The notes beneath the pieces are model-generated. The model worked only from the letters and a program-made list of their open reading frames with translations. It was not told where the DNA came from and ran no database searches. From Candidatus Doudnabacteria bacterium (GTDB taxonomy: Bacteria > Patescibacteriota > Doudnabacteria > UBA920 > O2-02-FULL-48-8): DNA of 64,000 nt. How positions within the stretch are numbered: position 1 is the stretch's first letter; every line of letters begins with the position of its first letter. Positions 1 to 64,000 of the stretch are shown here, piece after piece. A program made the translations under genes and the position numbers. The stretch lies in assembly GCA_016182875.1 (NCBI GenBank), contig JACPFQ010000001.1, positions 85,680-149,679 on the forward strand, read 5' to 3'.

Positions 1-1213
1 GTTCGACGAGCGCAGCTCCATAGATATTCTGACTGTAGCCAACAAATTGGATGAAGGAAGCTCATTGGAAAAAATCGGGGGACTCACCTACCTCACAACC
101 CTGGTCAATTCCGTACCCTCAGCCGCCCACGTGATTCATTACGCCAACATCGTCAGGAGAAAAGGCACTTTGCGCCGCCTGATTTCGCAGGCAGGCGAAA
201 TCATCAGCCTGGGGTATCAGGAAAATGAAGATTTGGATTACATCCTTGACCAAGCGGAGCAGAAGTTGTTTTCCGTCTCCCAGAAATACCTTAAGCAAAA
301 CTTTGTTCCACTCAGCGAGATTTTGCACGAAACCTTTGACCGGCTGGACGAGCTCCACCGCGAAAAAGGGAAACTGCGAGGCCTGTCCAGCAGTTTCAAC
401 GACCTCGACGCCAAACTGGGAGGTCTGCAGAAATCCGACCTGATAATTTTGGCAGCAAGACCGTCTATGGGCAAAACGTCTCTAGCTTTGGATATGGTGC
501 GGCATACTTCCGTGACCCAAAAAAAGCCAGTGGCCATCTTTTCTTTGGAAATGAGCAAAGACCAGCTGGTCGACCGCTTGCTGGCCGCAGAAGCCGACGT
601 TGATTTGTGGAAGATGAGAACCGGCAAGCTTTCCGACATCGGGCCAAACAACGACTTCGAAAGAATCGGGCATGCCTTGGGCCGTCTCTCCGAAGCGCCG
701 ATTTATATCGATGATTCCGGCTCCCTAAATATCATGGAATTGCGAACCAAGGCCAGAAGGCTGGCTGCCGAACACGAAGTCGAGCTAATCGTGCTCGACT
801 ATTTGCAGCTGATGCAGGGGCATAATCAGGAAAACCGCGTGCAGGAAGTTTCGGAAATCTCAAGATCGCTTAAATCTTTGGCCAAAGAACTAAACGTGCC
901 GGTCCTAGCGCTCTCTCAGCTCTCTCGCGCTGTCGAACAGCGCGGCGGCGACAAAAAGCCCCAGCTTTCCGATTTGCGGGAATCAGGCTCTATTGAGCAG
1001 GATGCTGACGTGGTTATGTTCATCTACCGCGACGAAATGTACACTGGCAAAGAATCGCGCAGGCCTCACGTTGCTGATATCTTAATTCGCAAGCACAGAA
1101 ACGGCCCGACTGGCGAAATTGAACTGTTCTTCGACGCCGAAAAAACTTCTTTCAAGAACCTAGCCAAAGCCCCATCAGCCGAAGACGTCATGATGGAGCA
1201 AATCATGGAATAA
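1..1213 (+). CDS. dnaB: Replicative DNA helicase DnaB, C-terminal ~400 aa; the gene starts upstream of the window
   Basis: Walker A 'ARPSMGKTSLALDM', a RecA-like helicase core with 'LIVLDYLQLM' and 'SQLSRAVEQR', and a typical DnaB N-terminal linker. The ORF enters the window already open. Confidence 0.93.
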   Translation, partial: FDERSSIDILTVANKLDEGSSLEKIGGLTYLTTLVNSVPSAAHVIHYANIVRRKGTLRRLISQAGEIISLGYQENEDLDYILDQAEQKLFSVSQKYLKQNFVPLSEILHETFDRLDELHREKGKLRGLSSSFNDLDAKLGGLQKSDLIILAARPSMGKTSLALDMVRHTSVTQKKPVAIFSLEMSKDQLVDRLLAAEADVDLWKMRTGKLSDIGPNNDFERIGHALGRLSEAPIYIDDSGSLNIMELRTKARRLAAEHEVELIVLDYLQLMQGHNQENRVQEVSEISRSLKSLAKELNVPVLALSQLSRAVEQRGGDKKPQLSDLRESGSIEQDADVVMFIYRDEMYTGKESRRPHVADILIRKHRNGPTGEIELFFDAEKTSFKNLAKAPSAEDVMMEQIME

Positions 1214-1233
1214 ACTATCACATCTTAGAATTT

Positions 1234-1271
1234 CCCTCCCCTCCCAGGGGAGGGATTAAGGGTGGGGTGGG
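1234..1271. repeat. GC-rich hairpin CCCTCCCC-TCCCA-GGGGAGGG followed by GGGTGGGGTGGG. A related composite element lies at 34031-34120.
   Basis: Perfect 8-bp stem seen directly in the sequence. The same stem with a different loop occurs at 34100-34120, and GGGTGGGGTGGG recurs there as its reverse complement. Confidence 0.7.
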
Positions 1272-1273
1272 TA

Positions 1274-1654
1274 ATGAAAATAAAACCGAAATTGCTTATA
1301 AAGTCAAAGGAGTTAAGAAAGGCTCAAACTCCTTGGGAAAATAAGCTATGGTACCATTTAAGAGCAAAGAATTTTTACGGTTATCGATTCAGAAGACAGT
1401 TTGTAGTCGGACCGTATATAGTAGATTTTTGTTGCTTTGAGAAAAAACTCATCATCGAAATTGATGGCGGTCGGCATAATAAACAAACAAACAAGATCAA
1501 AGACCTTAAAAGATCAGAATATTTAGCTGAGTCTGGTTTTAAGATTCTTAGATTCTGGAACAGCGAAATAGACGAAAACCTGGAAGGTGTTTTGCAAGTA
1601 ATCTCTAACCACCTCTCCCCCGACCCCTCTCCTGGGAGGAGAGGGGAGATTTAA
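1274..1654 (+). CDS. DUF559 (Vsr/endonuclease-like) domain protein
   Basis: 'YIVDFCCFEKKLIIEIDGGRHNK...FKILRFWNSEI' matches the DUF559 fold. The C-terminal 'SPDPSPGRRGEI' is encoded by the palindromic repeat at 1624-1646. ATG at 1274. Confidence 0.75.
   Translation: MKIKPKLLIKSKELRKAQTPWENKLWYHLRAKNFYGYRFRRQFVVGPYIVDFCCFEKKLIIEIDGGRHNKQTNKIKDLKRSEYLAESGFKILRFWNSEIDENLEGVLQVISNHLSPDPSPGRRGEI
1624..1646. repeat. GC-rich hairpin CCCCTCTCC-TGGGA-GGAGAGGGG at the 3' end of the DUF559 gene
   Basis: Perfect 9-bp stem. The same stem with loop TATCA recurs at 34031-34053. Confidence 0.7.
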
Positions 1655-1916
1655 TTTGTAGATAAAACAAATAAAAAAATGCGCCGCGGGCGGGACCAGA
1701 CGATGTCCGGCCCGTTTATTATCAGAGTGACCAGGCTTCGCGGCAGCCGGAGCTCGGAAAGAGCGAAGCATCGGAACTCCTGCCCGTCGGAAATCAGCCG
1801 TCCGGAGAAGCGCAAGATCGATGCTTGCAGGGTCATTCCTACCGGCAGCGACTCTAGGCGTGTGCCTGGCTCGAGGAAGACAGCAAACGTACCAGTAAGC
1901 TCTGCAGGTGGCATGC

Positions 1917-2240
1917 TCACCTCTTGCGCGCGCGCTTCTTGCGCGGAGCTATCGAATGCTGTTCGACGAAGGCTTTTGCGTGAGCAATCAGGCTTCTGAT
2001 GCCTTCACAGGCCTGTTCCGGTATGACCTCATCGTTCCACACGCGGCTGACCAGTTTATCAACCGAGAGTTTAATCGGTCGGTCGGAAGTGCACACGCGC
2101 TTAAAATTGGCCTCCAGATCAGCGACGAACAGCTTGAAGATCATCAGTTCGTGGACGCTGAAACTGTTATTCTTCCGCAGCCTCCGCAGAAGTATAAGGC
2201 CATCTTCCAGGCGGCTTTCGGGAGTTACTGGTTCAAGCAT
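1917..2240 (-). CDS. Hypothetical 107-aa protein with a basic C-terminus (PRKKRARKR), in a GC-rich mini-island
   Basis: Strong SD on the minus strand (AGGAGGATTCAC-ATG). Local GC is about 58%, well above the neighbours. No recognisable domain. Confidence 0.4.
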   Translation of the reverse strand: MLEPVTPESRLEDGLILLRRLRKNNSFSVHELMIFKLFVADLEANFKRVCTSDRPIKLSVDKLVSRVWNDEVIPEQACEGIRSLIAHAKAFVEQHSIAPRKKRARKR

Positions 2241-2334
2241 GTGAATCCTCCTACTTTGGGGTCAGTGAATCCCGCGATGTAAAATTGATTATACCTTGTT
2301 TTTAGCTTTATGACTAGGGTAGAATAAATAAGCA

Positions 2335-2952
2335 ATGGCACTACTTCCGAAGTCGATTCAAAACCTGATCAATGAACTGTCCAAGCTTCCGGGCATCGGG
2401 CAAAAAACCGCCCAGCGGCTGACTTTCTACCTGCTCAAACAGCCGCAAATCGAGCGGCAGGGGTTTTCCAAAGCCGTGGAAAGTTTGGGCAAAGACATTA
2501 TCTATTGCTCCATCTGCCATAACATGGCAGATGCCGACCCATGCAAGATTTGTTCAGACGTAAAAAGAGATAAAAGCATCATTTGCGTCCTCGAAGATCC
2601 GTTGGATGTCGTGGCCATGGACCAGCTCGCGGACTTCAGAGGCGTTTACCATGTGCTGGGCGGCGCCATTTCGCCGCTCGAAGGCATTGGACCGGAAAAT
2701 CTCAAAATCTCAGAATTGCTCAAAAGGCTCTCGGAAAACCAAGAGCCTAAAGAAATTATTTTGGCCACCAATCCGTCCATGGAAGGCGAAGCCACAGCCA
2801 TGTATATAGCAAAACAAATCAAAATTCAAAATTCAAAATTCAAAAATATAAAAGTCACCCGCATCGGCCGCGGCCTGCCTATGGGCGGCGACCTTGAGTA
2901 CGCGGATGAGTATACGCTCTCTAAGGCACTCGAAGGACGGCGAGAGTATTAG
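2335..2952 (+). CDS. recR: Recombination protein RecR
   Basis: HhH '[12 protein letters not shown]', C4 zinc finger '[18 protein letters not shown]', and a Toprim domain with '[15 protein letters not shown]'. Contains an in-frame (CAAAATT)3 heptamer repeat at 2820-2840. Confidence 0.93.
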
Positions 2953-2989
2953 TAATTAGTAAGGAGTAATAAGTAGTTAGAATAAAACA

Positions 2990-3016
2990 AAACTGCAGGA
3001 TAATTTCTGCAGTTTT
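2990..3016. terminator. Bidirectional rho-independent terminator between convergent recR and rplU
   Basis: AAAACTGCAG-gataattt-CTGCAGTTTT: an 8-bp stem with A-run and T-run flanks, embedded in a larger palindrome spanning 2955-3040. Confidence 0.6.
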
Positions 3017-3044
3017 CTAATTACTATTTACTTATTACTATTTC

Positions 3045-3359
3045 CTAACTTATTGACTCAATCTGCACCACAGTTTGCTGCTGCCGGTGCCCGTACTTTC
3101 TTCGATACCTGGACTTAGCACGATATTTAAAAACCACAAGCTTATCAGCTTTATTTTGGTCAATGACTTTGCCTATTACTTTAGCGCCGGAAACATAAGG
3201 CTTGCCTAAATCAAATTTACCTTCATCAGAAACCAGCAGTACCTTATCAAAAGTAACGCTGTCCCCTGCTTTGCCGGGAAGCTTTTCGATTATCAACTTT
3301 TCATTTGGAGAAACCAGGTATTGTTTGCCGCCGGTTTCAATCACTGCCTGTTTTGCCAT
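3045..3359 (-). CDS. rplU: 50S ribosomal protein L21
   Basis: 'MAKQAVIETGGKQYLVSPNEKLIIEKL...VVFKYRAKSRYRRKYGHRQ' is the L21 signature. Start taken at the MAKQ methionine. Confidence 0.9.
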   Translation of the reverse strand: MAKQAVIETGGKQYLVSPNEKLIIEKLPGKAGDSVTFDKVLLVSDEGKFDLGKPYVSGAKVIGKVIDQNKADKLVVFKYRAKSRYRRKYGHRQQQTVVQIESIS

Positions 3360-3416
3360 ACCGTGATATGTTAGCATAAAAATAGCTTTCGGGTCAATCT
3401 TGCGAAATATCCGCCT

Positions 3417-3445
3417 AAAAGCCCCGGCACTTACCCGGGGCTTTT
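3417..3445. terminator. Hairpin AAAAGCCCCGG-cacttac-CCGGGGCTTTT in the rplU upstream region; terminator or attenuator-like
   Basis: 9-bp GC stem flanked by A and T runs on both strands. Function unknown. Confidence 0.4.
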
Positions 3446-3665
3446 AGCAAACGTGGTGCTTTTCCATATTGTGTTTTTCCCTCGATTAGGCTAACCGCCT
3501 TATGGCTTTCCACAAATTTTTTTGGAAAAGCATACGTGCGTTACGGCCTGTCGCATCTTTATATCTCTCCTTTCGCCACAATTTTAACGCTTCTGCCGCG
3601 GATTGTAAATAAAAATTCCGTTTTTCTTTGAATTTCAGCAAAATAGGGCCAAATTCAGGTAATAA

Positions 3666-3696
3666 AATGACGACGGGAATGTCGTTGTTTTATTAA
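3666..3696 (+). repeat. Hairpin repeat AAAATGACGAC-N7-TCGTTGTTTT, copy 1
   Basis: Near-identical element at 4957-4988. Stem GACGAC/GTCGTT followed by a T-run. Confidence 0.5.
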
Positions 3697-3794
3697 CGAA
3701 AAGTCGTTGAAAAAGGCGGCTAATTTGAATTTGTCCTCGATTCCAGTTGCTCATTTCAACACAGGTGCTATACAAAAGTCAGAAAGGAGTGGTT

Positions 3795-4004
3795 ATGAGA
3801 GAAATCACTCGAAAACTTAAAAGGATTATCGAGTCGGGAGATGCAAGAATGATTCTATTGGAAGATGACCAAGGTCGCGTTCTATTGGAAATTTCTCCAG
3901 ACCTTAGTTTTCTTAAATCAACGCTAAATCTCGTAAAAGGAATTACGAAAACCGTCAAAAATTGCAAATTGATTGTCACAAAAAAACAATTATTATTCAA
4001 CTAA
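3795..4004 (+). CDS. Hypothetical small protein (70 aa)
   Basis: Good SD AAAGGAGTGGTT-ATG. No recognisable domain. Confidence 0.45.
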   Translation: MREITRKLKRIIESGDARMILLEDDQGRVLLEISPDLSFLKSTLNLVKGITKTVKNCKLIVTKKQLLFN

Positions 4005-4038
4005 ACATTTCGCGATATGCTATCATTATCCTATCGAT

Positions 4039-4776
4039 ATGCATATCTCGACTGTCATCGAACAACTGGGCTACCCGCCCAGCGAGGTCAGACTTTATCT
4101 GGCAGCTTTGGACATTGGCGAAAGCACAATTACTGATTTAGCCAACAAAGTCGGCATGCCCAGAACCAGTGTTCAAAGCGTGATTGAAGATATGCAAAAC
4201 AGGGGTTTGATGCACAGTTACATCAAACGCAAACGCAGGTACTGGGTGGCTGAAAATCCGGAAAAACTCATGATCTTACTCAAAGAACGCGAGGCCGCGC
4301 TCAAAAGCATCATGCCGGAACTGCAGGCCAAGCGCTTCACCCATGGCGGGCGGTTTGTGGTCCAGATTTACAATGGGCCAACTCAAATTAAACTAATCAT
4401 GGATGATATAATCGATACCAAACATCATATCTCCGCCATTGTTTCTTGGGACGAATGGAAAACGTTTTTGGGCTCCGATTTTGTCAAAGACTTCATCGAA
4501 CGCCGCGTTCAGCATTTTCTTAGGGTGCGTCTGTTGACGGCCCAAACCCCGTCGTCGGTTGAGCTTAAAAAACTGGACGAGCAAAGCTTGCGGCACACCA
4601 AATTCTTGCCTGACAACGCAGGTATCAACAATTCCATCTTTATCTACGGCAACAAGCTCGCCATTATTTCCATCAATAAGCGGCAACCCATGGGGATCGT
4701 CATTGACGATTTGGACATTGCGCACTCAGCTGAAATATTATTTGAAGCTTTATGGAACCAATGTTTGGAGCATTAA
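4039..4776 (+). CDS. TrmB-family transcriptional regulator (N-terminal wHTH)
   Basis: 'LGYPPSEVRLYLAALDIGESTITDLANKVGMPRTSVQSVIEDMQNRGLM' fits the TrmB HTH pattern. The ORF track gives a TTG start at 3973 overlapping the upstream ORF; the ATG at 4039 is preferred. Confidence 0.65.
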   Translation: MHISTVIEQLGYPPSEVRLYLAALDIGESTITDLANKVGMPRTSVQSVIEDMQNRGLMHSYIKRKRRYWVAENPEKLMILLKEREAALKSIMPELQAKRFTHGGRFVVQIYNGPTQIKLIMDDIIDTKHHISAIVSWDEWKTFLGSDFVKDFIERRVQHFLRVRLLTAQTPSSVELKKLDEQSLRHTKFLPDNAGINNSIFIYGNKLAIISINKRQPMGIVIDDLDIAHSAEILFEALWNQCLEH

Positions 4777-4810
4777 TGCTATAATTAAATCAAACTGGAA
4801 AGGACAAAAT

Positions 4811-4939
4811 ATGATGGGCTACGATGGTTGGGGAATGATGGGTTACGGAAGCGGGATTGGCTGGATAACTATCCTGCTGGTCTGGACAACACTGGGCTTT
4901 TGCATTGCCGCTCTTTGGAAGTACACCAGCAAGAAGTAA
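4811..4939 (+). CDS. Putative small Gly-rich membrane peptide (42 aa)
   Basis: 'MMGYDGWGMMGYGSGIGWITILLVWTTLGFCIAALW', one TM helix, SD GGAAAGGAC, followed by the terminator at 4957-4988. Confidence 0.35.
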   Translation: MMGYDGWGMMGYGSGIGWITILLVWTTLGFCIAALWKYTSKK

Positions 4940-4956
4940 CTTACTAGTTTTTTAAA

Positions 4957-4988
4957 AAATGACGACAATTTAGTCGTTGTTTTTTTGT
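4957..4988 (+). terminator. Rho-independent terminator; copy 2 of the hairpin repeat at 3666-3696
   Basis: GACGAC-aatttag-GTCGTT followed by TTTTTTTG. Confidence 0.55.
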
Positions 4989-5135
4989 TGTTTTTTCAAT
5001 GATTTATATGCAGTTTGATATATTTTCAGTGCTGGTCGTTGCAAATAAAAAACACGGTAGTAAAATTAGATTGACAAAGCCATCGAGTTAACAAAGGTCG
5101 TCGACAGGCAAGCAAGGTAACGAATTTCAATTAAT

Positions 5136-5759
5136 ATGAAAATAAGACATGTCACCACTCAAGAAGCCAGGCTTGTGGGACAGGAAATTGGCATCGACTG
5201 GAACGAAGTCGACTTGGAGCAATTCCGCCGGGGAATGGAAGTCGAATTTGAGCATGGGCTTATTGACGAACAGACGAATATAACCAACGATAACCCCCTG
5301 CTGACCGGCAAAATCGCCTTAGCTCACCTAAAAGAACTGCCGGATTATTACACTCGACTCGAAAAGATGGAACAAAATCAAGAAGAGTATCAGGAAGCCG
5401 GAAAACCGCATTATTACGGCAATACCATCCGGAAGCTTTTTCTCGTTTCAGCCTTGATAATGGTTATTTCGCTTCCGTTTGCCCAGACCTCACTCAACCT
5501 TCCAGTCTCAATATCAATCGTGGCAATCCTCATTTTGGCCGCTTTTGCGGGAATAATTAGTCCGAGGCTGTTCGCAACAGTTGAGATTGATACGGTCGTG
5601 GCGGCTTTAGGATTTCTGACGTTCGAGTATTTTGGCGTTAAATCATACTCCGAGCACAATGCCTTCTTCTTCGTCATAAACCAAATTCTCGCCGCATTGT
5701 TTTTGTTTGCGGCATACTTTGGAGTAAAAAACTGGCGAGGCATGCTCACCGCCAGATAG
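5136..5759 (+). CDS. Hypothetical membrane protein: soluble N-terminal domain plus about 4 TM helices
   Basis: The N-terminus 'GQEIGIDWNEVDLEQFRRGMEVEFEHG...KIALAHLKELPDYYTRLEKME' resembles a conserved DUF (possibly DUF5661; from memory only). The C-terminal half is hydrophobic. Confidence 0.55.
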   Translation: MKIRHVTTQEARLVGQEIGIDWNEVDLEQFRRGMEVEFEHGLIDEQTNITNDNPLLTGKIALAHLKELPDYYTRLEKMEQNQEEYQEAGKPHYYGNTIRKLFLVSALIMVISLPFAQTSLNLPVSISIVAILILAAFAGIISPRLFATVEIDTVVAALGFLTFEYFGVKSYSEHNAFFFVINQILAALFLFAAYFGVKNWRGMLTAR

Positions 5760-6212
5760 TTACGGTTGCAGTTTCATCACTTCGCCGATTTGGATGTGGT
5801 TTTTTTTAATCCAGCCGGCGTTAACTTCAAGCACGGAGTCGATTTCGACTGTTGGCTGGTAAAGCTTCAACTGATAATCTTCTCTGCCGGGTTCGGGCTC
5901 GAGGTTGGAGCTTATATCCACCACATGGCTATCTCGAATCCAAATGATATCTATACCGAATTTCATGTTTTTCATCCAAAAACCAGGCCTGCTCGGTTCA
6001 TCAAAGACAAACAACATGCCCTGATTTTCATTTAACTCCTCTCTGCCGGATAGACCGACCGCTCTTTCATCTTGCGTATCTGCCAGCTCGATGTTTAATT
6101 TTTTTCCGGCCAGCTCCACAGTCCCGTCATTGTAGCTTGAGCCGGTTTCCTGCAAATTGCATGCCGCGGCCGCAAAGGCAACTGAAAACAGAAGGATAAT
6201 AACTTTATTCAT
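5760..6212 (-). CDS. DUF192 (COG1430) lipoprotein
   Basis: Lipobox 'AAAACN'. 'GLSGREELNENQGMLFVFDEPSRPGFWMKNMKFGIDIIWI' is the DUF192 core. Confidence 0.7.
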   Translation of the reverse strand: MNKVIILLFSVAFAAAACNLQETGSSYNDGTVELAGKKLNIELADTQDERAVGLSGREELNENQGMLFVFDEPSRPGFWMKNMKFGIDIIWIRDSHVVDISSNLEPEPGREDYQLKLYQPTVEIDSVLEVNAGWIKKNHIQIGEVMKLQP

Positions 6213-7254
6213 TGAGCTTTCTTTTGACCTTGTAAATGATAAACACTGTAGCCACCAAAGCAGCCATAACGGAGAGCAAAATTAGAAGCAGAACGAGCTT
6301 GCCCATTGATTGCAGAAACAAGGCTGACGCGCCAAAAATCCCGCTCAAGGCATAAAGGAGCAATACGGCCTGCGGCTCCGAAAGCCCGATATCCAACAGC
6401 CGGAAGTGCAGATGCTTCCGATCTCCTTTAAAGGGATTTTGTCTGTTGAAAACTCGCTGCAAAACCACCCAAAACGCATCCATCACCGGAATGCCGAGCA
6501 CCAGGACGGCAGTCGCTATTTTGCCTCCTGAGACTATGGCCAAGATGGCCAGAATAAAGCCGGCAAAAGTGCTGCCCCCTTCTCCCAAAAAAATCCTCGC
6601 GGGATGAAAATTCAAAATAAGGAATCCCAGAAGCGCTCCAGCGAAAGTGATGGAAAGAAGCGCTGTCTGGGGCTGCATGACTTCCGGCGTGAGCGACAGT
6701 CCAAACAAAACTAAAGCTGAAATGGCGGAAATCCCCGTCGTCAGGCCGTCCATGCCATCCAAAACCTTGGTGGTAAAGGTCATGGTTAGAATCCAAATAA
6801 AAACTATGACCGATGACCATAACGATGACAAAAGAATAACTCCGCCAGTTAAGGGATTATGAATGCTCACTGCCGAAATGCCGGAAGAAACCACGACCAA
6901 AGCCGCAAGAATGGGAAAAATTACCGAGTACTGGGGAGCCAGGCGGTATTTGTCGTCCAGATATCCGCCAATCATAAGGATAGCGCCTCCGGCCCAAATC
7001 GCGGCAAGAATTTTAAGCGGTATGTTGCCACCAATCAAATATCCCAAAAGCACGCCTACGGTAAAGGTGACCAGAAAAAAGCTTCCGAAAATTGCCAAGC
7101 CGCCCATGGTCGGGACCGGATGCTTATGCAGCCTCCGCTCGTTATCCGGAATGTCCAGAATCTTTCTTCTTACGGCGATTCGAGCGACCAGGAAAGTTCC
7201 GATAAATGAAATAAGGAATGCCAGCGCGAAGGAAATGAAGTAAATAGAATTCAT
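6205..7254 (-). CDS. Glycosyltransferase family 4 (WecA/TagO/MraY-like polyprenyl-phosphate sugar-1-P transferase)
   Basis: 'KHPVPTMGGLAIFGSF', 'LDDKYRL', 'KVLDGMDGLTTG', and a multi-TM topology. The start is taken at MNSIYF; the longer ORF overlaps the upstream gene. Confidence 0.85.
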   Translation of the reverse strand: MNSIYFISFALAFLISFIGTFLVARIAVRRKILDIPDNERRLHKHPVPTMGGLAIFGSFFLVTFTVGVLLGYLIGGNIPLKILAAIWAGGAILMIGGYLDDKYRLAPQYSVIFPILAALVVVSSGISAVSIHNPLTGGVILLSSLWSSVIVFIWILTMTFTTKVLDGMDGLTTGISAISALVLFGLSLTPEVMQPQTALLSITFAGALLGFLILNFHPARIFLGEGGSTFAGFILAILAIVSGGKIATAVLVLGIPVMDAFWVVLQRVFNRQNPFKGDRKHLHFRLLDIGLSEPQAVLLLYALSGIFGASALFLQSMGKLVLLLILLSVMAALVATVFIIYKVKRKLNE

Positions 7255-7258
7255 ACGG

Positions 7259-8647
7259 TCATTTAACCCGGGCTTCTTCCAGCTGTTCCAGCGAGAGCGG
7301 GTGTTTGCGGTGCTTGGGCGTGATGAAAAATTCCATGTACTTTCCAAACATCAGCCTGGTTTGGGCGTCGATCGCAGGCGCTGAACCGAAGACAGATGCG
7401 ACCAGCGGGCTGAACACCCATTGAAAAATCATGGAGAAGTATTTCCAGCGGCTGTATTCTTTGGGCTTGGGCGGCAGCAGCACCAAATTCACGTATACGG
7501 AAAAAATCAGGAAGAAAGTCGCCACACTCATAATTATCCTGGTCATGAATGGCAGGTTGACTGCCAGCACGGTTTGTCCGAACCTGTCTCCGCCCAAAAT
7601 CAGCGGCAGCCAGCCCAAGATGGCAATCATAATCGAGGCCGTGGCCCAGAAATAATGCCCTTCAATGAGCCTTTCCGCGTACAACAGCCGCTTCCAAAGC
7701 GGAATTCTATTGTTTTTCACAAACTCCGGAATGACCAAGGATAGCTCGGTCACGCCCCAAGCCCACCTCCTTTTTTGCTTATATTGGGCAACCAGGGTTT
7801 CCCAGTAGGTTTTTCCCAAAACCGCGTCCATGGAAACCGTGGTGAATAAAGGCTGGGTGCTGTAGTCGCCGTTGAAATGCAGGAAGCACTGCCAGAAGAT
7901 GTGCGAGTCATCCGGGATAATGTCTACGCGCCAAAACCCAACGTCGACCAGGGTCCTAAAGCTCATGGCGTGGGAAGAAAAAGTTATCAAACGGTCCGGA
8001 CGCGAGGCTTCCACCAGCTGCCAAAAAGATGAGGAAGTCGCGATTACCCGCGCAATCGCCGGCGTGTCCCAAATATTGTTATGGAACATCGGCATTGGCT
8101 GATAGCTCATCTGAAAAGGTTTTTGCGCCGTCAGAAAATAAAAGGCCAATTGGGCAAAGTAGCTGTATGAGACGGTGGTGTCCGCGTCGAATGCCGAAAC
8201 AATCACGTCCTCATATGGGATTCGCAGCTCATCAATGAGTTTCTGCGCTTGCTTCGCGGCATAAGTTATATTGGCGCCCTTGACCCTGGCTTCTCCTGCG
8301 ACATGGTCTGGATGAATGGTGGCCAAGAATTTAAAAAACTTATCTGAATATTTGGCTTTCAAATATTCTATTTTCGGCCGAGCAGACTCTCTTTCCCGCT
8401 CTTCAGTTGCCAAAACAAGAATTATCCGCTCCTTGGGATAATCGGCGGATAAACAAGATTCGATGGAAGAAGAAAGCACCGACACGTCTTCGGTGACTGT
8501 CGGCAGAATAATCAAATGGTAAATTCTTTTCCAGTCAAGATTGCGCCGCAGCGGAATTTGGTTGATTCGGGAAAGCTGGTCTTGATAAAATACCTTCCAT
8601 TTCTTATTTTGAGCTTTGTCATATTCCACCGACAACTCAAACCTCAA
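7259..8647 (-). CDS. Processive family-2 glycosyltransferase (cellulose/chitin-synthase-like, QxxRW)
   Basis: 'AFDADTTV' with D,D,D motifs, 'QKRRWAWG' (Q-x-x-R-W), and C-terminal TM helices. Confidence 0.8.
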   Translation of the reverse strand: MRFELSVEYDKAQNKKWKVFYQDQLSRINQIPLRRNLDWKRIYHLIILPTVTEDVSVLSSSIESCLSADYPKERIILVLATEERERESARPKIEYLKAKYSDKFFKFLATIHPDHVAGEARVKGANITYAAKQAQKLIDELRIPYEDVIVSAFDADTTVSYSYFAQLAFYFLTAQKPFQMSYQPMPMFHNNIWDTPAIARVIATSSSFWQLVEASRPDRLITFSSHAMSFRTLVDVGFWRVDIIPDDSHIFWQCFLHFNGDYSTQPLFTTVSMDAVLGKTYWETLVAQYKQKRRWAWGVTELSLVIPEFVKNNRIPLWKRLLYAERLIEGHYFWATASIMIAILGWLPLILGGDRFGQTVLAVNLPFMTRIIMSVATFFLIFSVYVNLVLLPPKPKEYSRWKYFSMIFQWVFSPLVASVFGSAPAIDAQTRLMFGKYMEFFITPKHRKHPLSLEQLEEARVK

Positions 8648-8844
8648 TTCATCGAGTGGATTTTCAGCCGCGCGTATGAATGCATCAGGTGGATTGCGAC
8701 ATTGCCGGCTTTAAGAAACCAGTACAAATCAAAAATAATGATGTAAACAGAAACCCAAACCGGATGAAAATACGCCAGCAAAGGAGAGCCCAATAAAGTC
8801 GCCCAAGTCAAAACACCCGGGAAAATCTCAAAAAATTTAGCCAT
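8644..8844 (-). CDS. Small membrane protein (66 aa), translationally coupled to the GT2 gene
   Basis: Hydrophobic, with a 4-nt overlap onto the downstream gene. No homology recognised. Confidence 0.35.
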   Translation of the reverse strand: MAKFFEIFPGVLTWATLLGSPLLAYFHPVWVSVYIIIFDLYWFLKAGNVAIHLMHSYARLKIHSMN

Positions 8845-9214
8845 TGATGCGGATAAGGTTAATGCTTGCGATTAGAAAAATCAATTGAACGATAACGGTT
8901 GAAAAGTTGATGAAAAATGCGGCCAACTTTTCCCGCTTGAAAAAATAATTTGCCAGCAAAAAATTAATAATCAGAATCAGAAGCGCCGCGGCGGGAATGA
9001 TATAAATCGCATACGCTTTATCAATCAAATCAGCGCCGTATATGACATTATAGTGCAGGACGATGCTACTGGAACTGATTTTTACCTTGCTGGCTAGAAT
9101 CACCCAATGTATAATGTTAAAAAGCAATGCCAGAGCAATTGGTACCAGGTTGAACGGTTCCGAAATAAAAGGTCTTTTGGAAGCTAAAAGTTGATTGAGC
9201 TTGTCAAGAAGCAT
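8837..9214 (-). CDS. Membrane protein (125 aa, 3-4 TM)
   Basis: Hydrophobic. Overlaps the next minus-strand gene by 8 nt (operon-like). Confidence 0.4.
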   Translation of the reverse strand: MLLDKLNQLLASKRPFISEPFNLVPIALALLFNIIHWVILASKVKISSSSIVLHYNVIYGADLIDKAYAIYIIPAAALLILIINFLLANYFFKREKLAAFFINFSTVIVQLIFLIASINLIRING

Positions 9215-10807
9215 CGCCTAGCCATTATACAAAAAATGACCAATTTTATAAAGCCCCATTGGCCCATAATTACCATAATAATTTTGGGGATTTTTTTCCG
9301 GTTTTGGCAGATTTCTCAATTGCCCGGCGGCCTTTTCCCCGACGAAGCGGCCAACGGGTTGGACGTTAATTCAATTTTGGCCGGAGACTATAAGCCTTTT
9401 TATGAACGAGGGAACGGACGCGAGGCTTTGTTTTTTTATTTTCTGGCCATCCCCGTGGCCTTATTCGGGCGCGGAGCGTGGCAGCACCACGTCGTCTCAG
9501 CCGGCATCGGCCTGCTCTCGGTCATCGCCGCCTACTTGCTTGCGAAAAAAATGTTCGGCAAACGCATAGCCTTACTGGCAGGCTTTCTCATGGCGGTTTC
9601 CAGCTACGCGGCCACAATCAGCCGCACCGCCTTCCGCGCCAATACTGTTCCCCTGTTTTCCATCCTCGTTCTTTATTTTTTGATTTGTTTTTTCCAAACC
9701 CGGGAGCCAAAAAAGAAATATTGGTATGCCGCCTTATCGGGGCTGGCGTTCGCCTTGGGATTCTATACCTACATTTCTTTTCGCATGATGCTGCCCCTGC
9801 TCTTTGGCTTCGCTATTCTCCTCGTTTTGTCGCAGAGGCATAAGCTTAAGAGCATCATTCAGCAGTACTGGAAATATAAAACCGTTTTCGCCTTAACCTT
9901 CATCCTGGGCTTCTCCTGGATTGGATATTATTTCCTAACTCATCCGGGAACGTTCATCGGACGGGCCGGACAAGTCTCGATTTTTTCGCCTGATTTAAAC
10001 CAGGGGAATATTCTGGGAACTTTCTGGGAGGTGTTCAAAGCGACAATCCTCAGCTTTTTCAGTGCCGGCGACGTTAATTGGCGGCATAACGTTTCCGGCT
10101 ACCCGTTCTTATCACCCTTGGCTTCCCCATTTTTCGCTTTGGCTCTGATTGTATTCAGCTTTGCGATTTTTAAATTGTTGCGGCAGGTTTGGAGCAGGAA
10201 ATTAAATAAAGAGACAGTTTATCAGTCGTTGGTCGCGGTTTGGTTTTGGTTTATGCTTATTCCCGAATTGACCACGGCCGAAGGAATTCCTCACGGCTTG
10301 CGCCTGATCGGCGTCATTCCACCGATGTTTATTCTCTCTGCCTGGGGCATCGATTGGTTGTGGCAAAGAATCCGAATACGCGAAGCCTATTTTAAAGCCG
10401 GCCTGGCTTCCGTTTTTCTTTTTTCTACTTTTGCCGTTAATTATCACGCCTACTTCGTCGTTGCGGCAGAAAGCCCCGAATACTACTATGCTTTCCGCTC
10501 GGATCTTTCGGTTGTGAGCCAATACCTAAATGCCCGGAACCAAAAAGAGAAGACTTACTTATCACTGGATAAATTTTCGGTCCAGACCGTAGACTACCTG
10601 ACTACCGCCGCGAACCGTCCGTATATTCTTTTGGTTCCGGAAAAAAGCTTTGCCATAAAACTCAACCAAGGCGACCAAGTGGTATTCACCCAGAGCACCA
10701 TTTTTGACAGCATTAAATTCAAACAGCACCACCCAGACAGCAAGCTTGTGCTCGAGAGAAAAAATAAATTTGGCGAAAAAATAATGCTTGTCTACGAACG
10801 ATTATGA
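9191..10807 (+). CDS. PMT/ArnT-family (GT39/GT83) membrane glycosyltransferase
   Basis: 'DEAANGL', about 12 TM helices, and the COG1807 pattern. The true start may be the M at 9236. Confidence 0.8.
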   Translation: MIELVKKHRLAIIQKMTNFIKPHWPIITIIILGIFFRFWQISQLPGGLFPDEAANGLDVNSILAGDYKPFYERGNGREALFFYFLAIPVALFGRGAWQHHVVSAGIGLLSVIAAYLLAKKMFGKRIALLAGFLMAVSSYAATISRTAFRANTVPLFSILVLYFLICFFQTREPKKKYWYAALSGLAFALGFYTYISFRMMLPLLFGFAILLVLSQRHKLKSIIQQYWKYKTVFALTFILGFSWIGYYFLTHPGTFIGRAGQVSIFSPDLNQGNILGTFWEVFKATILSFFSAGDVNWRHNVSGYPFLSPLASPFFALALIVFSFAIFKLLRQVWSRKLNKETVYQSLVAVWFWFMLIPELTTAEGIPHGLRLIGVIPPMFILSAWGIDWLWQRIRIREAYFKAGLASVFLFSTFAVNYHAYFVVAAESPEYYYAFRSDLSVVSQYLNARNQKEKTYLSLDKFSVQTVDYLTTAANRPYILLVPEKSFAIKLNQGDQVVFTQSTIFDSIKFKQHHPDSKLVLERKNKFGEKIMLVYERL

Positions 10808-12255
10808 AAAATTTCAAGCTGATTGGAATATTGATTCTTGCGGGTTTGCTGCGCCTTTATCACAACACGTCAGTGGCGCTATGGCATGACGAAGCTTTTT
10901 CGGCCCTCTATACCCGCGACTACTCCTGGACCGAAATGATGCATCGGATTGGACTGGACGTCCATCCGCCGCTTTATTATATTCTTCTCAAACTTTGGAC
11001 CTATGTCTTTGGACATTCTTTAATCTCTCTCCGGGGTGTTTCTACTATATTTGGCGTGCTTACGGCCTGGGCCGGCTACTTGTTGGTCAAAAAAATAACC
11101 AAAAGCGACAAAATCGCCTTGTTTGCCGGGTTGCTTCTGGCCATCAATCCTTTTCAAATTCAATATTCCCTGGAAGCGCGGATGTACACGCTTGGCACAT
11201 TCTTAGTGCTGCTGTCCAGCTACCTGCTCCTGCGGGCGCTTGAGACCAATGAAAGGAAGTTCTGGCTCGGCTACGCGGCCGCGGCAGCCGCTTGTTTGTA
11301 CACCCACTACTTTTTGTTCTTTTCAGTGGCCGCCCAAGTGCTATATTTGTGCTATATCCTGCTTAAAGCAAAAAAATGGCCGCTTATGCTAAATGCTGTC
11401 ATGGCCGCAGCTGCCATTTTGGTATTATACATTCCTTGGATCGGAAGTTTTCTCGTCCAAAATCAGCGGGTGGCTGCTGCGTATTGGATTCCGGCCATGG
11501 ACCGCTGGTCTGTACCAGGAACCGTATGGAAAATGGCATTTGGCGGGCAGTGGACAAGCCACTCCTTGCTCGTGATAGCCGCGATTGTCGGCCTCTTTCT
11601 GCTTTACTATTATTTCAAGAAAATCAAAGATGACTCGAAAATTTTGGTACTCCTCGGATTGCTCTTTCCCTTCATCGCCTCAATCGCTTTCTCGCTCAGA
11701 TCTTCTATTTATCTAGACCGCTATTTCGTATTCGCCGCTTTGTTTCTCATTATCATAGCCGCGGTTTCAATTATGCAAATCCAAAGATACGCCGTAAGAA
11801 GAACTCTAATCTCGCTCGTCGTCGTCGTTTCCCTGATAGCTTTTTTCAAAAACTGGAAAGAGCTCGACATCAGCCGAAAGCCAGGCATGGCCAAGGCCTC
11901 CGAGGCAGTCAACGAACAATTCACGAAGGACGATAAAATTTATGTCGGCTCCCCGTTCGTGTTCTTCACCTTCAAATACTATAACCGGACTGGCATCGCA
12001 CCCAAGCTTTACTCCGCAGGCAGTTTGGAAACCATCCCGCACTTTTCCGGGACAGCCCTGCTCACCAATGGCGACTTAATCCTCGACTTCAAAGAAGCCA
12101 AAAAAAATGACAATGTTTGGCTGATTTGGACCAACGGCTTTGGTTCAAGCAAGCCCAATGTCCCCGGCAGCTGGAGTATCATTTCGGAGCGGGAATACGA
12201 AGACGCCCCTGATTTTAAGGGAAAAATCGTCATCACGCGGTATCATGTGAACTAG
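10804..12255 (+). CDS. Second PMT/ArnT-family (GT39/GT83) glycosyltransferase
   Basis: 'WHDEAFS', 'HPPLYYILL', multi-TM. Overlaps the upstream paralog by 4 nt. Confidence 0.8.
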   Translation: MKNFKLIGILILAGLLRLYHNTSVALWHDEAFSALYTRDYSWTEMMHRIGLDVHPPLYYILLKLWTYVFGHSLISLRGVSTIFGVLTAWAGYLLVKKITKSDKIALFAGLLLAINPFQIQYSLEARMYTLGTFLVLLSSYLLLRALETNERKFWLGYAAAAAACLYTHYFLFFSVAAQVLYLCYILLKAKKWPLMLNAVMAAAAILVLYIPWIGSFLVQNQRVAAAYWIPAMDRWSVPGTVWKMAFGGQWTSHSLLVIAAIVGLFLLYYYFKKIKDDSKILVLLGLLFPFIASIAFSLRSSIYLDRYFVFAALFLIIIAAVSIMQIQRYAVRRTLISLVVVVSLIAFFKNWKELDISRKPGMAKASEAVNEQFTKDDKIYVGSPFVFFTFKYYNRTGIAPKLYSAGSLETIPHFSGTALLTNGDLILDFKEAKKNDNVWLIWTNGFGSSKPNVPGSWSIISEREYEDAPDFKGKIVITRYHVN

Positions 12256-12289
12256 CACTATGTAGCGTGCCGATTCATCGGCTCAAGCT

Positions 12290-12324
12290 GATAAATCAGC
12301 GCGCTACAATCACAGTGCCCTTGA
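12290..12324. repeat. Palindromic element GCTGATAAATCAGC with conserved flanks (family also at 49504-49540)
   Basis: ATTCATCG..GCTGATAAATCAGC..GCTACA is shared by both loci. Overlaps the 3' end of the UMP kinase coding region. Confidence 0.5.
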
Positions 12325-12979
12325 ATTTCTTGCCGGACAAATAATCCTTAAGATTTTTCAAATTTCGGCCGTTTATGATTACGACCTCAATCCCTGATTT
12401 TTCGGCGAGCTTGGCAATTGAGGGGTCAAACGGTTTGTGCTGGCCGGGTTTTCGGGAAGCTCCAAATTGAGCGCGAAATTGCCTCCAGGTCATAAAAGGG
12501 ATCAACTTCGCATTCTTAAACTTACGCGGGTCGCGGTCAAAAACCCCGTCAACATTGGTCAGGTTTATGACCGTCTTTATGTTAAGCTTTCGGGCATAAT
12601 TAATACTGCTCGAATCAGACGAGCCGCCGGGTTTGATGCCGCCGAGGGCAACCATTAGTGGCTCTTTATGCCATGCGAAATTTTTGTATGTCATCACCGG
12701 TTCGTGTTTTTTTGCGCCCAAAATCCAGCGGACGAACTGCGCGTGGAACCAGTTGGTCTCAATGCCAATCCAATCCAGCCCGGCATCGGAGACATTAGCG
12801 GCTTTTCTTGCCGCTGACTGATAGTTTCTGGCTGTGGCCCCGCCGCCCGGCAGGATCAGAAACTTCTTGCCTGTTTTTGCCTGATCCCTAACCACTTTCC
12901 TGAAATTTTTCAAAAATTTAATGTCAATCTTATCCGGCACGATGATCGAGCCCCCCAGCGATATAATGTAGCGTTTCAT
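12296..12979 (-). CDS. pyrH: Archaeal-type UMP kinase (amino-acid-kinase fold); internal ATG with its own SD, and in frame with the upstream FtsQ-like ORF
   Basis: 'ISLGGSIIVP', 'ILPGGGATARNY', 'VALGGIKPGGSSDSS', 'VINLTNVDGVF'. SD GGAGA 6 nt upstream of the internal ATG. Confidence 0.75.
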   Translation of the reverse strand: MKRYIISLGGSIIVPDKIDIKFLKNFRKVVRDQAKTGKKFLILPGGGATARNYQSAARKAANVSDAGLDWIGIETNWFHAQFVRWILGAKKHEPVMTYKNFAWHKEPLMVALGGIKPGGSSDSSSINYARKLNIKTVINLTNVDGVFDRDPRKFKNAKLIPFMTWRQFRAQFGASRKPGQHKPFDPSIAKLAEKSGIEVVIINGRNLKNLKDYLSGKKFKGTVIVAR

Positions 12980-13870
12980 TTTTGTTCTCCAATAAACCCA
13001 TTTTTCCGAGCGCATGTCGATATAGGCCAGGTTGCTCTTGTCTTTGGCCGGAATGTGCTTATTAATCATAAGCGACAAACCGGCCAGCTGAACCGCTACC
13101 GGCCTACTGACGTCAAAGAACACGCTCCAGCCGGCCTCCGAAGTAAACTGGGATTCAAAGCTATTCTTGGAAGTAATTTTAATCGAACTGATCCTCGAAT
13201 CTATTTTGGACGGCCAGGCCCGGTGCATCGACTGGATGAACGCGACCAGCTTCGGATTGCTTAAAATCTCCCCCAACACCACGTCCTGGTCTTGGTTTTC
13301 ATTTACCACCAAAGGCAGGCCTTTTTCGTCCGTGACCTCTTTCAAGACCAAACCCTCTTCATCGACCAAAAATTTTCTCTCCTTCATACTCAGGACAAAG
13401 CCAGGGTTGCGCTCCGATATTTCAATCTCAATTTTGTTTGGCCAAGATCTATTGACCTTTGTTACTTCCCGCACTTCTGGTACGGTTTTGGTCATTAATC
13501 TATTCAGCCGGCCGCGCGTCATAAGAAAAAAATGATTCCTGGGGATTAAGAACAGCCGGCTGTTGGAAGCGGCGTCCAAAACCTCTTTTACCTGTTCATA
13601 TGAAACTTGGCCCCCACCCTTCACCGCAACTTCGGTAATCAAGAGTTTGCCTGAAACCACCGAATAATAAAAGACCAGGATAAAAGCCGCGGCGCTGATA
13701 AACTTAATTCTTCGGCGGCTGAAAGGCGGCAAAAGAGGCACTCTGAAGCGATACTTCGGCATGTTAAACGTCCGCTTATAGGCGGCGGCTTGTCTGAGGC
13801 GGGAGCGGAAAGTGGGCGAGCCGAATCTCCTTCGGGGTTCCAGTTTTCTTCTGTGCTTCGAGAATATCAT
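12980..13870 (-). CDS. ftsQ: FtsQ/DivIB-like cell-division protein (TM helix plus POTRA), with no stop before the UMP kinase
   Basis: Basic N-tail, TM 'FISAAAFILVFYYSVV', and POTRA 'LITEVAVKGGGQVSYEQVKEVL...WPNKIEIEISERNPGFV'. Part of a continuous 524-codon ORF, 12296-13870. Confidence 0.65.
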
Positions 13871-13970
13871 AAGGTATCGATACTAATCAACGAATGAATA
13901 CTAATTATACGAATAATTAATGCTTAAGTTTTATTAGTATCATTAGTAAATTAGTATATTCGCATCGATG

Positions 13971-15086
13971 CTATTTAATAAGCATATTAGCAAAATCCTT
14001 CTTGACTTTCGACATTATTCTCGGTTTCTTAGCAACAACTATCATATCCTCAATCCTGACCCCAAACCTGCCCGGCAGATAAATTCCAGGCTCCACTGTG
14101 ACGACGAAATTGCTTTTCAGCACATCTTCCGAAGCGGGTGAAAAATTCGGCCCGCCTCGCCTCGCTCCGCTCGTCGGGGCGAGGCTGGGCAGTTCATGAA
14201 TTTCCAAACCTACGCCATGACCGGTATTATGCGTAAAGTATTTTCCAAAGTTTTTTTTGGCAATAAATTTGCGAGCGGTCTGGTCTACCAGCGAGGCTTT
14301 ATTGCCCAGCTTGACCTGCTCAATCGCCCTCAGTTGCGCTTGCAAAACTGTTTCGTAGACTTTTACCTGCAAACGATTCGGCTTGCCAATAAATAACGTA
14401 CGCGTGAAATCCGAATGATAGCCTTTCACTTTAAACCCAAAATCGAGAAGCAAAAAATTATTTCTGCCGATCCGGGCGCTGCTTGAAAAATGATGCGGGC
14501 TCGCCGCGTTTGGGCCAAATGCCACAATCGGGTCAAATGCCAGGCCGTCTGCGCCCAAGCGCTTCCCTTCTTTTTCTATTAAGTAGGCAATGTCTGCTTC
14601 AGTCACGCCCCTTTTTCCCATTATTCCCTTTACCCCCCTTATCTCCCTTTTTACCCTTTCAAAAACTTTATCGATAATCCTGCTCCCTTTCTCAATCGCC
14701 GCAAGCTCGGTTTTCGCTTTCTCGCTTCTAAGCTTCTCTATCACGTTTGTCGTTTGTGTCCAACCCATGCCGCGCTTAATTTTTTTAAGCTGGGCAAGCT
14801 CCCTTAAAGTTATCCGATCCTCAACTCCGATTTTTTTATGCTTAACTTCTGTTAAGTATGTGCTTAACTTTTTTAAGTCCCTAACTGGCAAATCGCTTTC
14901 TCTCTTCGCGCGAAGAGTGTAGCGGCTGTCCACGAAGAGCATGGCGGACTTGCGCATGACTGCCAAAACGCCGGCAGAGCCGGTAAAGCCGGACAGATAC
15001 TCCCGATTGATTTTGGTCATCACCAAAAAAGCATCCAGTTTTTCGTCTTTCAGAAATTGCTGCAGTGCTTTAATGGCGATGCTCAT
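13971..15086 (-). CDS. pepP: M24B Xaa-Pro aminopeptidase/prolidase
   Basis: 'HGVGLEIHELP', 'VEPGIYLPGRFGVRIEDMIVV', and a creatinase-like N-terminal domain. Confidence 0.85.
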   Translation of the reverse strand: MSIAIKALQQFLKDEKLDAFLVMTKINREYLSGFTGSAGVLAVMRKSAMLFVDSRYTLRAKRESDLPVRDLKKLSTYLTEVKHKKIGVEDRITLRELAQLKKIKRGMGWTQTTNVIEKLRSEKAKTELAAIEKGSRIIDKVFERVKREIRGVKGIMGKRGVTEADIAYLIEKEGKRLGADGLAFDPIVAFGPNAASPHHFSSSARIGRNNFLLLDFGFKVKGYHSDFTRTLFIGKPNRLQVKVYETVLQAQLRAIEQVKLGNKASLVDQTARKFIAKKNFGKYFTHNTGHGVGLEIHELPSLAPTSGARRGGPNFSPASEDVLKSNFVVTVEPGIYLPGRFGVRIEDMIVVAKKPRIMSKVKKDFANMLIK

Positions 15087-15511
15087 TATGCGTTTAGTGT
15101 CTGCGGGTTTAATTTGAGGAAAAATTCCAAATCTTGCCTGGTCTTGTCCGTCAAATCGTAGTCAAAAACCTCATCCAGCGGCACCCAGTCAAAATCAGCG
15201 CCCTCGCCCAAAGTCATTTTCGATTTATCCAAATCGCTTTTGACATAAAATACATGGCGCCAGGTTCCTCGTTTCTCATTCAGGTAATCACAAACCGGAA
15301 GAATATTTTCTTCCATCAGATTAATCCCCAATTCTTCTTTTACTTCTCTGGTAAAACATTGCTTCGGCGTTTCACTGCCCTCGCTTGACCCTCCAAAAAA
15401 TCCCCATTTATTCGGGTGAACTGGCGCTTTATCATCCCTTAAATGCAAAAGAACAGACTTAGTTTTGGGATTATACAAAAATCCTCCGGCAAAAAATTTA
15501 GCGTTTTCCAT
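15086..15511 (-). CDS. NUDIX hydrolase
   Basis: Nudix box 'GFFGGSSEGSETPKQCFTREVKEELGI'. Confidence 0.75.
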   Translation of the reverse strand: MENAKFFAGGFLYNPKTKSVLLHLRDDKAPVHPNKWGFFGGSSEGSETPKQCFTREVKEELGINLMEENILPVCDYLNEKRGTWRHVFYVKSDLDKSKMTLGEGADFDWVPLDEVFDYDLTDKTRQDLEFFLKLNPQTLNA

Positions 15512-16554
15512 TAATCTTTCTGTAATGCCAGTTTAATTAAAATATCCAAAAGCTGGGGGTAAGAAATACCGGCAGCGGCAGCGGATTTGGGAACCAACGA
15601 GGTCGGAGTAAGCCCGGGGATGGTGTTGATTTCCAGGAAATAAAGTTCGCCTTTTTTGTTCATAATGAAGTCAGACCGTGTAAGACCGCGGCAGCCCATA
15701 GCCAAATGAATCTGCAGGGCCAGGGTTTGGACTTCTCTCCGGGCCTTGTCAGAGATTCTTGCGGGTACAATTTCATCAGTGCCTCCCACTGCGTATTTGG
15801 CTTTGTAATCAAAAAAATTCGAGATAAGAGGAACAATCTCTATGACCGGCAGGGCCTGCGGCCGGGTGTTGCCAAGCACCGGCACAGTCAATTCGGTTCC
15901 TTCAATGAATTTTTCCACCAAAACTTCGCTGTCATGCCTAAAAGCCTTTTTTATAGCTCTATCCACCGCGGCCTTGCCGGAAACGATGAAGGTTCCCAGG
16001 GATGAGCCCATGCGATTGGGCTTGACCACGACCTTGCCGCGAATTTGCTTGAAATAATGTTTCTTTTCGGAAGCATAGTCGTGCTTGTAAACCAAAACCG
16101 CGTGTGCCACCTTGATGCCAAGTCTTGTTACAAAGACTTTCGTCCTGATTTTGTCCATAGCCAGGGCTGAGGCAAGCACGCTGGAACAGGTGTAAGGAAT
16201 TTTTAAAAGCTCAAGCATGCCCTGAATAGTGCCGTCCTCGCCTCCTGGCCCATGCAAAGCTAAAAGAGCCACGTCGGGCTTGCCCCTTTCGTCTTTGCGA
16301 GTGATTAGCGAAGCAATCTCTTTTTGGGATTGCTTCGTCGCTCCGCTCCTCGCAATGACGGAGCGTGAGATCTGCCTAATTGTGCCGGAAGAGGTCAGCC
16401 ATTTGCCCTGCTTCGAAATCTCAATCGGAATCACGTCGTACTTTCTGGGGTCCAGATTCTGGGCCATGGTGGCGCCCGTGCTCAAAGAGACTTCCCGCTC
16501 TTGCGAAGTCCCCCCAAAAATCAGCGCTACTTTCAGTTTCTTTTGTTTAGGCAT
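15511..16554 (-). CDS. ddl: D-alanine--D-alanine ligase
   Basis: ATP-grasp signature 'ALIFGGTSQEREVSLSTG', 'LHGPGGEDGTIQG', and an 'ELYFLEINTIPG'-type segment. Confidence 0.9.
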   Translation of the reverse strand: MPKQKKLKVALIFGGTSQEREVSLSTGATMAQNLDPRKYDVIPIEISKQGKWLTSSGTIRQISRSVIARSGATKQSQKEIASLITRKDERGKPDVALLALHGPGGEDGTIQGMLELLKIPYTCSSVLASALAMDKIRTKVFVTRLGIKVAHAVLVYKHDYASEKKHYFKQIRGKVVVKPNRMGSSLGTFIVSGKAAVDRAIKKAFRHDSEVLVEKFIEGTELTVPVLGNTRPQALPVIEIVPLISNFFDYKAKYAVGGTDEIVPARISDKARREVQTLALQIHLAMGCRGLTRSDFIMNKKGELYFLEINTIPGLTPTSLVPKSAAAAGISYPQLLDILIKLALQKD

Positions 16555-16663
16555 ATTTTAAGTCTACGCTATGCGACGGGTGACGCGATTTGGGGACCCC
16601 GACGGCGCGCAACGATAGTGAGCACCGGCGGGGTAAGGAGCAAGCAGGACCCGTCGCCCTAAG

Positions 16664-17791
16664 CTATTTAACCAACACTCTCGGAATTGTCGGGTTAATC
16701 CTGGTCACGATCTCATAACTGATAGTTCCTACAACATTCGCCAGCTCGTCAACAAAAATCTCCTCTTTTCCCTGTTTGCCGATTAATACTGCTTCATCGC
16801 CGGCTTTGATGTTTTTAACGTCAGTCACATCCACGCTCAGCAAATTCATATAGACTCGGCCCCTGATCTTGCATCGTTTGCCGCCAACCAAAACTTCGCC
16901 AAGATTGGAAAGCTTGCGGTCGTAGCCTTCGTTATATCCTACAGGCAAGGTGGCTAACTTGGTTTTGCGCGGCGTCCTGTAGCTTCGGCCGTAGCCGACG
17001 TAGGCCCCGGCGGGCAAATCCTTGACTGCCAAAATTTTGGTCTTCCAGGTTAAGACGCGCCTTAAATTAAATCCCGGATTAATTTTGGTTACCAGCGAAT
17101 GGATTGACTTATATGATTCCAAACCGTAAATCCCAATCCCGATTCTTGCCAAGTCATAGCGGCTTTCCGGAAAAGCTAAAGCCGAGGAAGTGCAGGCGAT
17201 GTGCTTGAGGGGAATAAAAATTAAATTGTTCTCTAAGTCTTCTATGATATTGCGGAAATGACCCAACTGCAGTTCAGTGAAGGTCGGGTCATCTTCGGAA
17301 GAGGCAAAGTGGCTGAAGAGTCCCTTAATCTCTATATTTGGAAGTCTGCCGACTTTCTTTATAAAACTTATGGCGTCGCGGGCGTAAATCCCCAATCTCG
17401 AAAGCCCGGTGCCGACCTTCACGTGAATTTTTGCCTTCTTCTTAAGCTTCTTCGCCGCTTTCGAAATGGCCCGCGCTTGGCTTAAATCGTAAACGACAAG
17501 CGCAACATTGCGTGCAACCAATGACTCTACTTGAACCAAATCATAGTAATTGAGAACCAAAATCGGTTTTTTGATACCCGACGTGCGCAGTGCCAGAGCC
17601 TCAGTGCCGTTAGCTGTGCCAAACCAATCCACCGATGATTCCAAGGTTTCGCTCACGGCAAAAGAGCCGTGTCCATAAGCATTGCTTTTGACCACGGCCA
17701 TAAGTTTCGTTTGCTTAAGCACTTTGCGGAATTGCTTTGCGTTGTGCAAAAGCGCCGATTGGCTGACTTCTATCCAGGTGAGTGGAGTCAT
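16664..17791 (-). CDS. alr: Alanine racemase
   Basis: PLP site 'AVVKSNAYGHGS' and a C-terminal beta domain. Confidence 0.9.
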   Translation of the reverse strand: MTPLTWIEVSQSALLHNAKQFRKVLKQTKLMAVVKSNAYGHGSFAVSETLESSVDWFGTANGTEALALRTSGIKKPILVLNYYDLVQVESLVARNVALVVYDLSQARAISKAAKKLKKKAKIHVKVGTGLSRLGIYARDAISFIKKVGRLPNIEIKGLFSHFASSEDDPTFTELQLGHFRNIIEDLENNLIFIPLKHIACTSSALAFPESRYDLARIGIGIYGLESYKSIHSLVTKINPGFNLRRVLTWKTKILAVKDLPAGAYVGYGRSYRTPRKTKLATLPVGYNEGYDRKLSNLGEVLVGGKRCKIRGRVYMNLLSVDVTDVKNIKAGDEAVLIGKQGKEEIFVDELANVVGTISYEIVTRINPTIPRVLVK

Positions 17792-17793
17792 CG

Positions 17794-19101
17794 TTATTTT
17801 TTGATGTCCTTGAATCCGGTAAATTCCTGCAAAACTTTGGGTACGGCGATCGAACCGTCCTTCTGCTGGTAATTTTCCATGACGGCAATCGGAATCCGCG
17901 ACATGGCTACGGCTGTGGCATCGTTGGTATGTACAAGCTCGGTCGTCCCATCCGGTTTGCGGACTTTGATGTTCAAGCGCCTGGCCTGGTAATCAGTCAT
18001 CATGTCTGCGGTGTGAGTTTCGCGGTATTCGCCCTGTCCAGGAAGCCAAGAGTTCAGGTCCACCCCTCGCGCGTTGGGGTTGCCGATGTCTGCCGTGCAT
18101 TTAAGAAATTTTTGATACGGAATTTCCAAAGCCTGTAAGATATACTCTTCAACCGCAATCAAGAATTGATGCTCTTTGAAGGAGTCGGCGGCTGTGGTGA
18201 ACGATTCCATCTCCAGTTTGTCGAACTGATGCAGTCTCAGCATGCCTTTGACATCTTTGCCGTATGAGCCGGCCTCGCGGCGAAAGCAAGTGGAAAAGCC
18301 CAAATACCGCAGAGGAAGCTGTTTGATATCCAAAACCTCGTCAGCATGCATAGAAACCAGGGTATGCTCCGCACTGCCAATAAGATAAATATCATCCTGC
18401 TGCAAATAATAGCGCTCGTTTTTGTCTTCTTCGGAAAGTCGCGCTGTTTTTCGGTACATATCCGGCTTAATCATCACAGGCGGGATTACGGGTATGAATG
18501 ATTTGGCGCTGTAGCCTTTCTCCACGGAGTCGGCAATTTTCTTCAAAGTCTCTTCCGAGGTTAAGATTCTGAGCACGAATTGGACTAAAGCAAATTCCAA
18601 AGCGGCCATGCCGCCCTTCCAGTAGCCGAATCTGCTTCCCGCGACCTTGGACGCCCGCTTCATATCAATCACATCCAAAGCTTCGCCGAGCGCTAAATGA
18701 TCTTTGGATTTGAAAGCAAATTTCTTGGGTTTCCCCCATTCTGCCACAACTTTATTCTCTGTTTCACCCGCTCCCACTGGCACGTCTTCCCACGGAATAT
18801 TGGGAATTTCATACATGGCTTCAAGCCACCGATCTTCAACTTCTTTGAGCTCAAGTTCCAGCTTTGAAAGCTTGTCTTTGAGCTGTTTGCTTTCAGCCAC
18901 CAAAGCGTCATCTTTGCCTTTCTTAAATTTGTCGGCTATCTCGTTCCTTCTCGAGCGCAAGGCTTCGGTTTCGATAATCAGCCGGCGTCTGGTATCGTCC
19001 AGGCTCAAAACCTCAGCCAAAGCCTCGGGATTGGTGCCTTTGTCTTTGATTGCCTTCGCAACCACGTCTTGGTTTTCTCTGATGAATTTTATGTCGAGCA
19101 T
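17794..19101 (-). CDS. serS: Seryl-tRNA synthetase
   Basis: N-terminal coiled coil and class II motifs 'FRREAGSYGKDVKGMLRLHQFDKLEM'. Confidence 0.93.
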   Translation of the reverse strand: MLDIKFIRENQDVVAKAIKDKGTNPEALAEVLSLDDTRRRLIIETEALRSRRNEIADKFKKGKDDALVAESKQLKDKLSKLELELKEVEDRWLEAMYEIPNIPWEDVPVGAGETENKVVAEWGKPKKFAFKSKDHLALGEALDVIDMKRASKVAGSRFGYWKGGMAALEFALVQFVLRILTSEETLKKIADSVEKGYSAKSFIPVIPPVMIKPDMYRKTARLSEEDKNERYYLQQDDIYLIGSAEHTLVSMHADEVLDIKQLPLRYLGFSTCFRREAGSYGKDVKGMLRLHQFDKLEMESFTTAADSFKEHQFLIAVEEYILQALEIPYQKFLKCTADIGNPNARGVDLNSWLPGQGEYRETHTADMMTDYQARRLNIKVRKPDGTTELVHTNDATAVAMSRIPIAVMENYQQKDGSIAVPKVLQEFTGFKDIKK

Positions 19102-19102
19102 A

Positions 19103-19699
19103 TTATTTGGTTAATTCTTTGAATACGTCTTCCAATTTCTCCAGCGCGTGCTTGCGGTGGTCCATAATCGTTGACTCTTCCTCGTTAAGCTCGCACCAGT
19201 ATTTTTTGTAATTCGGCAGGTAAGTCACCGACCGGTAAGGATAATGCGGGATGATTTTTTCTGACGGCTTTTCGGCGATCACTCCTTCAATCCCGCCGTG
19301 AGAGGTGAAAATGCCGAATGGCGTAGCCAATGCCAGCACTATCGAAAATTTGCAGGCTCTTTGCTCAGCCGGTACGTCCTTCATTCTTTTCATGACTTCC
19401 GAGATTATTTCATCATCACTCATCGTGCGGCCCAGCCAGCGGTGGCTCTTAATTCCCGGCTCTCCGCCCAAAGCTTCTATTTCCATGCCGCCGTCGTCAA
19501 CCAGTGTGGGGACACCTGATTTCTCAAAATAGTATTTCGCTTTATTAATGGCTTCTTCTTCAAAAGTATTGCCTTTTTCTTCGGGAGCCGGAATATTCAA
19601 ATCTTTGGCGGAAACAATCTCAAGGTTGTAGTTTTTGAGCATCGTTTTGTAGCTGTTCACTTTGGACGGATTTCCGGTTCCTATAAGAAGTTTTTTCAT
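19103..19699 (-). CDS. rdgB: Non-canonical purine NTP pyrophosphatase (Ham1/RdgB/ITPase)
   Basis: 'LLIGTGNPSKV', 'DDGGMEIEALGGEPGIKSHRW'. Start at MKKLL; the longer ORF is an N-terminal extension. Confidence 0.8.
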   Translation of the reverse strand: MKKLLIGTGNPSKVNSYKTMLKNYNLEIVSAKDLNIPAPEEKGNTFEEEAINKAKYYFEKSGVPTLVDDGGMEIEALGGEPGIKSHRWLGRTMSDDEIISEVMKRMKDVPAEQRACKFSIVLALATPFGIFTSHGGIEGVIAEKPSEKIIPHYPYRSVTYLPNYKKYWCELNEEESTIMDHRKHALEKLEDVFKELTK

Positions 19700-19736
19700 A
19701 ATAGTCTTAGGCGAGGCGCCAATAGCGCCGAGCATA

Positions 19737-20162
19737 TCACGCGTCAAAAAAATTCTTTCCGGTCTTTAGGGCTTCTATCGCGCTGTGAATGGTCGGATAA
19801 AGCGGGTTTGGCAAGTGGTCGAAATCGTACCAATCCCAGCTTTCGCAGCTGTCCGGCTCCATGACTTTCGGCTCGCCGCTCACCCAATCCGCTGTGACCG
19901 CGATGTTAATGTAGTGGTAATCCGGATGTTTCTGATTCCAGAGCCGCAAAAATCTAACATTGGCAATTTCCAGTCCGGTTTCTTCTTTGACCTCTCTAAT
20001 AGCGCAGTGCTCGAACGATTCCATGTACTCCAGGTGTCCGCCGGGTGAAGCGTATTCACCGTCGCCTATCGAGCCCTTTCTTTTGCCGAGCAAAACTTTG
20101 CCGTCCTTGACTATGTATATTCCCATGCCCACCTTCGGCATCTGTTTTTGCTCTTGGTTCAT
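19737..20162 (-). CDS. NUDIX hydrolase
   Basis: Nudix box 'GGHLEYMESFEHCAIREVKEETGL'. Confidence 0.75.
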   Translation of the reverse strand: MNQEQKQMPKVGMGIYIVKDGKVLLGKRKGSIGDGEYASPGGHLEYMESFEHCAIREVKEETGLEIANVRFLRLWNQKHPDYHYINIAVTADWVSGEPKVMEPDSCESWDWYDFDHLPNPLYPTIHSAIEALKTGKNFFDA

Positions 20163-20395
20163 GTTGGAGGCCTTTTTGATTCAAGCCAAGCCGCCGCTTG
20201 GTTGCCATTGCTCAAATCCCCCTTAAAAGCAACTGTCCATTTTCCGGTCTGGCCGCTGAAGCCAATAACAGTGTCTATATCCAATTCCGGGAAAGTTGAA
20301 TGAAACTCTTTTGATAAAGCCTCCGCTTCTTCGCGACTGCCCAGGACTATCTCCGGACCAAAATGTAAATTGCCCTTTTCACTAAACTCACTCAT
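20159..20395 (-). CDS. Hypothetical small protein (78 aa)
   Basis: ORF tightly coupled between lysS and the Nudix gene. No recognisable domain. Confidence 0.4.
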   Translation of the reverse strand: MSEFSEKGNLHFGPEIVLGSREEAEALSKEFHSTFPELDIDTVIGFSGQTGKWTVAFKGDLSNGNQAAAWLESKRPPT

Positions 20396-20396
20396 A

Positions 20397-21854
20397 TTAC
20401 TGCTCCTTCATCGGCGGGAAAATTACGGTTTCGCGCATGGACTTGTTCATAAGCACGGCAAACAGCCGCTCGCTCACACCAAAGCCCACTGCCGGCGGCA
20501 TGCCGTATTCCATAGCTTCCACATAATCCTCGTCCATCATTTGAGCTTCCTTGTCGCCCGCTTCGCGCAGCTTCATCTGTTGTTCAAATCTTTTACGCTG
20601 GTCCAGCGGATCGTTCAATTCTGCCCAGGCATTGCCAAGCTCCGTGCCCGCAGCCAGAATTTGAAAACGCAAAACTTTTTTGGGATTTTTGGGATCAAGC
20701 TTGGCCAAAGGAGAAATCGCCAAAGGGTGGCCAACCAAAAAACTGGGTTGAATCAGCTTTGGCCGGACATTTTTTTTGTAAATCGCATCAATCAATCTAC
20801 CGGCGTTGGCCGATACATCCACGTCTGCTCCGAGTTCTTTGGCTTTCGACCGCAGCTGGTCATCGGTGACCTTGTTCAAATCAAGGCCAGAAGCTTCTTT
20901 GAAGGCTTTAAAGTAATCCACCTTCGGCCACTTGTTGGCCCAATTGATCCTGTGACCCTCGTACTCGGTTTCCATAGTGCCGCAGACTTTTTTGACAACT
21001 TCCTTAAATAACTTCTCGGCCAATTTCATGCCATCCTTGTCATCGGCGTAGGCCCAGTAAAATTCCATGTCATCGTACTCCTGCAAATGCTCGCGATCAA
21101 TGCCTTCGTTGCGAAACAACCGTCCGATTTCAAAAACCTTATCAAATCCTCCCACCAGCAACCTCTTCAGAGGCAGCTCCAATGAGATGCGCAGATAAAA
21201 ATCACGGTCCAAGGCGTTGTGGTGGGTCACAAAGGGGTTGGCGTCCGCTCCTCCTGGGATGTTTTCCAAAACCGGCGTCCAAACTTCAAGGAAGCCTTGC
21301 TTAATCATGAAGTTGCGGACAGTCTGCCAAAAAATCGTTTTTTTGCGGAACAACTCCCGGGTTTCCGGATTCGCGAGCAAATCGAGATAGCGTTTGCGCA
21401 GCCTGGTTTCTATATCCTTAAGCCCATAAAACTCAGATGGGATCGGCCGGATGGATTTGGCTAGCAGTTTATAGCTTTTAGCTTCCAGACTTTTTTCGCC
21501 TGTCTTGGATAATGCCAGGGTTCCGCTCACTTCCAAAAAATCGCCGATATCCAGAAGTTCCAGCTGTTTGAACCGCTCCGCCCCCAGTACATCTTCTCGG
21601 AAGAGCAGTTGAATGCTCCCGCTTTCGTCTTCCAAGTTGGCAAAGGTCAGCTTGCCGTGGGCGCGCAGAGCCTTTATTCGGCCCGTCAATGTTATCTGTT
21701 TTTTGCTGTCTGATATCTGGCTAAATTTTAAAACCGCCTCACCAATGCTGTGAGTACGGCTGGTAGAAACCGGATACGGGTCAACCCCAAGCTTTCGCAG
21801 TTGTTCCAATTTTTGTATCCGAACTTTGCGTAATTCTTCTATCTTTTCCGACAT
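20397..21854 (-). CDS. lysS: Lysyl-tRNA synthetase (class II)
   Basis: N-terminal OB anticodon-binding domain and class II core 'FEIGRLFRNEGID', 'GGFGVSERL'. Start at MSEKIEE. Confidence 0.93.
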   Translation of the reverse strand: MSEKIEELRKVRIQKLEQLRKLGVDPYPVSTSRTHSIGEAVLKFSQISDSKKQITLTGRIKALRAHGKLTFANLEDESGSIQLLFREDVLGAERFKQLELLDIGDFLEVSGTLALSKTGEKSLEAKSYKLLAKSIRPIPSEFYGLKDIETRLRKRYLDLLANPETRELFRKKTIFWQTVRNFMIKQGFLEVWTPVLENIPGGADANPFVTHHNALDRDFYLRISLELPLKRLLVGGFDKVFEIGRLFRNEGIDREHLQEYDDMEFYWAYADDKDGMKLAEKLFKEVVKKVCGTMETEYEGHRINWANKWPKVDYFKAFKEASGLDLNKVTDDQLRSKAKELGADVDVSANAGRLIDAIYKKNVRPKLIQPSFLVGHPLAISPLAKLDPKNPKKVLRFQILAAGTELGNAWAELNDPLDQRKRFEQQMKLREAGDKEAQMMDEDYVEAMEYGMPPAVGFGVSERLFAVLMNKSMRETVIFPPMKEQ

Positions 21855-21908
21855 AAATAAAAACCTTTGAGGCTTGATTATACCACAAATCGCTGACGAA
21901 CGCCACAA

Positions 21909-22094
21909 TTACTTAAGCTTATAGCCAGAGTAAGACAGATAGCTCGCAACAACCAAAGCGGCCCAGCTGGCCCACAATGGAATTTCACTGCCGGCGATGC
22001 TTATGTCCCAGCCTTTCCAAATCCTGATGAGATGGACGACAGCAATGACCAAGAACAAAAACGGCGTAATCGTAAGATATGTTTTTTGTTTCAT
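21909..22094 (-). CDS. Small membrane protein (61 aa, 2 TM)
   Basis: Hydrophobic. No homology recognised. Confidence 0.35.
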   Translation of the reverse strand: MKQKTYLTITPFLFLVIAVVHLIRIWKGWDISIAGSEIPLWASWAALVVASYLSYSGYKLK

Positions 22095-22133
22095 GCCGAG
22101 TATTAATTGTTTTTTATATTATAGCACAAAATA

Positions 22134-22541
22134 TTATTTACTCTGCAACTTGGCCATATCCATGTAAATGACCTCCCACAGATGCCCGTCCAAATCCTCA
22201 AAGCTGCGGCCATACATCCAGCCGTGGTCTTCGGATGGCCGCGATTCCCGCCCGCCGGCGGCAACCACTTTGTCTATCATCCAATCAACCTGCTCGCGGC
22301 TATCGACAGAAAAGGCATTGATGACTTCCGTGCTGGCTTTGGGTTCGACCATCTCTTTTTCCGTAAACCTCTTCATGAACTGCTCGGTCAAAAGCATGGC
22401 AAAGGCGCTATCATTGATAATCATGCACGTGGCATTCTCATCCGTGAACTGCGGATTGAATCTAAACCCAAGCTTAGTGAAAAAGTCAATGGATTTATTG
22501 AGATCCTTCACTGCCAAATTCACAAACATCTGTTTGGCCAT
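22134..22541 (-). CDS. VOC-family (glyoxalase/bleomycin-resistance fold) protein
   Basis: 'FVNLAVKDLNKSIDFFTKLGF' and a paired beta-alpha-beta-beta-beta pattern. Confidence 0.7.
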   Translation of the reverse strand: MAKQMFVNLAVKDLNKSIDFFTKLGFRFNPQFTDENATCMIINDSAFAMLLTEQFMKRFTEKEMVEPKASTEVINAFSVDSREQVDWMIDKVVAAGGRESRPSEDHGWMYGRSFEDLDGHLWEVIYMDMAKLQSK

Positions 22542-22562
22542 AAATTGCTATGTTTTAATGCC

Positions 22563-23150
22563 TTAGAAGTTAGCTCCAAAATCTAGTTTTGGTTGCTCTG
22601 CATCCATATCATCGTACAGAGCCAAAAGTTCGTCAACAGACATTTGTTCTTCTGCAAATTTGCCCGAGCTGATTTCTTTGGAATCATTAACACTGCAAAT
22701 AATCCCATCGCCTGGAAGAATGCCTTTATCGCGAAGCTCACGCATCATATCACGGCAATCCTGGCAAGGGTGTAGCGCATCGTGTGCCCGGGTTTTGTCG
22801 CCCGTATGCTTTTCGCTTGCAACAGTGACCATAGCAGGGATCAAGGTAGCTCCTTTTTCCAGCGCCGCCTCAAAAACATTTCTCTCTGCGCAACGTTTAT
22901 CCCTGCCTCTCCGCTTTACCGGTGTCGGAGTGAAATTGTACCCAGTGTATACGGCATATTCGCCATCCGGAAGTCCCGGCTCAATACTCATAGCCGCAGC
23001 GCCAACTTGAAACGGCGGTTCCCGGTGGGAGATACCGTGCCGTTTGGCCATTGCCGCTGCCCGGATAAGCGCAGCTTTGTATTTTAGAAAGTCTCGTCGG
23101 TAGTCTCGATTATGGAACCGTTCACGGCGAGATTCTGGGCCTGAATTCAT
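22563..23150 (-). CDS. Cytidine/deoxycytidylate-deaminase-like zinc-binding protein with an N-terminal extension
   Basis: 'CAERNVFEAA' and 'HPCQDCRDMM' match the CDA zinc-ligand motifs (C/H-A-E ... P-C-x-x-C). Confidence 0.5.
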   Translation of the reverse strand: MNSGPESRRERFHNRDYRRDFLKYKAALIRAAAMAKRHGISHREPPFQVGAAAMSIEPGLPDGEYAVYTGYNFTPTPVKRRGRDKRCAERNVFEAALEKGATLIPAMVTVASEKHTGDKTRAHDALHPCQDCRDMMRELRDKGILPGDGIICSVNDSKEISSGKFAEEQMSVDELLALYDDMDAEQPKLDFGANF

Positions 23151-23198
23151 ATCTTTAAATGCTGATTAAAAAAATTTAATGTCCTCTTAACGCTCGCA

Positions 23199-23501
23199 TT
23201 AAAACTTCATCTTAGATTTAATAAGATCCCAAACGGCCACCCGGGGGTTCTTCTCAGGTGCTTTGGACCACCAGGATTTCAGGATTGGCAATGAAAAAGT
23301 CGAAAACAAATAGCCAACGGCCGGCACGAATGCCTTGAGCCAGGAATAAGCTTCATGAATCAAAACCAGCCAAACCCCAGCAATGATATAGATGACAGCA
23401 GTAATGAACAACCGCCTGGTCCAGCTGATCTCCCACGCCTTGTCAGCTTCAACTTTTCTGTTGCGCTCCTTAATCAATCCTATTTCTTTTTCTATGTCCA
23501 T
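23199..23501 (-). CDS. Hypothetical 2-TM membrane protein
   Basis: Hydrophobicity only. Confidence 0.4.
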   Translation of the reverse strand: MDIEKEIGLIKERNRKVEADKAWEISWTRRLFITAVIYIIAGVWLVLIHEAYSWLKAFVPAVGYLFSTFSLPILKSWWSKAPEKNPRVAVWDLIKSKMKF

Positions 23502-23523
23502 AACTTACATTAGAGATTTGCCT

Positions 23524-24018
23524 TCAAAAAATTAGCTCCATCTGAAGCTGGTCTGTGTATTCCTCTCCGATTTTCATTTCATGTTTAGCCAGGCCAGCTT
23601 GAACAAATCCGATTTGTTCGTACATCTTGATCGCCGCGTCTTGAGTGGTGTTAACGCTTAATCTGACTTTGGTTATCTTGGGGTTGCGGCGCAGGTCATC
23701 GAGCAGTCTTTGCACCAGGCTTTTACCGATGCCTTGGCCGCGATGTGCGGGATCCACGTACACTCCTACTATAGTTGCCATATGCTGAAAGTATTTTTTA
23801 TCCGTAAACAACACGCCAGCCATCCCCACCAATTTGCCATCTGCTTCCGCGCCGTAGATTGTCTTATGTCCTGACAACCTGCCCTTCCATTCTTCTTCCG
23901 TGAAATCAACTTCCTCTTCATAAGCCTTACCGAAAGCCCTGGGATCTTGCCGCAGTCCCTGCAGTCTCAGCTGTTTATATTTTTCCCAATTCTCAGGACC
24001 AAGAATTCTTATATCCAT
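23524..24018 (-). CDS. GNAT-family N-acetyltransferase
   Basis: 'VGVYVDPAHRGQGIGKSLV' (acetyl-CoA binding motif A). Confidence 0.8.
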   Translation of the reverse strand: MDIRILGPENWEKYKQLRLQGLRQDPRAFGKAYEEEVDFTEEEWKGRLSGHKTIYGAEADGKLVGMAGVLFTDKKYFQHMATIVGVYVDPAHRGQGIGKSLVQRLLDDLRRNPKITKVRLSVNTTQDAAIKMYEQIGFVQAGLAKHEMKIGEEYTDQLQMELIF

Positions 24019-24092
24019 ATTGTCTCCTTATTTCACAAATGATGCAAAAAAAAAGCGGAAAAAATTGCATAAATTACCCAGGTCATAGTTGT

Positions 24093-24118
24093 TATTCTCC
24101 TATTCGCGCGAATTAGAG
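24093..24118. promoter_or_regulatory. Palindromic operator-like repeat ATTCTCCTATTCGCGCGAATTAGAGA, copy 1 (upstream of the GNAT gene, overlapping the 3' end of arsR-1)
   Basis: Perfect 12-bp palindrome ATTCGCGCGAAT. Three copies, at 24093, 24391 and 24734. Confidence 0.5.
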
Positions 24119-24373
24119 ATCGATGAGAAGTGATTTTACGAACGGGCGAAGCTTGGAATTGATACTGTAAAAAACATTTAAATTCCTCTGCTCTCGTTCC
24201 AATAGGTCAGCTCGCGCCAGAATGTTCAAGTGTTTAGAGGTGGCCTTAAAAGAAAGTCTTATTGCTCTGGCAACTTCCTGTACTGAAGCCTCTCTTTCTA
24301 TTTTAAGAAACTGTAATATGTACAGTCGTCGCCGATTAGCCAAGGCTTTAAGAATATTCTCTAATTCTTTCAT
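24113..24373 (-). CDS. ArsR/SmtB-family transcriptional regulator
   Basis: 'ANRRRLYILQFL...VQEVARAIRLSFKATSKHLNIL' is a wHTH. Confidence 0.8.
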   Translation of the reverse strand: MKELENILKALANRRRLYILQFLKIEREASVQEVARAIRLSFKATSKHLNILARADLLEREQRNLNVFYSINSKLRPFVKSLLIDL

Positions 24374-24390
24374 GATACCATTATACTACT

Positions 24391-24416
24391 ATTCTCCTAT
24401 TCGCGCGAATTAGAGA
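24391..24416. promoter_or_regulatory. Operator-like palindrome copy 2, immediately upstream of arsR-1
   Basis: Identical 26-mer. This position is consistent with autoregulation. Confidence 0.5.
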
Positions 24417-24426
24417 AGGTTAACTA

Positions 24427-24729
24427 CTAAGGTTTTATCTCCAACAAAAGACTTACGGTATCGCCGGCTAAGATGTGTTCTTTTTTCCGTACCTCTGCTT
24501 TGAGCGGCAAAAGGTATGCTCCGGCTTTTTTATCGAAAAAAATAGACGTGTTCCAGATTGTTTGTTCGAGTCTAACAATAACTGGAAGCGAACTCCAACC
24601 TCTATGCGCAACAGCGAACAGTTGCTTGATTTTGCCCGACTGATTCTTGAGTAAAGTCACCATATGCCAGGCAGCTATCCCAGGATAAAGCCAGACCCTG
24701 GCCCGCATTTTATAAACCGTTCCTGTCAT
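24427..24729 (-). CDS. DUF1905-domain protein (paralog 1)
   Basis: 'WLYPGIAAWHMVTL...GWSSLPVIVRL...YLLPLKAEVRKKEHILAGDTVSL'. Confidence 0.6.
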   Translation of the reverse strand: MTGTVYKMRARVWLYPGIAAWHMVTLLKNQSGKIKQLFAVAHRGWSSLPVIVRLEQTIWNTSIFFDKKAGAYLLPLKAEVRKKEHILAGDTVSLLLEIKP

Positions 24730-24733
24730 AACT

Positions 24734-24789
24734 ATTCGCTTATTCGCGCGCCTGCCCGCCGAAGCTTTAGCGAAGGCGGGAATTAGAGA
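24734..24789. promoter_or_regulatory. Operator-like palindrome copy 3, split by a 30-bp GC-rich hairpin insertion (CCTGCCCGCCGAAGCTTTAGCGAAGGCGGG)
   Basis: ATTCGCGCG | insertion | AATTAGAGA. The inserted hairpin has stem GCCCGCC/GGCGGGC. Confidence 0.5.
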
Positions 24790-24797
24790 TGGTTAGC

Positions 24798-25109
24798 TCA
24801 GGGTTTAATTTCTAAAACGAGACTGATCGTCTGACCGCCGGTGACTTTTTCTTTCTTGCGTACTTCTGCTTTCAGAGGCAGGACATATGCTGCGGATTTT
24901 TTGTCATAGAAAATTGATGTCTTCCAACTGGTCCGGCCGAGCCTGACGATAACGGGCAAAGAACTCCATCCTCGGTGCATATCCGAAAACAACTCCTTGA
25001 TCTTGTCTGACTGCTTGCGGGGCAGAGTCACCATATGCCACGCCGCCATTCCTGGCCAAATCCAAACCTTGGTTTTGATTTTATACCGACTCCTTGGTAA
25101 CATTCTCAT
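24798..25109 (-). CDS. DUF1905-domain protein (paralog 2)
   Basis: Same pattern as paralog 1, about 60% identical by eye. Confidence 0.6.
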   Translation of the reverse strand: MRMLPRSRYKIKTKVWIWPGMAAWHMVTLPRKQSDKIKELFSDMHRGWSSLPVIVRLGRTSWKTSIFYDKKSAAYVLPLKAEVRKKEKVTGGQTISLVLEIKP

Positions 25110-25132
25110 ATTCTTAAGAATATTGGAATATC
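25100..25132. promoter_or_regulatory. 31-bp repeat ATTCTCA(C/T)ATTCT(C/T)AAGAATATTGGAAT(G/A)TC, copy 1 (promoter region of DUF1905 paralog 2)
   Basis: Four copies, at 25100, 25440, 26907 and 27041. Nested palindromes CATTC..GAATG and AATATT. Confidence 0.5.
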
Positions 25133-25436
25133 AAAACTGCGAAAGGATCTTCTTGAATCTTTCACCATAAGGCGAAAGCTGGTGTTCAACCTTCCGCCCT
25201 TTGTAAGCCTTATTAACCAATCCCGCCTGTACCAGGCGGCGAGTATGCTCAGAGATAGTCTTAAAGTTGCAACGAAGCACATCCGCGATCTGTTCTAGAT
25301 TAATCCCCGGCTGCCTGGCTATCAGCAATAAAATATCGATCCGCCGATGGTTGGCTATCCCCTTAAAATGTCTTTCAAGTTGTTTCGCTGTTTTCATTTC
25401 TTTTTCGCTTCGGACTCTATAAAACCAGTCTATCAC
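25131..25436 (-). CDS. ArsR-family transcriptional regulator (paralog 2)
   Basis: 'HRRIDILLLIARQPGINLEQIADVLRCNFKTISEHTRRLVQAGLV'. Confidence 0.8.
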   Translation of the reverse strand: MIDWFYRVRSEKEMKTAKQLERHFKGIANHRRIDILLLIARQPGINLEQIADVLRCNFKTISEHTRRLVQAGLVNKAYKGRKVEHQLSPYGERFKKILSQF

Positions 25437-25439
25437 AAC

Positions 25440-25470
25440 ATTCTCACATTCTCAAGAATATTGGAATGTC
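25440..25470. promoter_or_regulatory. 31-bp repeat copy 2, immediately upstream of arsR-2
   Basis: Near-identical to the other copies. Confidence 0.5.
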
Positions 25471-25498
25471 TTAACGCCCCAGACCCCGTGTGGGACGT

Positions 25499-25831
25499 TT
25501 ATTTCTTAAGATAAGTCACGCTTCTGCCGGTTCGGCCGATTTGGCGCAATTTGCCTTGCTTTTCCAACTCATCCAGATATCGCTCGGCTGAGGTGTTGGA
25601 GACTCCAAGCATTTTTTCAACCATGTCATTGGTAATTTCATCATTCGCTCCAAAGCTAGCAAGAATCCGATCCAAATTTTTCCGGTGCTCTTCGGCCCGC
25701 ATCAGGTTCACTTCATTTTCGTCCCTGCCTACTTTGCCATTCTGGGGAAGAATCTGATTTTTGCCGAACCAAAATTTGGCAAAAATAACGCCAATGAGGA
25801 AGCCAATGGATATCATCAAAAAATCTCTCAT
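25499..25831 (-). CDS. Membrane-anchored protein with a C-terminal wHTH-like domain (110 aa)
   Basis: N-terminal TM 'ISIGFLIGVIFAKFWF', C-terminal 'ERYLDELEKQGKLRQIGRTGRSVTYL'. Truncated copies of its 5' end lie at 26332-26403 and 27045-27107. Confidence 0.5.
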   Translation of the reverse strand: MRDFLMISIGFLIGVIFAKFWFGKNQILPQNGKVGRDENEVNLMRAEEHRKNLDRILASFGANDEITNDMVEKMLGVSNTSAERYLDELEKQGKLRQIGRTGRSVTYLKK

Positions 25832-25844
25832 AAAATTTTAATTA

Positions 25845-26003
25845 ATATTTATCCATAATGGCAGTTGCATCGTAACCATACTCTTCGGCTTGTTTCAAGA
25901 TTTCTTTCAACTCACCTTTCTTTATAAGAATAAACCCTGATTTTCTCAGGGCCTTAAGGATTCTCGACTGCGAGACATCAGACGGTAACTTAGGTGGTAA
26001 CAT
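25845..26003 (-). pseudogene. HicA-like toxin remnant (52 aa, lacks the central GSH segment)
   Basis: 'MLPPKLPSDVSQSRILKALRKSGFILIKKGE..LKEILKQAEEYG' matches the HicA N- and C-terminal segments but not the catalytic core. Overlaps the upstream gene by 14 nt. Confidence 0.35.
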
Positions 26004-26328
26004 GAACTAATTGATTTTGTTTCTCAAACAGGTCACCTTTGATATTGATTAAGGCAGGGTGGCAGAACCGCGCCGGAACTTCAAACGCTGTAAAAATAGC
26101 ATCTTTGATATTGTGCTCTAATTCCTCTATTGTGGCCCCACTGGTGATTATAGTACCTCGAGTGTAGTCAACAGAGCGGGCAACGAAGTATGATTGTCCG
26201 TCTTCTTCAACTTTCTCAAATCGAAAATTAATACCTCTACCCCTTAACTCAACAAGCATATCTTCTAGATTATCATGAGCTTGATTTTTTGTAGCAGTAT
26301 ATGATTGTATTCTTTGTAGTAATCTCAT
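25990..26328 (-). CDS. HicB/UPF0150-like antitoxin-fold protein
   Basis: 'FRFEKVEEDGQSYFVARSVDYTRGTIITSGATIEELEHNIKDAIFTAFE'. Confidence 0.5.
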   Translation of the reverse strand: MRLLQRIQSYTATKNQAHDNLEDMLVELRGRGINFRFEKVEEDGQSYFVARSVDYTRGTIITSGATIEELEHNIKDAIFTAFEVPARFCHPALINIKGDLFEKQNQLVHVTT

Positions 26329-26331
26329 GAT

Positions 26332-26403
26332 TTAATTATAGTCTAATCGTTTTAGGTGGTCAATAAACAAAAACCCAACAGCCACCATCAAAAAATCTCT
26401 CAT
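26332..26403 (-). pseudogene. Truncated duplicate of the 5' end of gene 25499-25831 (MRDFLMVAVGFLFIDHLKRLDYN*)
   Basis: ATGAGAGATTTTTTGATG plus a conserved upstream 'TTAATTAAA' are identical to the intact gene start. Confidence 0.5.
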
Positions 26404-26441
26404 AAATTATTTAATTAAATTCCAAGAATTCAGATTTTTAC

Positions 26442-26850
26442 CTACTGAACCATAATAGTATAGTTTAGAGTAATAACACCAGTTTTTAATTTATGAAATA
26501 CAAAAAGATACGCAGGTTTGTTCCGCTGATTTTTCTTAATCTTTAATTTCCTACTAACCTGGTCCAATAACTTTATTGGTAAGATAATAAATTCGTTGAT
26601 TCCCGTTTCACGGGTACGCGCTACTAGCACAGTAAAAACTCTTGACTCAACAAACTGAAAAGTGCCCAGTCTTATTCCAATGCTTTGTCTTGACCTGAAT
26701 AAGATAAGTCCTTGCTTCTTTTATTGCAGCAATATCCACACCATAATCAACCGGCAAAATATTTGCATTAAACCCCCGAAACAAAAGCTCGCTCATAACA
26801 GCAGCTTCTCCGCCTTTACCAGTAAAGATATTGATTGATCTCTTGTCCAT
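26442..26850 (-). other. Two small ORFs (62 and 67 aa); the 67-aa ORF has a PD-(D/E)xK-like signature (VDYGVDIAAIKEARTYLIQVK), possibly nuclease gene remnants
   Basis: ORFs at 26442-26630 and 26647-26850, in a region full of gene fragments. Confidence 0.3.
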
Positions 26851-26906
26851 AGATAAAGTCTACCACAAAAGAAAAAGCGTCTTTAGCCAACGTCAACCTT
26901 TATGAT

Positions 26907-26937
26907 ATTCTCACATTCTCAAGAATATTGGAATGTC
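26907..26937. promoter_or_regulatory. 31-bp repeat copy 3
   Basis: Identical core. Confidence 0.45.
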
Positions 26938-27040
26938 AATTCCGTTTTCGACACATTTGTACCAATATCCGAATTGCACCTGCCCAGCCGTCTGGCGGGG
27001 TAATTAAGCAAATCAAGGTTCGATCATGAAGAGTTCTAAT

Positions 27041-27071
27041 ATTCTCACATTCTCAAGAATGTCGGAATGTC
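27041..27071. promoter_or_regulatory. 31-bp repeat copy 4 (variant ..AAGAATGTCGGAATGTC)
   Basis: Truncates the gene-start fragment at 27045-27107. Confidence 0.45.
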
Positions 27072-27107
27072 TAAGAACCCGACAGCAACCAATAAAAAAT
27101 CTCTCAT
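27045..27107 (-). pseudogene. Second truncated duplicate of the 25499-25831 gene start (MRDFLLVAVGFLDIPTFLRM*)
   Basis: Same ATGAGAGATTTTTT start. The reading frame runs into the 31-bp repeat. Confidence 0.45.
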
Positions 27108-27877
27108 AGTGGAATGGATGTAAATGACTGTCGAGAATTTCTTTCAAATTGCCTTAGTTCTTCTTCGCGGATAATCGAATAACGAGAATCATTAAGCCTC
27201 TCCAACGGACAGAAAAATAACCGCGCGGGTTTTTTGGGACTGCCTCCCACTCCGATTACCACAAAAACAGACATCCCCTGTTTTCTACCATATTCTCTAT
27301 AATTTTCTCCCTTCCTTTTGTCCCAGTCTATGCCGCCCTTAAAAAAATATGAGCGATACTTACACTCAACCGCCAATATCTTTCCTGTCCCAATATGCCG
27401 GAAGGTAAAATCAGGATTAGAGTCGGATTCCACTGTCCGTTTAAGAATCTTTGAAAAATCCCTGGTCTTATCAACAACAACCCAGATATCTCTTGGAAAA
27501 AGAGAGGCTACATGGCTTTCGAACTTATAACCTTTTCCGAAGGTGTCATAATAAAGCCAAAGGAAAACCCCGAACACAATCGCGACTACTAAATCTAACA
27601 CCTGCCAAATCTTAGCGTTATGCAGATAAATTGGGACAACCGGATTGAAGAGTATAACTGCTCCAATAAATCCCAGGATCCAGTAAATTTTTCTGCTCCG
27701 GTAAGCAATAAAACTAAGAACAATACCAGCCAAGCTAACAAGCCATCGCAATATGCCAAAGTCGCCTCGATACAAACCCGCCGCTGCGACTAGTAGTGTG
27801 ATGATAACTATCCAGATTAAAATACGCGTTATAACTTCCGGATTCATAAATTTATACCTTTTGCTTAAGTTTACCAC
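27104..27877 (-). CDS. Membrane-anchored NERD (nuclease-related domain) protein
   Basis: 3-4 N-terminal TM helices, then C-terminal 'GKGYKFESHVASLF...DFTFRHIGTGKILAVECKYRS...SVFVVIG', the NERD/PD-(D/E)xK pattern. Confidence 0.6.
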   Translation of the reverse strand: MVNLSKRYKFMNPEVITRILIWIVIITLLVAAAGLYRGDFGILRWLVSLAGIVLSFIAYRSRKIYWILGFIGAVILFNPVVPIYLHNAKIWQVLDLVVAIVFGVFLWLYYDTFGKGYKFESHVASLFPRDIWVVVDKTRDFSKILKRTVESDSNPDFTFRHIGTGKILAVECKYRSYFFKGGIDWDKRKGENYREYGRKQGMSVFVVIGVGGSPKKPARLFFCPLERLNDSRYSIIREEELRQFERNSRQSFTSIPL

Positions 27878-28035
27878 AAAACAAAAACTATCGTCATTTG
27901 ACGTCGTCTAATAATAATTAGTATTCAGGTTATTGACTAATTTACTTCCGAATAATAAAATTAAGGTATGGTGGAGGCGCGAGAGACACCAAAACCACGA
28001 AAGGTCGAAAATAATTAATTTAAAGGACCAATAAA

Positions 28036-28257
28036 ATGGCCAATCAGCATATTGTTTACCGAGGGCACAATGAATGGGCGGTTAGACGCGAAAAAGCTAG
28101 CCGAGATACAATCGTTGTAGACAATCAGCAAGAAGCTTTTGATATTGCAAGAGATATTGCTGAAAATCAAGGTGGCGAAGTGTTTATTCACGGCAGAGAC
28201 GGTAAAATCCGTGAACGGAATACTTACAAGGATGACCCCTATCCGCCAAAGGGTTAA
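28036..28257 (+). CDS. DUF2188-domain protein
   Basis: '...GGEVFIHGRDGKIRERNTYKDDPYPPKG' (DUF2188 C-terminal signature). Confidence 0.65.
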   Translation: MANQHIVYRGHNEWAVRREKASRDTIVVDNQQEAFDIARDIAENQGGEVFIHGRDGKIRERNTYKDDPYPPKG

Positions 28258-28288
28258 TTAATAACCTGAAAATGAAAACAAAAAATTA

Positions 28289-28317
28289 AAAACCGCCAGA
28301 ACTACTGGCGGTTTTTG
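28289..28317. terminator. Bidirectional terminator between the convergent DUF2188 genes
   Basis: AAAACCGCCAG-aacta-CTGGCGGTTTTT. Confidence 0.65.
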
Positions 28318-28323
28318 CTTTAT

Positions 28324-28620
28324 CTAATTTTTAGGTGGATATGGATCAGAAGAATAAAACCTGGTTTCAATAAGGCCATTTCTATTGTGAATAAAGATCT
28401 CTCCCCCATTTTGGCCAGTGTCTTCCCTAGCCTTTGATAAGGCTTCATCACGAGTACTATATCTTTTTTCTTCCCTAGCTCCAATTCTTTTTACTTTCCA
28501 TTCTCCATCTTTTGGAAAAATATGAACATTTCTCTGCCCACGCTTAATAGCCTCAGTATATGATCTTATCTGGGGATTATTCTTATTATTTCTTTTCAAT
28601 GGTATTTCTTTAGGTGCCAT
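28324..28620 (-). CDS. DUF2188-domain protein (paralog)
   Basis: '...NGGEIFIHNRNGLIETRFYSSDPYPPKN'. Confidence 0.65.
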   Translation of the reverse strand: MAPKEIPLKRNNKNNPQIRSYTEAIKRGQRNVHIFPKDGEWKVKRIGAREEKRYSTRDEALSKAREDTGQNGGEIFIHNRNGLIETRFYSSDPYPPKN

Positions 28621-28624
28621 ATGT

Positions 28625-29221
28625 CTATTCTGAAACCAATTTGATTATATCATCTTTAGTATATTGATTTTCTCTTAAATAGGCAAGCAAATCACCTCTA
28701 GTTTCAAATTTTAACTCGGTAAAACTCAAATCTTCCCCTAAATAAGCGTTCTTGATAAGTTTGATCTCTACGTGAGGATAGTTTTCTGCTATCCAAAGCA
28801 AGGTCTTCCTTGCTGAGGAATGTTTTTCATAAAAGTATCTGTCACTAAATTTTCTGTCCCGGTTAAGAAATGCAACGAAGGCTTGTTTGAAATCTTGGGG
28901 CCAAACGGCATGAATTTCTATCTTTTTCTTAGATTTACTAATTCTTCCTATTTTAATTCCTGCGCCTTTTTCGGTTGGAAGTATACCGTCTAGGACGATT
29001 AAATCTTGCTTATCTAAATATTCTGAAAAATATTCGGTTTTTCCAGATGCAGGTCCACCAGACAATAAAACGACCTTTTCAAATTTAGATGTTTTAATTG
29101 TCTCGTAAAGCTTTGCGTCGGCTAACTTAGCAGATTCACTATGAAATTCCTCAGATCGTTCTGGCGAGTATCCTGGTAAATCCTTTTTAATATCATCAGC
29201 AGAAATCAATATCGAAGTCAT
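28625..29221 (-). CDS. P-loop kinase, zeta-toxin/AAA_33-like
   Basis: Walker A 'LSGGPASGKTEYF', about 200 aa, nucleotide-kinase-like. The family assignment is tentative. Confidence 0.45.
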   Translation of the reverse strand: MTSILISADDIKKDLPGYSPERSEEFHSESAKLADAKLYETIKTSKFEKVVLLSGGPASGKTEYFSEYLDKQDLIVLDGILPTEKGAGIKIGRISKSKKKIEIHAVWPQDFKQAFVAFLNRDRKFSDRYFYEKHSSARKTLLWIAENYPHVEIKLIKNAYLGEDLSFTELKFETRGDLLAYLRENQYTKDDIIKLVSE

Positions 29222-29326
29222 TTATATAAATTTATTCATTTTCTTCAATTTCAAATCCTAGTTTGTTTTGCAGTTCTTTCGGTTGTAATAATAAGGTAAA
29301 ATAACCTAAAACTCCTTCAATCCGTA

Positions 29327-29644
29327 TTAATAAAATTCTCTATCAACATAAATTTCTGAAGAATAAATCTTACGTTCTGGGCCGCTCATTACTAATCGTG
29401 GCTTAATTTCTGATTGAGGTATTGTAAAGTCATGTAAATCTTCTCCAGATGCTACAGCTAGCTCTTTTATGCAATCATTAAACTCATTAGCATATTTCCC
29501 TTGTACATGAGATTTAGGCAAATTATTTTTTAACGCTGTCAATTTAGATAACGATCTGGCGAGTTGCTTATCCATAATTGAAGGATTCTTATATTTTAGA
29601 AAAACCAAAATCTTTTCCGACAGGTTTAAGTTCTTGATTATCAA
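29327..29644 (-). CDS. Hypothetical 105-aa protein, translationally coupled to the upstream EVE-nuclease gene
   Basis: ATGA overlap with the 29641-30693 gene. No recognisable domain. Confidence 0.4.
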   Translation of the reverse strand: MIIKNLNLSEKILVFLKYKNPSIMDKQLARSLSKLTALKNNLPKSHVQGKYANEFNDCIKELAVASGEDLHDFTIPQSEIKPRLVMSGPERKIYSSEIYVDREFY

Positions 29645-30693
29645 CAGTGTTCTAAATAATTAATAAAATCAATATATTTTTTATCGGTTGGTTCCCGTGA
29701 TGGGACTAAAATCCTGTATTGGTCCTCAAAAGTTATATTCTTTTCTTTTTTGAATTTATTGATCTCAAAATAATCATATTCATATAGTTGCACTATTCCT
29801 TTTCGTGCTTGGACTTTAAAATTTCTGTTTTCTGTACTTTTTACTTCAAAGAGAAATGAACGCTTACCGTCATGCGCAAACAAATCAACATACTCATTAG
29901 AAAGCGTAGCATATCCCTTCTTTCTAAATATGCTTATCAGTTGTTCAAGGACAGAATGATGAGATGCTTCTGCTCGAGCCAGAATATCATTATCTCGCTC
30001 GACTATAGAATAAGGTTTAATTATTAATCGCTTCTTGATTGATTCTAAAAATCTCAAGGAAGCTGCGTGTCTTAGAGTTTCAGTTGCATTATGAACTTCA
30101 ACTAAATCTGATGCCTTCTGTTCAATCGCGGGACCACGAGTTGAGTGTCCGGTATATAAATGTAATGGCCTATTTTGAAATAAAATTTGTTGAGCAACTT
30201 CGGGCCGTACCGTGGAAAAACTACCCATTTGTGGGAAACCCTTAATTTCTGAAATTGGGATTCGATTTCCAACCAGTTGACTAATCAGTGGAACCGTAGC
30301 AACATCATTGGCTGGTGTGGGTGATTCCCAATTTGCAGGATTAGGTAATTCGCCGAATAAATATATTTCAGTTAACGGAACTAATAATGGCCAACGGTTT
30401 ACATTGTTTTTTATTTCATAATGCCATAAATAGTTATTTTTTATCGAAAAATCAAAACCAACTACTCCAATTCCGATTATGCCGGATTTAGCTACGCCCG
30501 GGAAAGCTGAAGTATCTCCTGATGAACTATGAATAAAAAATATATCGCCTGTTTGCAATTTTTCCCAATCTTTTCTATTTTTGTCTTTAGCTTCAAGTCC
30601 CCAAGTAAAATATTTAATAGCGGTCAACCAGTGCTCAGGCGGACCAGTAAACTTAAAAAACTGTTTTTGATTTAGAGCCGAAGAAAGATCCAT
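29641..30693 (-). CDS. EVE (PUA-like) domain fused to a PD-(D/E)xK nuclease (DUF3883-like); putative modification-dependent restriction endonuclease
   Basis: N-terminus 'KQFFKFTGPPEHWLTAIKYFTWGLE...LQTGDIFFIHSSSG...GIIGIGVV' is EVE-like. C-terminus 'VDLFAHDGKRSFLFEVKSTENRNFKVQARKGIVQLYEY' carries D...E-x-K. Confidence 0.55.
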   Translation of the reverse strand: MDLSSALNQKQFFKFTGPPEHWLTAIKYFTWGLEAKDKNRKDWEKLQTGDIFFIHSSSGDTSAFPGVAKSGIIGIGVVGFDFSIKNNYLWHYEIKNNVNRWPLLVPLTEIYLFGELPNPANWESPTPANDVATVPLISQLVGNRIPISEIKGFPQMGSFSTVRPEVAQQILFQNRPLHLYTGHSTRGPAIEQKASDLVEVHNATETLRHAASLRFLESIKKRLIIKPYSIVERDNDILARAEASHHSVLEQLISIFRKKGYATLSNEYVDLFAHDGKRSFLFEVKSTENRNFKVQARKGIVQLYEYDYFEINKFKKEKNITFEDQYRILVPSREPTDKKYIDFINYLEHC

Positions 30694-31040
30694 TATAATT
30701 TATTGTACTTAGTATGTTTCCCTTTGGCTTTGTCTACTGGGTATTTCTTCTCGTTCTGTTCCATTTTTTTATGAAAAGCTTCAATTATATCAACACCAAT
30801 ATCATTACTGATAAGCAATACCCAATAAAGGACGTCGGACAATTCTTCAGCTACTTCTTCTTTATGATCTTTCACATACGCTTCCATTTCTTCTTTGTTT
30901 TTCCATTGAAAATGCTCAGCCACTTCCGCAGCTTCTAACATCAAGGACAAGGCTAAGTCTTTAGGATTATGAAACTGCTTCCACTCTCTATCATCTCTGT
31001 ATTTAATTATTCTGTCAGTTAAATCTTTTATATCCGACAT
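30693..31040 (-). CDS. MazG-like nucleoside-triphosphate pyrophosphohydrolase (all-alpha dUTPase/dCTPase-like)
   Basis: 'EWKQFHNPKDLALSLMLEAAEVAEHFQWK...ELSDVLYWVLLISNDIGVDI'. Its stop overlaps the start of the EVE gene. Confidence 0.7.
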   Translation of the reverse strand: MSDIKDLTDRIIKYRDDREWKQFHNPKDLALSLMLEAAEVAEHFQWKNKEEMEAYVKDHKEEVAEELSDVLYWVLLISNDIGVDIIEAFHKKMEQNEKKYPVDKAKGKHTKYNKL

Positions 31041-31221
31041 AAAAAATTATCCAAATTACTTGGCTTAATAATGCCACGAATTGCTTGGAAAATCAATCAA
31101 CATCTCAGACGGGTGTGGGGTGTTAGATTAAGGTTATAGGTTTTAGGTGATAGGTTATAGAAATCAAAAACGGGCCTTGAAGCCGCTTTAAATATATTAG
31201 CTTTCGCTTGGGTCAAATTTG

Positions 31222-31250
31222 TTGACGAGTTTATACTTAAAACCTAAAAT
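31222..31250 (+). promoter_or_regulatory. Near-consensus sigma70 promoter (TTGACG, 17-nt spacer, TAAAAT)
   Basis: -35 at 31222-31227, 17-nt spacer, -10 at 31245-31250. Confidence 0.45.
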
Positions 31251-31256
31251 CTTTGT

Positions 31257-31394
31257 ACCGTCAGATTTTGGGGAAAGCAGGACGAAAACCCTGCCAGAGA
31301 CACCTGGTCAAAACCTCCACTTGGGTTCGGAGGGGCTTCGAGGGCACCAGGCACCTGTTGAGGTGAGGACTCCTCCAATTCTGACGGCTTTTTC
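31257..31394 (+). ncRNA. Candidate small structured RNA (~135 nt) closed by a long-range stem ACCGUCAGA...UCUGACGGC plus UUUUUC
   Basis: Transcript predicted from the promoter above. Ends pair over 9-10 bp, and the internal hairpins GCAGG..CCUGC, ACCUGG..CCAGGU and CCUCC..GGAGG are followed by a T-run. Class not identified. Confidence 0.35.
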
Positions 31395-31442
31395 TTATGA
31401 AAAAAATCAGCTGGCAAGATTTGCTCCTGCCAGCCTTAACTC

Positions 31443-31692
31443 TCAGACCCGCCGGAAGTCTCGGCCTTCGGACGGTTGGTACAACCCAAGCTTGCGGTTG
31501 CTGCGGTTGGGGAAGACCGGGATGGTGCCTGCGATGAACCTGCCGAGGTCTGTAACCTCGCGGTCATAGCGTTTGGCCCGCACCCAATCTTCTCTCTTGA
31601 CGGCCCGGCCACGAAGTTTCTCGTAGCGCTTCTTGAGGAACTCGGCTGCCGCCAGTTCATTCATGTACTTGATTTGCTCCAACCCGTGCATA
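31443..31692 (-). CDS. Hypothetical 82-aa ORF downstream of the DUF62 gene
   Basis: Starts at MHGLEQ and overlaps the 3' end of the DUF62 gene by about 35 nt. Sits in the GC-rich island. Weak support. Confidence 0.3.
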
Positions 31693-32481
31693 CTCACCTC
31701 CTGCTTCATGAACGGCCAGTAAATCACCGACCTTAAGTCCCAATCTTGCCGCTGCCGACCCGCCCTTGACCACGATTTCGAGGAACCGCGTATTAGCAAG
31801 CCCCGAACTGCCGATGACCACGGCCAACTCGCCTTCCGGCACGTCACAGAGCCGCGGGTAAACCGGCAGATGTCCCAGATATTGCCGGTACCGCCGGTCA
31901 GACAAGCCAACCACATCCTCGGTCGTCAGCGTGGTCTTGAGATTACCAAAGCAATCAACATACCAGACGACCTCCTCTGTCCACGGCTCAATTTCTTGCG
32001 GCGGACCCCCGTGAAAACCGACTGACTCGAACTCCGCAACAAGCAAAGGCAGAAAATCAAAGCTGCGGAATTGCGAACTTTCGATCTGCAGCCGCTCGTG
32101 GTCGTCGATAACCTGGGCGTAAACCAGCTGCTGCAGCGTGCGCGCGACATCAATCGGGTAGCAGGAACGAATGCCGACCTTGGGCAGCAGTCCCAGGGTG
32201 TTGACCGTCGTTACAACGAACGGGCCATCTTTGCATTCCACCTGTACGAACGGCGGGCCATTGGTACCTGACGTCTGCTCGTTCCGAGGTGCGACATTGC
32301 ACAGAATCCAGCCCGGTGCGTTCCCAGCCGCATCCAGCGCGTCGATCAGGCAGCCGGCGGCTTCGTACTCGTTGACCACAGGCATGGTGGTCACCGGACA
32401 ATTAAGCCAAGCAGCTGCTCTAGTAGACAGCCTCCCCAAAGCATTGGCATCGGAGCAGTCGTTGATTATGGTCACAAACAT
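31657..32481 (-). CDS. DUF62 family protein (SAM hydroxide adenosyltransferase / SAM-dependent halogenase (fluorinase/chlorinase) family)
   Basis: N-terminus 'MFVTIINDCSDANALGRL...', 'NVAPRNEQTSG', C-terminal 'LEIVVKGGSAAARLGLKVGDLLAV'. Perfect SD AAGGAGG. Coding GC is about 62%. Confidence 0.6.
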   Translation of the reverse strand: MFVTIINDCSDANALGRLSTRAAAWLNCPVTTMPVVNEYEAAGCLIDALDAAGNAPGWILCNVAPRNEQTSGTNGPPFVQVECKDGPFVVTTVNTLGLLPKVGIRSCYPIDVARTLQQLVYAQVIDDHERLQIESSQFRSFDFLPLLVAEFESVGFHGGPPQEIEPWTEEVVWYVDCFGNLKTTLTTEDVVGLSDRRYRQYLGHLPVYPRLCDVPEGELAVVIGSSGLANTRFLEIVVKGGSAAARLGLKVGDLLAVHEAGGEYARVGANQVHE

Positions 32482-32544
32482 CTTTGGCCTCCTTAGTGAT
32501 TCCGACGCTGCGGTCGGAATGATTTTACTTCGTAAAATCAAAAA

Positions 32545-32700
32545 GCCTCTTTCTTCATGAAAGAGGCTTGCCTAAGTACTTTTGGTGTCAAACCCGTCTA
32601 ACGGGTTAAATGCCCAAACAGGCCTCTTCCATGGAAAGAAGCCATCATCATAGCGCCCGAGCAGGTTCGATATAGGAATTTCATTAAGATTATCTTAAGC
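32545..32700 (-). promoter_or_regulatory. Riboswitch-like 5' leader of the DUF62 gene, with mutually exclusive terminator and antiterminator hairpins
   Basis: Minus-strand RNA has hairpin GGCUUCUUUCC-AUG-GAAGAGGCC, hairpin ACCCGU-UAG-ACGGGU, then terminator AAGCCUCUUUC-AUGAA-GAAAGAGGCUU plus UUUUGAUUUU 40 nt before the SD. The 3' half of the first hairpin can pair with the 5' half of the terminator. A GAUGAUGG k-turn-like element is present. Ligand class unassigned. Confidence 0.4.
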
Positions 32701-32724
32701 TTGAGTAAATAAAAAGTCAAATAA

Positions 32725-32758
32725 AAACCGGAGCGGACCGCGGGGTCTGCTCCGTTGG
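32725..32758 (-). terminator. Rho-independent terminator of gene 32801-33127
   Basis: On the minus strand: GGAGCAGACCC-cgc-GGTCCGCTCC followed by GGTTTTTATTT. Confidence 0.6.
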
Positions 32759-32800
32759 AATGCACAAACGGCCTGGGCGGCCGGCGATGGAATCAGGGAA

Positions 32801-33127
32801 TCACTGGTCGCCTGGAATACCAGTCCCCCTCGTGCTGGCAAAGAACACCGGAACCGCAACGCTTGCTGCCAGCATAACGACGCAGGTAGCAAACAGCCAG
32901 AACACTTCCTTGTAGAAGCTTGCGGCTCCAATGAGCGCGTATGTGGTCCGCGTCGCCCAGTGAGGCTTGCCCACAAGGAAGACGCAGAGGTAGAACACGA
33001 CATCGCGCAGCCCGTTGACCGGGCCGGTGTTGATCCTGGGTCTCGGAGTCGGCGGCAGAGACGCGTAGTCCTCGCCGCTATAGTGCCCGGTCTCACCGCG
33101 CATAAGAGCCTCCTTCCCATTGGACAT
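32801..33127 (-). CDS. Hypothetical small membrane protein (108 aa), in the GC-rich island
   Basis: Two TM helices, GC about 62%. A longer alternative ORF 32695-33165 overlaps. No homology recognised. Confidence 0.4.
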   Translation of the reverse strand: MSNGKEALMRGETGHYSGEDYASLPPTPRPRINTGPVNGLRDVVFYLCVFLVGKPHWATRTTYALIGAASFYKEVFWLFATCVVMLAASVAVPVFFASTRGTGIPGDQ

Positions 33128-33143
33128 GTGGCATATAGTTTAG

Positions 33144-33176
33144 CAAAAACCGCCACTTTGTTCAATGGCGGTTTTT
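33144..33176. terminator. Hairpin AAAAACCGCCA-ttgaacaaagt-TGGCGGTTTTTT at the island boundary
   Basis: 7-bp stem with A and T runs on both sides. Confidence 0.55.
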
Positions 33177-33545
33177 TCGTTTGAGCTCGGCTTCGTGGAC
33201 TTCTTCTTCATCCATGCCGAAGTGGTGGGCGATTTCGTGCCAGACCGTGTTTTTGATAATTTCCTTCATGTCTTCCAGATCCCTGGCAACTCGTTCGATG
33301 GGCTCTTGAAAAATCGTAATTTTGTCCGGCAAAACGCCGCCGTAATACGGGCCGCGCTTGTTCTGCGGCACGCCTTCGTAAAGCCCAAACAAGGTCCAGC
33401 CGTGCCGCAGGCGCAGTTTATGCGCCTGCTCCGGGGTCGGATGGTCTTCGACAACAATGGCGACATTATTCAAAAGTTCCAAAAATTTCGCCGGAATGGC
33501 TTCGATGCCCTGACTTACCAACTGCTCAAACTCTTCCTTAATCAT
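33162..33545 (-). CDS. Zincin_1/DUF1025 (COG3824) minimal metallopeptidase-like protein
   Basis: 'HEIAHHFGMDEEEV'. Confidence 0.65.
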   Translation of the reverse strand: MIKEEFEQLVSQGIEAIPAKFLELLNNVAIVVEDHPTPEQAHKLRLRHGWTLFGLYEGVPQNKRGPYYGGVLPDKITIFQEPIERVARDLEDMKEIIKNTVWHEIAHHFGMDEEEVHEAELKRKNRH

Positions 33546-34006
33546 TCTATGGATGCAACCAGATATTCGGTTTTGCCGGCCGGGGATTCGACCACAACCT
33601 TGCTGCCAAGCTTGGCGCCCAACAAGGCCCTGCCGACCAGCGATTCGTTGGAAATCTTGCCGGCCGCCGGGTTGGCTTCGCTGGCACCCACAATGGTGTA
33701 TTTGACTTCTTTGCCATTGGTCCCAAGCGTCACGGTACAGCCAATGCTGACGACATTGCGATCGCCGTTGCTTTTAATCAATTCGGCATTCTTGACCATA
33801 TCTTCCAGCTCGAGAATCCGGCCCTCGATGAACGCCTGCTCTTCTTTGGCCTGAGCGTAGTCGGCGTTCTCCGAAAGGTCGCCGTGCGAAATGGCTTCCT
33901 GAATTCGCTCAATGATTTCTTTTCTTCGGTCTTCCTTGAGGACCTTGAGCTCGTCCTGGAGCTTCTTTAGTCCTTCCTGCGTGAGTAGAACTTTTCTGGT
34001 TGGCAT
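33542..34006 (-). CDS. greA: Transcription elongation factor GreA
   Basis: N-terminal coiled coil 'LTQEGLKKLQDELKVLK...', 'GDLSENADYAQAKEEQAFIEGRILELE', and a C-terminal FKBP-like domain. Confidence 0.9.
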   Translation of the reverse strand: MPTRKVLLTQEGLKKLQDELKVLKEDRRKEIIERIQEAISHGDLSENADYAQAKEEQAFIEGRILELEDMVKNAELIKSNGDRNVVSIGCTVTLGTNGKEVKYTIVGASEANPAAGKISNESLVGRALLGAKLGSKVVVESPAGKTEYLVASIE

Positions 34007-34030
34007 ATGGTCTATCTACAAATTAGAACT

Positions 34031-34120
34031 CCCCTCTCCTATCAGGAGAGGGGACGAGGGTGAGGTGGCTTGAGATGCTTTAGCCACCCCACCCTTAGTC
34101 CCTCCCCTGGAAGGGGAGGG
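34031..34120. repeat. Composite GC-rich hairpin element (three adjacent hairpins); the same modules flank the DUF559 gene at 1234-1271 and 1624-1646
   Basis: CCCCTCTCC-TATCA-GGAGAGGGG; GGGTGAGGTGGC..GCCACCCCACCC; CCCTCCCC-TGGAA-GGGGAGGG. Confidence 0.7.
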
Positions 34121-34218
34121 AAATCCTAATTTGAAAAATTAATACCTGCCAAATATATACGATGCGCTTGTTTTTGTCAACGTTTGGGTATATATTTAAT
34201 TTGATTAAGTTAAAAGCT

Positions 34219-34758
34219 ATGAATTTGAACCCGCTAAAGGACTTCATGGATGGCTGGACCGAGAGCCAGGAAGACCTGAAGAAACGAAAACAAATATTCA
34301 AAAGCTTCAAAGCCAAAGCTGACGTCAAGCGTTCGGAATCCGAAAAGCTGGCAGATTCGATGACGGCCTACTTTGGCAGCATGCGGTTTTTGCTTCTAAA
34401 TCTCATTTGGTTCGCGGCCTGGATTCTGATCAACACCAACTCGATTCCGGGTGTTAAGGCATTCGATCCTTATCCTTTCAACTTCCTGACCATGGTCGTG
34501 TCGTTGGAAGCAATAGTTCTGGCAACCTTTGTCCTTATTTCCCAGAACCGGGCGGCGAGAATAGATGACTTGCGCGAAGAGTTGGATCTGCAAATCAACC
34601 TCATCTCCGAACGGGAAGTTACCAAGGTCATCAAATTACTATCTTTGCTTTTGGAGAGGCAAGGAATCGATCTTTCGCAGGATCCGGAGCTTAAAAAAAT
34701 GCTCCGGCCCACCAGCGCTTCGGAAATCGAAAAACACTTAGAGAAGGAAATAAAATAA
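34219..34758 (+). CDS. DUF1003-domain membrane protein
   Basis: 'FDPYPFNFLTMVVSLEAIVLATFVLISQNRAARIDDLREELDLQINLISEREV'. Confidence 0.7.
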   Translation: MNLNPLKDFMDGWTESQEDLKKRKQIFKSFKAKADVKRSESEKLADSMTAYFGSMRFLLLNLIWFAAWILINTNSIPGVKAFDPYPFNFLTMVVSLEAIVLATFVLISQNRAARIDDLREELDLQINLISEREVTKVIKLLSLLLERQGIDLSQDPELKKMLRPTSASEIEKHLEKEIK

Positions 34759-34761
34759 GTT

Positions 34762-34866
34762 CAAAAATCAAAGAGCAAAAATCAAAATGTAATTAAAAAT
34801 GCAAAAAGAATAATTTTTAATTTTGCTTTATCATTTTGCATTTTGACTTTTGAATTTTAAATTCTC
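34762..34866. repeat. ~105-bp AT-rich palindromic intergenic repeat, copy A (family also at 45413-45522 inverted and 61623-61733)
   Basis: CAAAAATCAAAG(A/C)(G/T)CAAAAATCAAAATGTAATTAAAAATGCAAA...TTTGCATTTTGACTTTTGAATT. Lies between convergent genes. Confidence 0.7.
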
Positions 34867-34873
34867 ATTAGCC

Positions 34874-36784
34874 CTATCTATGCTCTGCCCACCATTCGTA
34901 AACCTGCCTAGCCACAGGCACGGCAACGGAACTCCCCTCGCCCCCGGATTCAACAAGAATCGTTAGGGCGATTTTTGGATCCTCGAACGGAGCGTAAGAG
35001 GTGAACCAGGCGTGCGTGCGGCTGGGATTCCTGGCGTCAAACTGGGCCGTGCCTGTTTTTCCGGCGATGGAAATGGACAAACTATCAAGCGACCGCGCGC
35101 TTCCGGCCGTGACTGCCTGCCGCATGCCATCCTGCACGACTCTCACCCACTTGCTGTCCAAAAAATTTTCTTTAAGCACTACTGGCGTCTTTTTTTCCAC
35201 TCCTTCGATCTCATCGACGATATAAGGCCGCATGAGTTTGCCACCGTTGGCAATCGTGGCCGTCCAGCTGTTGACCTGAAGCGGCGTGACCAGCAAATCC
35301 CCCTGGCCAATGGAATAGTGGTAGGTGTTGCCCAAGTACCACTGTTCGTTTCGCGTCTTTAATTTCCACTCGGGGTCAGGCACCAAGCCGCCTTTTTCGT
35401 TCTGCAAATCAATGCCTAAGGGCTGCCCCAGGCCGAATTTCCGATACCACTCGGCAAGTTTTTCCGGCCCAAGCCCCCTGATGCTTGTTTTGGCATTGCC
35501 GCCGCCAACCGTGTAGAAGTAAATGTCCGAAGAGCGGGCGATCGCCGAGTAAATATCCATCAAGCCCAAACCCGAACGGTCGTAGCCATAAAAAGTGAAG
35601 TTGCCCACATGTATCACGCCGTCATCCAAAATTTTGGTTTCCGGAGTGACTACCCCTTCGGTCAGCGCCGCTACTGCGAGCATGGGTTTGACCGTGGACC
35701 CTGGCGGGTAAGCGCCGGCGATGACGCGATTAAGTAAGGGAATATTTTTATCATTGATTAAGCTTTCGTATTCGGAAGTAGAGATCCCCCGGGCAAACCA
35801 GTTGTTATCGAAGCTCGGCAGCGAGATGTAAGCCAAAACTTTCCCCGTGGCCGGCTCTGTGGCAATAGCCGCGGCTTTTTTGGCTGAGCCGCGTTTCATG
35901 ATGTCTGTCAACGCCTCATATAAAACCGTTTCAAGTTCATAATCAAGATTGAGCTTGAGGTTGCTGCCGGCCACGGCCGGCACTTCCGGCAGGGTTTTTC
36001 TGAAGCTGCCCCGGGCATCGATTTCTATCTGCTTTCGGCCCGGGATGCCTCGCAAAAACCGCTCATAGTAAATTTCCAGGCCGGTTTTGCCGATGTTGTC
36101 GTTGAGCAGATAATTTTCGCCTGCATGCTCCTCGAGCTCTCCGCGCGTGATTTTACCCGTATAGCCGACCAGGTGGGAAAAAACAAGCGGGTCCTTATAC
36201 TCGCGAATCGGATTGTTTTCGACCACAAAACCTTCGAAGCTGTCTTGCCTGCTCATAAGAATCAATGCTTGTTCCTTGCTGATGTTCTGAGCAATGGTCA
36301 AAAAACCTAAATTATCTTGCCTGCTTGAAGCAATGATTTTTTCGATTTCTGCCGGGTCCTCATTTATAATTGCGGCAACCTCGCTGATATTCGACTTAAG
36401 CTCGGCCTCGTCTTTGGGAAAACCCGAAGGATTGGCTACCAGCTCAAAGCTTGGAATGTTGCCGGCAATTACTTTTCCCGTTTTATCAAGGATCAGGCCC
36501 CGCGGAGCGATGACATAATTGGTTCTAAGTTTATTGCCTTCGGCCAAATTTCTAAATTCCTCACCCCTAACCGCTTGAAGAAAGTAAATCCTTCCCAGAA
36601 TCAAACCAAAGCACAAAATCAAGATTAAACCCAAAAGATTCAAATTCGGACGATACCGCTCGTCATCCATGACTTCCGGCTCCGCCACCTGCGAGTCCAA
36701 AAAAGATTCTTCAAAGCTTAAGTCTTTTGTCTTTCTAATCTTTTTGCTTGTCGGTTTAAATTCAAATGGATTTTTCGCCGGCAT
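34874..36784 (-). CDS. mrdA: Penicillin-binding protein 2 (peptidoglycan D,D-transpeptidase) in the mre operon
   Basis: N-terminal TM anchor, dimerisation domain, and transpeptidase motifs 'GSTVKP', 'SIGQGD', 'KTGTAQ'. Confidence 0.88.
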   Translation of the reverse strand: MPAKNPFEFKPTSKKIRKTKDLSFEESFLDSQVAEPEVMDDERYRPNLNLLGLILILCFGLILGRIYFLQAVRGEEFRNLAEGNKLRTNYVIAPRGLILDKTGKVIAGNIPSFELVANPSGFPKDEAELKSNISEVAAIINEDPAEIEKIIASSRQDNLGFLTIAQNISKEQALILMSRQDSFEGFVVENNPIREYKDPLVFSHLVGYTGKITRGELEEHAGENYLLNDNIGKTGLEIYYERFLRGIPGRKQIEIDARGSFRKTLPEVPAVAGSNLKLNLDYELETVLYEALTDIMKRGSAKKAAAIATEPATGKVLAYISLPSFDNNWFARGISTSEYESLINDKNIPLLNRVIAGAYPPGSTVKPMLAVAALTEGVVTPETKILDDGVIHVGNFTFYGYDRSGLGLMDIYSAIARSSDIYFYTVGGGNAKTSIRGLGPEKLAEWYRKFGLGQPLGIDLQNEKGGLVPDPEWKLKTRNEQWYLGNTYHYSIGQGDLLVTPLQVNSWTATIANGGKLMRPYIVDEIEGVEKKTPVVLKENFLDSKWVRVVQDGMRQAVTAGSARSLDSLSISIAGKTGTAQFDARNPSRTHAWFTSYAPFEDPKIALTILVESGGEGSSVAVPVARQVYEWWAEHR

Positions 36785-37286
36785 ATCTAAGCATGAGTTT
36801 GGACACTAAAAGATAATAAAGATAAACCGGATACAGCACTATCAAATCCAATATCGCCTCAAGCCAGATTTTTTTTAAGCTGTCAACAAGACTAAAGGAA
36901 GCGCCAAGCCCCAATCGGGCAAAAATCTCCGATACGAAAAACGCTAAAAAATAATAAGCCACAACTGCCGCAAGCATGACCCCGGCCTGCGCCAAAAAGT
37001 TTTCTTTTTTTTCGGAAAACAGTCTTCCCGCAAGCCTAATGGCCATGACCAAGATAAGAAAACTAATGGTCATCACTCCGTCAGGAAGCGCGGAAACAAA
37101 GTCCGCGAGCATGCCGGCAAGAAGCGCTGCAGCCAGGGCCTCATGGAAAGAAGCGTAAATGGAAACAATCACCAAAAGCATGAGCATGAAATTGGGAAAG
37201 ACCTGGTTAATCGAAAAATTTTGAGCCAGGGCCGTCTGGACGACTGTTAAGATAAAAATCCCAATGCCAAGAATTAGATACTTCAT
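36762..37286 (-). CDS. mreD: Rod shape-determining protein MreD
   Basis: 174-aa polytopic membrane protein immediately downstream of mreC. Confidence 0.7.
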   Translation of the reverse strand: MKYLILGIGIFILTVVQTALAQNFSINQVFPNFMLMLLVIVSIYASFHEALAAALLAGMLADFVSALPDGVMTISFLILVMAIRLAGRLFSEKKENFLAQAGVMLAAVVAYYFLAFFVSEIFARLGLGASFSLVDSLKKIWLEAILDLIVLYPVYLYYLLVSKLMLRYAGEKSI

Positions 37287-38086
37287 TGCTTGATCACGAA
37301 CAAGAACCTTAGATTTCTTAAATCGGCTGACGGGCTGACATAGGCTTTTTGAAACAAGTCCGAAGAAGACGAACTGACGGAGCTGACCTCCCCCACCAGC
37401 AAGCCGCGCGGGAAGTCGCCGGAAAGTCCGGAAGTGACTAACTGGTCGCCGGTCTTTATAAGTTCGTTGTGAGTGATTAAATTAAACTTAAGGCTCAAGC
37501 CATGCTCGCCGGAAAGCAGTCCCAACGCTCCGGACTCCGCAACGAAAGCGTTGACGGTTAAGCTTGGATCGGTAATCAGCGTCACTTCCGAGGTCGTGGA
37601 ATAAACGCGGGTTACCTTTCCCACGAGCAGGCCGGGAGAGGCAATGACGCTGCTGCCCTCGGTTATCTGGCTGCTGCGCCCCTTATCGACGACAATGGTT
37701 TGGGTAAAACCGGTGGGATCGGAAATCTTTACCGCTACCGGAATAAGGTCAAAACTTGATTCCTGTTCAAAGTTCAAAGCCCTGCGCAAGGCTGCGTTTT
37801 CCTGCTTTGCCGCTTTGAGCCGGGCGTTTTCAAATGAAAGCTCGTCAACTTTCTGAGTCAGCTGATCGTTCTCGCTCGAGAGTTTTTTGATTAGAAAGAG
37901 GGTCTTGAATGTGGTTTTAATTCCGCTGCCCGCGTCCGATATAGTAGAGACCGAAGCGCCGTAAGCCTTCAGAATCCCGCTTTTGACCGGGTTTAGAAAA
38001 CCGGTGAGGCTTGCTATGATGAATAGCGAGACGAGCGCGAAAATGGCAAAGCTACGCTGAAAAGCTTTTGTGTAGATAAAACGCAT
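37283..38086 (-). CDS. mreC: Rod shape-determining protein MreC
   Basis: N-terminal TM, coiled coil 'SENDQLTQKVDELSFENARLKAAKQENAALRRAL', and C-terminal beta domains. Confidence 0.8.
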   Translation of the reverse strand: MRFIYTKAFQRSFAIFALVSLFIIASLTGFLNPVKSGILKAYGASVSTISDAGSGIKTTFKTLFLIKKLSSENDQLTQKVDELSFENARLKAAKQENAALRRALNFEQESSFDLIPVAVKISDPTGFTQTIVVDKGRSSQITEGSSVIASPGLLVGKVTRVYSTTSEVTLITDPSLTVNAFVAESGALGLLSGEHGLSLKFNLITHNELIKTGDQLVTSGLSGDFPRGLLVGEVSSVSSSSSDLFQKAYVSPSADLRNLRFLFVIKQ

Positions 38087-38153
38087 AGTAGAAAGTTAGA
38101 AACAAGAGATAAGAAATTAGACTCTCTTGTTTCTATTTACTTGTTTCTTGTTA

Positions 38154-39206
38154 CTACCTCGGGATTTGCTCAAACTGCGTGACCATCAAGACGTCCTTCA
38201 GGCCTTCCAAATCCTCGAGCACGATCCCCGCTCCGCGCACGACCGCTGTCAGCGGGTCGTCCGCGAGGGTTACCGGCATTTGCGTTTCCGAGGCCACGAG
38301 CCTGTCCAGTCCGCGCAAAAGCGCGCCGCCGCCGGCCAGCGTAATGCCGCGCTCCATTATGTCCGCCACCAGCTCTGGCGGAGTTTCTTCCACCGCGGTT
38401 TTGATGTTGTTGACGATGACCCGCACCGAGCGCTGCAAGGCCGCCCTGATCTGGTCGTCCGTGACTGTCACCTCTTTGGGCAGGCCGGTCACCAAATCTC
38501 TTCCCCGGATCTGGGTTTTCATTTTCTCCTTAAGCGCGTAGGCGGAGCCGATTTTGATTTTGACCTCTTCCGCCGTCCGCTCGCCTAAAAGCAAATTAAA
38601 TTCATCGCGGGCGAATTGAATGATGTTTTCGTTCATTTCGTCTCCGGCCACGCGGATGCTGCGGGAAATTACGATTCCACCCAGGGAAATCACGGCAATC
38701 TCAGCCGTTCCCCCGCCGATGTCCACAATCATGGAGCCGGTGGCGTCCTGCACCGGAAGCCTGGCTCCGATAGCCGCGGCCATCGGCTCTTCCACTAGGA
38801 GCGCCATCCGGGCTCCGGCGTTAAGCGTGGCGTCCTGGACTGCCCTTTTTTCCACTTCGGTCACTCCCGACGGTATCCCCACCACCACCCGCGGCCGGTT
38901 AAGAAAGCTAAAAGCCGTATGATTGACTTTTTCAATGAAATATCGAAGCATCTGCTCTGTCACTTCGAAATCGGAAATTACCCCATCGACCAGAGGCCTA
39001 TGAGCCACGATGTGGGCCGGGGTCCTGCCGACCATGCGCTTGGCTTCTTCGCCAATGGCCAAAATCTGCTTGGTCTTCTGGTTTATGGCCACGACCGAGG
39101 GCTCATTAATAACAATACCCTTGCCTTTGACATATACAAGGGTATTGGCAGTGCCTAAGTCAATTCCGATATCTTTGCTGAATCTATTGTAAATGGGATC
39201 GAGCAT
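38154..39206 (-). CDS. mreB: Rod shape-determining protein MreB
   Basis: '[14 protein letters not shown]', 'DIGGGTAEIAVISLGGIV' (actin fold). Confidence 0.93.
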   Translation of the reverse strand: MLDPIYNRFSKDIGIDLGTANTLVYVKGKGIVINEPSVVAINQKTKQILAIGEEAKRMVGRTPAHIVAHRPLVDGVISDFEVTEQMLRYFIEKVNHTAFSFLNRPRVVVGIPSGVTEVEKRAVQDATLNAGARMALLVEEPMAAAIGARLPVQDATGSMIVDIGGGTAEIAVISLGGIVISRSIRVAGDEMNENIIQFARDEFNLLLGERTAEEVKIKIGSAYALKEKMKTQIRGRDLVTGLPKEVTVTDDQIRAALQRSVRVIVNNIKTAVEETPPELVADIMERGITLAGGGALLRGLDRLVASETQMPVTLADDPLTAVVRGAGIVLEDLEGLKDVLMVTQFEQIPR

Positions 39207-40434
39207 TTGCCATCATGTCTTTAATAGCAATTAATTTTGTTTTTGATTCGTTTCTAGATTTTAGCTCGACGCTGTCTTCTTTCAGGGTTTTGTCTGAGAC
39301 TAAAGCCCGCTTTGGGATACCGAGCAGGTCGCTGTCCGTAAGCTTAACGCCTACCGAGACGTCTCTTTGGTCATATAGTACCGAAATGCCGCTTAACTGT
39401 AAAGCTTTGTACAATTTATCGGCTTGCGCAGTATTTTCAGCAATGTTTATCAAATGAACGTCAAATGGCGACACTGCTCGCGGCCAGATAATTCCCTTCT
39501 CGTCATGGAATTTTTCCACAATCACGCCGAGCAGTCGGGAAATGCCAATGCCGTAAGAACCCAAAATCACGGGTCTCTGAGCCCCGCTCTCGTCTTTGAA
39601 GTACAAGCCCAACTGTTCGGATTTAGTCGAGCCAAAACTGAAGATATTTCCAACCTCAGACCCTTTTACTTCTTCAAGCTCCGACCGCTTGACTCCCAAT
39701 TGGGCCATTACCTCGTCAGTCAGGACTTCCTTGTTAATGGCAAGTTTTTTGCCGCGGTGCAAGTAAATCACGTCTTCCCCCGTTTCCGAAAGAGTTTGAA
39801 ATTCGTGGCTGAATTGGGTAAATGCCCCGCCTGAGGCAAAGGTTAAGAAAGTGCTGTCGCCCAAGCCCGTCCGTTCAAAAACTTTGTGATACGCCTGAAT
39901 GGCTTTGTTATAAAATTCTTCGTGAGCTTCTTTACTAATACTGTAAGAATACAAATCCTTCATCAAAAACTCGCGGCCGCGCAGAATGCCGCTTTTGGCC
40001 CTCAGCTCGTTTCGAAGTTTAGTCTGGAATTGATATATGTATACCGGCAGGTCGCGGTAGCTGTTGATGTAAGCAGTCATCATTTCGGTAATCGGCTCTT
40101 CGTGCGACCAGGCCAGGCCGACTTCGTTGCCGTTTTTAAGCTGCGACTTAAACCAAATATCCACCTTTTTATCATCCCACCGGTCAGTTCGCTCCCAAAG
40201 CTCTTTGCGCTGCAAGCTGGTCATGAGCAGCTCCTGGCCGCCAATCGCATTCATCTCTTCGCGCACTATATTTTTGATTTTTTCGATGACCTTAAGCCCC
40301 AAAGGCAAATAGGCATAGGCGCCGGCCATTTGCTTGTGAATGTAGCCTGCGCGGATGAGAAGCTGGGCATTGACCGACTGCTCGTCCTTCGGCGCTGTTC
40401 TCAAAGTTTTGGTAAACAATTCTGATTGAAGCAT
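39184..40434 (-). CDS. proS: Prolyl-tRNA synthetase (short bacterial form lacking the large editing insertion)
   Basis: 'LFTKTLRTAPKDEQSVNAQLLIRAGYI...LPLGLKVIEKIKNIVREEM', class II core, and a C-terminal anticodon-binding domain. Confidence 0.9.
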   Translation of the reverse strand: MLQSELFTKTLRTAPKDEQSVNAQLLIRAGYIHKQMAGAYAYLPLGLKVIEKIKNIVREEMNAIGGQELLMTSLQRKELWERTDRWDDKKVDIWFKSQLKNGNEVGLAWSHEEPITEMMTAYINSYRDLPVYIYQFQTKLRNELRAKSGILRGREFLMKDLYSYSISKEAHEEFYNKAIQAYHKVFERTGLGDSTFLTFASGGAFTQFSHEFQTLSETGEDVIYLHRGKKLAINKEVLTDEVMAQLGVKRSELEEVKGSEVGNIFSFGSTKSEQLGLYFKDESGAQRPVILGSYGIGISRLLGVIVEKFHDEKGIIWPRAVSPFDVHLINIAENTAQADKLYKALQLSGISVLYDQRDVSVGVKLTDSDLLGIPKRALVSDKTLKEDSVELKSRNESKTKLIAIKDMMANARSHLQ

Positions 40435-40447
40435 GGATATTAGCGCA

Positions 40448-40503
40448 ACCCTGAACTTGTTTCAGGGTCTCGTCCTGAGATGCTGAATTAAATTCAGCAT
40501 TAC
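40448..40503. repeat. Double-hairpin repeat containing TGAGATGCTGAAT-taa-ATTCAGCATT (family also at 59080-59134)
   Basis: Hairpin CCCTGAAC..GTTTCAGGG, then the conserved GAGATGCTGAAT/ATTCAGCAT palindrome, then the (A/G)CG..TTTATTA tail. Confidence 0.55.
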
Positions 40504-40601
40504 GTATTTATTAAGCCCTTGAATTATATCAGTTGCTAAAAGCATTGACAAAAGCTCCAAAAAAGAGTGTAATTATATATCACTAACCAAGGAGGTATCC
40601 G

Positions 40602-40802
40602 ATGATGAGCGCGAAGATTGCCCACGTGATTTTCACTAGGCTCAACGCCTACGCCGCCCGGCACGACTTGACCCTGCCCGAGCTTCCGAACGTGGTCAGG
40701 GACCTGGCCGACGGCGTCGAGGAAGTCATCGCAGAGGAGGCGCAAGCCCGGCCCGCCGGCGACGCGGCAATGGGACTGGCCTCGGACGAACACCGAGGCT
40801 GA
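40602..40802 (+). CDS. Hypothetical 66-aa protein, the first ORF of the GC-rich cassette-like island
   Basis: SD AAGGAGG 7 nt upstream. GC about 62%. Confidence 0.45.
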   Translation: MMSAKIAHVIFTRLNAYAARHDLTLPELPNVVRDLADGVEEVIAEEAQARPAGDAAMGLASDEHRG

Positions 40803-40824
40803 TGGACACTGGCCCGACACAAAT

Positions 40825-40869
40825 ACGCGAGGAGTGCAGGAAACAGACACCCTAATGCACTCCCCGCGT
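40825..40869 (+). terminator. Island hairpin type H, copy 1: ACGCGAGGAGTGCA...TGCACTCCCCGCGT
   Basis: 13-bp imperfect stem followed by TTCTAATTTTTCC. Homologous hairpins at 42428-42468 and 43545-43608. Confidence 0.55.
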
Positions 40870-40893
40870 TCTAATTTTTCCGCATTAGCAAAA

Positions 40894-40969
40894 ATCTAAC
40901 CATTTCGAGCGCGAAGCGCGAGAAATCGCTCTTATGAGGGATCTCTCCCGTTGGTCGAGATGGTTACAT
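40894..40969. repeat. attC-like imperfect inverted repeat ATCTAACCATTTCGAG...TCGAGATGGTTACAT
   Basis: Outer 7-mers ATCTAAC (= RYYYAAC) and GTTACAT (one mismatch to GTTRRRY), with inner 9-bp inverted repeats. Preceded by the shared motif TTTTTCCGCATTAGCAAA, also found at 42780-42797. Confidence 0.3.
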
Positions 40970-40997
40970 TCTTGGTGCTGCGAAAACTTGTTAGGAG

Positions 40998-41926
40998 GAA
41001 ACAACATGACCCTCAACCCTTATCTCATTACCAGCATGCGAGGAAAGAGAGATGGGATTGCGGGTCATTCAGAAAGAAGACTCGCAATTGTTTTGCCAAG
41101 CGGTCTGTTTGCCGGCTACCTTGGCGGTGCCGCATGTTGGGCGCTGCACAAGCTGGGCTTCGCAAATGTACCGACTACCATCGTGGGTTTTTCGGCGGGA
41201 GCGCTCACCGGCGCTTTCTGGGTTTCGGGTCAGCTTAATGACCACGTCATGAACCTGGCCCTGACCTACCACGACCGCAATCGCGACGTGGTCCGGCCCT
41301 GGCGGATCGGCAAGATCTTTGACGTTGACCGAGTCATCGACTCGATCGCCCAGGATTTCGATCTTGCCACTTTCATGGCTTCCCCGATCAACTTGTTGGT
41401 CGGGGTTGCGACAGAGGGTGGACACGGCGAACTCCTTGATGTCAAAACGGCCAAACCCGGCCCATTCGATGCGCTTAAGGCAGCGATCGCTATGCCCTGG
41501 CCCATGTTCAATCGCCACATCGAGGTCAACGGCCACCTCTATGGCGACCAGATCTTCGATCCTCTGCCGATTGAAGACATCATCAAGGCGACCAATCCCA
41601 CGGACGTCTTGATAATTGCTAATCAACCAAAGCGACCGATCGACGAATGGCGATTGAGCGGTGCCGATCTGGCGCTGGCAGCCCTGCGTCTCACCGCTCC
41701 CGAGGTGGCGATGAAAATGCTCGGGCGCAAAGCCAGACTTCGCAAAGCACTGCGTTTCTGCGAAGAGTGTCCCGACATCAACATCGGCGTCCTCTATCCG
41801 CCAAGTTCATCGCGCGGACTGACTAGAGATGCCGAATCACTTCGCCACGCCATCATCGAAACTGCCAAGGCGACAGCCGAGGCATTCGGTGAACAACTCA
41901 ACATCTCGCAAGTAGTGAGGGGATGA
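40998..41926 (+). CDS. Patatin-like phospholipase
   Basis: Oxyanion-like 'LPSGLFAGYLGG', nucleophile elbow 'GFSAGA' (G-x-S-x-G), SD AGGAGG. The ORF track start at 40934 lies inside the inverted repeat; the ATG at 40998 is preferred. Confidence 0.6.
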
Positions 41927-42414
41927 TAATGACCGACATGCTGTACCCAAGGCTCATCTTCGCGATTCACTTCACGCTTGCGGATTACGCTGCATGGCAA
42001 AAAATCACCCTGTCGGATATGACTAAGCTCGTGGAGCGTCTGGCAAGTACTCTCGAGCAGAGCTACAACGGGGCGACCAAGAAGCCTCCGAAGAACGCCA
42101 AAGCCACGATCAAACGTGTGCTCGTAGAATACACTTTGAGAGACACCTGCCGCGCCCAGACTCGAAGGCGAGCGAGGATGGGTGCAGGTCGGCGCAAGCG
42201 TGCGTTGACTGGCGGGGCAAGCAGAATCAACCTGCCGGAAATGACTACGCTTGTAGAAAGTCTTACAGGCGCTGTCGACAAGGTCTACGCACTGGAGGCA
42301 GGGACACACAGCAAAGTCGAACGGCCCGCTGCTCGAGAGGCCAAAAGTCTAAGTGGCCTCAGTGCTGCTGACATTCTCGCACACCTTGACTTTGTGCACA
42401 CGTACTTCGACTGA
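41923..42414 (+). CDS. Hypothetical 163-aa protein, coupled to the patatin gene by an ATGA overlap
   Basis: GC-rich ORF with no recognisable domain. Confidence 0.45.
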   Translation: MIMTDMLYPRLIFAIHFTLADYAAWQKITLSDMTKLVERLASTLEQSYNGATKKPPKNAKATIKRVLVEYTLRDTCRAQTRRRARMGAGRRKRALTGGASRINLPEMTTLVESLTGAVDKVYALEAGTHSKVERPAAREAKSLSGLSAADILAHLDFVHTYFD

Positions 42415-42427
42415 GCTGGGTCTTCAG

Positions 42428-42468
42428 GCGCGCGGAGTGGAAGGCTTACACAGCTTCCCTCCCCGCGT
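42428..42468 (+). repeat. Island hairpin type H, copy 2: GCGCGCGGAGTGGAAGGCT..AGCTTCCCTCCCCGCGT
   Basis: Same arm sequences as copy 1. Followed directly by SD AAAGGAGGA. Confidence 0.5.
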
Positions 42469-42493
42469 CCCAAAGCCAAAGGAGGAACCCTAA

Positions 42494-42757
42494 GTGAGCA
42501 CGATTGCAGAGGTCGTCGACTTTGTACTTCAGGCGCAGGCACGGATGAATACGGCCAAATGCGATTCGGCGTTCCGGCTCGAGTTTCATCGACGGCTAGG
42601 AGCGCTCGTCGATGATGTTCGGCGGGTCTACCACCTCAACACCCAGCCGCTGCTTAAGATGGATCGGACAAGGCAACTGCCTGACTCGTCGCAGGTCATC
42701 TTTGATCAACTCAAACAGCAGCTCGCAACCGTCCCAAACAACCCCCGTACTGAGTGA
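42494..42757 (+). CDS. Hypothetical 87-aa protein (GTG start)
   Basis: SD AAGGAGGA 7 nt upstream of GTG. Confidence 0.4.
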   Translation: MSTIAEVVDFVLQAQARMNTAKCDSAFRLEFHRRLGALVDDVRRVYHLNTQPLLKMDRTRQLPDSSQVIFDQLKQQLATVPNNPRTE

Positions 42758-42870
42758 AAGCGTCAGTACGGGGACCCGTTTTTCAGCATTAGCAAATGGT
42801 CACTGATCCCGCCTTCGCCAAGGCTTCGGCGGGCAGGCACGGATTACGGATCACAGATCACTTGGTACTG
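42743..42870. repeat. Hairpin CCCCGTACTGA..TCAGTACGGGG, motif TTTTTCAGCATTAGCAAA, and a second attC-like structured inverted repeat
   Basis: Parallels the 40825-40969 architecture: hairpin, then GCATTAGCAAA motif, then inverted repeat TGGTCACTGATCC...GGATCACAGATCAC with an inner CCCGCC..GGCGGG hairpin. Confidence 0.35.
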
Positions 42871-42923
42871 CGGAGCGAAAACCGCAACCTTTCCGCCCAC
42901 CCAGGGCGATGTTTGGAGGATCA

Positions 42924-43274
42924 ATGGAATCGTTCATGGTTACTCAGACGGCTCTGGCTGGCGTCAGTTTTATCGTCGCTGCGTTCTATCCCTACCGCTC
43001 AGGGCCCGCTTACGCGATGCTGTGGCTCACAGGCTTCGTCGCGGTCCTCGGAGTACTACTTGCCGTGGGCGTTTACTTCGATGCCCATGTTTTCTACCCC
43101 GAAGCGCTGAATGACGGCCCGCTCGGCGTGGGTATGTTCGTCGACCTGCCGGACGCGGTAGAATGGCAGATTCTGAGGGACCTGGCACTCAGCCTCAGCT
43201 TCTACTTGGCGCCTGTCACCACATTCGGGCTCGGCCGCCTGGCCCGCCGCCGCATCGGCCGTCTGACAAGCTAA
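42924..43274 (+). CDS. Hypothetical membrane protein (about 117 aa, 3 TM)
   Basis: SD GGAGGATCA-ATG. Confidence 0.4.
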   Translation: MESFMVTQTALAGVSFIVAAFYPYRSGPAYAMLWLTGFVAVLGVLLAVGVYFDAHVFYPEALNDGPLGVGMFVDLPDAVEWQILRDLALSLSFYLAPVTTFGLGRLARRRIGRLTS

Positions 43275-43301
43275 CGCAATTCAAAACGCGAGGAGTCATT
43301 C

Positions 43302-43535
43302 ATGATTTGCGACGTGACCGAAGCGGTGCAGATACTCCGCCGACTGGCGGAGAAGCTGGAAAGGGGGGACGGATTTTCGGACGATGACGGGGTCGAGCTT
43401 GGCCGGGCGAGCGAGGCAGGCACGTGCAGAAGCCCCGGCAGAACGCCGCCCAAAGACTTCGTGGGAGCGTTCAACCACGGATATTACCGCTCTCGAGATA
43501 GGCGCAACGGCCGTACGCCCGGTCCAGCCGACTGA
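43302..43535 (+). CDS. Hypothetical 77-aa protein
   Basis: SD within the half-copy of hairpin H (AAAACGCGAGGAGTCATTC-ATG). Confidence 0.4.
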   Translation: MICDVTEAVQILRRLAEKLERGDGFSDDDGVELGRASEAGTCRSPGRTPPKDFVGAFNHGYYRSRDRRNGRTPGPAD

Positions 43536-43544
43536 GAAAGCCGC

Positions 43545-43608
43545 ACGATCTAAAACGCGCGGAGTGCAGCGGACTTGAAACCCAAGCCCCGAAGCACTCC
43601 CCGCGTAT
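43545..43608 (+). terminator. Island hairpin type H, copy 3, with a T8 tract: a strong rho-independent terminator closing the island
   Basis: ACGCGCGGAGTGC...GCACTCCCCGCGT-ATTTTTTTT. Confidence 0.7.
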
Positions 43609-43632
43609 TTTTTTTATATCCTTAAGACAGGT

Positions 43633-43674
43633 CATTAGTTAACAATTTATGCGATAGCAGATTTTGTTAACAGC
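43633..43674. repeat. 42-bp direct repeat (copy 1) at the 3' boundary of gene 43674-44267, with internal inverted repeat GTTAACAA..TTGTTAAC
   Basis: CATTAGTTAACAATTTATGCGATAGCAGATTTTGTTAACAGC, about 85% identical to 44240-44281. Confidence 0.6.
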
Positions 43675-44267
43675 TAAAGACCAAACTGTTTAATCAGGTC
43701 CTTCTGGATATCGATGCTTTTGACAAGCATTATTCGAACAAATGGACGAACTTCATAAAGCTCGCTGATAAAATCAATTTCGTCTTCGCATGCATATGGG
43801 TAAACCCACACACTCTTCTGCAAGCGATAAAATCCCAGCTCTCTTAATTTTGCCCGCATAGATTCTCTCCCTTGCTTGTACTTCTCCGGAATATCAAAGA
43901 TCACAGCCCGCCACAGCTTATCCCACTTTGCAGGCTTTTTGATATGCAATTCTTCAAGTTTATATTTTAAAAACTTGTTCTGACCGTTTTTTGTCAACCG
44001 GACCACAGTCTTGCCGTCTTCCTTGGAGATACCAATAAGCTTCCTCTGTTCCAAATTTCTTAAAGAGAGGTAAACCTTACGTCGATGCCACTTCGGAATG
44101 TTTAATTCTTCAGCAATAGCCATTAAGATCAATGGACCAGCAACTGGAATTGCTATAACTCCAGCCGCTGCAATACAACCCAAAATAACCTTGGCAATTT
44201 CAGATCTTTTGCTTTTATTTTCGCTTAAATCATTCATACCGTTAGTTAACAACTTAGGCGATAGCAT
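43674..44267 (-). CDS. PaaX-like protein: N-terminal TM segment, wHTH, and a Cas2/PaaX_C-like C-terminal domain
   Basis: 'LSLRNLEQRKLIGISKEDGKTVVRLTKNGQ' (wHTH) and 'WRAVIFDIPEKYKQGRESMRAKLRELGFYRLQKSVWVYPY' (Cas2/PaaX_C fold pattern). AT-rich, unlike the adjacent island. Confidence 0.5.
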   Translation of the reverse strand: MLSPKLLTNGMNDLSENKSKRSEIAKVILGCIAAAGVIAIPVAGPLILMAIAEELNIPKWHRRKVYLSLRNLEQRKLIGISKEDGKTVVRLTKNGQNKFLKYKLEELHIKKPAKWDKLWRAVIFDIPEKYKQGRESMRAKLRELGFYRLQKSVWVYPYACEDEIDFISELYEVRPFVRIMLVKSIDIQKDLIKQFGL

Positions 44268-44281
44268 AAGTTGTTAACATC
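44240..44281. repeat. 42-bp direct repeat (copy 2) containing the start codon of gene 43674-44267
   Basis: CGTTAGTTAACAACTTAGGCGATAGCATAAGTTGTTAACATC encodes MLSPKLLTN on the minus strand. Confidence 0.6.
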
Positions 44282-44291
44282 AAGATTTAAA

Positions 44292-45410
44292 TCAGAAAAT
44301 CCGTTCGAATAAATTTTTAAACCCCTCGCTGTAGCGGCTGACGTCCTTCACCGTCACGAACACCATCAGAAGCAGAAGCAAGCTGAAGCCCACGGTGTTG
44401 GCTACCTGCTCGGCTTTGATAGGCATTTTTCTCCCGCGGATTTTCTCGATGAACAGAAATAGAATCCGGCCGCCGTCGAGGGCCGGGAACGGCACGGCAT
44501 TGATGATGGCCAGATTAACGGAAAGCAGGGCCGTAAATTGCATTAAATAATTAAACCCCAGCCGCGTCGCGTCGCGGGTCAAGACCGCAATGCCCACCGG
44601 CCCTGCCAAGGCCCCCGAGACCGACTGGCCGCTGAGCCACTGGCCGATTATCTGGCCAAACACCGAAAGAGTGCCCCAAACCAGATTGATCGTCCCGACC
44701 AGCCCCCGGAACGGAGCCTCGTACCAAGGATAAGAAATCTCGGCTATCTGCGATGGCGCAATTCCCAGAGGACCTTTGCCTTCCGGCGGGTTTACTCTTG
44801 GAGTCAGTGTTTTGCTAAAGCTTTCGCTTCCGCGCTTGAATTCATAAACGGTTTCTTTGCCCGCGTTTTGCTTGGTCAGAACTATTAATTCCTCAATGGA
44901 ATCTATGGGTTCGCCGTTGACGGCAAGGATGCTGTCACCCGGCTTGATGCCGGCAGCAGCTGCCGGAGAATCAGGCGAAACAGCCACCAGGCCAATCTGA
45001 ACGTTTCTTACCTGAGCAGACTTGGGCAGCTGCTCGAATTCATCCACTATTGCCGGCAAGCCGATGGCCAAACCTATCGAAACTAACACCCAGGCCAGCA
45101 CGACATTCATGGAAACCCCGGCGACCAAGACCGAAAACTTTTGTAAGAAGGGTTTGTTGACGAAACTTTGCGGATCGTCAGTTGCCTCGCCGTCTTCGCC
45201 GGAAATTTTGACAAAACCGCCTAAGGGAATCCAGTTGATGGAATAAATGGTTTCGCCTTTTCTGATGCCGAACATCCTCGGCGGAAACCCGAATCCGAAT
45301 TCTTCCACGCGCATGCCGCTGCGCTTGGCCATGATGAAATGCCCGAGTTCATGGACGAACACGAGCAGGCCTAGGATGAGGATAAAAATGAGAATTGTGA
45401 GTAGAATCAT
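44292..45410 (-). CDS. rseP: RIP metalloprotease RseP (site-2 protease, M50)
   Basis: 'HELGHFIMAK', a PDZ domain, and C-terminal TM helices. ATG start preferred over the TTG at 45428. Confidence 0.88.
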   Translation of the reverse strand: MILLTILIFILILGLLVFVHELGHFIMAKRSGMRVEEFGFGFPPRMFGIRKGETIYSINWIPLGGFVKISGEDGEATDDPQSFVNKPFLQKFSVLVAGVSMNVVLAWVLVSIGLAIGLPAIVDEFEQLPKSAQVRNVQIGLVAVSPDSPAAAAGIKPGDSILAVNGEPIDSIEELIVLTKQNAGKETVYEFKRGSESFSKTLTPRVNPPEGKGPLGIAPSQIAEISYPWYEAPFRGLVGTINLVWGTLSVFGQIIGQWLSGQSVSGALAGPVGIAVLTRDATRLGFNYLMQFTALLSVNLAIINAVPFPALDGGRILFLFIEKIRGRKMPIKAEQVANTVGFSLLLLLMVFVTVKDVSRYSEGFKNLFERIF

Positions 45411-45412
45411 GA

Positions 45413-45522
45413 AGAATTCAAAATGCAAAAGTCAAAATGCAAAATGACAAAGCAAAATTAAAAATTATTCTCTTTGCATTTTTAATTACATTTTGATTTT
45501 TGAGCTTTGATTTTTGCATTTA
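45413..45522. repeat. ~110-bp AT-rich palindromic repeat, copy B (inverted orientation)
   Basis: Reverse complement matches copies A and C nearly base for base. Confidence 0.7.
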
Positions 45523-46074
45523 AATAGTTAAAACCTCGGCTTCTTTGGCATCGGCCAGCTTCTTAATTTCCTCGTTATGTTTGTCCACGATTTTCTGCAA
45601 ATCCTCTTTGGCTCCGATTTTGTCATCTTCCGAAATCTCCCCTTGTTTTTCCTCTCTTTGTATTTCCTTCCAGATTTCCTCGCGGACGTTGCGGATGGCC
45701 ACCCGAGCTTTTTCAGTCATTTGCGAAACGACCTTCACCAATTCTTTCCGGCGCTCTTCTGTCATGGGCGGGATGTTTAAACGAATGTAGTTGCCGTCAT
45801 TAATCGGGTTAATCCCAAGATTGGAAATCTGCACGGCTTTCTCAATATCCTTGAGGGCATTTTTATCGTAGGGCTGAATCGTAATGCTTCTCGGCTCGGG
45901 CACGGCAATCTGGGCGATTTGAATCAAGGGAGTCTTGGCGCCGTAATATTCAACCTCAAGATGCTCCACTAACTGCGCCGAAGCCCGGCCGGTCCGCAAG
46001 GTTTTGAGCTCGGACTTAAGATGTTCAACCGCTTTTGCGAACTCAGCTTCTTTTTTTGTCAGATCAATGGCCAT
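45520..46074 (-). CDS. frr: Ribosome recycling factor
   Basis: 'RTGRASAQLVEHLEVEYYGAKTPLIQIAQI...LNIPPMTEERRKELVK'. Confidence 0.93.
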   Translation of the reverse strand: MAIDLTKKEAEFAKAVEHLKSELKTLRTGRASAQLVEHLEVEYYGAKTPLIQIAQIAVPEPRSITIQPYDKNALKDIEKAVQISNLGINPINDGNYIRLNIPPMTEERRKELVKVVSQMTEKARVAIRNVREEIWKEIQREEKQGEISEDDKIGAKEDLQKIVDKHNEEIKKLADAKEAEVLTI

Positions 46075-47123
46075 TATTTACGTTCTCCGAGCCCTAAATA
46101 TACTATGTTCGCACTTTCAGGGTCAATTGCTATAAGTCTTACCGGCTGCTCGGTCCGCAGCCCCTTGGTTTCCCAGGTCAATCCGCCGTTTAGGCTTTTG
46201 AGCATGGTTGACCCGACGCTGAGCAGTATGTTGTTGGAATTGGACGGGTTGACGGCTAAGGCCGAGACCTTGAGAGCCTTATCCTTGAGCGGCAGGCCTA
46301 GAATATTCCAATTCTGCCCATCGTTGACAGTCCGATACAACCCTTCTTCAGCGGCAAGATAAATCACGCCCGGCAGGCGCGAATCCAGCGAAAAATCATG
46401 GAACACGCTTACGGCCGGCACGGTCGTGTTGTTAAAAACATTGTCCCTGGTTAAAACCTCGCTAATCTTAGTCCAAGTGTGGCCAGAGTCAACGCTTTTA
46501 AATATTCCCGCAGTTCGGGTGAGGACGTAGGCCGTGTTGTTTGAATCAAATCGGATTTTGATTATTCGATCCTGTAAATCCTGGCCTGCCTGCCAGGTGC
46601 TGCCGCCGTCGAACGACCGGATGATTTCTCCCGTCGAAAGCCCCGCAATAACCAGCGACGAGGAAGAGACGGCCATGCTCATGACCGGATTGGATTTGGA
46701 AGGTTCGGTATAAATTTCCGACCAATTATTGCCGTCGTCCAGGCTTTTGATAATCTTGCCGTTATTGCCCGAAACCCCCGCGGCATAAATGGTGCTCGGG
46801 TTGTTCGGGCTAATTGCCAGGTCAGCCACAGCAATCCTGGTAAGGATATAAGTCCAATTTTTTGCGCCATCCTCGGTTTTATAAATGCCCGAACTGCCGG
46901 CTAAATACATGACTTCCGAGTTGCCTGGTTCGAATGCCAAGGCGTTTACCGAAACATTGTTGATATTGCCTTTTCCCAAGCTATTTGCGGAATGAAAGCT
47001 TTCGCCCCCGTCTTCGGATTTAAAAACCCCGCGCGCGCCCGTGGTGATGTTTAACGGGTCGGAAATATTACAGCTTGCAGCCGCAAACACGACCCCCATG
47101 AGCAATATTATAAATTTAGGCAT
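46074..47123 (-). CDS. BNR/Asp-box repeat beta-propeller lipoprotein (Ycf48/sialidase-like fold)
   Basis: Lipobox 'AAASC' and seven S-x-D-G-G-x-T/S-W repeats (e.g. KSEDGGESF, RSFDGGSTW). Confidence 0.6.
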   Translation of the reverse strand: MPKFIILLMGVVFAAASCNISDPLNITTGARGVFKSEDGGESFHSANSLGKGNINNVSVNALAFEPGNSEVMYLAGSSGIYKTEDGAKNWTYILTRIAVADLAISPNNPSTIYAAGVSGNNGKIIKSLDDGNNWSEIYTEPSKSNPVMSMAVSSSSLVIAGLSTGEIIRSFDGGSTWQAGQDLQDRIIKIRFDSNNTAYVLTRTAGIFKSVDSGHTWTKISEVLTRDNVFNNTTVPAVSVFHDFSLDSRLPGVIYLAAEEGLYRTVNDGQNWNILGLPLKDKALKVSALAVNPSNSNNILLSVGSTMLKSLNGGLTWETKGLRTEQPVRLIAIDPESANIVYLGLGERK

Positions 47124-48009
47124 AATCGGCTTGAAGCATTAAATTTACCAGCACCAGTTTGGCGTTCAGGTTTTGCCTGACCAGACTTTGGCTTTCGCCA
47201 AGCAGAGCTATCCGGTCTGCTAGTTTTTTATGCGGGTTCTTTCTAAGCTCCGACTCCAGCCGGTTTTGCCACAGGTCGAGGGTCAATAATAACTCCGCTG
47301 TTTCGCTTTCAGAAAGTTGGTTCACCAAAAGCAGCCTTTTTGACTTGTCTTCGGACAAAAAATCATCAAGCTGTTTTTCTGTGTTGGCAAGCATTGACAA
47401 GAATTCCTCGTCCATGGCTATCTTGAGGGCTAGGCCCGGCTTCTGGGATGCAAAATTTTGGATTAAAGCTTTCTGCGCCGTTGAAAGTTTCAGCGGCAGA
47501 AGGTATTTGTACCCATCATAATCAACCACGCCGAAATTTATTTTTTGGGCGCGGGAGAGGATGGTTTTTTTAAGCCGGTCCGGCGAAGAGGTAATAAGGA
47601 TGACTATCGTATAAGGCTTCGGCTCTTCGATGCTTTTCAGAAGGGCGTTCTGCGCCTCCTCGGTCATATTTTCGGCGGCATCAATCACGGCAACCTTATA
47701 CTGGGCCAAATAAGGCTTCAGCGAGAGCTTGTAAATCAAATCCCTTATCTGCTCAATCTTTATGGCTTCGCTGCCGCCCAGCTCAATGAAGTCGGCGTTA
47801 TTTTTCAAGACAAAGCTTTTGCATTGCTTGCAGGAATTGCAGGCCTGGTTGTTTTCGCAAATCAAAATCTGGGCAAGCTTATGGGCGACCATCCGTTTGC
47901 CAACTCCTTGAGGGCCGGCGAAGACATAAGCATGGGCCAGCCGCCCCCGTTTGATTGTCTGCTCCAAAAACTCCAGCTGTTTTTTGTGTCCCGCAACTTG
48001 CCAATCCAT
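47116..48009 (-). CDS. holB: DNA polymerase III delta-prime subunit
   Basis: Degenerate P-loop 'GPQGVGKRMVA', zinc module 'CNSCKQCKSF', and an AAA+ clamp-loader fold. Confidence 0.8.
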   Translation of the reverse strand: MDWQVAGHKKQLEFLEQTIKRGRLAHAYVFAGPQGVGKRMVAHKLAQILICENNQACNSCKQCKSFVLKNNADFIELGGSEAIKIEQIRDLIYKLSLKPYLAQYKVAVIDAAENMTEEAQNALLKSIEEPKPYTIVILITSSPDRLKKTILSRAQKINFGVVDYDGYKYLLPLKLSTAQKALIQNFASQKPGLALKIAMDEEFLSMLANTEKQLDDFLSEDKSKRLLLVNQLSESETAELLLTLDLWQNRLESELRKNPHKKLADRIALLGESQSLVRQNLNAKLVLVNLMLQADYA

Positions 48010-48634
48010 GGCCTAATTCTAGCATTTTTGCCCTCTAAACAAAAACAGCAACCGTTCTGGCCAATTCTGCACTCTTAGTGCGAAGTTTTGGCCCAAGGCC
48101 GCTGATTTTTGTTTGTTACAAAGCTTTGTTAGGCTTAACCTCAAATATTTTTGCAAAAGCAAAATTTTGAGTCAATGTTGTTATGTGGAAAATCTGTTGA
48201 GATTTTTTGTGTACAAAAAATTCACCGCTAGGGTGAATCTTTTGATTAAAGATCGGTGTGGTACCGGTTCTGTTAACTGAGTCCTTACGAACTTTCGCTA
48301 ACCGGGGAAAAGGTCCAAGAGGTTACCCTTACTTGTTTGACACCGAAGGCATTTCTCCTTCAGCGTACCTTCTCAGAAACCAGTATCTCTTGATCAGTCG
48401 ATCCCGCTTTTCAGCGGAACCTGCTTCGCAAGAGTTGCCCCTTACGAAGACCATGGTATAGCTATTCTAGATTAGGTAAAATTTGAGGTCAAATTATTTT
48501 AAAGCAACAAAAAACAGCCGGTTTTAAAGGCTTTTTTGTGAGGTGTGAATAAATTGTTCTTAAAGAGTGGAAAATCTGTAGAATTGACAAAAATTTACTA
48601 AAAAAGGATAATTAATATATCAATGGATAGGGCC

Positions 48635-48663
48635 TTGACTTTGAGACTAAATAGGCTTATAAT
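48635..48663 (+). promoter_or_regulatory. Consensus sigma70 promoter TTGACT, 17-nt spacer, TATAAT inside the gene desert
   Basis: -35 at 48635-48640, 17-nt spacer, -10 at 48658-48663. Confidence 0.45.
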
Positions 48664-49503
48664 TTAGAGCCAATGAATAAAAACAAGACAAAAGGATATA
48701 ATAGATTTAGATAATCTGATAATATCTTTTTGCCTGTTTTTTTCTTACGATACTTGTAGATTTGTTGCTAAAGCCAGCGGTTGTAAGAGAGTTTAATACT
48801 TAGATAACAGTTGTAGTTTTATAACTGTTTAGAGCTAAAAAGTTCTAGATGTATTACTTACGTCTAGGCTTTTTAGTATGTGGAGGGAACCGGAACCACT
48901 TCCCTTTGGCGATGATTAACCGGCCGTTCCGGTAAACTGCATTGCAGTACCAGAAACCATCATCACCAAGGAAGCACTGTTGGTGAACTGTTGAGGGTTG
49001 TTGTGTCTGTTCTGTCATAAAGGCGGCTTTCCTGTGTTGGCTTGCTCTCTTACAACCACCTACAACCGCTAGTTCTAGAAACAAATTCTTATTTTGAAGG
49101 TACAAATAAAATCGCCTCACGAGCCAGCACTCTGGGGTTTAACTTTCGTTAATCCCCAAGATTTGAGCGCCTGGGGGAATTTGATTTTCCCCAGAGCACT
49201 AGCTCTTAAAGCGATTTTGCCCTAGTGAGTATCGGACTTGCTGGCTTCTCCGGGCGCTCAACTCGGAGAAAGTTGTAGATTTTTAAAGTGCTTATATCTT
49301 AAAGGATTTTATTTAGGCTGTCAAACGCGGCCTTTTCCTATCCTCACTTATTATAGCAATACCGGTTTACAAAGTCCATATTATGTCTTGAGGGGAGAGG
49401 TGTTAACTGTTGAGACTGCATACGCGAAGCATTATTCGCATTCGCGAGCGAGGAGCTGGTGTACTTTGAGGAGAGCGTGGCGATCTACTTTCTAGCCCGT
49501 TAA

Positions 49504-49580
49504 TTCATCGATGCTGATAAATCAGCAGGCTACACTCGGGTTAGATTGCTTCGTCGCTACACTCCTCGCAAATGCGCAGA
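49504..49580. repeat. Two small palindromic repeat elements overlapping the 3' end of mreB-2: GCTGATAAATCAGC (also at 12299) and TTAGATTGCTTCGTCGC..CTCCTCGCAAATGCG (also at 52925-52965)
   Basis: Shared 35-40-nt segments at both loci. Confidence 0.5.
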
Positions 49581-49591
49581 CAGACAGTTTC

Positions 49592-50599
49592 TTACCTTGC
49601 CGCCAGGATGCTGCGCTTATAGCTTTCCAAGTTCTCCAGGGCGACGCCGGTGCCTTGGGCTACGCAAAGAATCGCGTCATCCGCCACATAGGCAGGCACC
49701 CCAGTGGACTGGCCGATTAGCTTGTCCACATTCCTAAGCAGGGCGGTGCCACCGGTCATAATCATGCCCTTGTCTATAATATCGGCTGCCAGCTCCGGCG
49801 GCGTTTCCTGCAATACCGAGCGCACCGCCTTGATTATTTCGCGGAGCTCCTCCTGAATCGCCTCAACTACTTCGTTCGTGGAAATCTGGACTGTTTTGGG
49901 CAGCCCTTGAATCAAATCGCGGCCGCGAATCTCAATCACCCCTTCCTTTTCGACGGGCAAGGCCGAACCGATTTTAATTTTAATTTCTTCCGCGGTGCGG
50001 TCTCCTATGGCCAAACCGTATTTTCGCCGGACGTATTCGGCAATCGCGGCATCCAGCTTATTGCCGGCTACCCGCACCGAAGTCTGGGTCACTATTCCTC
50101 CCAAAGACAGCACAGCCACGTCTGTGGTGCCCCCGCCGATATCAATAATCATATTGCCGGAGGGGTGAGCAATATCAATGCCGGCGCCGATTGCCGCGGC
50201 TACCGTTTCCTTGATGACGTAGGCGGCTTTGGCGCCAGCAGCGGTAGCGGCATCCACGACGGCGCGCCTTTCCGTGGAGGTAATGCCTCCAGGCACCGAA
50301 ATCATGACCTCTGGCCGGAAAAATCGGATATTGCCCGCGGCTTTGTTGATGAAGTACCTAAGCATGGCTTCGGTCACGCGGTAATCGGCAATCACGCCGT
50401 CCTTCATGGGCCGGTGCGCGACAATCGTATCAGGAGTGCGGCCAAGCATCTCCTTGGCTTCCGATCCTACGGCCAAAACCTGGTTGTCGACAATGGAAAT
50501 AGCCACCACAGTCGGTTCATTTATGATAATGCCTTTGTTCGGCACGAAAACCAAAGTGTTGGCTGTGCCCAGGTCTATGCCTATTCTCTTTAAAAACAT
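49592..50599 (-). CDS. MreB/Mbl-family actin homolog (second paralog)
   Basis: '[14 protein letters not shown]', '[18 protein letters not shown]'. Confidence 0.9.
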
Positions 50600-50733
50600 A
50601 GCTTAACTTATTCTTTTAGAAATATGTCGAAATAAGCTCGCTTCGCTCGCGAAATTTATAGAAATTGGCTAGCAACAGAATATTTCTATTTATTTCGCAG
50701 CCGAAGGCTGTATATTTCTATATATTTCTCTTG

Positions 50734-51999
50734 TTAATCAATTCTTTTAATCTCAGCGCCCAACTTTTGCAATCTCTGCTCTATCTTCTCGTATCCTCTG
50801 TCAATATGTTCGATGCCATCGATCTCCGACTGGCCCTCGGCAACCAAGCCGGCAAGCACCAAAGTCATACCCATCCGAATATCATAACTGACAAGCTTGG
50901 CCCCGTAAAGCCTGGCTGGGCCGGTTATTTTGACCCGGTGAGGGTCAAGGATTTGGGCTTTGGCCCCCATTTTATTCAATTCAGAAGCATATCCCAAACG
51001 GTTTTCATACATCCATTCATAGATTACGGTTTCTCCTGCCGCTTGGGTTGCCAATACAGCCAGCGCCGGAGTGTCGTCGCTTGCAAGCTTTGGATAAAGC
51101 CCGACCTGCAATTTATTTACGGCGCGGTAGGCGGCTTTGGGCGGATGGACGCGGACAAAATCTTTGCCAACCTCAAAATTTACGCCGAACTGCTTCATTT
51201 TCAGCAGAAAGTCATCAAGAAACCCGGGATCAAGATGAGTAATTTTAATATCCCCTTTGACGGCGGCGGCAAGGGTGATGAATGTCGCGGCTTGATTGGA
51301 GTCGGGAATTACTTCGGCCTGTCCGCCCTTCAAGCTGGAAACGCCTTGGATAACCAGTGTTGGACTGCCTTTCCCTGAGATTTTGGCGCCCATGCCGTTC
51401 AAAAAGTCGATCAACTGCCCAACGTGCGGCTCCATGGCCGCAAGCTTAATCGTAGTAATGCCGTTTGCCAGCGCCGATGCCATCAGCAAATTTTCCGTGG
51501 CTGTCACAGACGTTTCTTCCATTACTATAGTTGCGCCCGAAAGCCCGTTGGGCGCGGAAAAACTGTAGCCGCCGTCTGTCTCAACCTTGGCCCCTAGGCT
51601 TACGAAACCTGCAATATGCGGCTCAATCGTCCGAACCCCTATTTTGTCCCCGCCGCTGGTTTTTAAATCAGCTTGCTTCATTCGAATAAGCAAGGGCCCG
51701 GCCAATAAAATCGACGCCCGTAATTTGGATGTCAGCTCCGGATTTGGAGCGGATCGGTTCAGTTCTTTCGGGTCGATAACCAGCTTCCCGGCTGAGCGGT
51801 CGTAATCCACTTTTGCTCCCAAACCGGTAATCAGCTTAATCATCACTTCCACATCCTCAATGAGTGGGACATTGGTCAAAACACTTTTTTCTTTCGATAA
51901 AAGACTGGCCACCATTAAAGCCAGAACCGAGTTCTTGGAGCCGGAAACCGGAATTTCACCGCTTAACTTTTTGCCGCCGTTTATGATAAACCTAGCCAT
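50734..51999 (-). CDS. murA: UDP-N-acetylglucosamine 1-carboxyvinyltransferase
   Basis: 'ARFIINGGKKLSGEIPVSGSKNS', EPSP-synthase fold, 421 aa. Confidence 0.93.
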   Translation of the reverse strand: MARFIINGGKKLSGEIPVSGSKNSVLALMVASLLSKEKSVLTNVPLIEDVEVMIKLITGLGAKVDYDRSAGKLVIDPKELNRSAPNPELTSKLRASILLAGPLLIRMKQADLKTSGGDKIGVRTIEPHIAGFVSLGAKVETDGGYSFSAPNGLSGATIVMEETSVTATENLLMASALANGITTIKLAAMEPHVGQLIDFLNGMGAKISGKGSPTLVIQGVSSLKGGQAEVIPDSNQAATFITLAAAVKGDIKITHLDPGFLDDFLLKMKQFGVNFEVGKDFVRVHPPKAAYRAVNKLQVGLYPKLASDDTPALAVLATQAAGETVIYEWMYENRLGYASELNKMGAKAQILDPHRVKITGPARLYGAKLVSYDIRMGMTLVLAGLVAEGQSEIDGIEHIDRGYEKIEQRLQKLGAEIKRID

Positions 52000-52029
52000 A
52001 GCCTTGATATTTTAGCAAAAAACCCTAAA

Positions 52030-52869
52030 ATGATAAATGCTATGCGCTTACGAAACCGTTTGCTTATCGTCGCCCTAGGCGTGATAATCTTCCTGATTGT
52101 AACCCCCATACTGATACTTTTTGCCCGGGGGTTTAAAGTCGATACCAAAAACTGGCAAATAGTCAAAACCGGGATTCTGGTAGCTAAAACCGAACCGGAC
52201 GAAGCTTCGGTTTTTATTGAAAATAAGCTTCAAAAAAAGCTTACCCCGGCGACAATCAGATTCTTGCTTCCAAGTGATTACAATATCCGCATCGAAAAAG
52301 AAGGCTATTTGTCCTGGACCAAAAGATTGCCCATCAAAAGCCAGTTCGTGACCTGGGCCACTGCCAACCGCGAATTCATCGCGCTGTTCCTAGAGCATCC
52401 AGAACTGCAGCCGCAATCGGCGATTCCCGAAAATAAAACCACAGCGGTTTCCGAAGGCCTGGTTCAAGCAGATAATCTTAAGTTCGTCCTTAAGGATTCA
52501 ATTCTCTACAGGGAAAACCTATCATTGGAAAAAGTTTACGAACCCGTCACAGAGGCTTATTGGGATGACGAAGCCAAAAAACTTGTTTTATCCAACAATA
52601 ACGAAATGTTACTGCTCGAGCCTTTGTCCGAAAGTCCGGATTTGATATTAAGAAGCATTTCGGAACTCAAAAATACCAAGCTCAATTGGCACACAGGTTA
52701 TATGTTCTTCCAAAATGAAGGCAAAATAAAGGCCGTCGAACTCGACGGCCGGGACCATCGCAATATTTATACTTTAATGGACGCGATGGATGACTTTCTC
52801 GTCTCCAAAGACGGCAAGACGCTCTATGTGCTTAATCAGCAAGAAACAAAGATTTACGTGATTAGGTAG
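52030..52869 (+). CDS. Membrane-anchored PEGA-domain protein
   Basis: N-terminal TM, then 'EPDEASVFIENKLQKKLTPATIRFLLPSDYNIRIEKEGYLSW' (PEGA). Confidence 0.55.
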   Translation: MINAMRLRNRLLIVALGVIIFLIVTPILILFARGFKVDTKNWQIVKTGILVAKTEPDEASVFIENKLQKKLTPATIRFLLPSDYNIRIEKEGYLSWTKRLPIKSQFVTWATANREFIALFLEHPELQPQSAIPENKTTAVSEGLVQADNLKFVLKDSILYRENLSLEKVYEPVTEAYWDDEAKKLVLSNNNEMLLLEPLSESPDLILRSISELKNTKLNWHTGYMFFQNEGKIKAVELDGRDHRNIYTLMDAMDDFLVSKDGKTLYVLNQQETKIYVIR

Positions 52870-52924
52870 CGAACTTACGCATCTGCGAGCGACCGCAGGT
52901 CGCGTGGCAGTCTATTCTTTTGGA

Positions 52925-52965
52925 TTAGATTGCTTCGTCGCCGTTCGGCTCCTCGCAAATGCGAA
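52925..52965. repeat. Repeat TTAGATTGCTTCGTCGC..CTCCTCGCAAATGCG, copy 2
   Basis: Matches 49541-49580. Confidence 0.5.
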
Positions 52966-52976
52966 AAGTCAAACAA

Positions 52977-53387
52977 TCAAAACTCTGCCTTATCCAAAGC
53001 CTCGTTAACTAGCTTATCCGCTAGTTTGTTTTTTTCCCGGCCAACATGCTTGAATTCCACGCGCAGGAACTTATTTGAAATCTTAAAAACTTCAGCGGCT
53101 AAATTTTTCAGCTCCGGTTCTTTGACTTTATACTTGCCGGTAAGCTGGCGCACCACAAGCTCGGAATCCAAAAAACAAAGCGCTTCTTTGGCGCCCAGCG
53201 CCGCCGCTTCCGTAAGCCCGCGAATCAAGGCTTTGTACTCAGCTTGATTGTTGGTGCCGCTGCCAATATACTCGCCAATTTGCCGCAACGGCCTTTCGCC
53301 CGCGCCATAAATCACCGCGCCAATCGCCGCCGGCCCAGGGTTCCCTCTAGCACCCCCATCGGTGTAAATAACTAATTTTTCAGGCAT
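52977..53387 (-). CDS. rnhA: Ribonuclease HI
   Basis: 'IYTDGGARGNPGPAAIG', 'NNQAEYKAL', 'KHVGREKNKLADKL' (DEDD catalytic residues). Confidence 0.85.
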   Translation of the reverse strand: MPEKLVIYTDGGARGNPGPAAIGAVIYGAGERPLRQIGEYIGSGTNNQAEYKALIRGLTEAAALGAKEALCFLDSELVVRQLTGKYKVKEPELKNLAAEVFKISNKFLRVEFKHVGREKNKLADKLVNEALDKAEF

Positions 53388-53925
53388 TAATTTTAAGATT
53401 AGTGATGAATTCTAATAATTCTGAAACATGTATGAAAGACTTAAATGTCCAGGATTCATCTTTGCTTGCATCTAATTTTTTAAGTAGTTCCAAAGCAACC
53501 CATTTTACCTCGTCCATTTCTTCTTTTTCAAAGCTTAGGCTGTCGACGTCTCCGTCCCAAAAAAATATATAAACATAAATGAACTCTTTGTTTTTATCTT
53601 CATAATAGTGCTTAACCACTTTCCATAGCTTTAAGTCCGGCTCCTCGGCTCTAAGGCCCAATTCTTCGTGCAATTCCATAATCGCTCCTTGGACTGGACT
53701 AATTCCCACAAGAATATGCCCGCCAAAAAAGGCTTCCCACAGGCCGGGGTTATGATCTTTCGAAACCGACCGCTTATTGCACAAGACCTCGTTTTTAGAA
53801 TTCAAGACCCAAACATGGGCGTTGCGATGCCAGACGCCTTCGCTGTGGGCGCGATGCCGCTCCACCGGCTCAATCGGCTGGTTATTTTCATCAACCGCAA
53901 ACAGCAATTCGTTCTTATTTATCAT
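53380..53925 (-). CDS. NUDIX hydrolase (IDI/Nudix-like)
   Basis: Nudix-box-like 'GGHILVGISPVQGAIMELHEELGL'. Confidence 0.6.
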   Translation of the reverse strand: MINKNELLFAVDENNQPIEPVERHRAHSEGVWHRNAHVWVLNSKNEVLCNKRSVSKDHNPGLWEAFFGGHILVGISPVQGAIMELHEELGLRAEEPDLKLWKVVKHYYEDKNKEFIYVYIFFWDGDVDSLSFEKEEMDEVKWVALELLKKLDASKDESWTFKSFIHVSELLEFITNLKINA

Positions 53926-55581
53926 GCTTTCTTAAGTCAATAATTTTTAATTCCAAGCTTTTGCTGCCGTTCCAGGAATTTTCTTCCAGTTCATAGACCG
54001 CATCTATTTTCGTTCCGGGTGGCAGCTTCTCAGACAAAAAACCCTGGCCAAAGGCAATGGCGCCAAAAAATTTATTTCCCATCTTGAGTCTTAGTTTAAG
54101 GTGCTTGTTGCCGTTGCCTACACTCCGCGCTTCCGTGATTTCCATACCGTAGGAAACAAATTTTGGCTTGGGATTCCCCACGCCAAATGGAGCGATGCGC
54201 TGGATATATTCAAAATTATCGAAATTTATATCAGACTCATTAAGCTCCAAATCGACCTCAAGCACAGGCGGCTCAAACTCCATGCTTAGCGTCTCAACAT
54301 AGTCCAAAAGCTTCTGATGAAAGCTCGAAAGATGCTCTGAGGGCAAGGTAAAGCCTGCCGCTTGCATATGCCCTCCATACCGAACCAGTAGTTCCTTGCT
54401 TGAGTTAAGGGCCGCGACCAGGTCAAAATTGCCCACTGACCGGCCAGAACCGGTGGCCAACAGCTCTTCTTTGCGCAAAATCAGGACCGGACGGCCGTAT
54501 TCTTCGGCGAGTCGGCCCGCAACAAGTCCGACCACGCCTTTGGGCCAGTCAGCGCCATACGCCAGCAGAACCTTTTTATCAGAGGCCAGTTCGAGTTGAG
54601 ACCGGGCTTCGCTCAAAACCTGCTCCGTCAACTTTTGGCGGTGCTGGTTTAAATCATTAAGCTCCAAAGCCAAATTTTTGGCTTCAGCTTCATCCTCGGT
54701 AACCAAAAGCTTGAAAGCCAAATCCGCGTGTTTGATTCGGCCGGCGGCATTGATGCGGGGAGCCAAAATAAATCCCAAGGCGTAAGTATCGAGGGCTTTG
54801 CCCTCAAGGCCGGCCAGGGTCATCAATTTTTTCAGGCCAAGCCAGCGCGTCTTGGCCAAAACCTTAAGGCCGAAGCTTACCAAGATTCTGTTTTCACCTA
54901 CGAGATTTTGGCAATCAGCAACTGTGCCAATGGCTAGTAAATCCAAACGCCATTTCTCCCAGCCATTTGGAAATTGGAAATTAGATTAAAGGCCACTCCC
55001 ACTCCAGTCAAAAACGGAAACGAGTAATTGTCATGCGGATTTTTGGGATTGATGACCGCAAGCGCCTCTGGAAGCTCTCCAGTCACCTCGTGATGGTCAG
55101 TCACGATCACGTCCATCCCAAGCTCTTTTGCCAAAGCGACTTCTTCCACGGCATTAGTGCCGCAGTCAACGGTAATCACAAGCTGTCCGCCTCTTTCAGC
55201 GATTAGTTTGATTGCGTCAGCGTTAACGCCGTAGCCTTCGGAAAACCGGTCAGGAATGTAGTAATCAACCACTGCCCCCAGCTTCTTAAGAGCCAAATAA
55301 ACCACTGCCGCGGCAGTGATGGCGTCCGCGTCATAATCCGCGTAAATAAAAATTTTTTCTTTCCGCTCTAAGGCCTGCAAAATCCGCTCAACTGCCATCA
55401 GCATGTCGGCAAACAAAAAAGGATCGTGCAGTTTGCCGAAGTCCGGATTTAAAAAATCGCGTATCGCTTCGGGCTCAGTAAACCCCCGCAACGCTAAAAG
55501 CCTGATAACCAACGGAGGGTATTCCGGCAAAACTTCGGGATTTTTTATTTCCAGGGTTTTAACCCGCCACTGTTTGGACAT
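53915..55581 (-). pseudogene. recJ: Single-stranded-DNA exonuclease RecJ, split by a frameshift into a DHH ORF (54934-55581) and a DHHA1-OB ORF (53915-54946)
   Basis: N-part 'IYADYDADAITAAAV', 'VITVDCG', 'VIVTDHH'. C-part 'LDLLAIGTVADCQNL', 'GGHMQAAGF'. Frames overlap at a (GGAAATT)2 heptamer repeat at 54969-54982, next to a T3/A3 run. Confidence 0.85.
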
Positions 55582-55582
55582 T

Positions 55583-56056
55583 TTACCTAAAAATCTTATT
55601 CGCCCAGGTTAGAAATTCTGCAAGGTTGAAGACAAGTATGCGTTTTTCAGGTGAATCTTGCTCAATATACTTTCTAGTGGCCACGGCGTTTCTCAGCCAT
55701 TGTATGGCTCCTTTTTTGAATCCCGGACCGTCGATAACAATAATCATGTCGTCCTCGGGCACTTGCAAGGCGTTTAGATACAGATAGGCCAGTTTTTCAT
55801 CAACTGAACCTGACCTTTGTTGCCATTTACATTCTATGCGTACCGAAAGCTTATATTTTTTTGATTTCAACAAATATTCAGTATAACCGCCATGTTCATA
55901 AATTGTTCTATACGGCACATGCATTAAAAGCAATTCTGAACCATATTTCTTAGAATTTTTTGCCCAGTCTCTATAAGCAACAACAGTAAAACCCTTGCTT
56001 TCAAGAGTGCCTCGAACTGTTTGCTCAAGAGTTGACCCGCTGGATGTTGTTGTCAT
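55583..56056 (-). CDS. Putative small restriction endonuclease (PD-(D/E)xK-like), partner of the Dam-like methyltransferase
   Basis: 157 aa, 'TEYLL...VRIECKWQQ' is a candidate (D/E)-x-K. Immediately downstream of the MTase in the same orientation (gap 14 nt). Confidence 0.35.
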   Translation of the reverse strand: MTTTSSGSTLEQTVRGTLESKGFTVVAYRDWAKNSKKYGSELLLMHVPYRTIYEHGGYTEYLLKSKKYKLSVRIECKWQQRSGSVDEKLAYLYLNALQVPEDDMIIVIDGPGFKKGAIQWLRNAVATRKYIEQDSPEKRILVFNLAEFLTWANKIFR

Positions 56057-56070
56057 ACGCCGCCTAAATA

Positions 56071-56928
56071 CTAATAATTAGTTATAATTACTTCCTTGAC
56101 TTTACCTCTGCCTTCGCTCTTACAGTTTATCGCTCGGTTTGCATCAACTTCTTTAATTAACTTAGCATATTTGGCATAAAGTCGAAATATCAAAGGCGTG
56201 TGGGAATTTGATACCATAAAATAAACCCCTTTTTCGCTCAACCTGTCGCATAGATCTCTTAGATCAACTTGCATTTTCAAATCGAAATCGTCTTTAAAAT
56301 ATTTTGTGAAAGATGTTCTGTTCAAAGGTATGTAGGGGGGATCAAAATAAATGAAGTCTCCTTTTCTGGCATCCTTTTCGACATCTAAGAAAGACTGGCA
56401 CTTAATTACAATATTGCGTAGCGCCTCATTGGAAGCTCTTAAATTATGTTCATCTATAATATTTGGATTTTGATAGTTGCCGTAAGGAACATTAAAATAA
56501 CCCTTAGAATTGACTCGATAGAGTCCATTGTAGCAAGTTTTGTTTAAATAAATAAATCTTGCAGCTTTTTGCACATTATTCCATTTATTATAGTCCAAAT
56601 TTCTATCAGCATTTCGAATTTTATAAAAATCTTGCTCGGTATTCTTTAGTTTCTTTAGTTCAATAATTAGATCATCAACCTGATCTTTAATAATTTGATA
56701 TACGTTCATCAACTCTGGGTTTATATCAGAGATTGTGCTGAGCTTTGGCTGCAATCTGAAAAACAAAGCCCCGCCCCCAACAAAGGGCTCAAAGTACCTA
56801 TTAAACCATTTGGGAGCATATCTTACCAATTCATCTAAAAGCTGGCGTTTGCCGCCTGCCCACTTCACAAAAGGCTGTACTTTTATTTTAGCGTCTATTT
56901 TCAATGCGAGTTGTTTAATATTATACAC
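56071..56928 (-). CDS. Dam-family N6-adenine DNA methyltransferase
   Basis: 'VKWAGGKRQLL', 'EPFVGGGALFF', and the catalytic 'DPPY'. Confidence 0.85.
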   Translation of the reverse strand: MYNIKQLALKIDAKIKVQPFVKWAGGKRQLLDELVRYAPKWFNRYFEPFVGGGALFFRLQPKLSTISDINPELMNVYQIIKDQVDDLIIELKKLKNTEQDFYKIRNADRNLDYNKWNNVQKAARFIYLNKTCYNGLYRVNSKGYFNVPYGNYQNPNIIDEHNLRASNEALRNIVIKCQSFLDVEKDARKGDFIYFDPPYIPLNRTSFTKYFKDDFDLKMQVDLRDLCDRLSEKGVYFMVSNSHTPLIFRLYAKYAKLIKEVDANRAINCKSEGRGKVKEVIITNY

Positions 56929-57049
56929 CTTTATTTTGACAAATTATTTATTAAAAATCAAAAAAAGCGGCTTTTAAGCCGCCTTTACTTTATAAGATAT
57001 TCACATTATGCATTAATTATATTCCCTTTTTGAAAAAAGTCAATTCTTT

Positions 57050-57487
57050 TCAAATCGTGGTCACGCCCGGCCGATCGTCTTCGTCGGGCTTTACTGAGAG
57101 CGGCCCGTGCGGCTTATCGTCCAGCAGTTCTTTGACTTTAGCCAGGATGTCGTTGGGGCCGTCATAACCTTTGACCATGAAATAAGTTTCCATAAGCTTC
57201 CCGGCTTTCTCCCTGTCCTCGTCGCGTCCTAAGTGGGAAAAAATAATCACCGGCGTTAATGCAGTGGCCGGATTGTTCTTCAGATTTTTTATTAGTTCAA
57301 ATCCATCCATGCGCGGCATGTCAATGCCAGTAAACACCAGGTCAGGACGGTCTGCTGGAGAAATTTTCTGCCAAGCATCCAGGCCGTCAGCAGCGGGTAT
57401 GACCTCAAAGCCGTTACTTCGAAACAGCTCAACGTAAAGGTCTCTTTGTTCTAAATCGTCATCGACGACAAGTATTTTTTTCATCAA
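57050..57487 (-). CDS. Single-domain response regulator (CheY-like receiver)
   Basis: 'ILVVDDD...', phospho-acceptor context 'VFTGIDMPRMDGFELI'. 4-nt overlap with gpmI. Confidence 0.8.
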   Translation of the reverse strand: MMKKILVVDDDLEQRDLYVELFRSNGFEVIPAADGLDAWQKISPADRPDLVFTGIDMPRMDGFELIKNLKNNPATALTPVIIFSHLGRDEDREKAGKLMETYFMVKGYDGPNDILAKVKELLDDKPHGPLSVKPDEDDRPGVTTI

Positions 57488-59070
57488 ATTTGTTTAACCA
57501 ATTGAGGAAGCAGGCTTATGCCTGTCATTTCTTTGGGATTTGGAATTCCCATTAATTCTAGCATGCTTGGAGAGACGTCCGAAAGCACGCCAACAGGGAC
57601 GACACCGGCCAAGGACAGCACACCTCCTTCTTTGGGCGTTTTGCGCTTAAATTGATTCGCCACCAAAATAAACGGGACAGGGTTGGTCGAGTGCTCTTTG
57701 TCTATTCCGCCTGACCGGATGTCCAGCAGCTCCTCAATGTTGCCGTGATCCGCGGTTATGAGAAGGCAAATATCCTCCGCCAAACAAGCATCCGATATTT
57801 TTTTTAGACATTCGTCGATGACTTTGACGGCCAAGATAGACGCCGAGATGTTGCCGGTGTGACCGACCATGTCGGGGTTGGCATAAAAACTGTAGTTGGC
57901 CCGCAGCTGCGAAATAAGCGTATCAGTGACCTTGCGCGCGGACATCTCTGGCACGTCCTGATAATTCTGGTAATTGGAAATCGGCGACGTGACAATCTCG
58001 CGCTCTTCACCAGGGAAAGGATGAATGACGCCGCCATTGAAAAACACCGAGACGTGGGCGTATTTCTCCGATTCAGCTACGTGAAACTGCCGCAAACCCT
58101 GCTTGCTTATCAGCTCGGCAAAGCCATTGTTAATTTCCTGCGGTGGAAACGCAACCTTAACGTTCAAGTCGCGGGAGTATTCGGTCATGGTCACGAACAG
58201 TAAATTTTTAATTTGTTTAATGGGAAATTTGTTGAATCCGGTTTCGGTAAAAGCCCTTGTAATCTGCAAAGCTCGGTCAGGCCGGAAATTAAAATGAATA
58301 ATCGCGTCATTGTCGGAAATCACGGCAGGGGTGTCCGAATTTTTGGCAATTACGGTCGGAGGAATCATTTCGTCAAAAATATGATGAGCATAATTGTCCG
58401 CGACTGCCTGCTGGGCCGATGCCGCTTTCCTGCCTTCGCCAAAAACCATGGCCTTATAAGCTGCCTCGGTCAGATTCCAATGTTCAGCCCGGTCCATGCC
58501 ATAGAATCTGCCGCTGATGGTGGCAATCTTGCCTAAATTGAGATTGACCAGTCTTTTCGCCAGCTTTTCCAGGGTATCCAGCGCGATTTGCGGCGGCGTG
58601 TCGCGTCCGTCGGTAAACATGTGAATATAAACGTTTTTAAGCTTATGCTCGGCCATAAGCCCAAGCAAGGCATAAAGATGCTCATCATAGCTATGCACGC
58701 CGCCCGGACTGACCAATCCCATGAAGTGCAGGTTGGAACTATACTTTTTTGCATGCGCTGCAGCCGCGAGAAATGCTTCGTTCCTAAAAAAACTGCGGTC
58801 CTCGATCGCCAGAGTAATCCGGGAAAGGTCCTGGCCGACAATTCTTCCCGCACCCAGGTTCAAATGGCCCACTTCCGAATTCCCCATTTCGCCCCAGGGC
58901 AAGCCCACGGCCGGACCCGAGGCTTGAAGGGTGGTTGCCGGAAAGTTGTCGATTAGATAATTGATTGTTGCGGGTGCGGCCAGAGTCACCGCGTTGCCGT
59001 GGGAAGCAGTGGCAATGCCAAAACCATCGAGGACCACCAGAAGCAATTTTTTATATGGAGTAAATTGCAT
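57484..59070 (-). CDS. gpmI: 2,3-bisphosphoglycerate-independent phosphoglycerate mutase
   Basis: 'LLLVVLDGFGI', metal-site 'TADHGN', 528 aa. Confidence 0.92.
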   Translation of the reverse strand: MQFTPYKKLLLVVLDGFGIATASHGNAVTLAAPATINYLIDNFPATTLQASGPAVGLPWGEMGNSEVGHLNLGAGRIVGQDLSRITLAIEDRSFFRNEAFLAAAAHAKKYSSNLHFMGLVSPGGVHSYDEHLYALLGLMAEHKLKNVYIHMFTDGRDTPPQIALDTLEKLAKRLVNLNLGKIATISGRFYGMDRAEHWNLTEAAYKAMVFGEGRKAASAQQAVADNYAHHIFDEMIPPTVIAKNSDTPAVISDNDAIIHFNFRPDRALQITRAFTETGFNKFPIKQIKNLLFVTMTEYSRDLNVKVAFPPQEINNGFAELISKQGLRQFHVAESEKYAHVSVFFNGGVIHPFPGEEREIVTSPISNYQNYQDVPEMSARKVTDTLISQLRANYSFYANPDMVGHTGNISASILAVKVIDECLKKISDACLAEDICLLITADHGNIEELLDIRSGGIDKEHSTNPVPFILVANQFKRKTPKEGGVLSLAGVVPVGVLSDVSPSMLELMGIPNPKEMTGISLLPQLVKQI

Positions 59071-59079
59071 TTTGTTCGC

Positions 59080-59134
59080 AATCCTGACGAAAGTCAGGAT
59101 CTCTTCTTGAGATGCTGAATCAAGTTCAGCATTG
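59080..59134. repeat. Double-hairpin repeat with TGAGATGCTGAAT-caag-TTCAGCATT, copy 2
   Basis: ATCCTGAC-gaaa-GTCAGGAT, then the conserved palindrome, then GCGCGATTTATTATTA tail. Compare 40448-40503. Confidence 0.55.
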
Positions 59135-59146
59135 CGCGATTTATTA

Positions 59147-60391
59147 TTAAATTAATTCTTCTTCTATCTTCAGCAGTCGATTCCACTTCGCCACTCGTTC
59201 ACCCCGGGCCACAGATCCGGCTTTAATAAAATCAGCCCCAACCCCCACGGCAAAGTCAGCGATAAAGTCATCGTTGGTTTCTCCGGAGCGATGCGAACAA
59301 ACAATCTTGTAATTATTCTTTTGCGCAAGCACAACCGTGTTCATCGTTTCCGTAATCGTACCAACTTGATTTGGCTTTATGATAATGGCGTTGGCAACTC
59401 CAAGCTCAATCCCCTTTTTCAATCTTTTGGCTTGAGTGACAAATAAGTCATCGCCAACCAGCATGATTTTATCTCCCAGCCGCTTCTGCATGGCCGACCA
59501 CCCTTCCCAGTCGTCCTCATTCAGGCCGTCTTCAATCGAAATAATCGGATATTTCTCTGCCCAATGTCTGTAAAGAGAAACCATCCTTTCGGCGTTTAAG
59601 GCCGTATGGTCGGCGTTTAATATATATTCCTTGTCGCGGCTGTTGAAGAATTGGTTGGCCGCAGCATCCAAGGCCAGCTCCATTTGGGAAGCATGCCGCG
59701 TTTGGCTGACAGCTTCCGCGATCAACCGAAGGGGCTGCTCATTGGACTCCCAGTTGGGAGAATAGCCCCCTTCGTTGCCTAAATCAGTATCAAGTCTATG
59801 AAGCTTGAGCGTCTTTCTCAGGGCCTGGAAGACTTCGCTGGCCGTTTCCAGGTTTTCAGAAAAACTTTGGCCACTTGGCACGAGCATGAATTCCTGGATG
59901 TTGAGGTTGGTATCGCCATGCACGCCGCCGTTTATGACATTAAACATGGGCCGGGGCAATTTATATTTTTTGTTCCTGCGCAAAGAAGCGACATATTCAT
60001 ATACCTCTATGCCTTTGGAGGCGGCCGCAGCTTTACAAACAGCGCCGGACACTCCTATCAAAGCATTGCCTCCCAAATTACTCTTATCCAAAGCGCCGTC
60101 CAGTTCCAAAAGCATTTCATCGACTTTCTTTTGATTGGCAACGTCTGTTCCCTTTAACTTCTTTCCGATTATTTCATTGACGTTTTTAATCGCTTTGGTT
60201 ACTCCTAAGCCAAAAAATTTATCACCGCCGTCACGCAGTTCCACTGCTTCAGCTCTTCCGGTGGAAGCGCCGGACGGCACGCCGAACACTCCGATTCCTT
60301 TCGCAGTCTCTACCACCACTTCCAAAGTCGGGTAGCCTCTCGAGTCCAAAATCTGGCGGGCTTCAACTTTTTTGATGGGGACTCTAGGCAT
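59147..60391 (-). CDS. eno: Enolase
   Basis: 'VPIKKVEARQILDSRGYPTLEVVV'. Start at MPRVPI; the longer ORF with a 61-aa extension is rejected. 8-nt overlap with pgk. Confidence 0.93.
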   Translation of the reverse strand: MPRVPIKKVEARQILDSRGYPTLEVVVETAKGIGVFGVPSGASTGRAEAVELRDGGDKFFGLGVTKAIKNVNEIIGKKLKGTDVANQKKVDEMLLELDGALDKSNLGGNALIGVSGAVCKAAAASKGIEVYEYVASLRRNKKYKLPRPMFNVINGGVHGDTNLNIQEFMLVPSGQSFSENLETASEVFQALRKTLKLHRLDTDLGNEGGYSPNWESNEQPLRLIAEAVSQTRHASQMELALDAAANQFFNSRDKEYILNADHTALNAERMVSLYRHWAEKYPIISIEDGLNEDDWEGWSAMQKRLGDKIMLVGDDLFVTQAKRLKKGIELGVANAIIIKPNQVGTITETMNTVVLAQKNNYKIVCSHRSGETNDDFIADFAVGVGADFIKAGSVARGERVAKWNRLLKIEEELI

Positions 60392-61619
60392 GTGAAATCT
60401 CCAATGCTTTAATCGCAGGCAATTTTTTTCCGGCCAAAAATTCAAGCATGGCCCCGCCGCCGGTGGAAACATGGTCCAAAAATTCCGAAACCTTGGCCTG
60501 ATCCAAAACCTCGACGGTTTCACCGCCGCCGGCAACGCCATAAGCCTTGCCGCGGGCTTGGGAAGCAAAAACATAGGCCAGGCTCCTGCTGCCGAATGAA
60601 AACTTGGGATACTCTATTAAACCCAAAGGCCCGTTCCAAATCAGAGTTTTGGCGGACTTAAGGTATGTTGCGAACTGCCGGATTGTTTCCGGCCCGATAT
60701 CGAGAATCATCTGATTCGACCTGACTTTGGAAACGGGGAGAGCTTCCGCCTGGTCGTTTGGAGATTTCGCGACCACGACATCAACCGGCAGGATGATTTT
60801 TTCCTTGTAATTGCGCTCCAATTCCTTAGCCACCGCGAGGTTGTCAAACTTCGATAAACCAATGTTAAATCCGCGCGCTTTAAGAAAAGAATTGGCCAAT
60901 TCTCCCCCGACCAAAATATAAGAGGCGTGCTGAGCCAGGTTGTGGATCGTTCCGACTTTGTCGGAAATTTTGGCCCCGCCCATCAAAATTACCAGGGGCT
61001 TTTCGGGGTTTCTTAAAACCTTGCTTAAGGAGCTGATTTCTTTGAGGAAGGAAATGCCGGCGTAACTTTTAAGCTTAAGCGCTAGGCCATAGGTTGAAGC
61101 TTCCATTCTGTGACTCATCGAAAACGCTTCGTTTACGAATATCTCGCCGAATGAGGCCAGGGTTTTCACAAACTGCTCGTCATTGTTTTCTTCTCCCGCG
61201 TAGAATCGAATATTTTCCAAAAACAAGATATCACTTGGCTTTATTTTTTTGCTTAAGTCCGAGTAATCTTTTTGCGTGATATCAGTGTCCAAAAAATAAA
61301 TGTGCGGAACATTATAATCCGGAAGTTCGTCAGAAACTTTGACTGTTTTCATGCCCAATAGTTCTCCAAGTTTCTCTGCTGCCGGCCAGAGCGATTTGTC
61401 CATCTGCCAGCCCTCCGGACGATTCAGATGGGAAACAATCACCACTTTTGCGCCCTCTCGAATCAAATGCCTGATCGTCTGTAATGCGTCACGGATTCGT
61501 GCGTCATCAGCCACTTCCAATTTTTCCGTATGGATGTTTTTTTTCAAAGGCACATCAAAACCGACGCGCACAATCACGCGCCGGCCGGAAACTTTTACGC
61601 TTGTTATCGGCTTTATCAT
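60384..61619 (-). CDS. pgk: Phosphoglycerate kinase
   Basis: 'GRRVIVRVGFDVPL', 'VSHLNRPEG', and a C-terminal ATP domain. ATG at 61619 preferred over the TTG at 61640 inside the repeat. Confidence 0.92.
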   Translation of the reverse strand: MIKPITSVKVSGRRVIVRVGFDVPLKKNIHTEKLEVADDARIRDALQTIRHLIREGAKVVIVSHLNRPEGWQMDKSLWPAAEKLGELLGMKTVKVSDELPDYNVPHIYFLDTDITQKDYSDLSKKIKPSDILFLENIRFYAGEENNDEQFVKTLASFGEIFVNEAFSMSHRMEASTYGLALKLKSYAGISFLKEISSLSKVLRNPEKPLVILMGGAKISDKVGTIHNLAQHASYILVGGELANSFLKARGFNIGLSKFDNLAVAKELERNYKEKIILPVDVVVAKSPNDQAEALPVSKVRSNQMILDIGPETIRQFATYLKSAKTLIWNGPLGLIEYPKFSFGSRSLAYVFASQARGKAYGVAGGGETVEVLDQAKVSEFLDHVSTGGGAMLEFLAGKKLPAIKALEISHA

Positions 61620-61622
61620 AAT

Positions 61623-61733
61623 GCAAAAATCAAAGCTCAAAAATCAAAATGTAATTAAAAATGCAAAGAGAATAAAGATACTTTTTTAATTTTACTCTGT
61701 CATTTTGCATTTTGACTTTTGACTTTTGAATTC
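61623..61733. repeat. ~110-bp AT-rich palindromic repeat, copy C, between gap and pgk
   Basis: Near-identical to 34762-34866. Confidence 0.7.
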
Positions 61734-61734
61734 T

Positions 61735-62787
61735 CTATTGCTTGCCTATAAGTATCGCCTGCTCCACAAACCGGTTCGCGTACCCAAATTCATTGTCATA
61801 CCAAGCCACAACCTTGACCAAGTCACCATCTACGACTTGGGTGAGCGACAAATCCACGATGGCGGAATGCGGGTTGCCTATGATGTCCGAAGAAACTATT
61901 GGGTCGATAGTTACCTGCAAAATATTTTGCCACATTGGATGCTTGGCTGCCTCTATAAATGCCTTGTTTATTTCATCCACAGTAACTTTCCTATTTAGAA
62001 GAGCCGTAAAATCCGACAACGAGCCGCAAGAAACAGGCACACGATAAGAAGCGCCGCCGAACTCTCCTTTCAGCTCTGGAATTACTTCGGTCGCCGCGAT
62101 TGAAGCTCCTGTAGATGTTGGGATGATGTTTGCCGCAGCTGCGCGGGCCCGCCGTAAATCGCCCGACTTGCCGCCCGGCGGCGGGCCGTCTACCAAATTC
62201 TGCTCAGCGGTATAGGCGTGAATGGTGGACATCATCATTTTCTTGATCCCAAACTTGGAATGCAGAATTGCCGCGACCGGAGTGATGCAATTCGTGGTGC
62301 AGGAGGCATTCGAAATAATTTGCTGTTTGCCATATTTGTCGTGGTTTACACCGATAATAAATGTGGGTGTATCGTCATGAGCGGGAGCGGAAATAATTAC
62401 TTTTTTGGCGCCGGCGCGAAGATGTGCGCCTGCTTTTTCCGAATCAGTAAATCTCCCCGTGGATTCCAGGACGACATCAACATCCAAGTCCTTCCAGGGC
62501 AAGGCCGCCGGGTCTTTCTCCGCGAACACCGGCACTTTAGTTTTTTCGGCGATCAAAGTTCCGACCGTATAAGAAGATGGGTTAACTTTTTCGTGCTTAT
62601 CTTCAAATGAAACTTTCTTGTCATAAATCCCGTAAACTGAATCATACCGAAGCAGGTGAGCCAACACTTGTGGCTCGGTTAGGTCGTTAATAGCTACGAC
62701 TTCAAGCTCAGGCTTAGTCAGGGCGATTTTAAAAGCCTGCCTCCCGATGCGGCCAAATCCATTGATTGCGACTCGAATCTTATCCAT
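61735..62787 (-). CDS. gap: Glyceraldehyde-3-phosphate dehydrogenase
   Basis: 'RVAINGFGRIGR', active site 'SCTTNC'. Confidence 0.93.
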   Translation of the reverse strand: MDKIRVAINGFGRIGRQAFKIALTKPELEVVAINDLTEPQVLAHLLRYDSVYGIYDKKVSFEDKHEKVNPSSYTVGTLIAEKTKVPVFAEKDPAALPWKDLDVDVVLESTGRFTDSEKAGAHLRAGAKKVIISAPAHDDTPTFIIGVNHDKYGKQQIISNASCTTNCITPVAAILHSKFGIKKMMMSTIHAYTAEQNLVDGPPPGGKSGDLRRARAAAANIIPTSTGASIAATEVIPELKGEFGGASYRVPVSCGSLSDFTALLNRKVTVDEINKAFIEAAKHPMWQNILQVTIDPIVSSDIIGNPHSAIVDLSLTQVVDGDLVKVVAWYDNEFGYANRFVEQAILIGKQ

Positions 62788-62942
62788 TAAACGTAATTAG
62801 AAAACAGGATGGCGACAAACAGCGCCCAAACCAGAAAAATCAAGTATTCTTTTTCGTTTTTGAAATTGAAGCGGCTCAAAAGCCATCCTTCCAAATCGTA
62901 TTTTTTGTGTAGCCAATGTTTTGTCATTTTTCTTCCTTTGTT

Positions 62943-63830
62943 TTATTTCCGACCTTTGTTATTTGCTTTCAGCAGTTTTATTTTCTTTTCGGCCATCATT
63001 TGCAGGGCAAGTGTTGCCGGAGTCAAAATTTTTCTAGGGTCGTAGATTTGCGGGTGCTTCTTCAGATTCTGCCGAAGCGCGGTATTGAACGCCACTCTCA
63101 AATCAGTGTCGATATTGAATACCGCGACTCCTGCCTTGATTGCGGCTTTTATCTCTGTATCGGTTACCCCGGAAGCACCATGCAATACTAAGGGAATTTT
63201 AACTTTTTTTTTGATTGCTTTCAAACGCGGCAAGTCAATGTGTTCTTTGAGCGTCCTCAATATCCGCTTAATTTTTGGATTCACGGGAATCCCGTGAACC
63301 GAACCGACCGCCACCGCCAGGGTATCGACCTGGGTTTCAGCCGCAAACTCCGCGGCCTGCGCGGGTTCTGTCATCAAATCTTTGCCGCTTCTGACCTTCT
63401 GCCAGTCTTCATTGCCCAGAATCCTTCCTATTTCGGCCTGGACCCAAACTCCTCGCTTATGCGCGTATGAAACCACAGTTCTGGTCAACCTGATGTTTTC
63501 GCGATATGGCAAATGCGAGGCGTCAATCATGACTGACGAATAACCCAAATTGATTAATTTTTTAATCAGTGAAAAATCATGGCAATGGTCCTGGTGCAGG
63601 GCAACCGGCACTTTGGCGCGCCGCGCTTCGGTCTTGATAATGCCCACGAGCTCTTCGATTCCTGCATACTCCAAAGCGCCAACCGAGGTCTGAATAATCA
63701 CCGGCGCTTTCTGCTTTTCCGCGGCCCTGACAATGCCCTGGGTGGTTTCCAAATCCTGAGTGTTGAAAGCCGGTATGGCATACTTGCCGATTATTTTTTT
63801 ATTTACGATTCGTCCGATATGTACCAGCAT
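62943..63830 (-). CDS. fba: Class II fructose-bisphosphate (ketose-bisphosphate) aldolase
   Basis: 'AIPAFNTQDLETTQGIVRAAEKQKAPVIIQ', 'HQDHC', 'GIPVNPK', 'HGASG'. Confidence 0.88.
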   Translation of the reverse strand: MLVHIGRIVNKKIIGKYAIPAFNTQDLETTQGIVRAAEKQKAPVIIQTSVGALEYAGIEELVGIIKTEARRAKVPVALHQDHCHDFSLIKKLINLGYSSVMIDASHLPYRENIRLTRTVVSYAHKRGVWVQAEIGRILGNEDWQKVRSGKDLMTEPAQAAEFAAETQVDTLAVAVGSVHGIPVNPKIKRILRTLKEHIDLPRLKAIKKKVKIPLVLHGASGVTDTEIKAAIKAGVAVFNIDTDLRVAFNTALRQNLKKHPQIYDPRKILTPATLALQMMAEKKIKLLKANNKGRK

Positions 63831-64000
63831 GATGCTAATATGCGAATTTGTGCGAATGATGCGAATTGCGAATCATTCGGCTGAACCGGAGTTTAATATT
63901 CTTTTCGGTTTAATAAATTTATCTCTAAAATTTACAATTATACCAAGTTTTTTGTTTAATGCACTTAGATATCTTCTTACTTGATAGTAGTCTTCTTTTG

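What the first reader, a model, noticed from the sequence alone, without database searches (positions are those of the whole stretch)
1228..1660. DUF559 endonuclease-like gene embedded in a GC-rich multi-hairpin element that recurs gene-free at 34.0 kb
Hairpin CCCTCCCC-N5-GGGGAGGG plus GGGTGGGGTGGG precede the DUF559 ORF, and hairpin CCCCTCTCC-N5-GGAGAGGGG forms its last codons. At 34031-34120 the same three modules, with different loops and GGGTGGGGTGGG as a reverse complement, sit side by side between greA and the DUF1003 gene with no ORF. The DUF559 gene therefore appears to be inserted into, or carried by, a mobile palindromic element (a MITE-like or homing unit). The 34-kb copy would be an empty site or a solo element.
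Basis: seen in the sequence. Interest (0 to 1): 0.5.

Follow-up and report, generated by a model that had tools for sequence, protein, structure and literature searches.

The report
Nuclease gene nested in triplex-motif palindrome
A small DUF559 (Vsr-like) nuclease gene sits between two inverted copies of a known but unexplained bacterial repeat (BoxC / PIT / "intrastrand triplex motif"), the same repeat pair occurs gene-free 33 kb away, and this gene-inside-repeat arrangement holds for most sampled relatives of the gene, which makes the nuclease a candidate for the enzyme behind the repeats.

Summary
Window 1225-1672 (gene copy) and 34005-34129 (gene-free, opposite strand) share both ends at 83-84% identity.

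Each end is one unit: pyrimidine arm, loop, purine arm, spacer, then a G-rich segment mirroring the purine arm. This is the published BoxC / PIT / TMECO "intrastrand triplex motif" of E. coli and more than 260 other genomes. Its authors reported finding no mobility gene near it.

The DUF559 ORF (PF04480, E 3.8e-38) lies between the two facing G-rich segments. In the solo these form a central stem.

- Both sites are empty in related Doudnabacteria: dnaB and recR are 2 nt apart, and the greA leader lacks the 125-nt element.
- Of 80 metagenomic DUF559 loci, 71 have such hairpins within 150 nt, in the same orientation. That is about 90-fold above the far flanks.
- Most motif copies in genomes are gene-free.
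- E. coli ycjD also adjoins a TMECO, on a segment present in 62% of complete genomes.

Best reading: a selfish nuclease cassette bounded by triplex-motif repeats, with solos as gene-less relatives. This resembles REP/RAYT in logic, not in enzyme. The cutting specificity and the way it spreads are inferred, not shown. The gene-repeat link was not found in the searchable literature.

The parts
1225..1233 (+). Left terminal sequence TTAGAATTT of the gene-carrying element. It is inverted relative to the right terminus and forms the closing stem.
   Evidence: Shared with the solo copy (TTAGGATTT, 34121-34129 reverse complement). It pairs with the right terminus in the single-strand fold of the solo.
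1234..1254 (+). Hairpin A: CCCTCCCC-TCCCA-GGGGAGGG (pyrimidine arm first).
   Evidence: exact match, 0 expected by chance.
1260..1271 (+). G-rich segment GGGTGGGGTGGG. It is the 'third strand' of the left triplex motif, the left arm of the central stem, and a possible ribosome-binding site 2 nt before the ATG.
   Evidence: All 7 positions give G*G or T*A triads against the purine arm. The ribosome-binding role is inferred from sequence only.
1274..1654 (+). DUF559 / YcjD-like Vsr-fold PD-(D/E)XK nuclease gene, 126 aa. The core has 35% GC. The last 15 codons are read from the right triplex motif.
   Evidence: PF04480 E 3.8e-38. PDB 3HRL E 6e-40 and I-Bth0305I (3R3P) E 1.7e-4. Invariant D51, E62, D64, H68, D77, R93. 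GC content and codon score. Annotated as MBI2355669.1.
1609..1620 (+). CCACCTCTCCCC: complement of the right triplex motif's third strand and right arm of the central stem. It lies inside the ORF.
   Evidence: All 7 triads are satisfied on the minus strand.
1624..1646 (+). Hairpin B: CCCCTCTCC-TGGGA-GGAGAGGGG. It encodes …PSPGRRGE… and is weakly terminator-like.
1647..1672 (+). Right terminal sequence AGATTTAATTTGTAGATAAAACAAAT, which includes the ORF stop codon.
   Evidence: Shared with the solo copy at 34005-34030.
1214..2334 (.). The whole 1,121-nt segment present here between dnaB and recR and absent from close relatives: the element plus 660 nt of orphan GC-rich DNA.
   Evidence: dnaB and recR are 2 nt apart in L125-L130. 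(no family found for 1673-2334).
34005..34129 (-). Gene-free ('solo') copy, made of two inverted triplex motifs. Parts: hairpin B 34031-34053; arms 34058-34069 and 34083-34094 with a 13-nt loop; hairpin A 34100-34120. It lies in the greA leader.
   Evidence: It folds as a three-hairpin junction at -40.9 kcal/mol, z -7.6. It is absent from the orthologous leader in L257, L258 and L260.
34152..34180 (-). Context, not part of the element: the greA promoter-like site TTGACA-17-TATATT. It is conserved in the relative that lacks the element.

Best explanation
Window 1225-1672 is a gene-carrying copy, and 34005-34129 a gene-free copy, of a BoxC / PIT / 'intrastrand triplex motif' (TM) palindromic repeat in a Candidatus Doudnabacteria genome.

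Architecture. Each end is one TM: pyrimidine arm, loop, purine arm, spacer, then a G-rich segment that mirrors the purine arm. The two TMs are inverted so that their G-rich and C-rich segments face each other and can pair. In the solo, 13 nt separate them. In the gene copy, a DUF559 (Vsr-fold) nuclease ORF separates them. The ORF starts 2 nt after the left TM and reads into the right TM.

Most likely reading. This is a selfish cassette in which the TMs are the ends of the unit and the nuclease is its own enzyme. The logic is that of REP repeats and their RAYT gene, but the enzyme is different.

Proposed mechanism (inferred).
1. The nuclease nicks or cuts at TM DNA, duplex or extruded.
2. Host repair or recombination then copies or relocates TM-bounded DNA.
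3. Loss of the interior between the facing arms leaves TM pairs, and further decay leaves single TMs. These now greatly outnumber gene copies.

Shown here: the architecture, the family-wide linkage and fixed orientation, the insertion polymorphism at both window loci, conserved catalytic residues, and foreign base composition.

Inferred, not shown: that the nuclease acts on TMs, and how copies spread.
For: 1. The two window copies share both whole ends, including sequence outside the hairpins.

2. Protein-centred sample. Of 80 metagenomic DUF559 loci, 71 have a pyrimidine-first C-rich hairpin within 150 nt (60 upstream, 56 downstream). Density is about 7 per kb within 100 nt against 0.077 per kb beyond 500 nt. 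The purine-first control is near 0.

3. Orientation is fixed. The third strand faces the gene in 33 of 39 classifiable upstream hairpins and 33 of 36 downstream ones.

4. The ORF reads through the hairpin in all three frames (16/16/8), so the motif is conserved as DNA, not as peptide.

5. Motif-centred sample. In 120 genomic loci from many phyla, the only three DUF559 genes in about 900 kb each overlap the motif. The other 120 motif copies are gene-free.

6. Covariation at the three triad positions is C/G/G 57, T/A/A 56, other 10.

7. Empty sites in relatives: dnaB-recR and the greA leader. No such hairpins occur in about 69 kb of related genomes.

8. The same MAG carries a second, truncated copy with the same tail (P0006, 91% identity). 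Same-MAG origin is inferred from the accession run.

9. Core GC is 35% against about 47% for the host, with a poor codon score.

10. Catalytic residues are invariant across 35 homologues. The nearest solved relatives are 3HRL and the homing endonuclease I-Bth0305I.

11. A second Doudnabacteria homologue (L001) is embedded in a thicket of the same modules.

12. E. coli ycjD ends in a degenerate hairpin and has a TMECO about 170 nt downstream. The ycjD+TMECO segment is present in 3,375 of 5,426 complete genomes and is replaced by eefRABCD in others.

13. DUF559 CDSs are 14-fold enriched among predicted inversion targets. DUF559 segments are recombination hotspots in Legionella.
Against: - No biochemical activity is known for any YcjD-like DUF559 protein, and nothing here shows that it binds or cuts TM DNA.
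- No target-site duplication, transposase or integrase is present.
- The presence/absence comparisons are between species at 81-88% protein identity, not between strains, so loss in relatives cannot be formally excluded.
- The dnaB-recR insert also contains 660 nt of unrelated orphan DNA, so the element may have arrived as part of a larger piece.
- Gene-free motifs vastly outnumber genes (E. coli: 23 TMECO to one ycjD). Whether genomes holding motif copies also encode a DUF559 gene was not tested, because each fetched locus covers at most 8 kb around the motif.
- A test for locus-specific co-variation between gene-flanking and distant hairpins was not significant: 22 of 47 against 17±2.9.
- The 80 loci are the best tblastn matches to a query that includes the hairpin-encoded tail. 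This may inflate the downstream figure, but not the upstream one.
- Published work found no in-vivo triplex and no promoter or terminator activity for these motifs.
Confidence: 0.5

Rival explanations
1. Homing model. Triplex-motif pairs are pre-existing dispersed sites. DUF559 is a free-standing homing endonuclease gene that cuts the centre of an empty pair and is copied in by double-strand-break repair, with the repeat arms as homology. Solos would then be targets, not derivatives.
For: - The gene sits exactly between the two facing arms that form the solo's central stem.
- The Vsr-fold EDxHD homing endonuclease I-Bth0305I is a detectable relative.
- About 18% of genomic motif copies are inverted pairs with 27-98 nt between them, which are potential empty sites.
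- The E. coli literature notes paired TMECOs.
Against: - At the dnaB-recR locus, relatives have no repeat pair at all, only 2 nt between the genes. That copy therefore did not home into an orthologous empty pair.
- The ORF has no spare ends. It starts 2 nt after the left arm and often lacks its own stop before the right motif: 41 of 54 read through. This suggests the motifs are part of the unit.
- The solo's loop resembles the first and last few bases of the gene interior. This fits a deletion derivative, though the match is weak.
- Similarity to I-Bth0305I is marginal (E 1.7e-4).
Confidence: 0.2
2. Host-service model. DUF559 is a structure-specific repair nuclease that processes non-B DNA (triplex or cruciform) formed by the motifs anywhere in the genome. 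The motifs around its own gene serve autoregulation. The motifs spread by some unrelated route.
For: - Vsr, the founding relative, is a repair nickase.
- The motifs form stable triplexes in vitro and are linked to local genome instability.
- Catalytic residues are conserved.
Against: - Distribution is patchy and composition is foreign.
- Truncated and duplicated copies exist.
- The gene shows presence/absence polymorphism.
- Close Doudnabacteria relatives lack both gene and motifs at the sampled loci. This looks like an accessory or selfish unit rather than housekeeping.
- No in-vivo triplex was detected.
Confidence: 0.15
3. Expression-signal model. The flanking motifs are only the gene's own ribosome-binding site, mRNA-stabilising stem-loops and terminator. 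Gene-free copies elsewhere are unrelated or convergent.
For: - The G-rich segment sits 2-30 nt before the start codon and resembles a Shine-Dalgarno sequence.
- Hairpin B followed by AGATTTAATTT is weakly terminator-like.
Against: - The solo shares 83-84% identity with both ends, including non-hairpin sequence, so it is a relative, not a convergence.
- The solo lies in a 5' leader between divergent genes, not at a 3' end.
- Published assays found no promoter or terminator activity for PIT elements.
- Three-way triad covariation is not explained by a ribosome-binding-site or terminator role.
Confidence: 0.07
4. Chance, or generic GC-rich terminators with no special relation to DUF559.
For: Hairpins of this type are common across bacteria.
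Against: - Zero matches are expected by chance.
- There are only four such hairpins in 64 kb, all in the two elements, and none in about 69 kb of relatives.
- Enrichment at DUF559 genes is about 90-fold, with fixed orientation.
Confidence: 0.01

Closest known systems
BoxC / PIT elements / TMECO 'intrastrand triplex motifs' (Bachellier et al. 1990s; Hoyne & Maher 2000, 2002; Holder et al. 2015, PMC4666352). Also described as a hairpin-G-quadruplex switch, HPGQ (Kaplan et al. 2016, PMC5100583).
   Same: - Same sequence logic and near-identical sequence: CCCTCTCC-loop-GGAGAGGG-spacer-GGGTGAGGG.
- G/C-rich purine-motif triads.
- Intergenic and dispersed, found in more than 260 genomes.
- Frequently occurs as inverted pairs of two slightly different types. 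The window's two halves are likewise a C/G/G type and a T/A/A type.
- Associated with local presence/absence variation.
   Different: - Those papers treat the motif as a gene-less repeat. They state that no mobility-related genes were found near it, and do not mention ycjD, DUF559 or any endonuclease.
- Here a nuclease gene lies between the two motifs of a pair, and this is the rule for the sampled members of the gene family.
- The host is a CPR bacterium.
REP / REPIN repeats and their RAYT gene ('REPtron')
   Same: - A single-copy or low-copy nuclease-type gene is bracketed by inverted copies of the same short palindromic repeat that is dispersed gene-free through the genome.
- Doublets and singlets coexist.
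(Own knowledge of the REP/RAYT literature; not re-read here.)
   Different: - RAYT is an HUH/Y1 transposase of the IS200/IS605 kind. DUF559 is a Vsr-fold PD-(D/E)XK nuclease with no known strand-transfer chemistry.
- REPs are simple hairpins with a GTAG/CGTC tag, not triplex-type motifs.
- No activity of DUF559 on its repeats has been shown.
EDxHD homing endonucleases (I-Bth0305I, PDB 3R3P; Taylor et al. 2011, as cited in PMC9403480 and PMC3424549)
   Same: Vsr-like catalytic core and a mobile-element lifestyle. A profile of the window's family detects 3R3P (E 1.7e-4).
   Different: - I-Bth0305I is encoded in a group I intron or in inteins and carries extra DNA-binding regions.
- The window protein is free-standing, about 115 aa of core, bounded by repeats.
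- No intron or intein is present, and similarity is marginal.
E. coli YcjD and N. gonorrhoeae NGO0050 (PDB 3HRL), uncharacterised DUF559 proteins
   Same: - Same family: NF007294 match at 92.7 bits and 3HRL at E 6e-40.
- ycjD also ends in a hairpin arm (…RRSPSP*) and lies next to a TMECO on a strain-variable segment.
   Different: - The window protein scores below the YcjD equivalog cut-off (92.7 against 218 bits).
- The E. coli copy has lost a clear upstream motif and carries a duplicated 3' fragment, so it looks decayed or domesticated.
MITEs (miniature inverted-repeat transposable elements)
   Same: Small size (125 nt), terminal inverted repeats, strong secondary structure, and a gene-less counterpart of a longer gene-bearing unit.
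   Different: - No target-site duplication is seen at either copy.
- The parent unit encodes no recognised transposase.

Membership tests
BoxC / PIT / TMECO intrastrand triplex motif repeats | G/C-rich hairpin with the pyrimidine arm first and the purine arm second (6-15 bp, short loop). | tested here: met
   Four hairpins of 8-9 bp plus a T-A closing pair at 1234-1254, 1624-1646, 34031-34053 and 34100-34120.
BoxC / PIT / TMECO intrastrand triplex motif repeats | A third segment within a few nt of the purine arm that mirrors it, so that G*G:C and A*A:T or T*A:T triads are possible. | tested here: met
   7 of 7 triad positions for three of the four motifs and 6 of 7 for the one at 34031. Across 123 genomic copies the three positions covary: C/G/G 57, T/A/A 56, other 10.
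BoxC / PIT / TMECO intrastrand triplex motif repeats | Multi-copy, dispersed and intergenic in the genome. | tested here: inconclusive
   Two elements (four motifs) in 64 kb. Assembly breaks of the same organism fall inside both copies. The rest of the genome was not available.
BoxC / PIT / TMECO intrastrand triplex motif repeats | Actual triplex formation by the single strand. | not testable with these tools
   Shown by CD and NMR for the E. coli motif in vitro, and not detected in vivo. Here only Watson-Crick folding could be computed.
DUF559 (PF04480), Vsr-fold PD-(D/E)XK nucleases | Profile match above the curated threshold. | tested here: met
   130.1 bits against a cut-off of 20.6. 3HRL at E 6e-40.
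DUF559 (PF04480), Vsr-fold PD-(D/E)XK nucleases | Conserved acidic and histidine catalytic residues. | tested here: met
   D51, E62, D64, H68, D77 and R93 are invariant in 35 sequences.
DUF559 (PF04480), Vsr-fold PD-(D/E)XK nucleases | Nuclease activity and substrate. | not testable with these tools
   No biochemical report on a YcjD-like protein was found.
YcjD equivalog (NF007294) | Score above the equivalog cut-off. | tested here: not met
   92.7 bits against a cut-off of 218. It is a relative, not the orthologue.
MITE | Terminal inverted repeats and small size. | tested here: met
   TTAGRAYTYCCCTCYCC at both ends in inverted orientation; the solo is 125 nt.
MITE | Target-site duplication flanking the element. 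| tested here: not met
   The flanks of the two copies show no direct repeat (sequence read).
MITE | Derived from, and mobilised by, an IS-encoded transposase. | tested here: not met
   The only gene in the long copy is DUF559. No transposase family matched.
Homing endonuclease gene | Occupied and empty alleles of the same site, with the recognition site spanning the insertion point. | tested here: inconclusive
   The orthologous dnaB-recR site in relatives lacks the whole element, not just the gene. The only 'empty' repeat pair seen is a paralogous copy at 34 kb.
REP/RAYT system | Gene flanked by inverted copies of the dispersed repeat. | tested here: met
REP/RAYT system | The gene encodes an HUH/Y1 (IS200/IS605-like) transposase. 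| tested here: not met
   The Pfam matches are PF04480 and PF18741 only.
Intrinsic terminator | GC-rich stem-loop followed by a T-run at the 3' end of a transcription unit. | tested here: not met
   Only hairpin B has a weak T-rich tail. Hairpin A has none. The solo lies in the greA 5' leader downstream of a conserved promoter. Published assays found no terminator activity.
Any Rfam RNA family | Covariance-model match. | tested here: not met
   No hit at gathering threshold in 64 kb. Only sub-threshold chance hits in 1150-2400.

The most novel reading that the evidence does not exclude
YcjD-like DUF559 nucleases are the missing enzymes behind the BoxC / PIT / 'intrastrand triplex motif' repeats found across bacteria and some archaea. 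The gene rides between two inverted motifs. It would recognise the motif, possibly as non-B DNA such as an extruded cruciform or triplex, or through a G:T mismatch created when two unlike motif types pair. Its cuts would drive spread, deletion and local instability at motif sites. This would be a second, mechanistically independent REP/RAYT-like partnership.
Probability: 0.35. Interest if true: 0.8.

Novelty: new variant of a known kind. Interest (0 to 1): 0.66.

Why it matters
Two unknowns would explain each other.

- BoxC / PIT / triplex-motif repeats have been catalogued since the 1990s in hundreds of genomes. They are linked to genome instability, but no origin or spreading mechanism is known. 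The main survey states that no mobility functions were found near them.
- DUF559/YcjD is a large, structurally solved protein family with no known function.

A fixed, family-wide arrangement of the gene inside an inverted motif pair gives a concrete hypothesis: the nuclease acts on the motif. It can be tested with existing reagents, namely E. coli ycjD, the 23 TMECO sites, and natural ycjD+ and ycjD- lineages.

It also explains two annotation oddities:
- the '…PSPxxGRGE'-type tails on many DUF559 proteins (read-through into the motif);
- the enrichment of DUF559 among predicted invertible genes.

In the window itself, the solo sits in the greA leader and the gene copy splits a normally contiguous dnaB-recR pair. 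These elements therefore reshape core-gene neighbourhoods even in a minimal CPR genome.

Tried and rejected
- Rfam, whole window at gathering threshold and 1150-2400 at E≤1: nothing real.
- tRNA or tmRNA as an integration landmark: none in 64 kb.
- Generic-terminator explanation: rejected.
- Strict MITE: no target-site duplication and no transposase.
- The 660 nt between the element and recR (1673-2334): no Pfam hit for four ORFs. The best-scoring ORF, 1917-2240(-), has no homologue but itself among 1.84 billion representatives. It is left unexplained.
- Retrieval of the second, truncated DUF559 copy's contig (P0006): not on record. Only accession proximity shows it is the same MAG.
- Test of whether distant hairpins in a locus match that locus's gene-flanking hairpins better than those of other loci: 22 of 47 against 17±2.9, not significant, because stem types are few.
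- Literature searches found no paper linking the gene and the repeat in the open-access library. Terms used: DUF559, ycjD, Vsr+MITE, triplex+Vsr, 'potential intrastrand triplex', BoxC. Subscription-only papers, such as Hoyne & Maher 2000 and 2002 and the Bachellier surveys, could not be read.
- The idea that the three modules are independent hairpins was dropped once the triad covariation showed that a hairpin plus its adjacent G-rich segment is one unit.
Full report
**1. The observation**

- Hairpin A (CCCTCCCC-N5-GGGGAGGG) is at 1234-1254 and 34100-34120.
- Hairpin B (CCCCTCTCC-N5-GGAGAGGGG) is at 1624-1646 and 34031-34053.
- Neither pattern occurs in any of 100 shuffles.
- GGGTGGGGTGG is at 1260-1270 and, reverse-complemented, at 34084-34094. 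A one-mismatch copy (GGGTGAGGTGG) is at 34058-34068.
- The ORF 1274-1654 is a DUF559 protein (PF04480, E 3.8e-38). Its last codons (…LSPDPSPGRRGEI*) are read from hairpin B.

The relationship between the two sites is stronger than stated. 1225-1287 matches 34067-34129 (63 nt, 84%) and 1601-1672 matches 34005-34076 (72 nt, 83%), both as reverse complements. The match includes sequence outside the hairpins: TTAGRATTT on the left and TAATTTGTAGATA on the right.

The gene copy also holds the complement of the G-rich block (CCACCTCTCCCC, 1609-1620). The 125-nt copy at 34 kb therefore equals the left end plus the right end of the 448-nt copy. The ORF replaces the 13-nt loop of a central stem.

As single-stranded DNA the solo folds into a closing stem plus three hairpins (-40.9 kcal/mol, z = -7.6).

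**2. What the modules are**

I scanned one genome per species for hairpin + spacer + GGGTGRGGTGG. They come from Proteobacteria, Bacteroidota, Verrucomicrobiota, Cyanobacteria, Chloroflexota, CPR groups and even Methanomethylophilaceae.

In the 123 copies, three positions covary almost perfectly: the variable base of the pyrimidine arm, its partner in the purine arm, and one base of the G-rich block. The counts are C/G/G 57, T/A/A 56 and other 10. The third position is the one that would contact the purine arm if the G-rich block folded back antiparallel, giving C:G*G or T:A*A triads.

This is the published 'intrastrand triplex motif'. It was first listed as BoxC, then as PIT elements, then as TMECO (Holder et al. 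2015, PMC4666352). It was also read as a hairpin/G-quadruplex switch (PMC5100583). Those papers report:
- 23 copies in E. coli K-12;
- presence in more than 260 genomes;
- inverted pairs made of two slightly different types;
- stable triplex in vitro but not detected in vivo;
- no promoter or terminator activity;
- higher local variability between strains.

They state explicitly that no transposase, integrase or other mobility function was ever found next to the motif. Neither paper mentions ycjD, DUF559 or an endonuclease.

The window's four motifs satisfy the triad rule at 7/7, 7/7, 7/7 and 6/7 positions. Its two halves are one C/G/G type and one T/A/A type, like the E. coli pairs.

**3. The link to DUF559 is general**

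Many homologues from unrelated phyla end in tails such as …SPDPSPASGRGE or …PNPLPQGEG, or start with similar peptides. These are translated motif DNA.

I fetched 80 metagenomic loci encoding relatives at 38-56% identity.
- 71 of 80 have a pyrimidine-first C-rich hairpin within 150 nt of the gene (60 upstream, 56 downstream).
- Density is about 7 per kb within 100 nt, against 0.077 per kb beyond 500 nt.
- Purine-first hairpins, the built-in control, are essentially absent.
- The layout is always [hairpin, then G-rich block], ATG…gene…, [C-rich block, then hairpin]. The third strand faces the gene in 33 of 39 classifiable upstream hairpins and 33 of 36 downstream ones.
- The ORF reads through the downstream hairpin in 41 of 54 cases, in all three frames (16/16/8). 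The motif is therefore conserved as DNA, not as protein.
- Among 38 more distant relatives on viral contigs, 19 show the association.

From the motif side, the only three DUF559 genes in about 900 kb around the 123 genomic motifs each overlap a motif. The other 120 copies are gene-free. About 18% of evaluable copies are inverted pairs 27-98 nt apart.

A second Doudnabacteria homologue (L001, 68% identity) is surrounded by six such hairpins, in a five-hairpin composite variant repeated on both sides of the gene.

Caveat: the 80 loci are the best matches to a query that includes the tail. This can favour downstream hairpins. It cannot explain the upstream ones.

**4. Evidence that the window copies are insertions**

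The host is a Candidatus Doudnabacteria MAG.

- dnaB-recR site. In relatives with 87% identical DnaB, the dnaB stop and the recR start are separated by 2 nt (…GGAATAA-AT-ATGGCC…). The window has 1,121 nt there. Other relatives have 131 nt holding a different palindrome, or 9.5 kb, so this junction is a hot spot.
- greA site. In a relative with 88% identical GreA, the DUF1003-greA spacer keeps the same promoter (TTGACA-17-TATATT) but lacks the 125-nt element. Relatives at 81% identity also lack the element. The solo therefore lies inside the greA leader.
- No such hairpins occur in about 69 kb of these related genomes.
- The DUF559 core has 35% GC against about 47% locally, with a poor host-codon score.
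- The same MAG, judged by its accession run, has a second, truncated copy (80 aa, 91% identical, same tail) on another contig.
- Short-read assemblies of the same organism break inside both elements.

In E. coli, ycjD ends …RRSPSP* in a degenerate hairpin arm. It is followed by a duplicated piece of its own 3' end and a TMECO. This segment is present in 3,375 of 5,426 complete genomes, and homology in the rest resumes only beyond the TMECO. A 2026 study shows the alternative allele is the eefRABCD operon.

Independent hints come from two other papers:
- DUF559 CDSs are 14-fold enriched among predicted inversion targets.
- DUF559-containing segments are recombination hotspots in Legionella.

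**5. The protein**

A profile of the family hits PDB 3HRL (Neisseria 'endonuclease-like protein', E 6e-40). More weakly, it hits the homing endonuclease I-Bth0305I (3R3P, E 1.7e-4). Vsr is a faint relative.

D51, E62, D64, H68, D77 and R93 are invariant in 35 diverse sequences. The gene is therefore under selection as a probable active nuclease. No biochemical study of a YcjD-like protein was found.

**6. Interpretation**

Shown:
- a fixed, family-wide architecture in which a Vsr-fold nuclease gene lies between two inverted triplex motifs;
- a same-genome, gene-free relative of that unit;
- absence of both copies from orthologous sites in relatives;
- signs of foreign origin and of decay copies.

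Inferred: the nuclease acts on the motifs, and this activity together with host repair accounts for spread and for the excess of gene-less copies.

I favour a REP/RAYT-like selfish partnership (0.5). A homing variant, in which solos are targets, is the main rival (0.2). It is weakened because the dnaB-recR empty site has no motif pair, and because the ORF is fused to the motifs at both ends. A host-repair role (0.15) and a purely regulatory role (0.07) fit the polymorphism and the solo's position poorly.

The element is not a strict MITE, because it has no target-site duplication and no transposase. It is not a RAYT system, because the enzyme is of the wrong class. It matches no Rfam family.

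**7. Novelty and verdict**

The repeat and the protein family are each known. Their systematic physical coupling was not found in any paper I could search, and the main survey of the repeat says the opposite. Older subscription papers could not be read, so prior notice cannot be excluded.

I rate this a new variant of a known kind, with interest 0.66. It turns two unexplained items, the origin of BoxC/PIT/TM repeats and the function of DUF559/YcjD, into one testable question.

Noticed in passing
window 1673-2334: A 660-nt GC-rich (53.5%) segment between the DUF559 element and recR. It is part of the insert that relatives lack. There is no Pfam or Rfam match. Its best ORF, 1917-2240(-), annotated HYV13_00505, has no homologue but itself among 1.84 billion representatives.
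   Followed up: partly
window 34152-34180 (-) and 34005-34129: A near-consensus promoter (TTGACA-17-TATATT), conserved in a relative, lies upstream of the solo element. The three-hairpin element would therefore be transcribed as part of the greA leader. Its hairpin B is weakly terminator-like on that strand, so it could attenuate greA.
   Followed up: partly
window 34756-34865, 45413-45522, 61620-61739: A separate family of A/T-rich repeats of about 110 nt (AAAATGCAAAA-type). Two copies are 93% complementary in inverted orientation.
   Followed up: no
window 24086-27108: A cluster of 23-43-nt repeats, for example units with the palindrome ATTCTTAAGAAT at 25092, 25430, 26897 and 27031. It overlaps a low-GC stretch (24-30 kb, down to 34% GC) and may be an island or a regulatory array.
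   Followed up: no
window 24747-24781 and 42807-42841: A 35-nt GC-rich sequence (CGCGCCTGCCCGCCGAAGCTTTAGCGAAGGCGGGA) present twice in inverted orientation at 91% identity, 18 kb apart.
   Followed up: no
window 16328-16355, 49544-49571, 52931-52958; and 12287-12311, 49513-49537, 51659-51683: Two short dispersed repeats: GATTGCTTCGTCGCTCCGCTCCTCGCAA and GCTGATAAATCAGC…CTACA. They are adjacent to each other at about 49.5 kb.
   Followed up: no
L131 11414-11544; L134 11417-20945: The dnaB-recR junction is a variable spot in Doudnabacteria. One relative has a different palindrome of about 100 nt there (GGATTGGGTTGCAAAACTA…TAGTTTTGCAACAATCCC). Another has a 9.5-kb insert.
   Followed up: partly
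L122-L124 ends (window 1447); L254-L256 starts (window 34113 and 34128): Independent short-read assemblies of the same organism all break inside the DUF559 gene and inside the solo element. This is expected if these sequences are repeated or polymorphic in the population.
   Followed up: partly
L253 6241-6440 (E. coli K-12, fabI-ycjD spacer): Downstream of ycjD lies a duplicated fragment of the ycjD 3' end (GGAGACGGTGCTGGAGAATATTC…), followed by a TMECO. Upstream of ycjD there is a perfect 16-bp palindrome (CACCTCATTCTGACAA…TTGTCAGAATGAGGTG) instead of a triplex motif.
   Followed up: partly
L001 4713-4820 and 5373-5480: A longer composite variant of the element with five hairpins. An extra GCGCGAAGCGCC-type hairpin lies between the hairpin and the G-rich block. 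It occurs as direct repeats on both sides of a Doudnabacteria DUF559 gene. The same variant is seen in some metagenomic loci, for example L145.
   Followed up: partly

What the first reader, a model, noticed from the sequence alone, without database searches (positions are those of the whole stretch)
12296..13870. FtsQ-like division protein reads through in frame into an archaeal-type UMP kinase
A single 524-codon ORF starts as a canonical FtsQ/DivIB (cytoplasmic tail, TM helix, POTRA domain) and continues without a stop into a complete amino-acid-kinase-fold UMP kinase. The kinase has its own SD-preceded ATG at 12979. FtsQ's C-terminus is extracytoplasmic, so a true fusion would place a nucleotide kinase outside the cell. 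The more likely explanations are a lost stop codon, a sequencing or assembly error, or the kinase being expressed from the internal start. A genuine fusion would be unprecedented.
Basis: seen in the sequence. Interest (0 to 1): 0.55.

Follow-up and report, generated by a model that had tools for sequence, protein, structure and literature searches.

The report
FtsQ–UMP kinase fusion: 50 bases missing
The apparent fusion of a cell-division protein to a nucleotide kinase exists only because this one deposited metagenome contig lacks 50 bases that five independent assemblies of the same organism contain. With those bases restored, the two are ordinary, separate, overlapping genes.

Summary
The 524-codon ORF (12296..13870, minus strand) is real. 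It reads FtsQ (cytoplasmic tail, one TM helix, POTRA, FtsQ/DivIB-C) and then an archaeal-type UMP kinase with its own GGAG-preceded ATG at 12979. It is not an evolved fusion.

- The window comes from a Candidatus Doudnabacteria MAG, where the ORF is MBI2355683.1, named "UMP kinase".
- Logan assemblies from four runs (SRR12113383, -384, -420, -424) match the window 100% on both sides of the junction. They carry 50 extra bases between window 12990 and 12991. A fifth run (SRR12113422) also carries them, with one synonymous change.
- With those bases, ftsQ is 314 aa and ends in the conserved YYCFKGTAC…GEQK. Its TGA overlaps the pyrH ATG (ATGA), one base out of frame.
- Losing 50 nt (2 mod 3) removes that tail and puts the two genes in frame.
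- None of 10 Doudnabacteria species genomes, and none of the top hits among 1.84 billion representative proteins, has the fusion.
- A second stretch of 43 nt is missing 4.3 kb away (8656) and frameshifts a glycosyltransferase gene.

A local assembly or scaffolding error is most likely (about 0.7). A real strain-specific deletion is the main rival (about 0.25). Interest is low.

The parts
12991..13870 (-). ftsQ, codons 1-293 of the native 314: cytoplasmic K/R-rich tail, one TM helix, POTRA and the FtsQ/DivIB C domain. The last 21 native codons, including the conserved YYCFKGTAC motif, are not encoded here.
   Evidence: Pfam hits. 100% DNA identity to Logan contigs L001, L006, L010, L011, L031 and L032 over window 12991-13903. 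Alignment with orthologues.
12990..12991 (.). Junction where 50 nt are missing relative to independent assemblies. The missing gene-strand sequence is ACTGCTTCAAAGGCACGGCTTGCGCGTCCCTGCCTTCAGATAATTT[A/G]CAA. There is no microhomology at the edges.
   Evidence: L006 6188-6237, and the same stretch in L010, L011, L031, L032 and L001.
12980..12990 (-). GGAGAACAAAA. In the intact gene pair these bases are the last codons of ftsQ (…G E Q K) and also the Shine-Dalgarno sequence and spacer for pyrH. In the window they read W-R-T-K in the fused frame.
   Evidence: Sequence. The same motif lies before pyrH in relative L022, GGAAGGAGAACAAAAATGA.
12296..12979 (-). pyrH, archaeal-type UMP kinase, 227 aa, complete.
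   Evidence: TIGR02076 at 162.5 bits, above the 158.05 cutoff. The best solved relatives are uridylate kinases 2j4j, 2bmu/2bri and 2ij9. The exact 227-aa product is called as a separate gene on 5 Logan contigs.
8656..8657 (.). Second junction, where 43 nt are missing relative to independent assemblies. It frameshifts a 542-aa Glyco_trans_2_3 gene, which corresponds to window 7259..8844 on the minus strand.
   Evidence: L006, L007, L008, L031 and L032 all carry the 43 nt. Translation shows the frame break.

Best explanation
The organism has two separate genes. ftsQ (314 aa) ends …YYCFKGTACASLPSDNLQGEQK-TGA. pyrH (227 aa, archaeal-type UMP kinase) starts at an ATG that overlaps that stop by 4 nt (ATGA), one base out of frame. 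Its Shine-Dalgarno sequence lies in the last ftsQ codons, so pyrH is made in the cytoplasm from its own start, probably coupled to ftsQ translation.

The deposited MAG contig lacks 50 nt just upstream of that Shine-Dalgarno sequence. Because 50 is 2 mod 3, the loss removes the ftsQ tail and stop and puts ftsQ in frame with pyrH, giving the 524-codon ORF.

The loss is most likely a local assembly or scaffolding error: two contig ends joined across a short stretch that was never assembled. It is probably not a property of the cells. The join mechanism is inferred. The 50-nt difference and the separate-gene state are shown.
For: **The window's source and the missing bases**
- The fused protein is in public data only as MBI2355683.1, from one 151-kb NCBI MAG contig. 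No gene with this product is on record in the Logan, JGI or ENA assemblies.
- Logan assemblies of four runs (SRR12113383, -384, -420, -424) are 100% identical to the window over 913 nt on one side of the junction and 695-4335 nt on the other. All carry the same 50 extra nt. A fifth run (SRR12113422) also carries them, with one synonymous change.
- With the 50 nt, ftsQ is 314 aa (5 contigs) and pyrH is 227 aa (5 contigs), with an ATGA overlap.
- The restored tail carries the motif YYCFKxTPC, conserved in all 16 orthologues aligned.

**Relatives and the wider protein universe**
- Five of 10 Doudnabacteria species genomes have pyrH directly after ftsQ, overlapping by 4-17 nt out of frame. None is fused.
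- The top 150 of 3499 hits among 1.84e9 representative proteins each match only one half of the ORF.

**Signs of an assembly problem**
- A second stretch of 43 nt is missing 4.3 kb away and breaks a glycosyltransferase gene. The remaining ~38.9 kb compared has no indels.
- Logan contigs from low-coverage runs end within 8 nt of both sites: L008 starts inside the 43-nt stretch and L009 ends at window 12982.
- Neither junction has useful microhomology (0 and 1 nt) or a hairpin, which argues against replication slippage.
- A sister Doudnabacteria MAG (L002/L021) is listed under PRJNA640378 in the supplement of He et al. 2021. That the window's MAG comes from the same project is inferred, not verified. 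The project's genomes were MEGAHIT contigs scaffolded with IDBA-UD, and no local-error curation is described (PMC7906910).
- The same laboratory reports that local errors are frequent in uncurated MAGs, with 13 in one 1.13-Mb CPR genome, and that they propagate wrong gene sequences (PMC7111523).
Against: - No reads were inspected, so the artefact is inferred rather than seen.
- A pure de Bruijn assembler cannot create a junction that has no shared k-mer, so the error would have to arise at the scaffolding or joining step.
- The window has no N at either site.
- The window differs from the Logan contigs by a few SNPs (8619, 14679). It may therefore represent a slightly different genotype in which the deletions are real.
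- I could not identify which run the MAG was assembled from.
Confidence: 0.7

Rival explanations
1. A real, strain-specific 50-bp deletion is present in the population from which this MAG was assembled, together with the 43-bp one. In those cells ftsQ would lose its conserved C-terminal tail and be read through into pyrH. UMP kinase would still be made in the cytoplasm from its own Shine-Dalgarno sequence and ATG. The membrane-anchored FtsQΔC-kinase chimera would be a damaged by-product, not a new function.
For: - The window carries SNPs that are absent from all Logan contigs compared (8619, 14679). One of them lies 37 nt from the 43-nt junction, as expected for a linked haplotype.
- A MEGAHIT-type assembler normally needs reads that contain a junction before it outputs it (established knowledge).
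- Run SRR12113422 shows another variant right at the ftsQ/pyrH boundary (the L001 tail). This locus is therefore polymorphic in the population.
Against: - Two out-of-frame deletions in conserved genes within 4.3 kb, in a genome otherwise about 100% identical to the population consensus, would both be deleterious.
- Every contig found that covers the site has the 50 nt, and those contigs come from at least five runs.
- The deletion removes two nearly invariant cysteines of FtsQ.
Confidence: 0.25
2. A genuine, selected FtsQ-UMP kinase fusion protein. The kinase would either be displayed outside the membrane or be released by processing.
For: Only that the ORF is continuous in the deposited sequence and that both domains are intact enough to hit their family models.
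Against: - It is not found in any orthologue or among 1.84e9 representative proteins.
- Independent assemblies of the same organism have separate genes.
- The linker is 4 residues created by a frame change, and the conserved FtsQ tail is destroyed.
- An ATP-dependent kinase outside the cytoplasm has no substrate supply (established knowledge).
Confidence: 0.02

Closest known systems
Overlapping, translationally coupled gene pairs with an ATGA stop/start overlap
   Same: The restored locus has the ftsQ TGA overlapping the pyrH ATG by 4 nt, with the pyrH Shine-Dalgarno sequence inside the last ftsQ codons. Relatives L022 and L028 have the same 4-nt overlap. L021, L023 and L025 overlap by 8-17 nt.
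   Different: In the window as deposited the overlap no longer exists, because the ftsQ stop is out of frame after the 50-nt loss.
Local assembly errors in uncurated metagenome-assembled genomes (Chen et al. 2020, PMC7111523)
   Same: A short stretch is absent from a scaffold, and it corrupts protein-coding genes that are then deposited and annotated. The pipeline (MEGAHIT plus IDBA-UD scaffolding) describes no local-error curation.
   Different: The published description speaks of unsupported sequence or of Ns at joins. Here the join has no Ns and the unsupported state could not be checked against reads.
FtsQ/DivIB (bitopic division protein: POTRA plus beta domain)
   Same: K/R-rich N-terminal tail, one TM helix, POTRA_1 and FtsQ_DivIB_C hits, and 40-56% identity to Doudnabacteria FtsQ.
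   Different: The window copy lacks the lineage-conserved C-terminal YYCFKxTPC tail.
Archaeal-type UMP kinase (TIGR02076; solved structures 2j4j, 2bmu/2bri, 2ij9)
   Same: Full-length match above the curated cutoff. The nearest solved proteins are all uridylate kinases of this type. The type is common in Patescibacteria/CPR as a protein of about 226 aa.
   Different: Nothing unusual in the kinase itself. Only its upstream reading frame is altered.

Membership tests
FtsQ/DivIB | FtsQ-type POTRA domain | tested here: met
   PF08478, 27.9 bits against a cutoff of 23, residues 78-154.
FtsQ/DivIB | FtsQ/DivIB C-terminal (beta) domain | tested here: met
   PF03799, 23.9 bits against a cutoff of 21, residues 166-287.
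FtsQ/DivIB | Single N-terminal TM helix with a positively charged cytoplasmic tail (N-in, C-out) | tested here: met
   The only hydrophobic 19-mer windows scoring above 1.6 lie at residues 54-79. The tail has 18 K/R against 1 D/E. Topology itself is inferred.
FtsQ/DivIB | Lineage-conserved C-terminal tail YYCFKxTPC (Doudnabacteria orthologues) | tested here: not met
   Absent from the window ORF. Present in P0154, P0001 and all 16 orthologues aligned.
Archaeal-type UMP kinase (TIGR02076 pyrH_arch) | Score above the curated equivalog cutoff over the full model | tested here: met
   162.5 bits against 158.05, model positions 2-221 of 222.
Archaeal-type UMP kinase (TIGR02076 pyrH_arch) | Closest solved structures are UMP kinases of this type | tested here: met
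   2j4j at E=6.7e-26; 2bmu, 2bri and 2ij9 are all named uridylate kinase.
Archaeal-type UMP kinase (TIGR02076 pyrH_arch) | UMP phosphorylation activity | not testable with these tools
   Requires an enzyme assay.
Genuine gene fusion (multidomain protein) | Same continuous ORF in orthologues or other genomes | tested here: not met
   0 of 10 Doudnabacteria loci. No two-domain hit, or among the top 150 of 1.84e9 representatives. Longer kinases are fused to Sua5/YrdC or methyltransferase domains instead.
Genuine gene fusion (multidomain protein) | Junction reproduced in independent assemblies of the same organism | tested here: not met
   Assemblies from five runs carry 50 nt that separate the frames. 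The fused product is not on record.
Genuine gene fusion (multidomain protein) | Reads or peptides spanning the junction | not testable with these tools
   No read or proteome data are available here.
Local assembly/scaffolding error | Sequence differs from independent assemblies of the same population only by a short local gap that disrupts genes | tested here: met
   50 nt at 12990 and 43 nt at 8656. No other indels in ~38.9 kb compared.
Local assembly/scaffolding error | No read perfectly supports the junction | not testable with these tools
   Needs read mapping of PRJNA640378 runs.

The most novel reading that the evidence does not exclude
The 50-bp deletion is real in a natural Doudnabacteria strain. 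That strain would live with an FtsQ that lacks its conserved cysteine-containing tail and is covalently extended by a UMP kinase domain, while cytoplasmic UMP kinase is supplied from the internal start. This would be a natural experiment on how much C-terminal damage FtsQ tolerates in a CPR bacterium. It would not be a new functional architecture.
Probability: 0.2. Interest if true: 0.3.

Novelty: not a real feature. Interest (0 to 1): 0.08.

Why it matters
Biologically it matters little. ftsQ and an archaeal-type pyrH are ordinary adjacent genes in this CPR lineage.

Practically, the result flags a mis-modelled protein in a public database. MBI2355683.1 is a 524-aa protein named "UMP kinase" that is really FtsQ lacking its C-terminal tail joined to UMPK. 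A broken glycosyltransferase gene lies in the same contig.

The case also shows a useful check. Independent per-run assemblies can expose local MAG errors that create "unprecedented" domain fusions.

Tried and rejected
- **Window's source in public contig collections.** I searched for a 37-mer just upstream of the junction in GTDB species-representative genomes and in JGI metagenome contigs. Both gave 0 hits, so the source and any junction variants could not be read there.
- **Displaced sequence elsewhere in the window.** I searched the window for the missing 50 nt and for the divergent L001 tail. Neither is present, which rules out a local rearrangement or duplication.
- **Hairpin or slippage mechanism.** DNA folding of the 50-nt and 43-nt stretches is no better than shuffled sequence (z = -0.18 and +1.57). 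Junction microhomology is 0 and 1 nt.
- **Systematic deletions across the window.** About 38.9 kb is collinear with Logan contigs, with only these two indels. This is not a genome-wide pattern.
- **Other overlapping ORF pairs.** I checked enolase/PGK and a few others as possible further frameshifts. They are only over-extended starts, not broken genes.
- **Linking SRA runs to the paper's tables.** I searched the supplementary tables of He et al. 2021 for the SRA run numbers and found none. The link between the window's MAG and its exact sample stays unverified.
- **Longer kinase homologues as possible FtsQ fusions.** None is one.

Full report
**1.

The minus strand carries one ATG-initiated ORF of 524 codons at 12296..13870.

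- Pfam places POTRA_1 at residues 78-154, FtsQ_DivIB_C at 166-287 and AA_kinase at 299-500. All three are above their gathering cutoffs.
- The C-terminal 227 residues match NCBIfam TIGR02076 (pyrH_arch, an equivalog model) over positions 2-221 of 222, at 162.5 bits against a cutoff of 158.05.
- Their nearest solved relatives are all uridylate kinases: 2j4j, 2bmu/2bri and 2ij9. From my own knowledge these are archaeal enzymes.
- The internal ATG at 12979 is preceded by GGAG with a 7-nt spacer.
- Hydropathy shows one TM segment at about residues 55-78. The tail before it has 18 K/R and 1 D/E, so the kinase would indeed sit on the outer side if the ORF were translated as one protein. The topology is inferred.

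**2. The FtsQ part is truncated**

All FtsQ homologues found are standalone proteins of 288-337 aa from Candidatus Doudnabacteria and other CPR bacteria. All kinase homologues are standalone proteins of about 226 aa.

Aligned with 16 orthologues, the window's FtsQ stops at …AYIDMRSEKWVY. It lacks the conserved YYCFKxTPC tail, which has two cysteines conserved in at least 90% of sequences. Four unrelated residues (WRTK) replace that tail before the kinase Met.

**3. Independent assemblies of the same organism contain 50 nt that the window lacks**

The fused protein is public only as MBI2355683.1, "MAG: UMP kinase [Candidatus Doudnabacteria bacterium]", on one 151,426-nt NCBI contig. No gene with this product is on record in the Logan, JGI or ENA assemblies.

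Exact-protein look-ups of neighbouring genes retrieved Logan per-run contigs from the SRR121133xx-1134xx series.

- Contigs from SRR12113384 (L006/L010), -383 (L011), -420 (L031) and -424 (L032) are 100% identical to the window on both sides of the junction: window 12991-13903, and 12296/8656-12990.
- All four carry the same extra 50 nt between window 12990 and 12991. On the gene strand this is ACTGCTTCAAAGGCACGGCTTGCGCGTCCCTGCCTTCAGATAATTTACAA.
- A fifth run, SRR12113422 (L001), has the same 50 nt with one synonymous change.
- With these bases, ftsQ is 314 aa (P0154, on 5 contigs) and ends …YYCFKGTACASLPSDNLQGEQK.
- pyrH is then 227 aa (P0153, on 5 contigs), and the two genes overlap by ATGA.

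The arithmetic explains the fusion. pyrH lies one base out of frame with ftsQ. Removing 50 nt (2 mod 3) upstream of GGAGAACAAAA brings the ftsQ frame onto the pyrH frame and deletes the tail.

**4. Orthologues show the same separate-gene arrangement**

In the nearest deposited relative (JACQJI010000028, GCA_016198045.1), ftsQ and pyrH overlap by 8 nt in different frames. The same PMT_2 glycosyltransferase genes follow them.

Ten Doudnabacteria species-representative loci were fetched.

- Five have pyrH directly after ftsQ, overlapping by 4-17 nt and always out of frame.
- One of these (RIFCSPHIGHO2_01_FULL_46_24) has almost the same junction, GGAAGGAGAACAAAAATGA.
- The other five have no pyrH within 3 kb. 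None is fused.

A full HMMER scan of 1.84 billion representative proteins with the 524-aa query gave 3499 hits. Each of the best 150 matches only residues about 1-297 or about 295-524. The few longer kinases are fused to Sua5/YrdC or methyltransferase domains, which are cytoplasmic partners, and never to FtsQ.

**5. Artefact or real deletion?**

Several observations favour an assembly or scaffolding error.

- **A second gap.** A stretch of 43 nt is missing at window 8656 relative to L006, L007, L008, L031 and L032. It frameshifts a 542-aa Glyco_trans_2_3 gene. Two gene-breaking gaps therefore bracket a 4.3-kb block.
- **No other indels.** The other sequence compared (3019-24417 apart from a short gap, 34834-42835 and 45491-54985, about 38.9 kb in all) has none.
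- **Fragile sites.** Logan contigs from other runs end within 8 nt of both sites: L008 starts inside the 43-nt stretch and L009 ends at 12982. This suggests the sites are hard to assemble.
- **No slippage signature.** Neither junction has useful microhomology, and the missing stretches do not form hairpins.
- **The likely pipeline.** A sister Doudnabacteria MAG (L002/L021) is listed under PRJNA640378 in the supplement of He et al. 2021. That the window's MAG belongs to the same project is my inference. [quoted passage not shown]
- **Known error rate.** The same laboratory states that local assembly errors are frequent in uncurated MAGs, with 13 in one 1.13-Mb CPR genome, and that they propagate incorrect gene sequences (PMC7111523).

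Other observations count against an artefact.

- I saw no reads.
- The window has no Ns.
- A de Bruijn assembler alone cannot invent a junction that has no shared k-mer.
- The window carries a few SNPs absent from the Logan contigs (8619, 14679), so a distinct genotype with real deletions cannot be excluded.

I put the artefact at about 0.7 and a real strain-specific deletion at about 0.25.

**6. How the locus works**

These points are inferred from the restored sequence and from established knowledge of overlapping genes. ftsQ and pyrH are co-transcribed. Ribosomes terminating at the ftsQ TGA, or binding the GGAG inside its last codons, initiate at the overlapping pyrH ATG. UMP kinase is then made in the cytoplasm as a normal 227-aa protein.

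If the deletion were real, that start and Shine-Dalgarno sequence are untouched, so the kinase supply would persist. The read-through chimera would be a damaged FtsQ.

**7. Verdict**

The ORF is really in the deposited sequence. The "fusion" is not a biological architecture. It is specific to this one contig, is contradicted by assemblies of the same organism from five runs and by all orthologues, and is explained exactly by a 50-nt gap.

- Novelty: not a real feature.
- Interest: low (0.08).
- Residual value: it flags a mis-annotated public protein and shows that per-run assemblies can debunk MAG-derived domain fusions.

Noticed in passing
window 8656|8657 (gene 7259..8844, minus strand); SNP at 8619: 43 nt present in five independent Logan contigs are missing here. 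The loss frameshifts a 542-aa Glyco_trans_2_3 gene into a 63-aa stub plus a 462-aa ORF. A nearby SNP (8619) changes Ala to Asp. This is probably the same kind of local defect as at the ftsQ/pyrH junction.
   Followed up: partly
L001 (SRR12113422 contig), positions 975-1033: In this run ftsQ carries the 50 nt. After GGAGAACAAAA, however, it continues with 59 nt (TTCACCCCGTTAGAAATTATCAGC…) instead of pyrH, giving a 317-aa FtsQ that ends …GEQNSPR. The tail matches nothing in the window or in the other loci. It could be a strain variant, an insertion or a chimeric contig end; this is unexplained.
   Followed up: partly
window 13904-13939 (intergenic, upstream of ftsQ): Every Logan contig from six runs ends at 13903 on one side or at 13940-13953 on the other. 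This very AT-rich spacer with TTAGTAT repeats was therefore never assembled per run, and the window's version of it is unverified. One contig (L003) ends in the Nextera adapter CTGTCTCTTATACACATCT.
   Followed up: partly
proteins P0205, P0288, P0182, P0201: Archaeal-type UMP kinase homologues elsewhere occur fused to Sua5/YrdC (threonylcarbamoyl-AMP synthase-like) domains, in both domain orders, or to SAM methyltransferase domains. Whether these fusions are real or are also assembly products was not checked.
   Followed up: no
FtsQ orthologue alignment A2, columns ~311-320: Doudnabacteria and related CPR FtsQ proteins share a C-terminal YYCFKxTPC motif after the FtsQ/DivIB-C domain, with two nearly invariant cysteines. 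It may form an extracytoplasmic disulfide or a metal site. I know of no description of it.
   Followed up: no
window 3000-13900 and 34834-39206: ftsQ here is not next to ftsA/ftsZ. It is followed by pyrH and a glycosylation cluster: two PMT_2 genes, a GT2 gene and a Glycos_transf_4 gene. Elsewhere the window encodes MreB, MreC, MreD and a PBP2-type transpeptidase, a rod-shape set in a CPR genome.
   Followed up: no
NCBI protein MBI2355683.1 (window 12296..13870): The public annotation names the 524-aa chimera simply 'UMP kinase'. The FtsQ of this genome is therefore invisible to name-based searches, and the kinase entry is 297 residues too long.
   Followed up: yes

What the first reader, a model, noticed from the sequence alone, without database searches (positions are those of the whole stretch)
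29641..30693. EVE (PUA-like) reader fused to a DUF3883-type PD-(D/E)xK nuclease
The N-terminal ~150 aa has the EVE pattern (W..G, GD.FFIHSS, GIIGIGVV). The C-terminal ~120 aa carries D-x(n)-E-x-K (VDLFAHDGKRSFLFEVKS). This architecture is typical of modification-dependent (type IV) restriction endonucleases, which would be an uncommon find in a small CPR-like genome.
Basis: inference. Interest (0 to 1): 0.6.

Follow-up and report, generated by a model that had tools for sequence, protein, structure and literature searches.

The report
EVE-nuclease paired with dCTP pyrophosphatase
The gene encodes a likely restriction enzyme that reads chemically modified DNA bases and cuts the DNA; it is always paired with a small enzyme related to human DCTPP1, which destroys modified dCTP, a pairing found in none of the papers searched, and this particular copy has lost its tail through an 11-base deletion.

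Summary

EVE–PD-(D/E)xK fusions are already catalogued as putative type IV restriction enzymes.

What appears to be new is the context. In all 37 independent loci the gene follows a DCTPP1-like dCTP pyrophosphatase, usually overlapping it (TAATG here). The two genes share a GC content that differs from their flanks, so they move as a unit.

Among 73 informative loci anchored on the pyrophosphatase, the downstream slot holds a Nhi/PDC-S41-like helicase in 48, this nuclease in 6, and X-HNH or X-NOV_C proteins in 3. RadC and SRA-HNH often accompany them.

I infer a mobile defence module centred on CPR bacteria, in which the pyrophosphatase controls modified dCTP. None of the papers searched describes the pairing.

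The window copy carries a real 11-nt deletion that removes a conserved terminal β-hairpin, so it may be impaired.

The parts
30693..31040 (-). DCTPP1-like (MazG-like, all-alpha) dNTP pyrophosphatase, 115 aa; first gene of the two-gene module
   Evidence: Pfam MazG-like PF12643 E 4.9e-16. PDB phmmer: 4qgp E 4.8e-21; mouse RS21-C6 and human DCTPP1 E 2.7e-18. Metal-binding motifs E36xxE39 and E66xxD69 are invariant or nearly so. Present upstream on the same strand in 34/34 fetched loci and full length in all 37 independent module loci.
30691..30695 (-). TAATG stop/start overlap between the pyrophosphatase and the nuclease gene (probable translational coupling)
   Evidence: Read directly from the sequence. 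Overlap or a gap of a few nt in nearly all homologous loci.
29641..30693 (-). EVE-like reader fused to a PD-(D/E)xK nuclease; 350-aa ORF, 3'-truncated relative to the ~368-aa family
   Evidence: AF2 model pLDDT 83, pTM 0.81. Full-length homolog model pLDDT 90.
30199..30666 (-). EVE-clade PUA-like reader domain (aa 10-165); conserved G17, E20, W22, T24, W31, W43, H55, G74, W90, E93
29644..30096 (-). PD-(D/E)xK nuclease domain (aa 200-350); the terminal beta-hairpin is missing
29839..29886 (-). Catalytic core DLFAHDGKRSFLFEVK: D270 ... E283-V-K285
   Evidence: Translation. Invariant in 72 family members and in divergent domain relatives.
29776..29790 (-). QLYEY: Q302-x3-Y306 motif in the helix after the E-x-K strand
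   Evidence: Translation. Q302 and Y306 are invariant in the family and in divergent relatives.
29589..29648 (-). Out-of-frame remnant of the conserved C-terminal tail (TVDNQELKPVGKDFGFSKI*); the 11-nt deletion junction lies between nt 29649 and 29648
   Evidence: (DNA alignment against 4 homologs). In the full-length model the tail is a confident beta-hairpin. The same truncation occurs in 4 independent assemblies.
31041..31435 (-). Spacer of ~370 nt upstream of the module, containing the GC boundary; a terminator-like hairpin of the upstream high-GC gene sits at 31409-31435
   Evidence: No promoter could be assigned: promoter-like matches were not above the shuffled expectation.

Best explanation
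The ORF encodes a modification-dependent (type IV-like) restriction endonuclease. Its N-terminal EVE-clade PUA-like domain most likely flips a modified base, probably a modified cytosine, into a tryptophan-lined pocket. Its C-terminal PD-(D/E)xK domain (D270, E283, K285, plus Q302xxxY306) then cuts the DNA. It is the second gene of a mobile two-gene operon. The first gene, translationally coupled to it, encodes a DCTPP1-like dNTP pyrophosphatase. I infer that this enzyme hydrolyses modified dCTP such as 5-methyl- or 5-hydroxymethyl-dCTP. That would keep salvaged modified nucleotides out of the host's own DNA, so the nuclease does not attack self; this is a real hazard for nucleotide-salvaging CPR bacteria. 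It could also starve phages that build modified DNA. The same pyrophosphatase clade leads operons with other defence effectors in the same slot, so the EVE-nuclease is one of several interchangeable partners. Shown here: the folds, the catalytic motifs, the strict linkage, the co-transfer and the defence neighbourhood. Inferred: DNA as the target, cytosine modification as the signal, and the role of the pyrophosphatase. In this window the nuclease has lost its terminal beta-hairpin through an 11-nt deletion, so this copy may be weakened or dead.
For: Folds. Sequence-level link to EVE-family UPF0310 proteins. Catalytic motifs invariant. The reader domain recurs in McrB-type GTPases next to MrcB_N and DpnI_C DNA readers. 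The nuclease domain recurs with canonical EVE, MTaX1 and the AlwI N-terminal region. [quoted passage not shown] Linkage is 34/34 fetched loci and 37/37 independent loci, with a TAATG overlap. The two genes share a GC that differs from the flanks, and their pairwise identities correlate, Mantel r 0.43 with 2/2000 permutations reaching it. Defence context: SRA-HNH in 5 module loci, DpnI, PDC-S41. Slot census of 73 loci. Distribution is patchy across phyla and one archaeon. About 5 of 37 nuclease genes are disrupted while MazG is always intact, as expected for a costly nuclease. The characterized analogue VcaM4I (EVE-HNH) restricts 5mC/5hmC DNA by base flipping (PMC7897488).
Confidence: 0.6

Rival explanations
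1. Nucleotide-depletion defence. The DCTPP1-like enzyme is the main effector and depletes dCTP, or a phage-specific dNTP, during infection. The EVE-nuclease, like the helicases in the same slot, acts as a sensor or second effector, and its activity need not depend on base modification.
For: The pyrophosphatase is the constant element and the downstream partner varies. The most common partners are Nhi/AbiO/PDC-S41-like helicases with no reader domain detected.
Against: The 115-aa enzyme has no regulatory domain, so constitutive dCTP depletion would harm the host. Its closest characterized relatives are house-cleaning enzymes that favour 5-modified dCTP (PMC7162842). The EVE fold and the SRA-HNH and DpnI neighbours point specifically to modified bases.
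Confidence: 0.2
2. This copy is a decaying pseudogene. Whatever the family does, the window's nuclease is inactive because the 11-nt deletion removes a structural element, leaving only the pyrophosphatase functional. This is compatible with the best explanation for the family as a whole.
For: The deletion is confirmed and is present in 4 assemblies. The lost hairpin is conserved even in distant domain relatives and is confident in the full-length model, whereas the truncated model has pLDDT 48-63 at its C-terminus. Four other loci also carry disrupted nucleases.
Against: All catalytic residues and the alpha-beta-beta-beta-alpha-beta core are retained. The out-of-frame tail has not decayed, so the event is recent. 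Only about 6% of the protein is lost.
Confidence: 0.35
3. Housekeeping genome sanitation rather than defence. The pair prevents modified cytosine from entering DNA (pyrophosphatase) and removes it once incorporated (EVE-nuclease nicking to start repair) in salvage-dependent CPR cells.
For: Sequence conservation is very high. DCTPP1 has a sanitising role in eukaryotes (PMC7162842, PMC4491611). The family is enriched in CPR.
Against: The family is rare and patchy: 27 hits in 185,579 species genomes, though the scan is pattern-limited. GC is foreign to the host. Pseudogenes are frequent. It co-locates with bona fide restriction and defence genes and toxin-antitoxin-like genes.
Confidence: 0.1
4. 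RNA-targeting nuclease. The reader behaves like a YTH domain and recognises a modified RNA base such as m6A or a tRNA modification, directing cleavage of RNA.
Against: The best structural and sequence matches are EVE/UPF0310 proteins. The partner is related to a deoxynucleotide-specific enzyme. Neighbours and domain relatives are readers and nucleases for DNA modifications: SRA-HNH, DpnI, MrcB_N, AlwI, MTaX1.
Confidence: 0.07

Closest known systems
VcaM4I and related EVE-HNH modification-dependent restriction endonucleases (PDB 6yex; PMC7897488)
   Different: The nuclease is PD-(D/E)xK, not HNH. There is an obligate pyrophosphatase partner, which is not reported for VcaM4I.
EVE-PD(D/E)XK putative type IV restriction enzymes catalogued by Bell, Wolf and Koonin 2020 (PMC7641849)
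   Same: The same core architecture and the same predicted function (section 9 of that paper).
   Different: Pfam's EVE model does not detect this family, so it may not have been in that census. The paper never mentions MazG, pyrophosphatase or dCTP.
UPF0310 archaeal EVE proteins PH1033 (1wmm) and MJECL36 (2p5d)
   Same: The best structural and sequence matches to the reader domain. The E-x-W ... WG ... GD motifs align.
   Different: They are standalone ~145-aa proteins of unknown function with no nuclease. The family-specific FH(S/T) and W90xxE93 motifs are not shared.
DCTPP1 / RS21-C6 and archaeal 4qgp all-alpha NTP pyrophosphatases (for the partner gene)
   Same: Clear homology (E 1e-18 to 1e-21) with conserved ExxE...ExxD motifs.
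   Different: It is a prokaryotic 115-aa form embedded in defence-type operons. Its substrate is untested.
XisH-family and Hjc-type PD-(D/E)xK nucleases (2inb, 2okf, 1gef)
   Same: The closest folds to the nuclease domain, and the D...E-x-K strand aligns.
   Different: Those proteins have no reader domain. The Q-x3-Y helix motif and the terminal hairpin are specific to this domain family.
McrBC-type systems with variable N-terminal reader domains

Membership tests
EVE domain (Pfam PF01878, PUA-like superfamily) | Match to the Pfam EVE model at its gathering score | tested here: not met
   No EVE hit at E<=1. A relative of the N-domain (P0160) gives only E 0.0087, below threshold.
EVE domain (Pfam PF01878, PUA-like superfamily) | PUA-like pseudo-barrel fold that is closest to EVE structures | tested here: met
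EVE domain (Pfam PF01878, PUA-like superfamily) | Detectable sequence homology to solved EVE-family proteins | tested here: met
   Profile A3 against PDB: MJECL36 E 4.5e-6, PH1033 E 2.7e-5. That UPF0310 proteins belong to the EVE family rests on my own knowledge.
EVE domain (Pfam PF01878, PUA-like superfamily) | Conserved hydrophobic pocket that takes a flipped modified base | tested here: inconclusive
   W22, W31, W43, W90, E20, T16, H55 and E93 are conserved across divergent relatives. Their 3D positions could not be inspected or superposed on VcaM4I.
PD-(D/E)xK nuclease superfamily | Catalytic D ... (D/E)-x-K on the core beta-strands | tested here: met
   D270 and E283-V-K285 are invariant in the family and in distant domain relatives.
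PD-(D/E)xK nuclease superfamily | Alpha-beta-beta-beta-alpha-beta core fold | tested here: met
DUF3883 / NOV_C (Pfam PF13020) | Match to the PF13020 model | tested here: not met
   No hit at E<=1. The same library finds NOV_C at E 1.2e-15 in L090, another partner of the pyrophosphatase, so the test can detect the domain. That PF13020 was formerly named DUF3883 is from my own knowledge.
Type IV (modification-dependent) restriction endonuclease | Modified-base reader domain fused to, or partnered with, a nuclease | tested here: met
Type IV (modification-dependent) restriction endonuclease | No cognate methyltransferase in the operon | tested here: met
   None adjacent in the window or in the gene tables of 4 long-contig loci. 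The motif scan found only one C5 methylase, 2.5 kb away in L012, and a Dam-type methylase 25 kb away in the window.
Type IV (modification-dependent) restriction endonuclease | Cleavage requires modified DNA | not testable with these tools
   Needs in vitro digestion of 5mC, 5hmC, glc-5hmC and 6mA substrates against unmodified DNA.
Type IV (modification-dependent) restriction endonuclease | Defence-island context and horizontal mobility | tested here: met
   SRA-HNH, DpnI, PDC-S41, PIN and Fic neighbours. Foreign GC. Patchy cross-phylum distribution.
Catalogued defence systems (PADLOC-DB v2.0) | Match to any PADLOC protein model | tested here: not met
   No hit for the window protein, its full-length homolog P0002 or the pyrophosphatase.
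DCTPP1 / MazG-like all-alpha NTP pyrophosphatase (partner gene) | Match to the family model with the metal-binding ExxE...ExxD motifs | tested here: met
   PF12643 E 4.9e-16, above its cutoff. DCTPP1 E 2.7e-18. Motifs invariant or nearly so.
DCTPP1 / MazG-like all-alpha NTP pyrophosphatase (partner gene) | [quoted passage not shown] | not testable with these tools
   Needs enzyme kinetics.

The most novel reading that the evidence does not exclude
A DCTPP1-like pyrophosphatase specific for modified dCTP is the constant core of a previously unrecognised family of CPR-centred two-gene defence systems. Its second gene is interchangeable: the EVE-PD-(D/E)xK nuclease, a Nhi/PDC-S41-like helicase, an X-HNH protein or an X-NOV_C protein, often with RadC and SRA-HNH alongside. 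Cleaning the dNTP pool would then be a new kind of 'immunity' function. It would replace the methyltransferase of classical restriction-modification by keeping salvaged or phage-made modified nucleotides out of host DNA, so that modification-dependent effectors can be carried safely by organisms that live on scavenged nucleotides.
Probability: 0.35. Interest if true: 0.8.

Novelty: new variant of a known kind. Interest (0 to 1): 0.6.

Why it matters
Type IV restriction enzymes are regarded as stand-alone proteins that need no protective partner, because the host simply lacks the targeted modification. A strictly linked, co-transferred pyrophosphatase related to an enzyme that destroys 5-modified dCTP suggests this assumption fails for organisms that scavenge nucleotides. 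CPR bacteria and DPANN archaea cannot make their own nucleotides and import fragments of other organisms' DNA, some of it modified. If so, the pairing shows how such cells protect themselves and how dNTP-pool sanitation links to immunity. It also makes one question testable: is incorporation of salvaged modified nucleotides a real hazard? In addition, the module supplies an unusually well-conserved and compact reader-nuclease that could be screened for new modification specificities useful in epigenomic mapping.

Tried and rejected
- Sequence searches with the single protein found nothing usable. Pfam gave only a sub-threshold Hjc hit, NCBIfam gave only a weak sub-threshold Hjc hit, PADLOC gave nothing, and phmmer against the PDB gave nothing. 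Profiles and structure prediction were needed.
- hhalign of the N-domain profile against the single canonical-EVE sequence P0209 was uninformative (probability 0.2), because the target was one sequence.
- I looked for an integration landmark or RNA gene next to the low-GC island. There is no tRNA, tmRNA or Rfam family anywhere in the window, and no convincing flanking direct repeats.
- Promoter scan: matches were not above the shuffled expectation, so no promoter is claimed.
- Phage origin: no relative among 2.9 million viral contigs (pattern-limited).
- I tested whether the helicase partners contain the EVE-like or nuclease domain. They do not. The X-HNH partners give only weak hits (E ~1e-3), which I do not count.
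- RadC as a core component was rejected. It is present in 8 of the module loci and 20 of 79 pyrophosphatase loci, and is absent from the window.
- An insertion hotspot next to a housekeeping MazG gene was judged less likely for the EVE module, because MazG shares the foreign GC and travels with the nuclease into non-CPR hosts. It is not excluded for some CPR loci where MazG has housekeeping neighbours (L081, L120).

Full report
**1. The observation**

Window 29641..30693 (minus strand) is a 350-aa ORF with an ATG start. An identical protein is deposited as a hypothetical protein of a Candidatus Doudnabacteria MAG.

The word-indexed search found 355 relatives. The best 120 are 65-86% identical, about 368 aa long, come from CPR/Patescibacteria metagenomes, and carry no precomputed Pfam domain. 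In alignments of 18 and 72 members the quoted motifs are invariant: T48-G-D50, F52, F53, H55, G71, G74, G76, D270, E283, K285. The pattern is therefore a conserved signature and not chance.

**2. A defect in this copy**

Homologs end ...INSLDLGVATVxDxxLKPVGxDFGFSKI, whereas the window protein ends ...INYLEHC*. The missing tail is present just downstream in another frame: 29589..29648 translates to TVDNQELKPVGKDFGFSKI*.

A DNA alignment with four homologous loci shows an 11-nt gap in the window between nt 29649 and 29648. The same 350-aa product is encoded on contigs assembled independently from at least four sequencing runs. The deletion is therefore real in that population and not an assembly slip.

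In a model of a full-length homolog the tail is a confident β-hairpin (E347-352 and E355-358, pLDDT 91-97; overall pLDDT 90.1). It is conserved even in distant relatives of the nuclease domain. In the model of the truncated window protein the last 30 residues fall to pLDDT 48-63.

All catalytic residues are retained, so the copy may be weakened or inactive; I cannot tell which.

**3. What the two halves are**

Single-sequence searches were nearly blank. Pfam gave only a sub-threshold Hjc hit (E 0.009) over the E-x-K strand, with no EVE and no PF13020 at E≤1. PADLOC and phmmer against the PDB gave nothing.

Foldseek with the full-length model agrees: MJECL36 and PH1033 at E 4e-6 to 3e-5, XisH family at E 1.5e-3 to 3e-3, then YTH, VcaM4I, Hjc, FokI and BspD6I.

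At sequence level, a profile of divergent N-domain relatives hits MJECL36 (E 4.5e-6) and PH1033 (E 2.7e-5), with E-x-W...WG...GD aligned. A profile of the C-domain hits Hjc (E 0.007) across the D...E-x-K strands.

The specific "DUF3883-type" label does not. PF13020 (now called NOV_C; DUF3883 is the former name as I recall it) gives no hit, while the same library finds it at E 1e-15 in another protein, L090.

**4. Relatives of each domain**

An exhaustive profile search of 1.84 billion representatives gave 531 hits.

The N-domain alone occurs upstream of the AAA_5 GTPase module in McrB-type proteins. Two of the five examined also carry MrcB_N, and one of those also has a DpnI_C HTH. In one of them it overlaps a weak Pfam EVE hit.

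The C-domain alone occurs fused to a canonical Pfam EVE domain (P0209, E 3.9e-9), to MTaX1, to the AlwI N-terminal region and to DUF7226.

Both halves are therefore modules that are shuffled among restriction-type proteins, which favours DNA as the target.

**5. The obligate partner**

The gene immediately upstream (30693..31040, minus) overlaps the nuclease start in a TAATG arrangement. It is MazG-like (PF12643, E 4.9e-16). More specifically it is a homolog of DCTPP1/RS21-C6, dCTP pyrophosphatase 1 (E 2.7e-18; archaeal 4qgp E 4.8e-21). Its ExxE...ExxD metal-binding motifs are intact.

In four long-contig contexts and 27 species-representative genomes, the pyrophosphatase gene lies upstream on the same strand in 34 of 34 fetched loci. 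Three loci have RadC inserted between the two genes.

Counting independent loci, including six from the metagenome scan, 37 of 37 have a full-length pyrophosphatase. The nuclease is intact in 31, cut by a contig end in one (L049), and disrupted in five: the window, L027, L032, L034, and L092, which is frameshifted and also runs into a contig end.

The two genes share a GC content that differs from the flanks: 0.41 and 0.40 against 0.62 in an Aminicenantes genome, and 0.34 and 0.35 against 0.47 for this window. Their pairwise identities correlate (Mantel r 0.43; 2 of 2000 permutations reach it). They are transferred as a unit.

Hosts are mainly CPR lineages. Others are Omnitrophica, Elusimicrobia, Firestonebacteria, Aminicenantes and a Nanoarchaeia archaeon. 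No relative was found on viral contigs.

**6. The wider cassette**

The pyrophosphatase family is much larger than the nuclease family: 5,543 hits against 355.

I fetched 80 metagenomic loci anchored on the pyrophosphatase. Of these, 79 are non-redundant and 73 have enough downstream sequence to be informative. The gene in the slot directly after the pyrophosphatase, usually 0-15 nt away, is:

| Slot occupant | Loci (of 73) |
|---|---|
| SLFN-g3/DUF2075-type helicase protein | 48 (4 of them after an intervening RadC) |
| This EVE-nuclease | 6 |
| X-HNH endonuclease | 2 |
| X-NOV_C protein | 1 |
| RadC alone | 3 |
| Unrelated, housekeeping or unclassified gene | about 13 |

The occupants of the unclassified loci were identified. 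RadC occurs somewhere in 20 of the 79 loci and SRA-HNH in 7.

PADLOC identifies the helicase partners as Nhi/AbiO-like, and in L019 as a full-length PDC-S41 (E 6e-290). It identifies the NOV_C partner as PDC-S36/PD-T4-1-like.

Within EVE-module loci, SRA-HNH, a classical 5mC/5hmC-dependent architecture, is tightly linked in five independent loci. DpnI follows the module in one.

The EVE-nuclease and its pyrophosphatase are themselves absent from PADLOC.

**7. Mechanism**

Shown here: the folds, the catalytic motifs, the linkage, the co-transfer and the defence neighbourhood.

Inferred, by analogy with VcaM4I: the EVE-like domain flips a modified base into a hydrophobic pocket and licenses the nuclease. 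In VcaM4I the EVE domain spans residues 1-147, followed by a linker helix and the nuclease. The flipped 5mC/5hmC is sandwiched by W82 and Y130 and read by T11 and E15, and removing the EVE domain plus linker gives a toxic non-specific nuclease (PMC7897488).

The family's invariant T16-x3-E20 has the same spacing as T11/E15, and there are several invariant tryptophans. I could not superpose the structures, so this is only a lead.

The DCTPP1 homology of the partner points to modified cytosine. My preferred role for the pyrophosphatase is hydrolysis of 5-modified dCTP. This would stop salvaged modified nucleotides from entering host DNA and making it a target, and it could also deprive phages that replicate with modified dCTP. 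That CPR bacteria depend on nucleotide salvage is background knowledge that I did not test here.

Caveats:
- The most frequent partner of the pyrophosphatase is a helicase with no detectable reader domain.
- L012 carries a genuine C5-cytosine methylase 2.5 kb from an intact EVE-nuclease, while its SRA-HNH is reduced to a 75-aa remnant. This suggests the EVE-nuclease does not attack that host's 5mC pattern.
- The window encodes a Dam-type methylase 25 kb away.

**8. Comparison with what is known, and novelty**

EVE-PD(D/E)XK and EVE-HNH proteins are already catalogued as putative type IV restriction enzymes (PMC7641849, section 9). The fusion itself is therefore a new, divergent member of a known kind.

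That survey, the CoCoNuT census and a 2025 review of restriction biology contain no mention of MazG or pyrophosphatase. Full-text searches for EVE domain + MazG + restriction, for MazG + modification-dependent restriction, and for DUF2075 + MazG returned nothing. The single hit for dCTP pyrophosphatase + type IV restriction concerns phage base biosynthesis.

As far as the searchable literature shows, the obligate DCTPP1-like partner and the pyrophosphatase-led cassette with interchangeable effectors are undescribed. I rate the finding a new variant of a known kind.

**9. Verdict**

EVE-like reader plus PD-(D/E)xK nuclease and a type IV-like role: yes. DUF3883: no. "Uncommon in CPR": no.
- Interest is 0.6. 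The fusion alone would rate about 0.35. The strict pairing with a DCTPP1-like enzyme and the wider cassette raise it.
- The window copy itself is probably damaged.

Noticed in passing
window 29589..29649 (-): An 11-nt deletion relative to all homologs frameshifts the nuclease gene 18-21 codons before its normal stop. The conserved tail survives intact out of frame. As a result the listed 105-aa TTG ORF at 29327..29644 is partly spurious; the real downstream gene is probably the 82-aa ORF 29327..29575.
   Followed up: yes
L020, L024, L031 (between the two genes); L021, L022, L025, L029 (upstream of MazG); L008; 20 of 79 MazG-anchored loci: A full-length RadC (UPF0758_N HhH domain plus RadC-like JAB domain) is repeatedly embedded in or next to the pyrophosphatase cassette, in varying positions. 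It is absent from the window. Its role is unknown.
   Followed up: partly
L039, L041, L042, L019 and 48 of 73 informative loci among L043-L122: The commonest gene directly after this pyrophosphatase clade is a 520-670-aa SLFN-g3/DUF2075 helicase protein. These are Nhi/AbiO-like, and L019's is a full-length PADLOC PDC-S41. I found no paper describing the pairing. The N-terminal ~230 aa of these proteins were not characterised.
   Followed up: partly
L005/L006 7116-7826, L007 7110-7808, L013 5148-5843, L020 2128-2829; 75-aa fragment at L011 3697-3924 and L012 2165-2392: SRA-HNH proteins of ~232 aa (a type IV restriction architecture) are tightly linked to the module, giving loci with two different modified-base readers side by side.
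   Followed up: partly
L012 4714-5937: A C5-cytosine DNA methylase (PF00145, E 1e-63) lies 2.5 kb from an intact EVE-nuclease, in a locus where SRA-HNH is only a 75-aa remnant. This may reflect a conflict between 5mC methylation and the SRA-HNH enzyme, and it hints that the EVE-nuclease does not read that 5mC pattern.
   Followed up: partly
window 56071..56928 (-): A D12-class N6-adenine DNA methyltransferase (Dam-like; PF02086, E 1e-63). The host DNA is probably m6A-methylated.
   Followed up: partly
window 27104..27877 (-): A 257-aa protein with an N-terminal DUF6804 membrane domain. Its C-terminal region contains ...PDFTFRH...ILAVECKYR..., which looks like another PD-(D/E)xK-type D...E-x-K motif. 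It lies in the same low-GC island.
   Followed up: no
window 28036..28257 (+) and 28324..28620 (-): Two divergently oriented DUF2188 genes. The second matches the PADLOC candidate defence family PDC-S16 (E 9e-16).
   Followed up: no
window 28625..29221 (-): A 198-aa P-loop protein with a weak zeta-toxin-like match (E 0.004) at its Walker A region, immediately downstream of the module. No family assignment.
   Followed up: no
window ~26200..31400: A low-GC island (0.29-0.42) against 0.53-0.59 on the right side and ~0.45 on the left, with a sharp right-hand boundary at ~31.2-31.4 kb. No flanking direct repeats, tRNA or integrase were found.
   Followed up: partly
window 25797-25832, 26369-26404, 27073-27108: Three copies of a 36-nt sequence (78-100% identity). 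On the minus strand they encode the N-terminus MRDFLM... of small proteins, which suggests a set of paralogous small membrane-protein genes. A separate 38-nt repeat occurs twice, at 26900 and 27034.
   Followed up: no
window 31041..31660: A stretch with a terminator-like hairpin (31409-31435, minus strand) and only implausible ORFs. No Rfam family matched at gathering threshold.
   Followed up: partly
L004 9896-11212 and L007 7892-9391: Reverse-transcriptase (RVT_1) genes lie 0.8-2.8 kb downstream of the module in two unrelated contigs. They could be group II introns or retron-like elements.
   Followed up: no
window 24427..24729 and 24798..25109 (-): Two tandem paralogous ~100-aa genes, each with a small HTH-type gene nearby (24113..24373 and 25131..25436). 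Unrelated to the finding.
   Followed up: no
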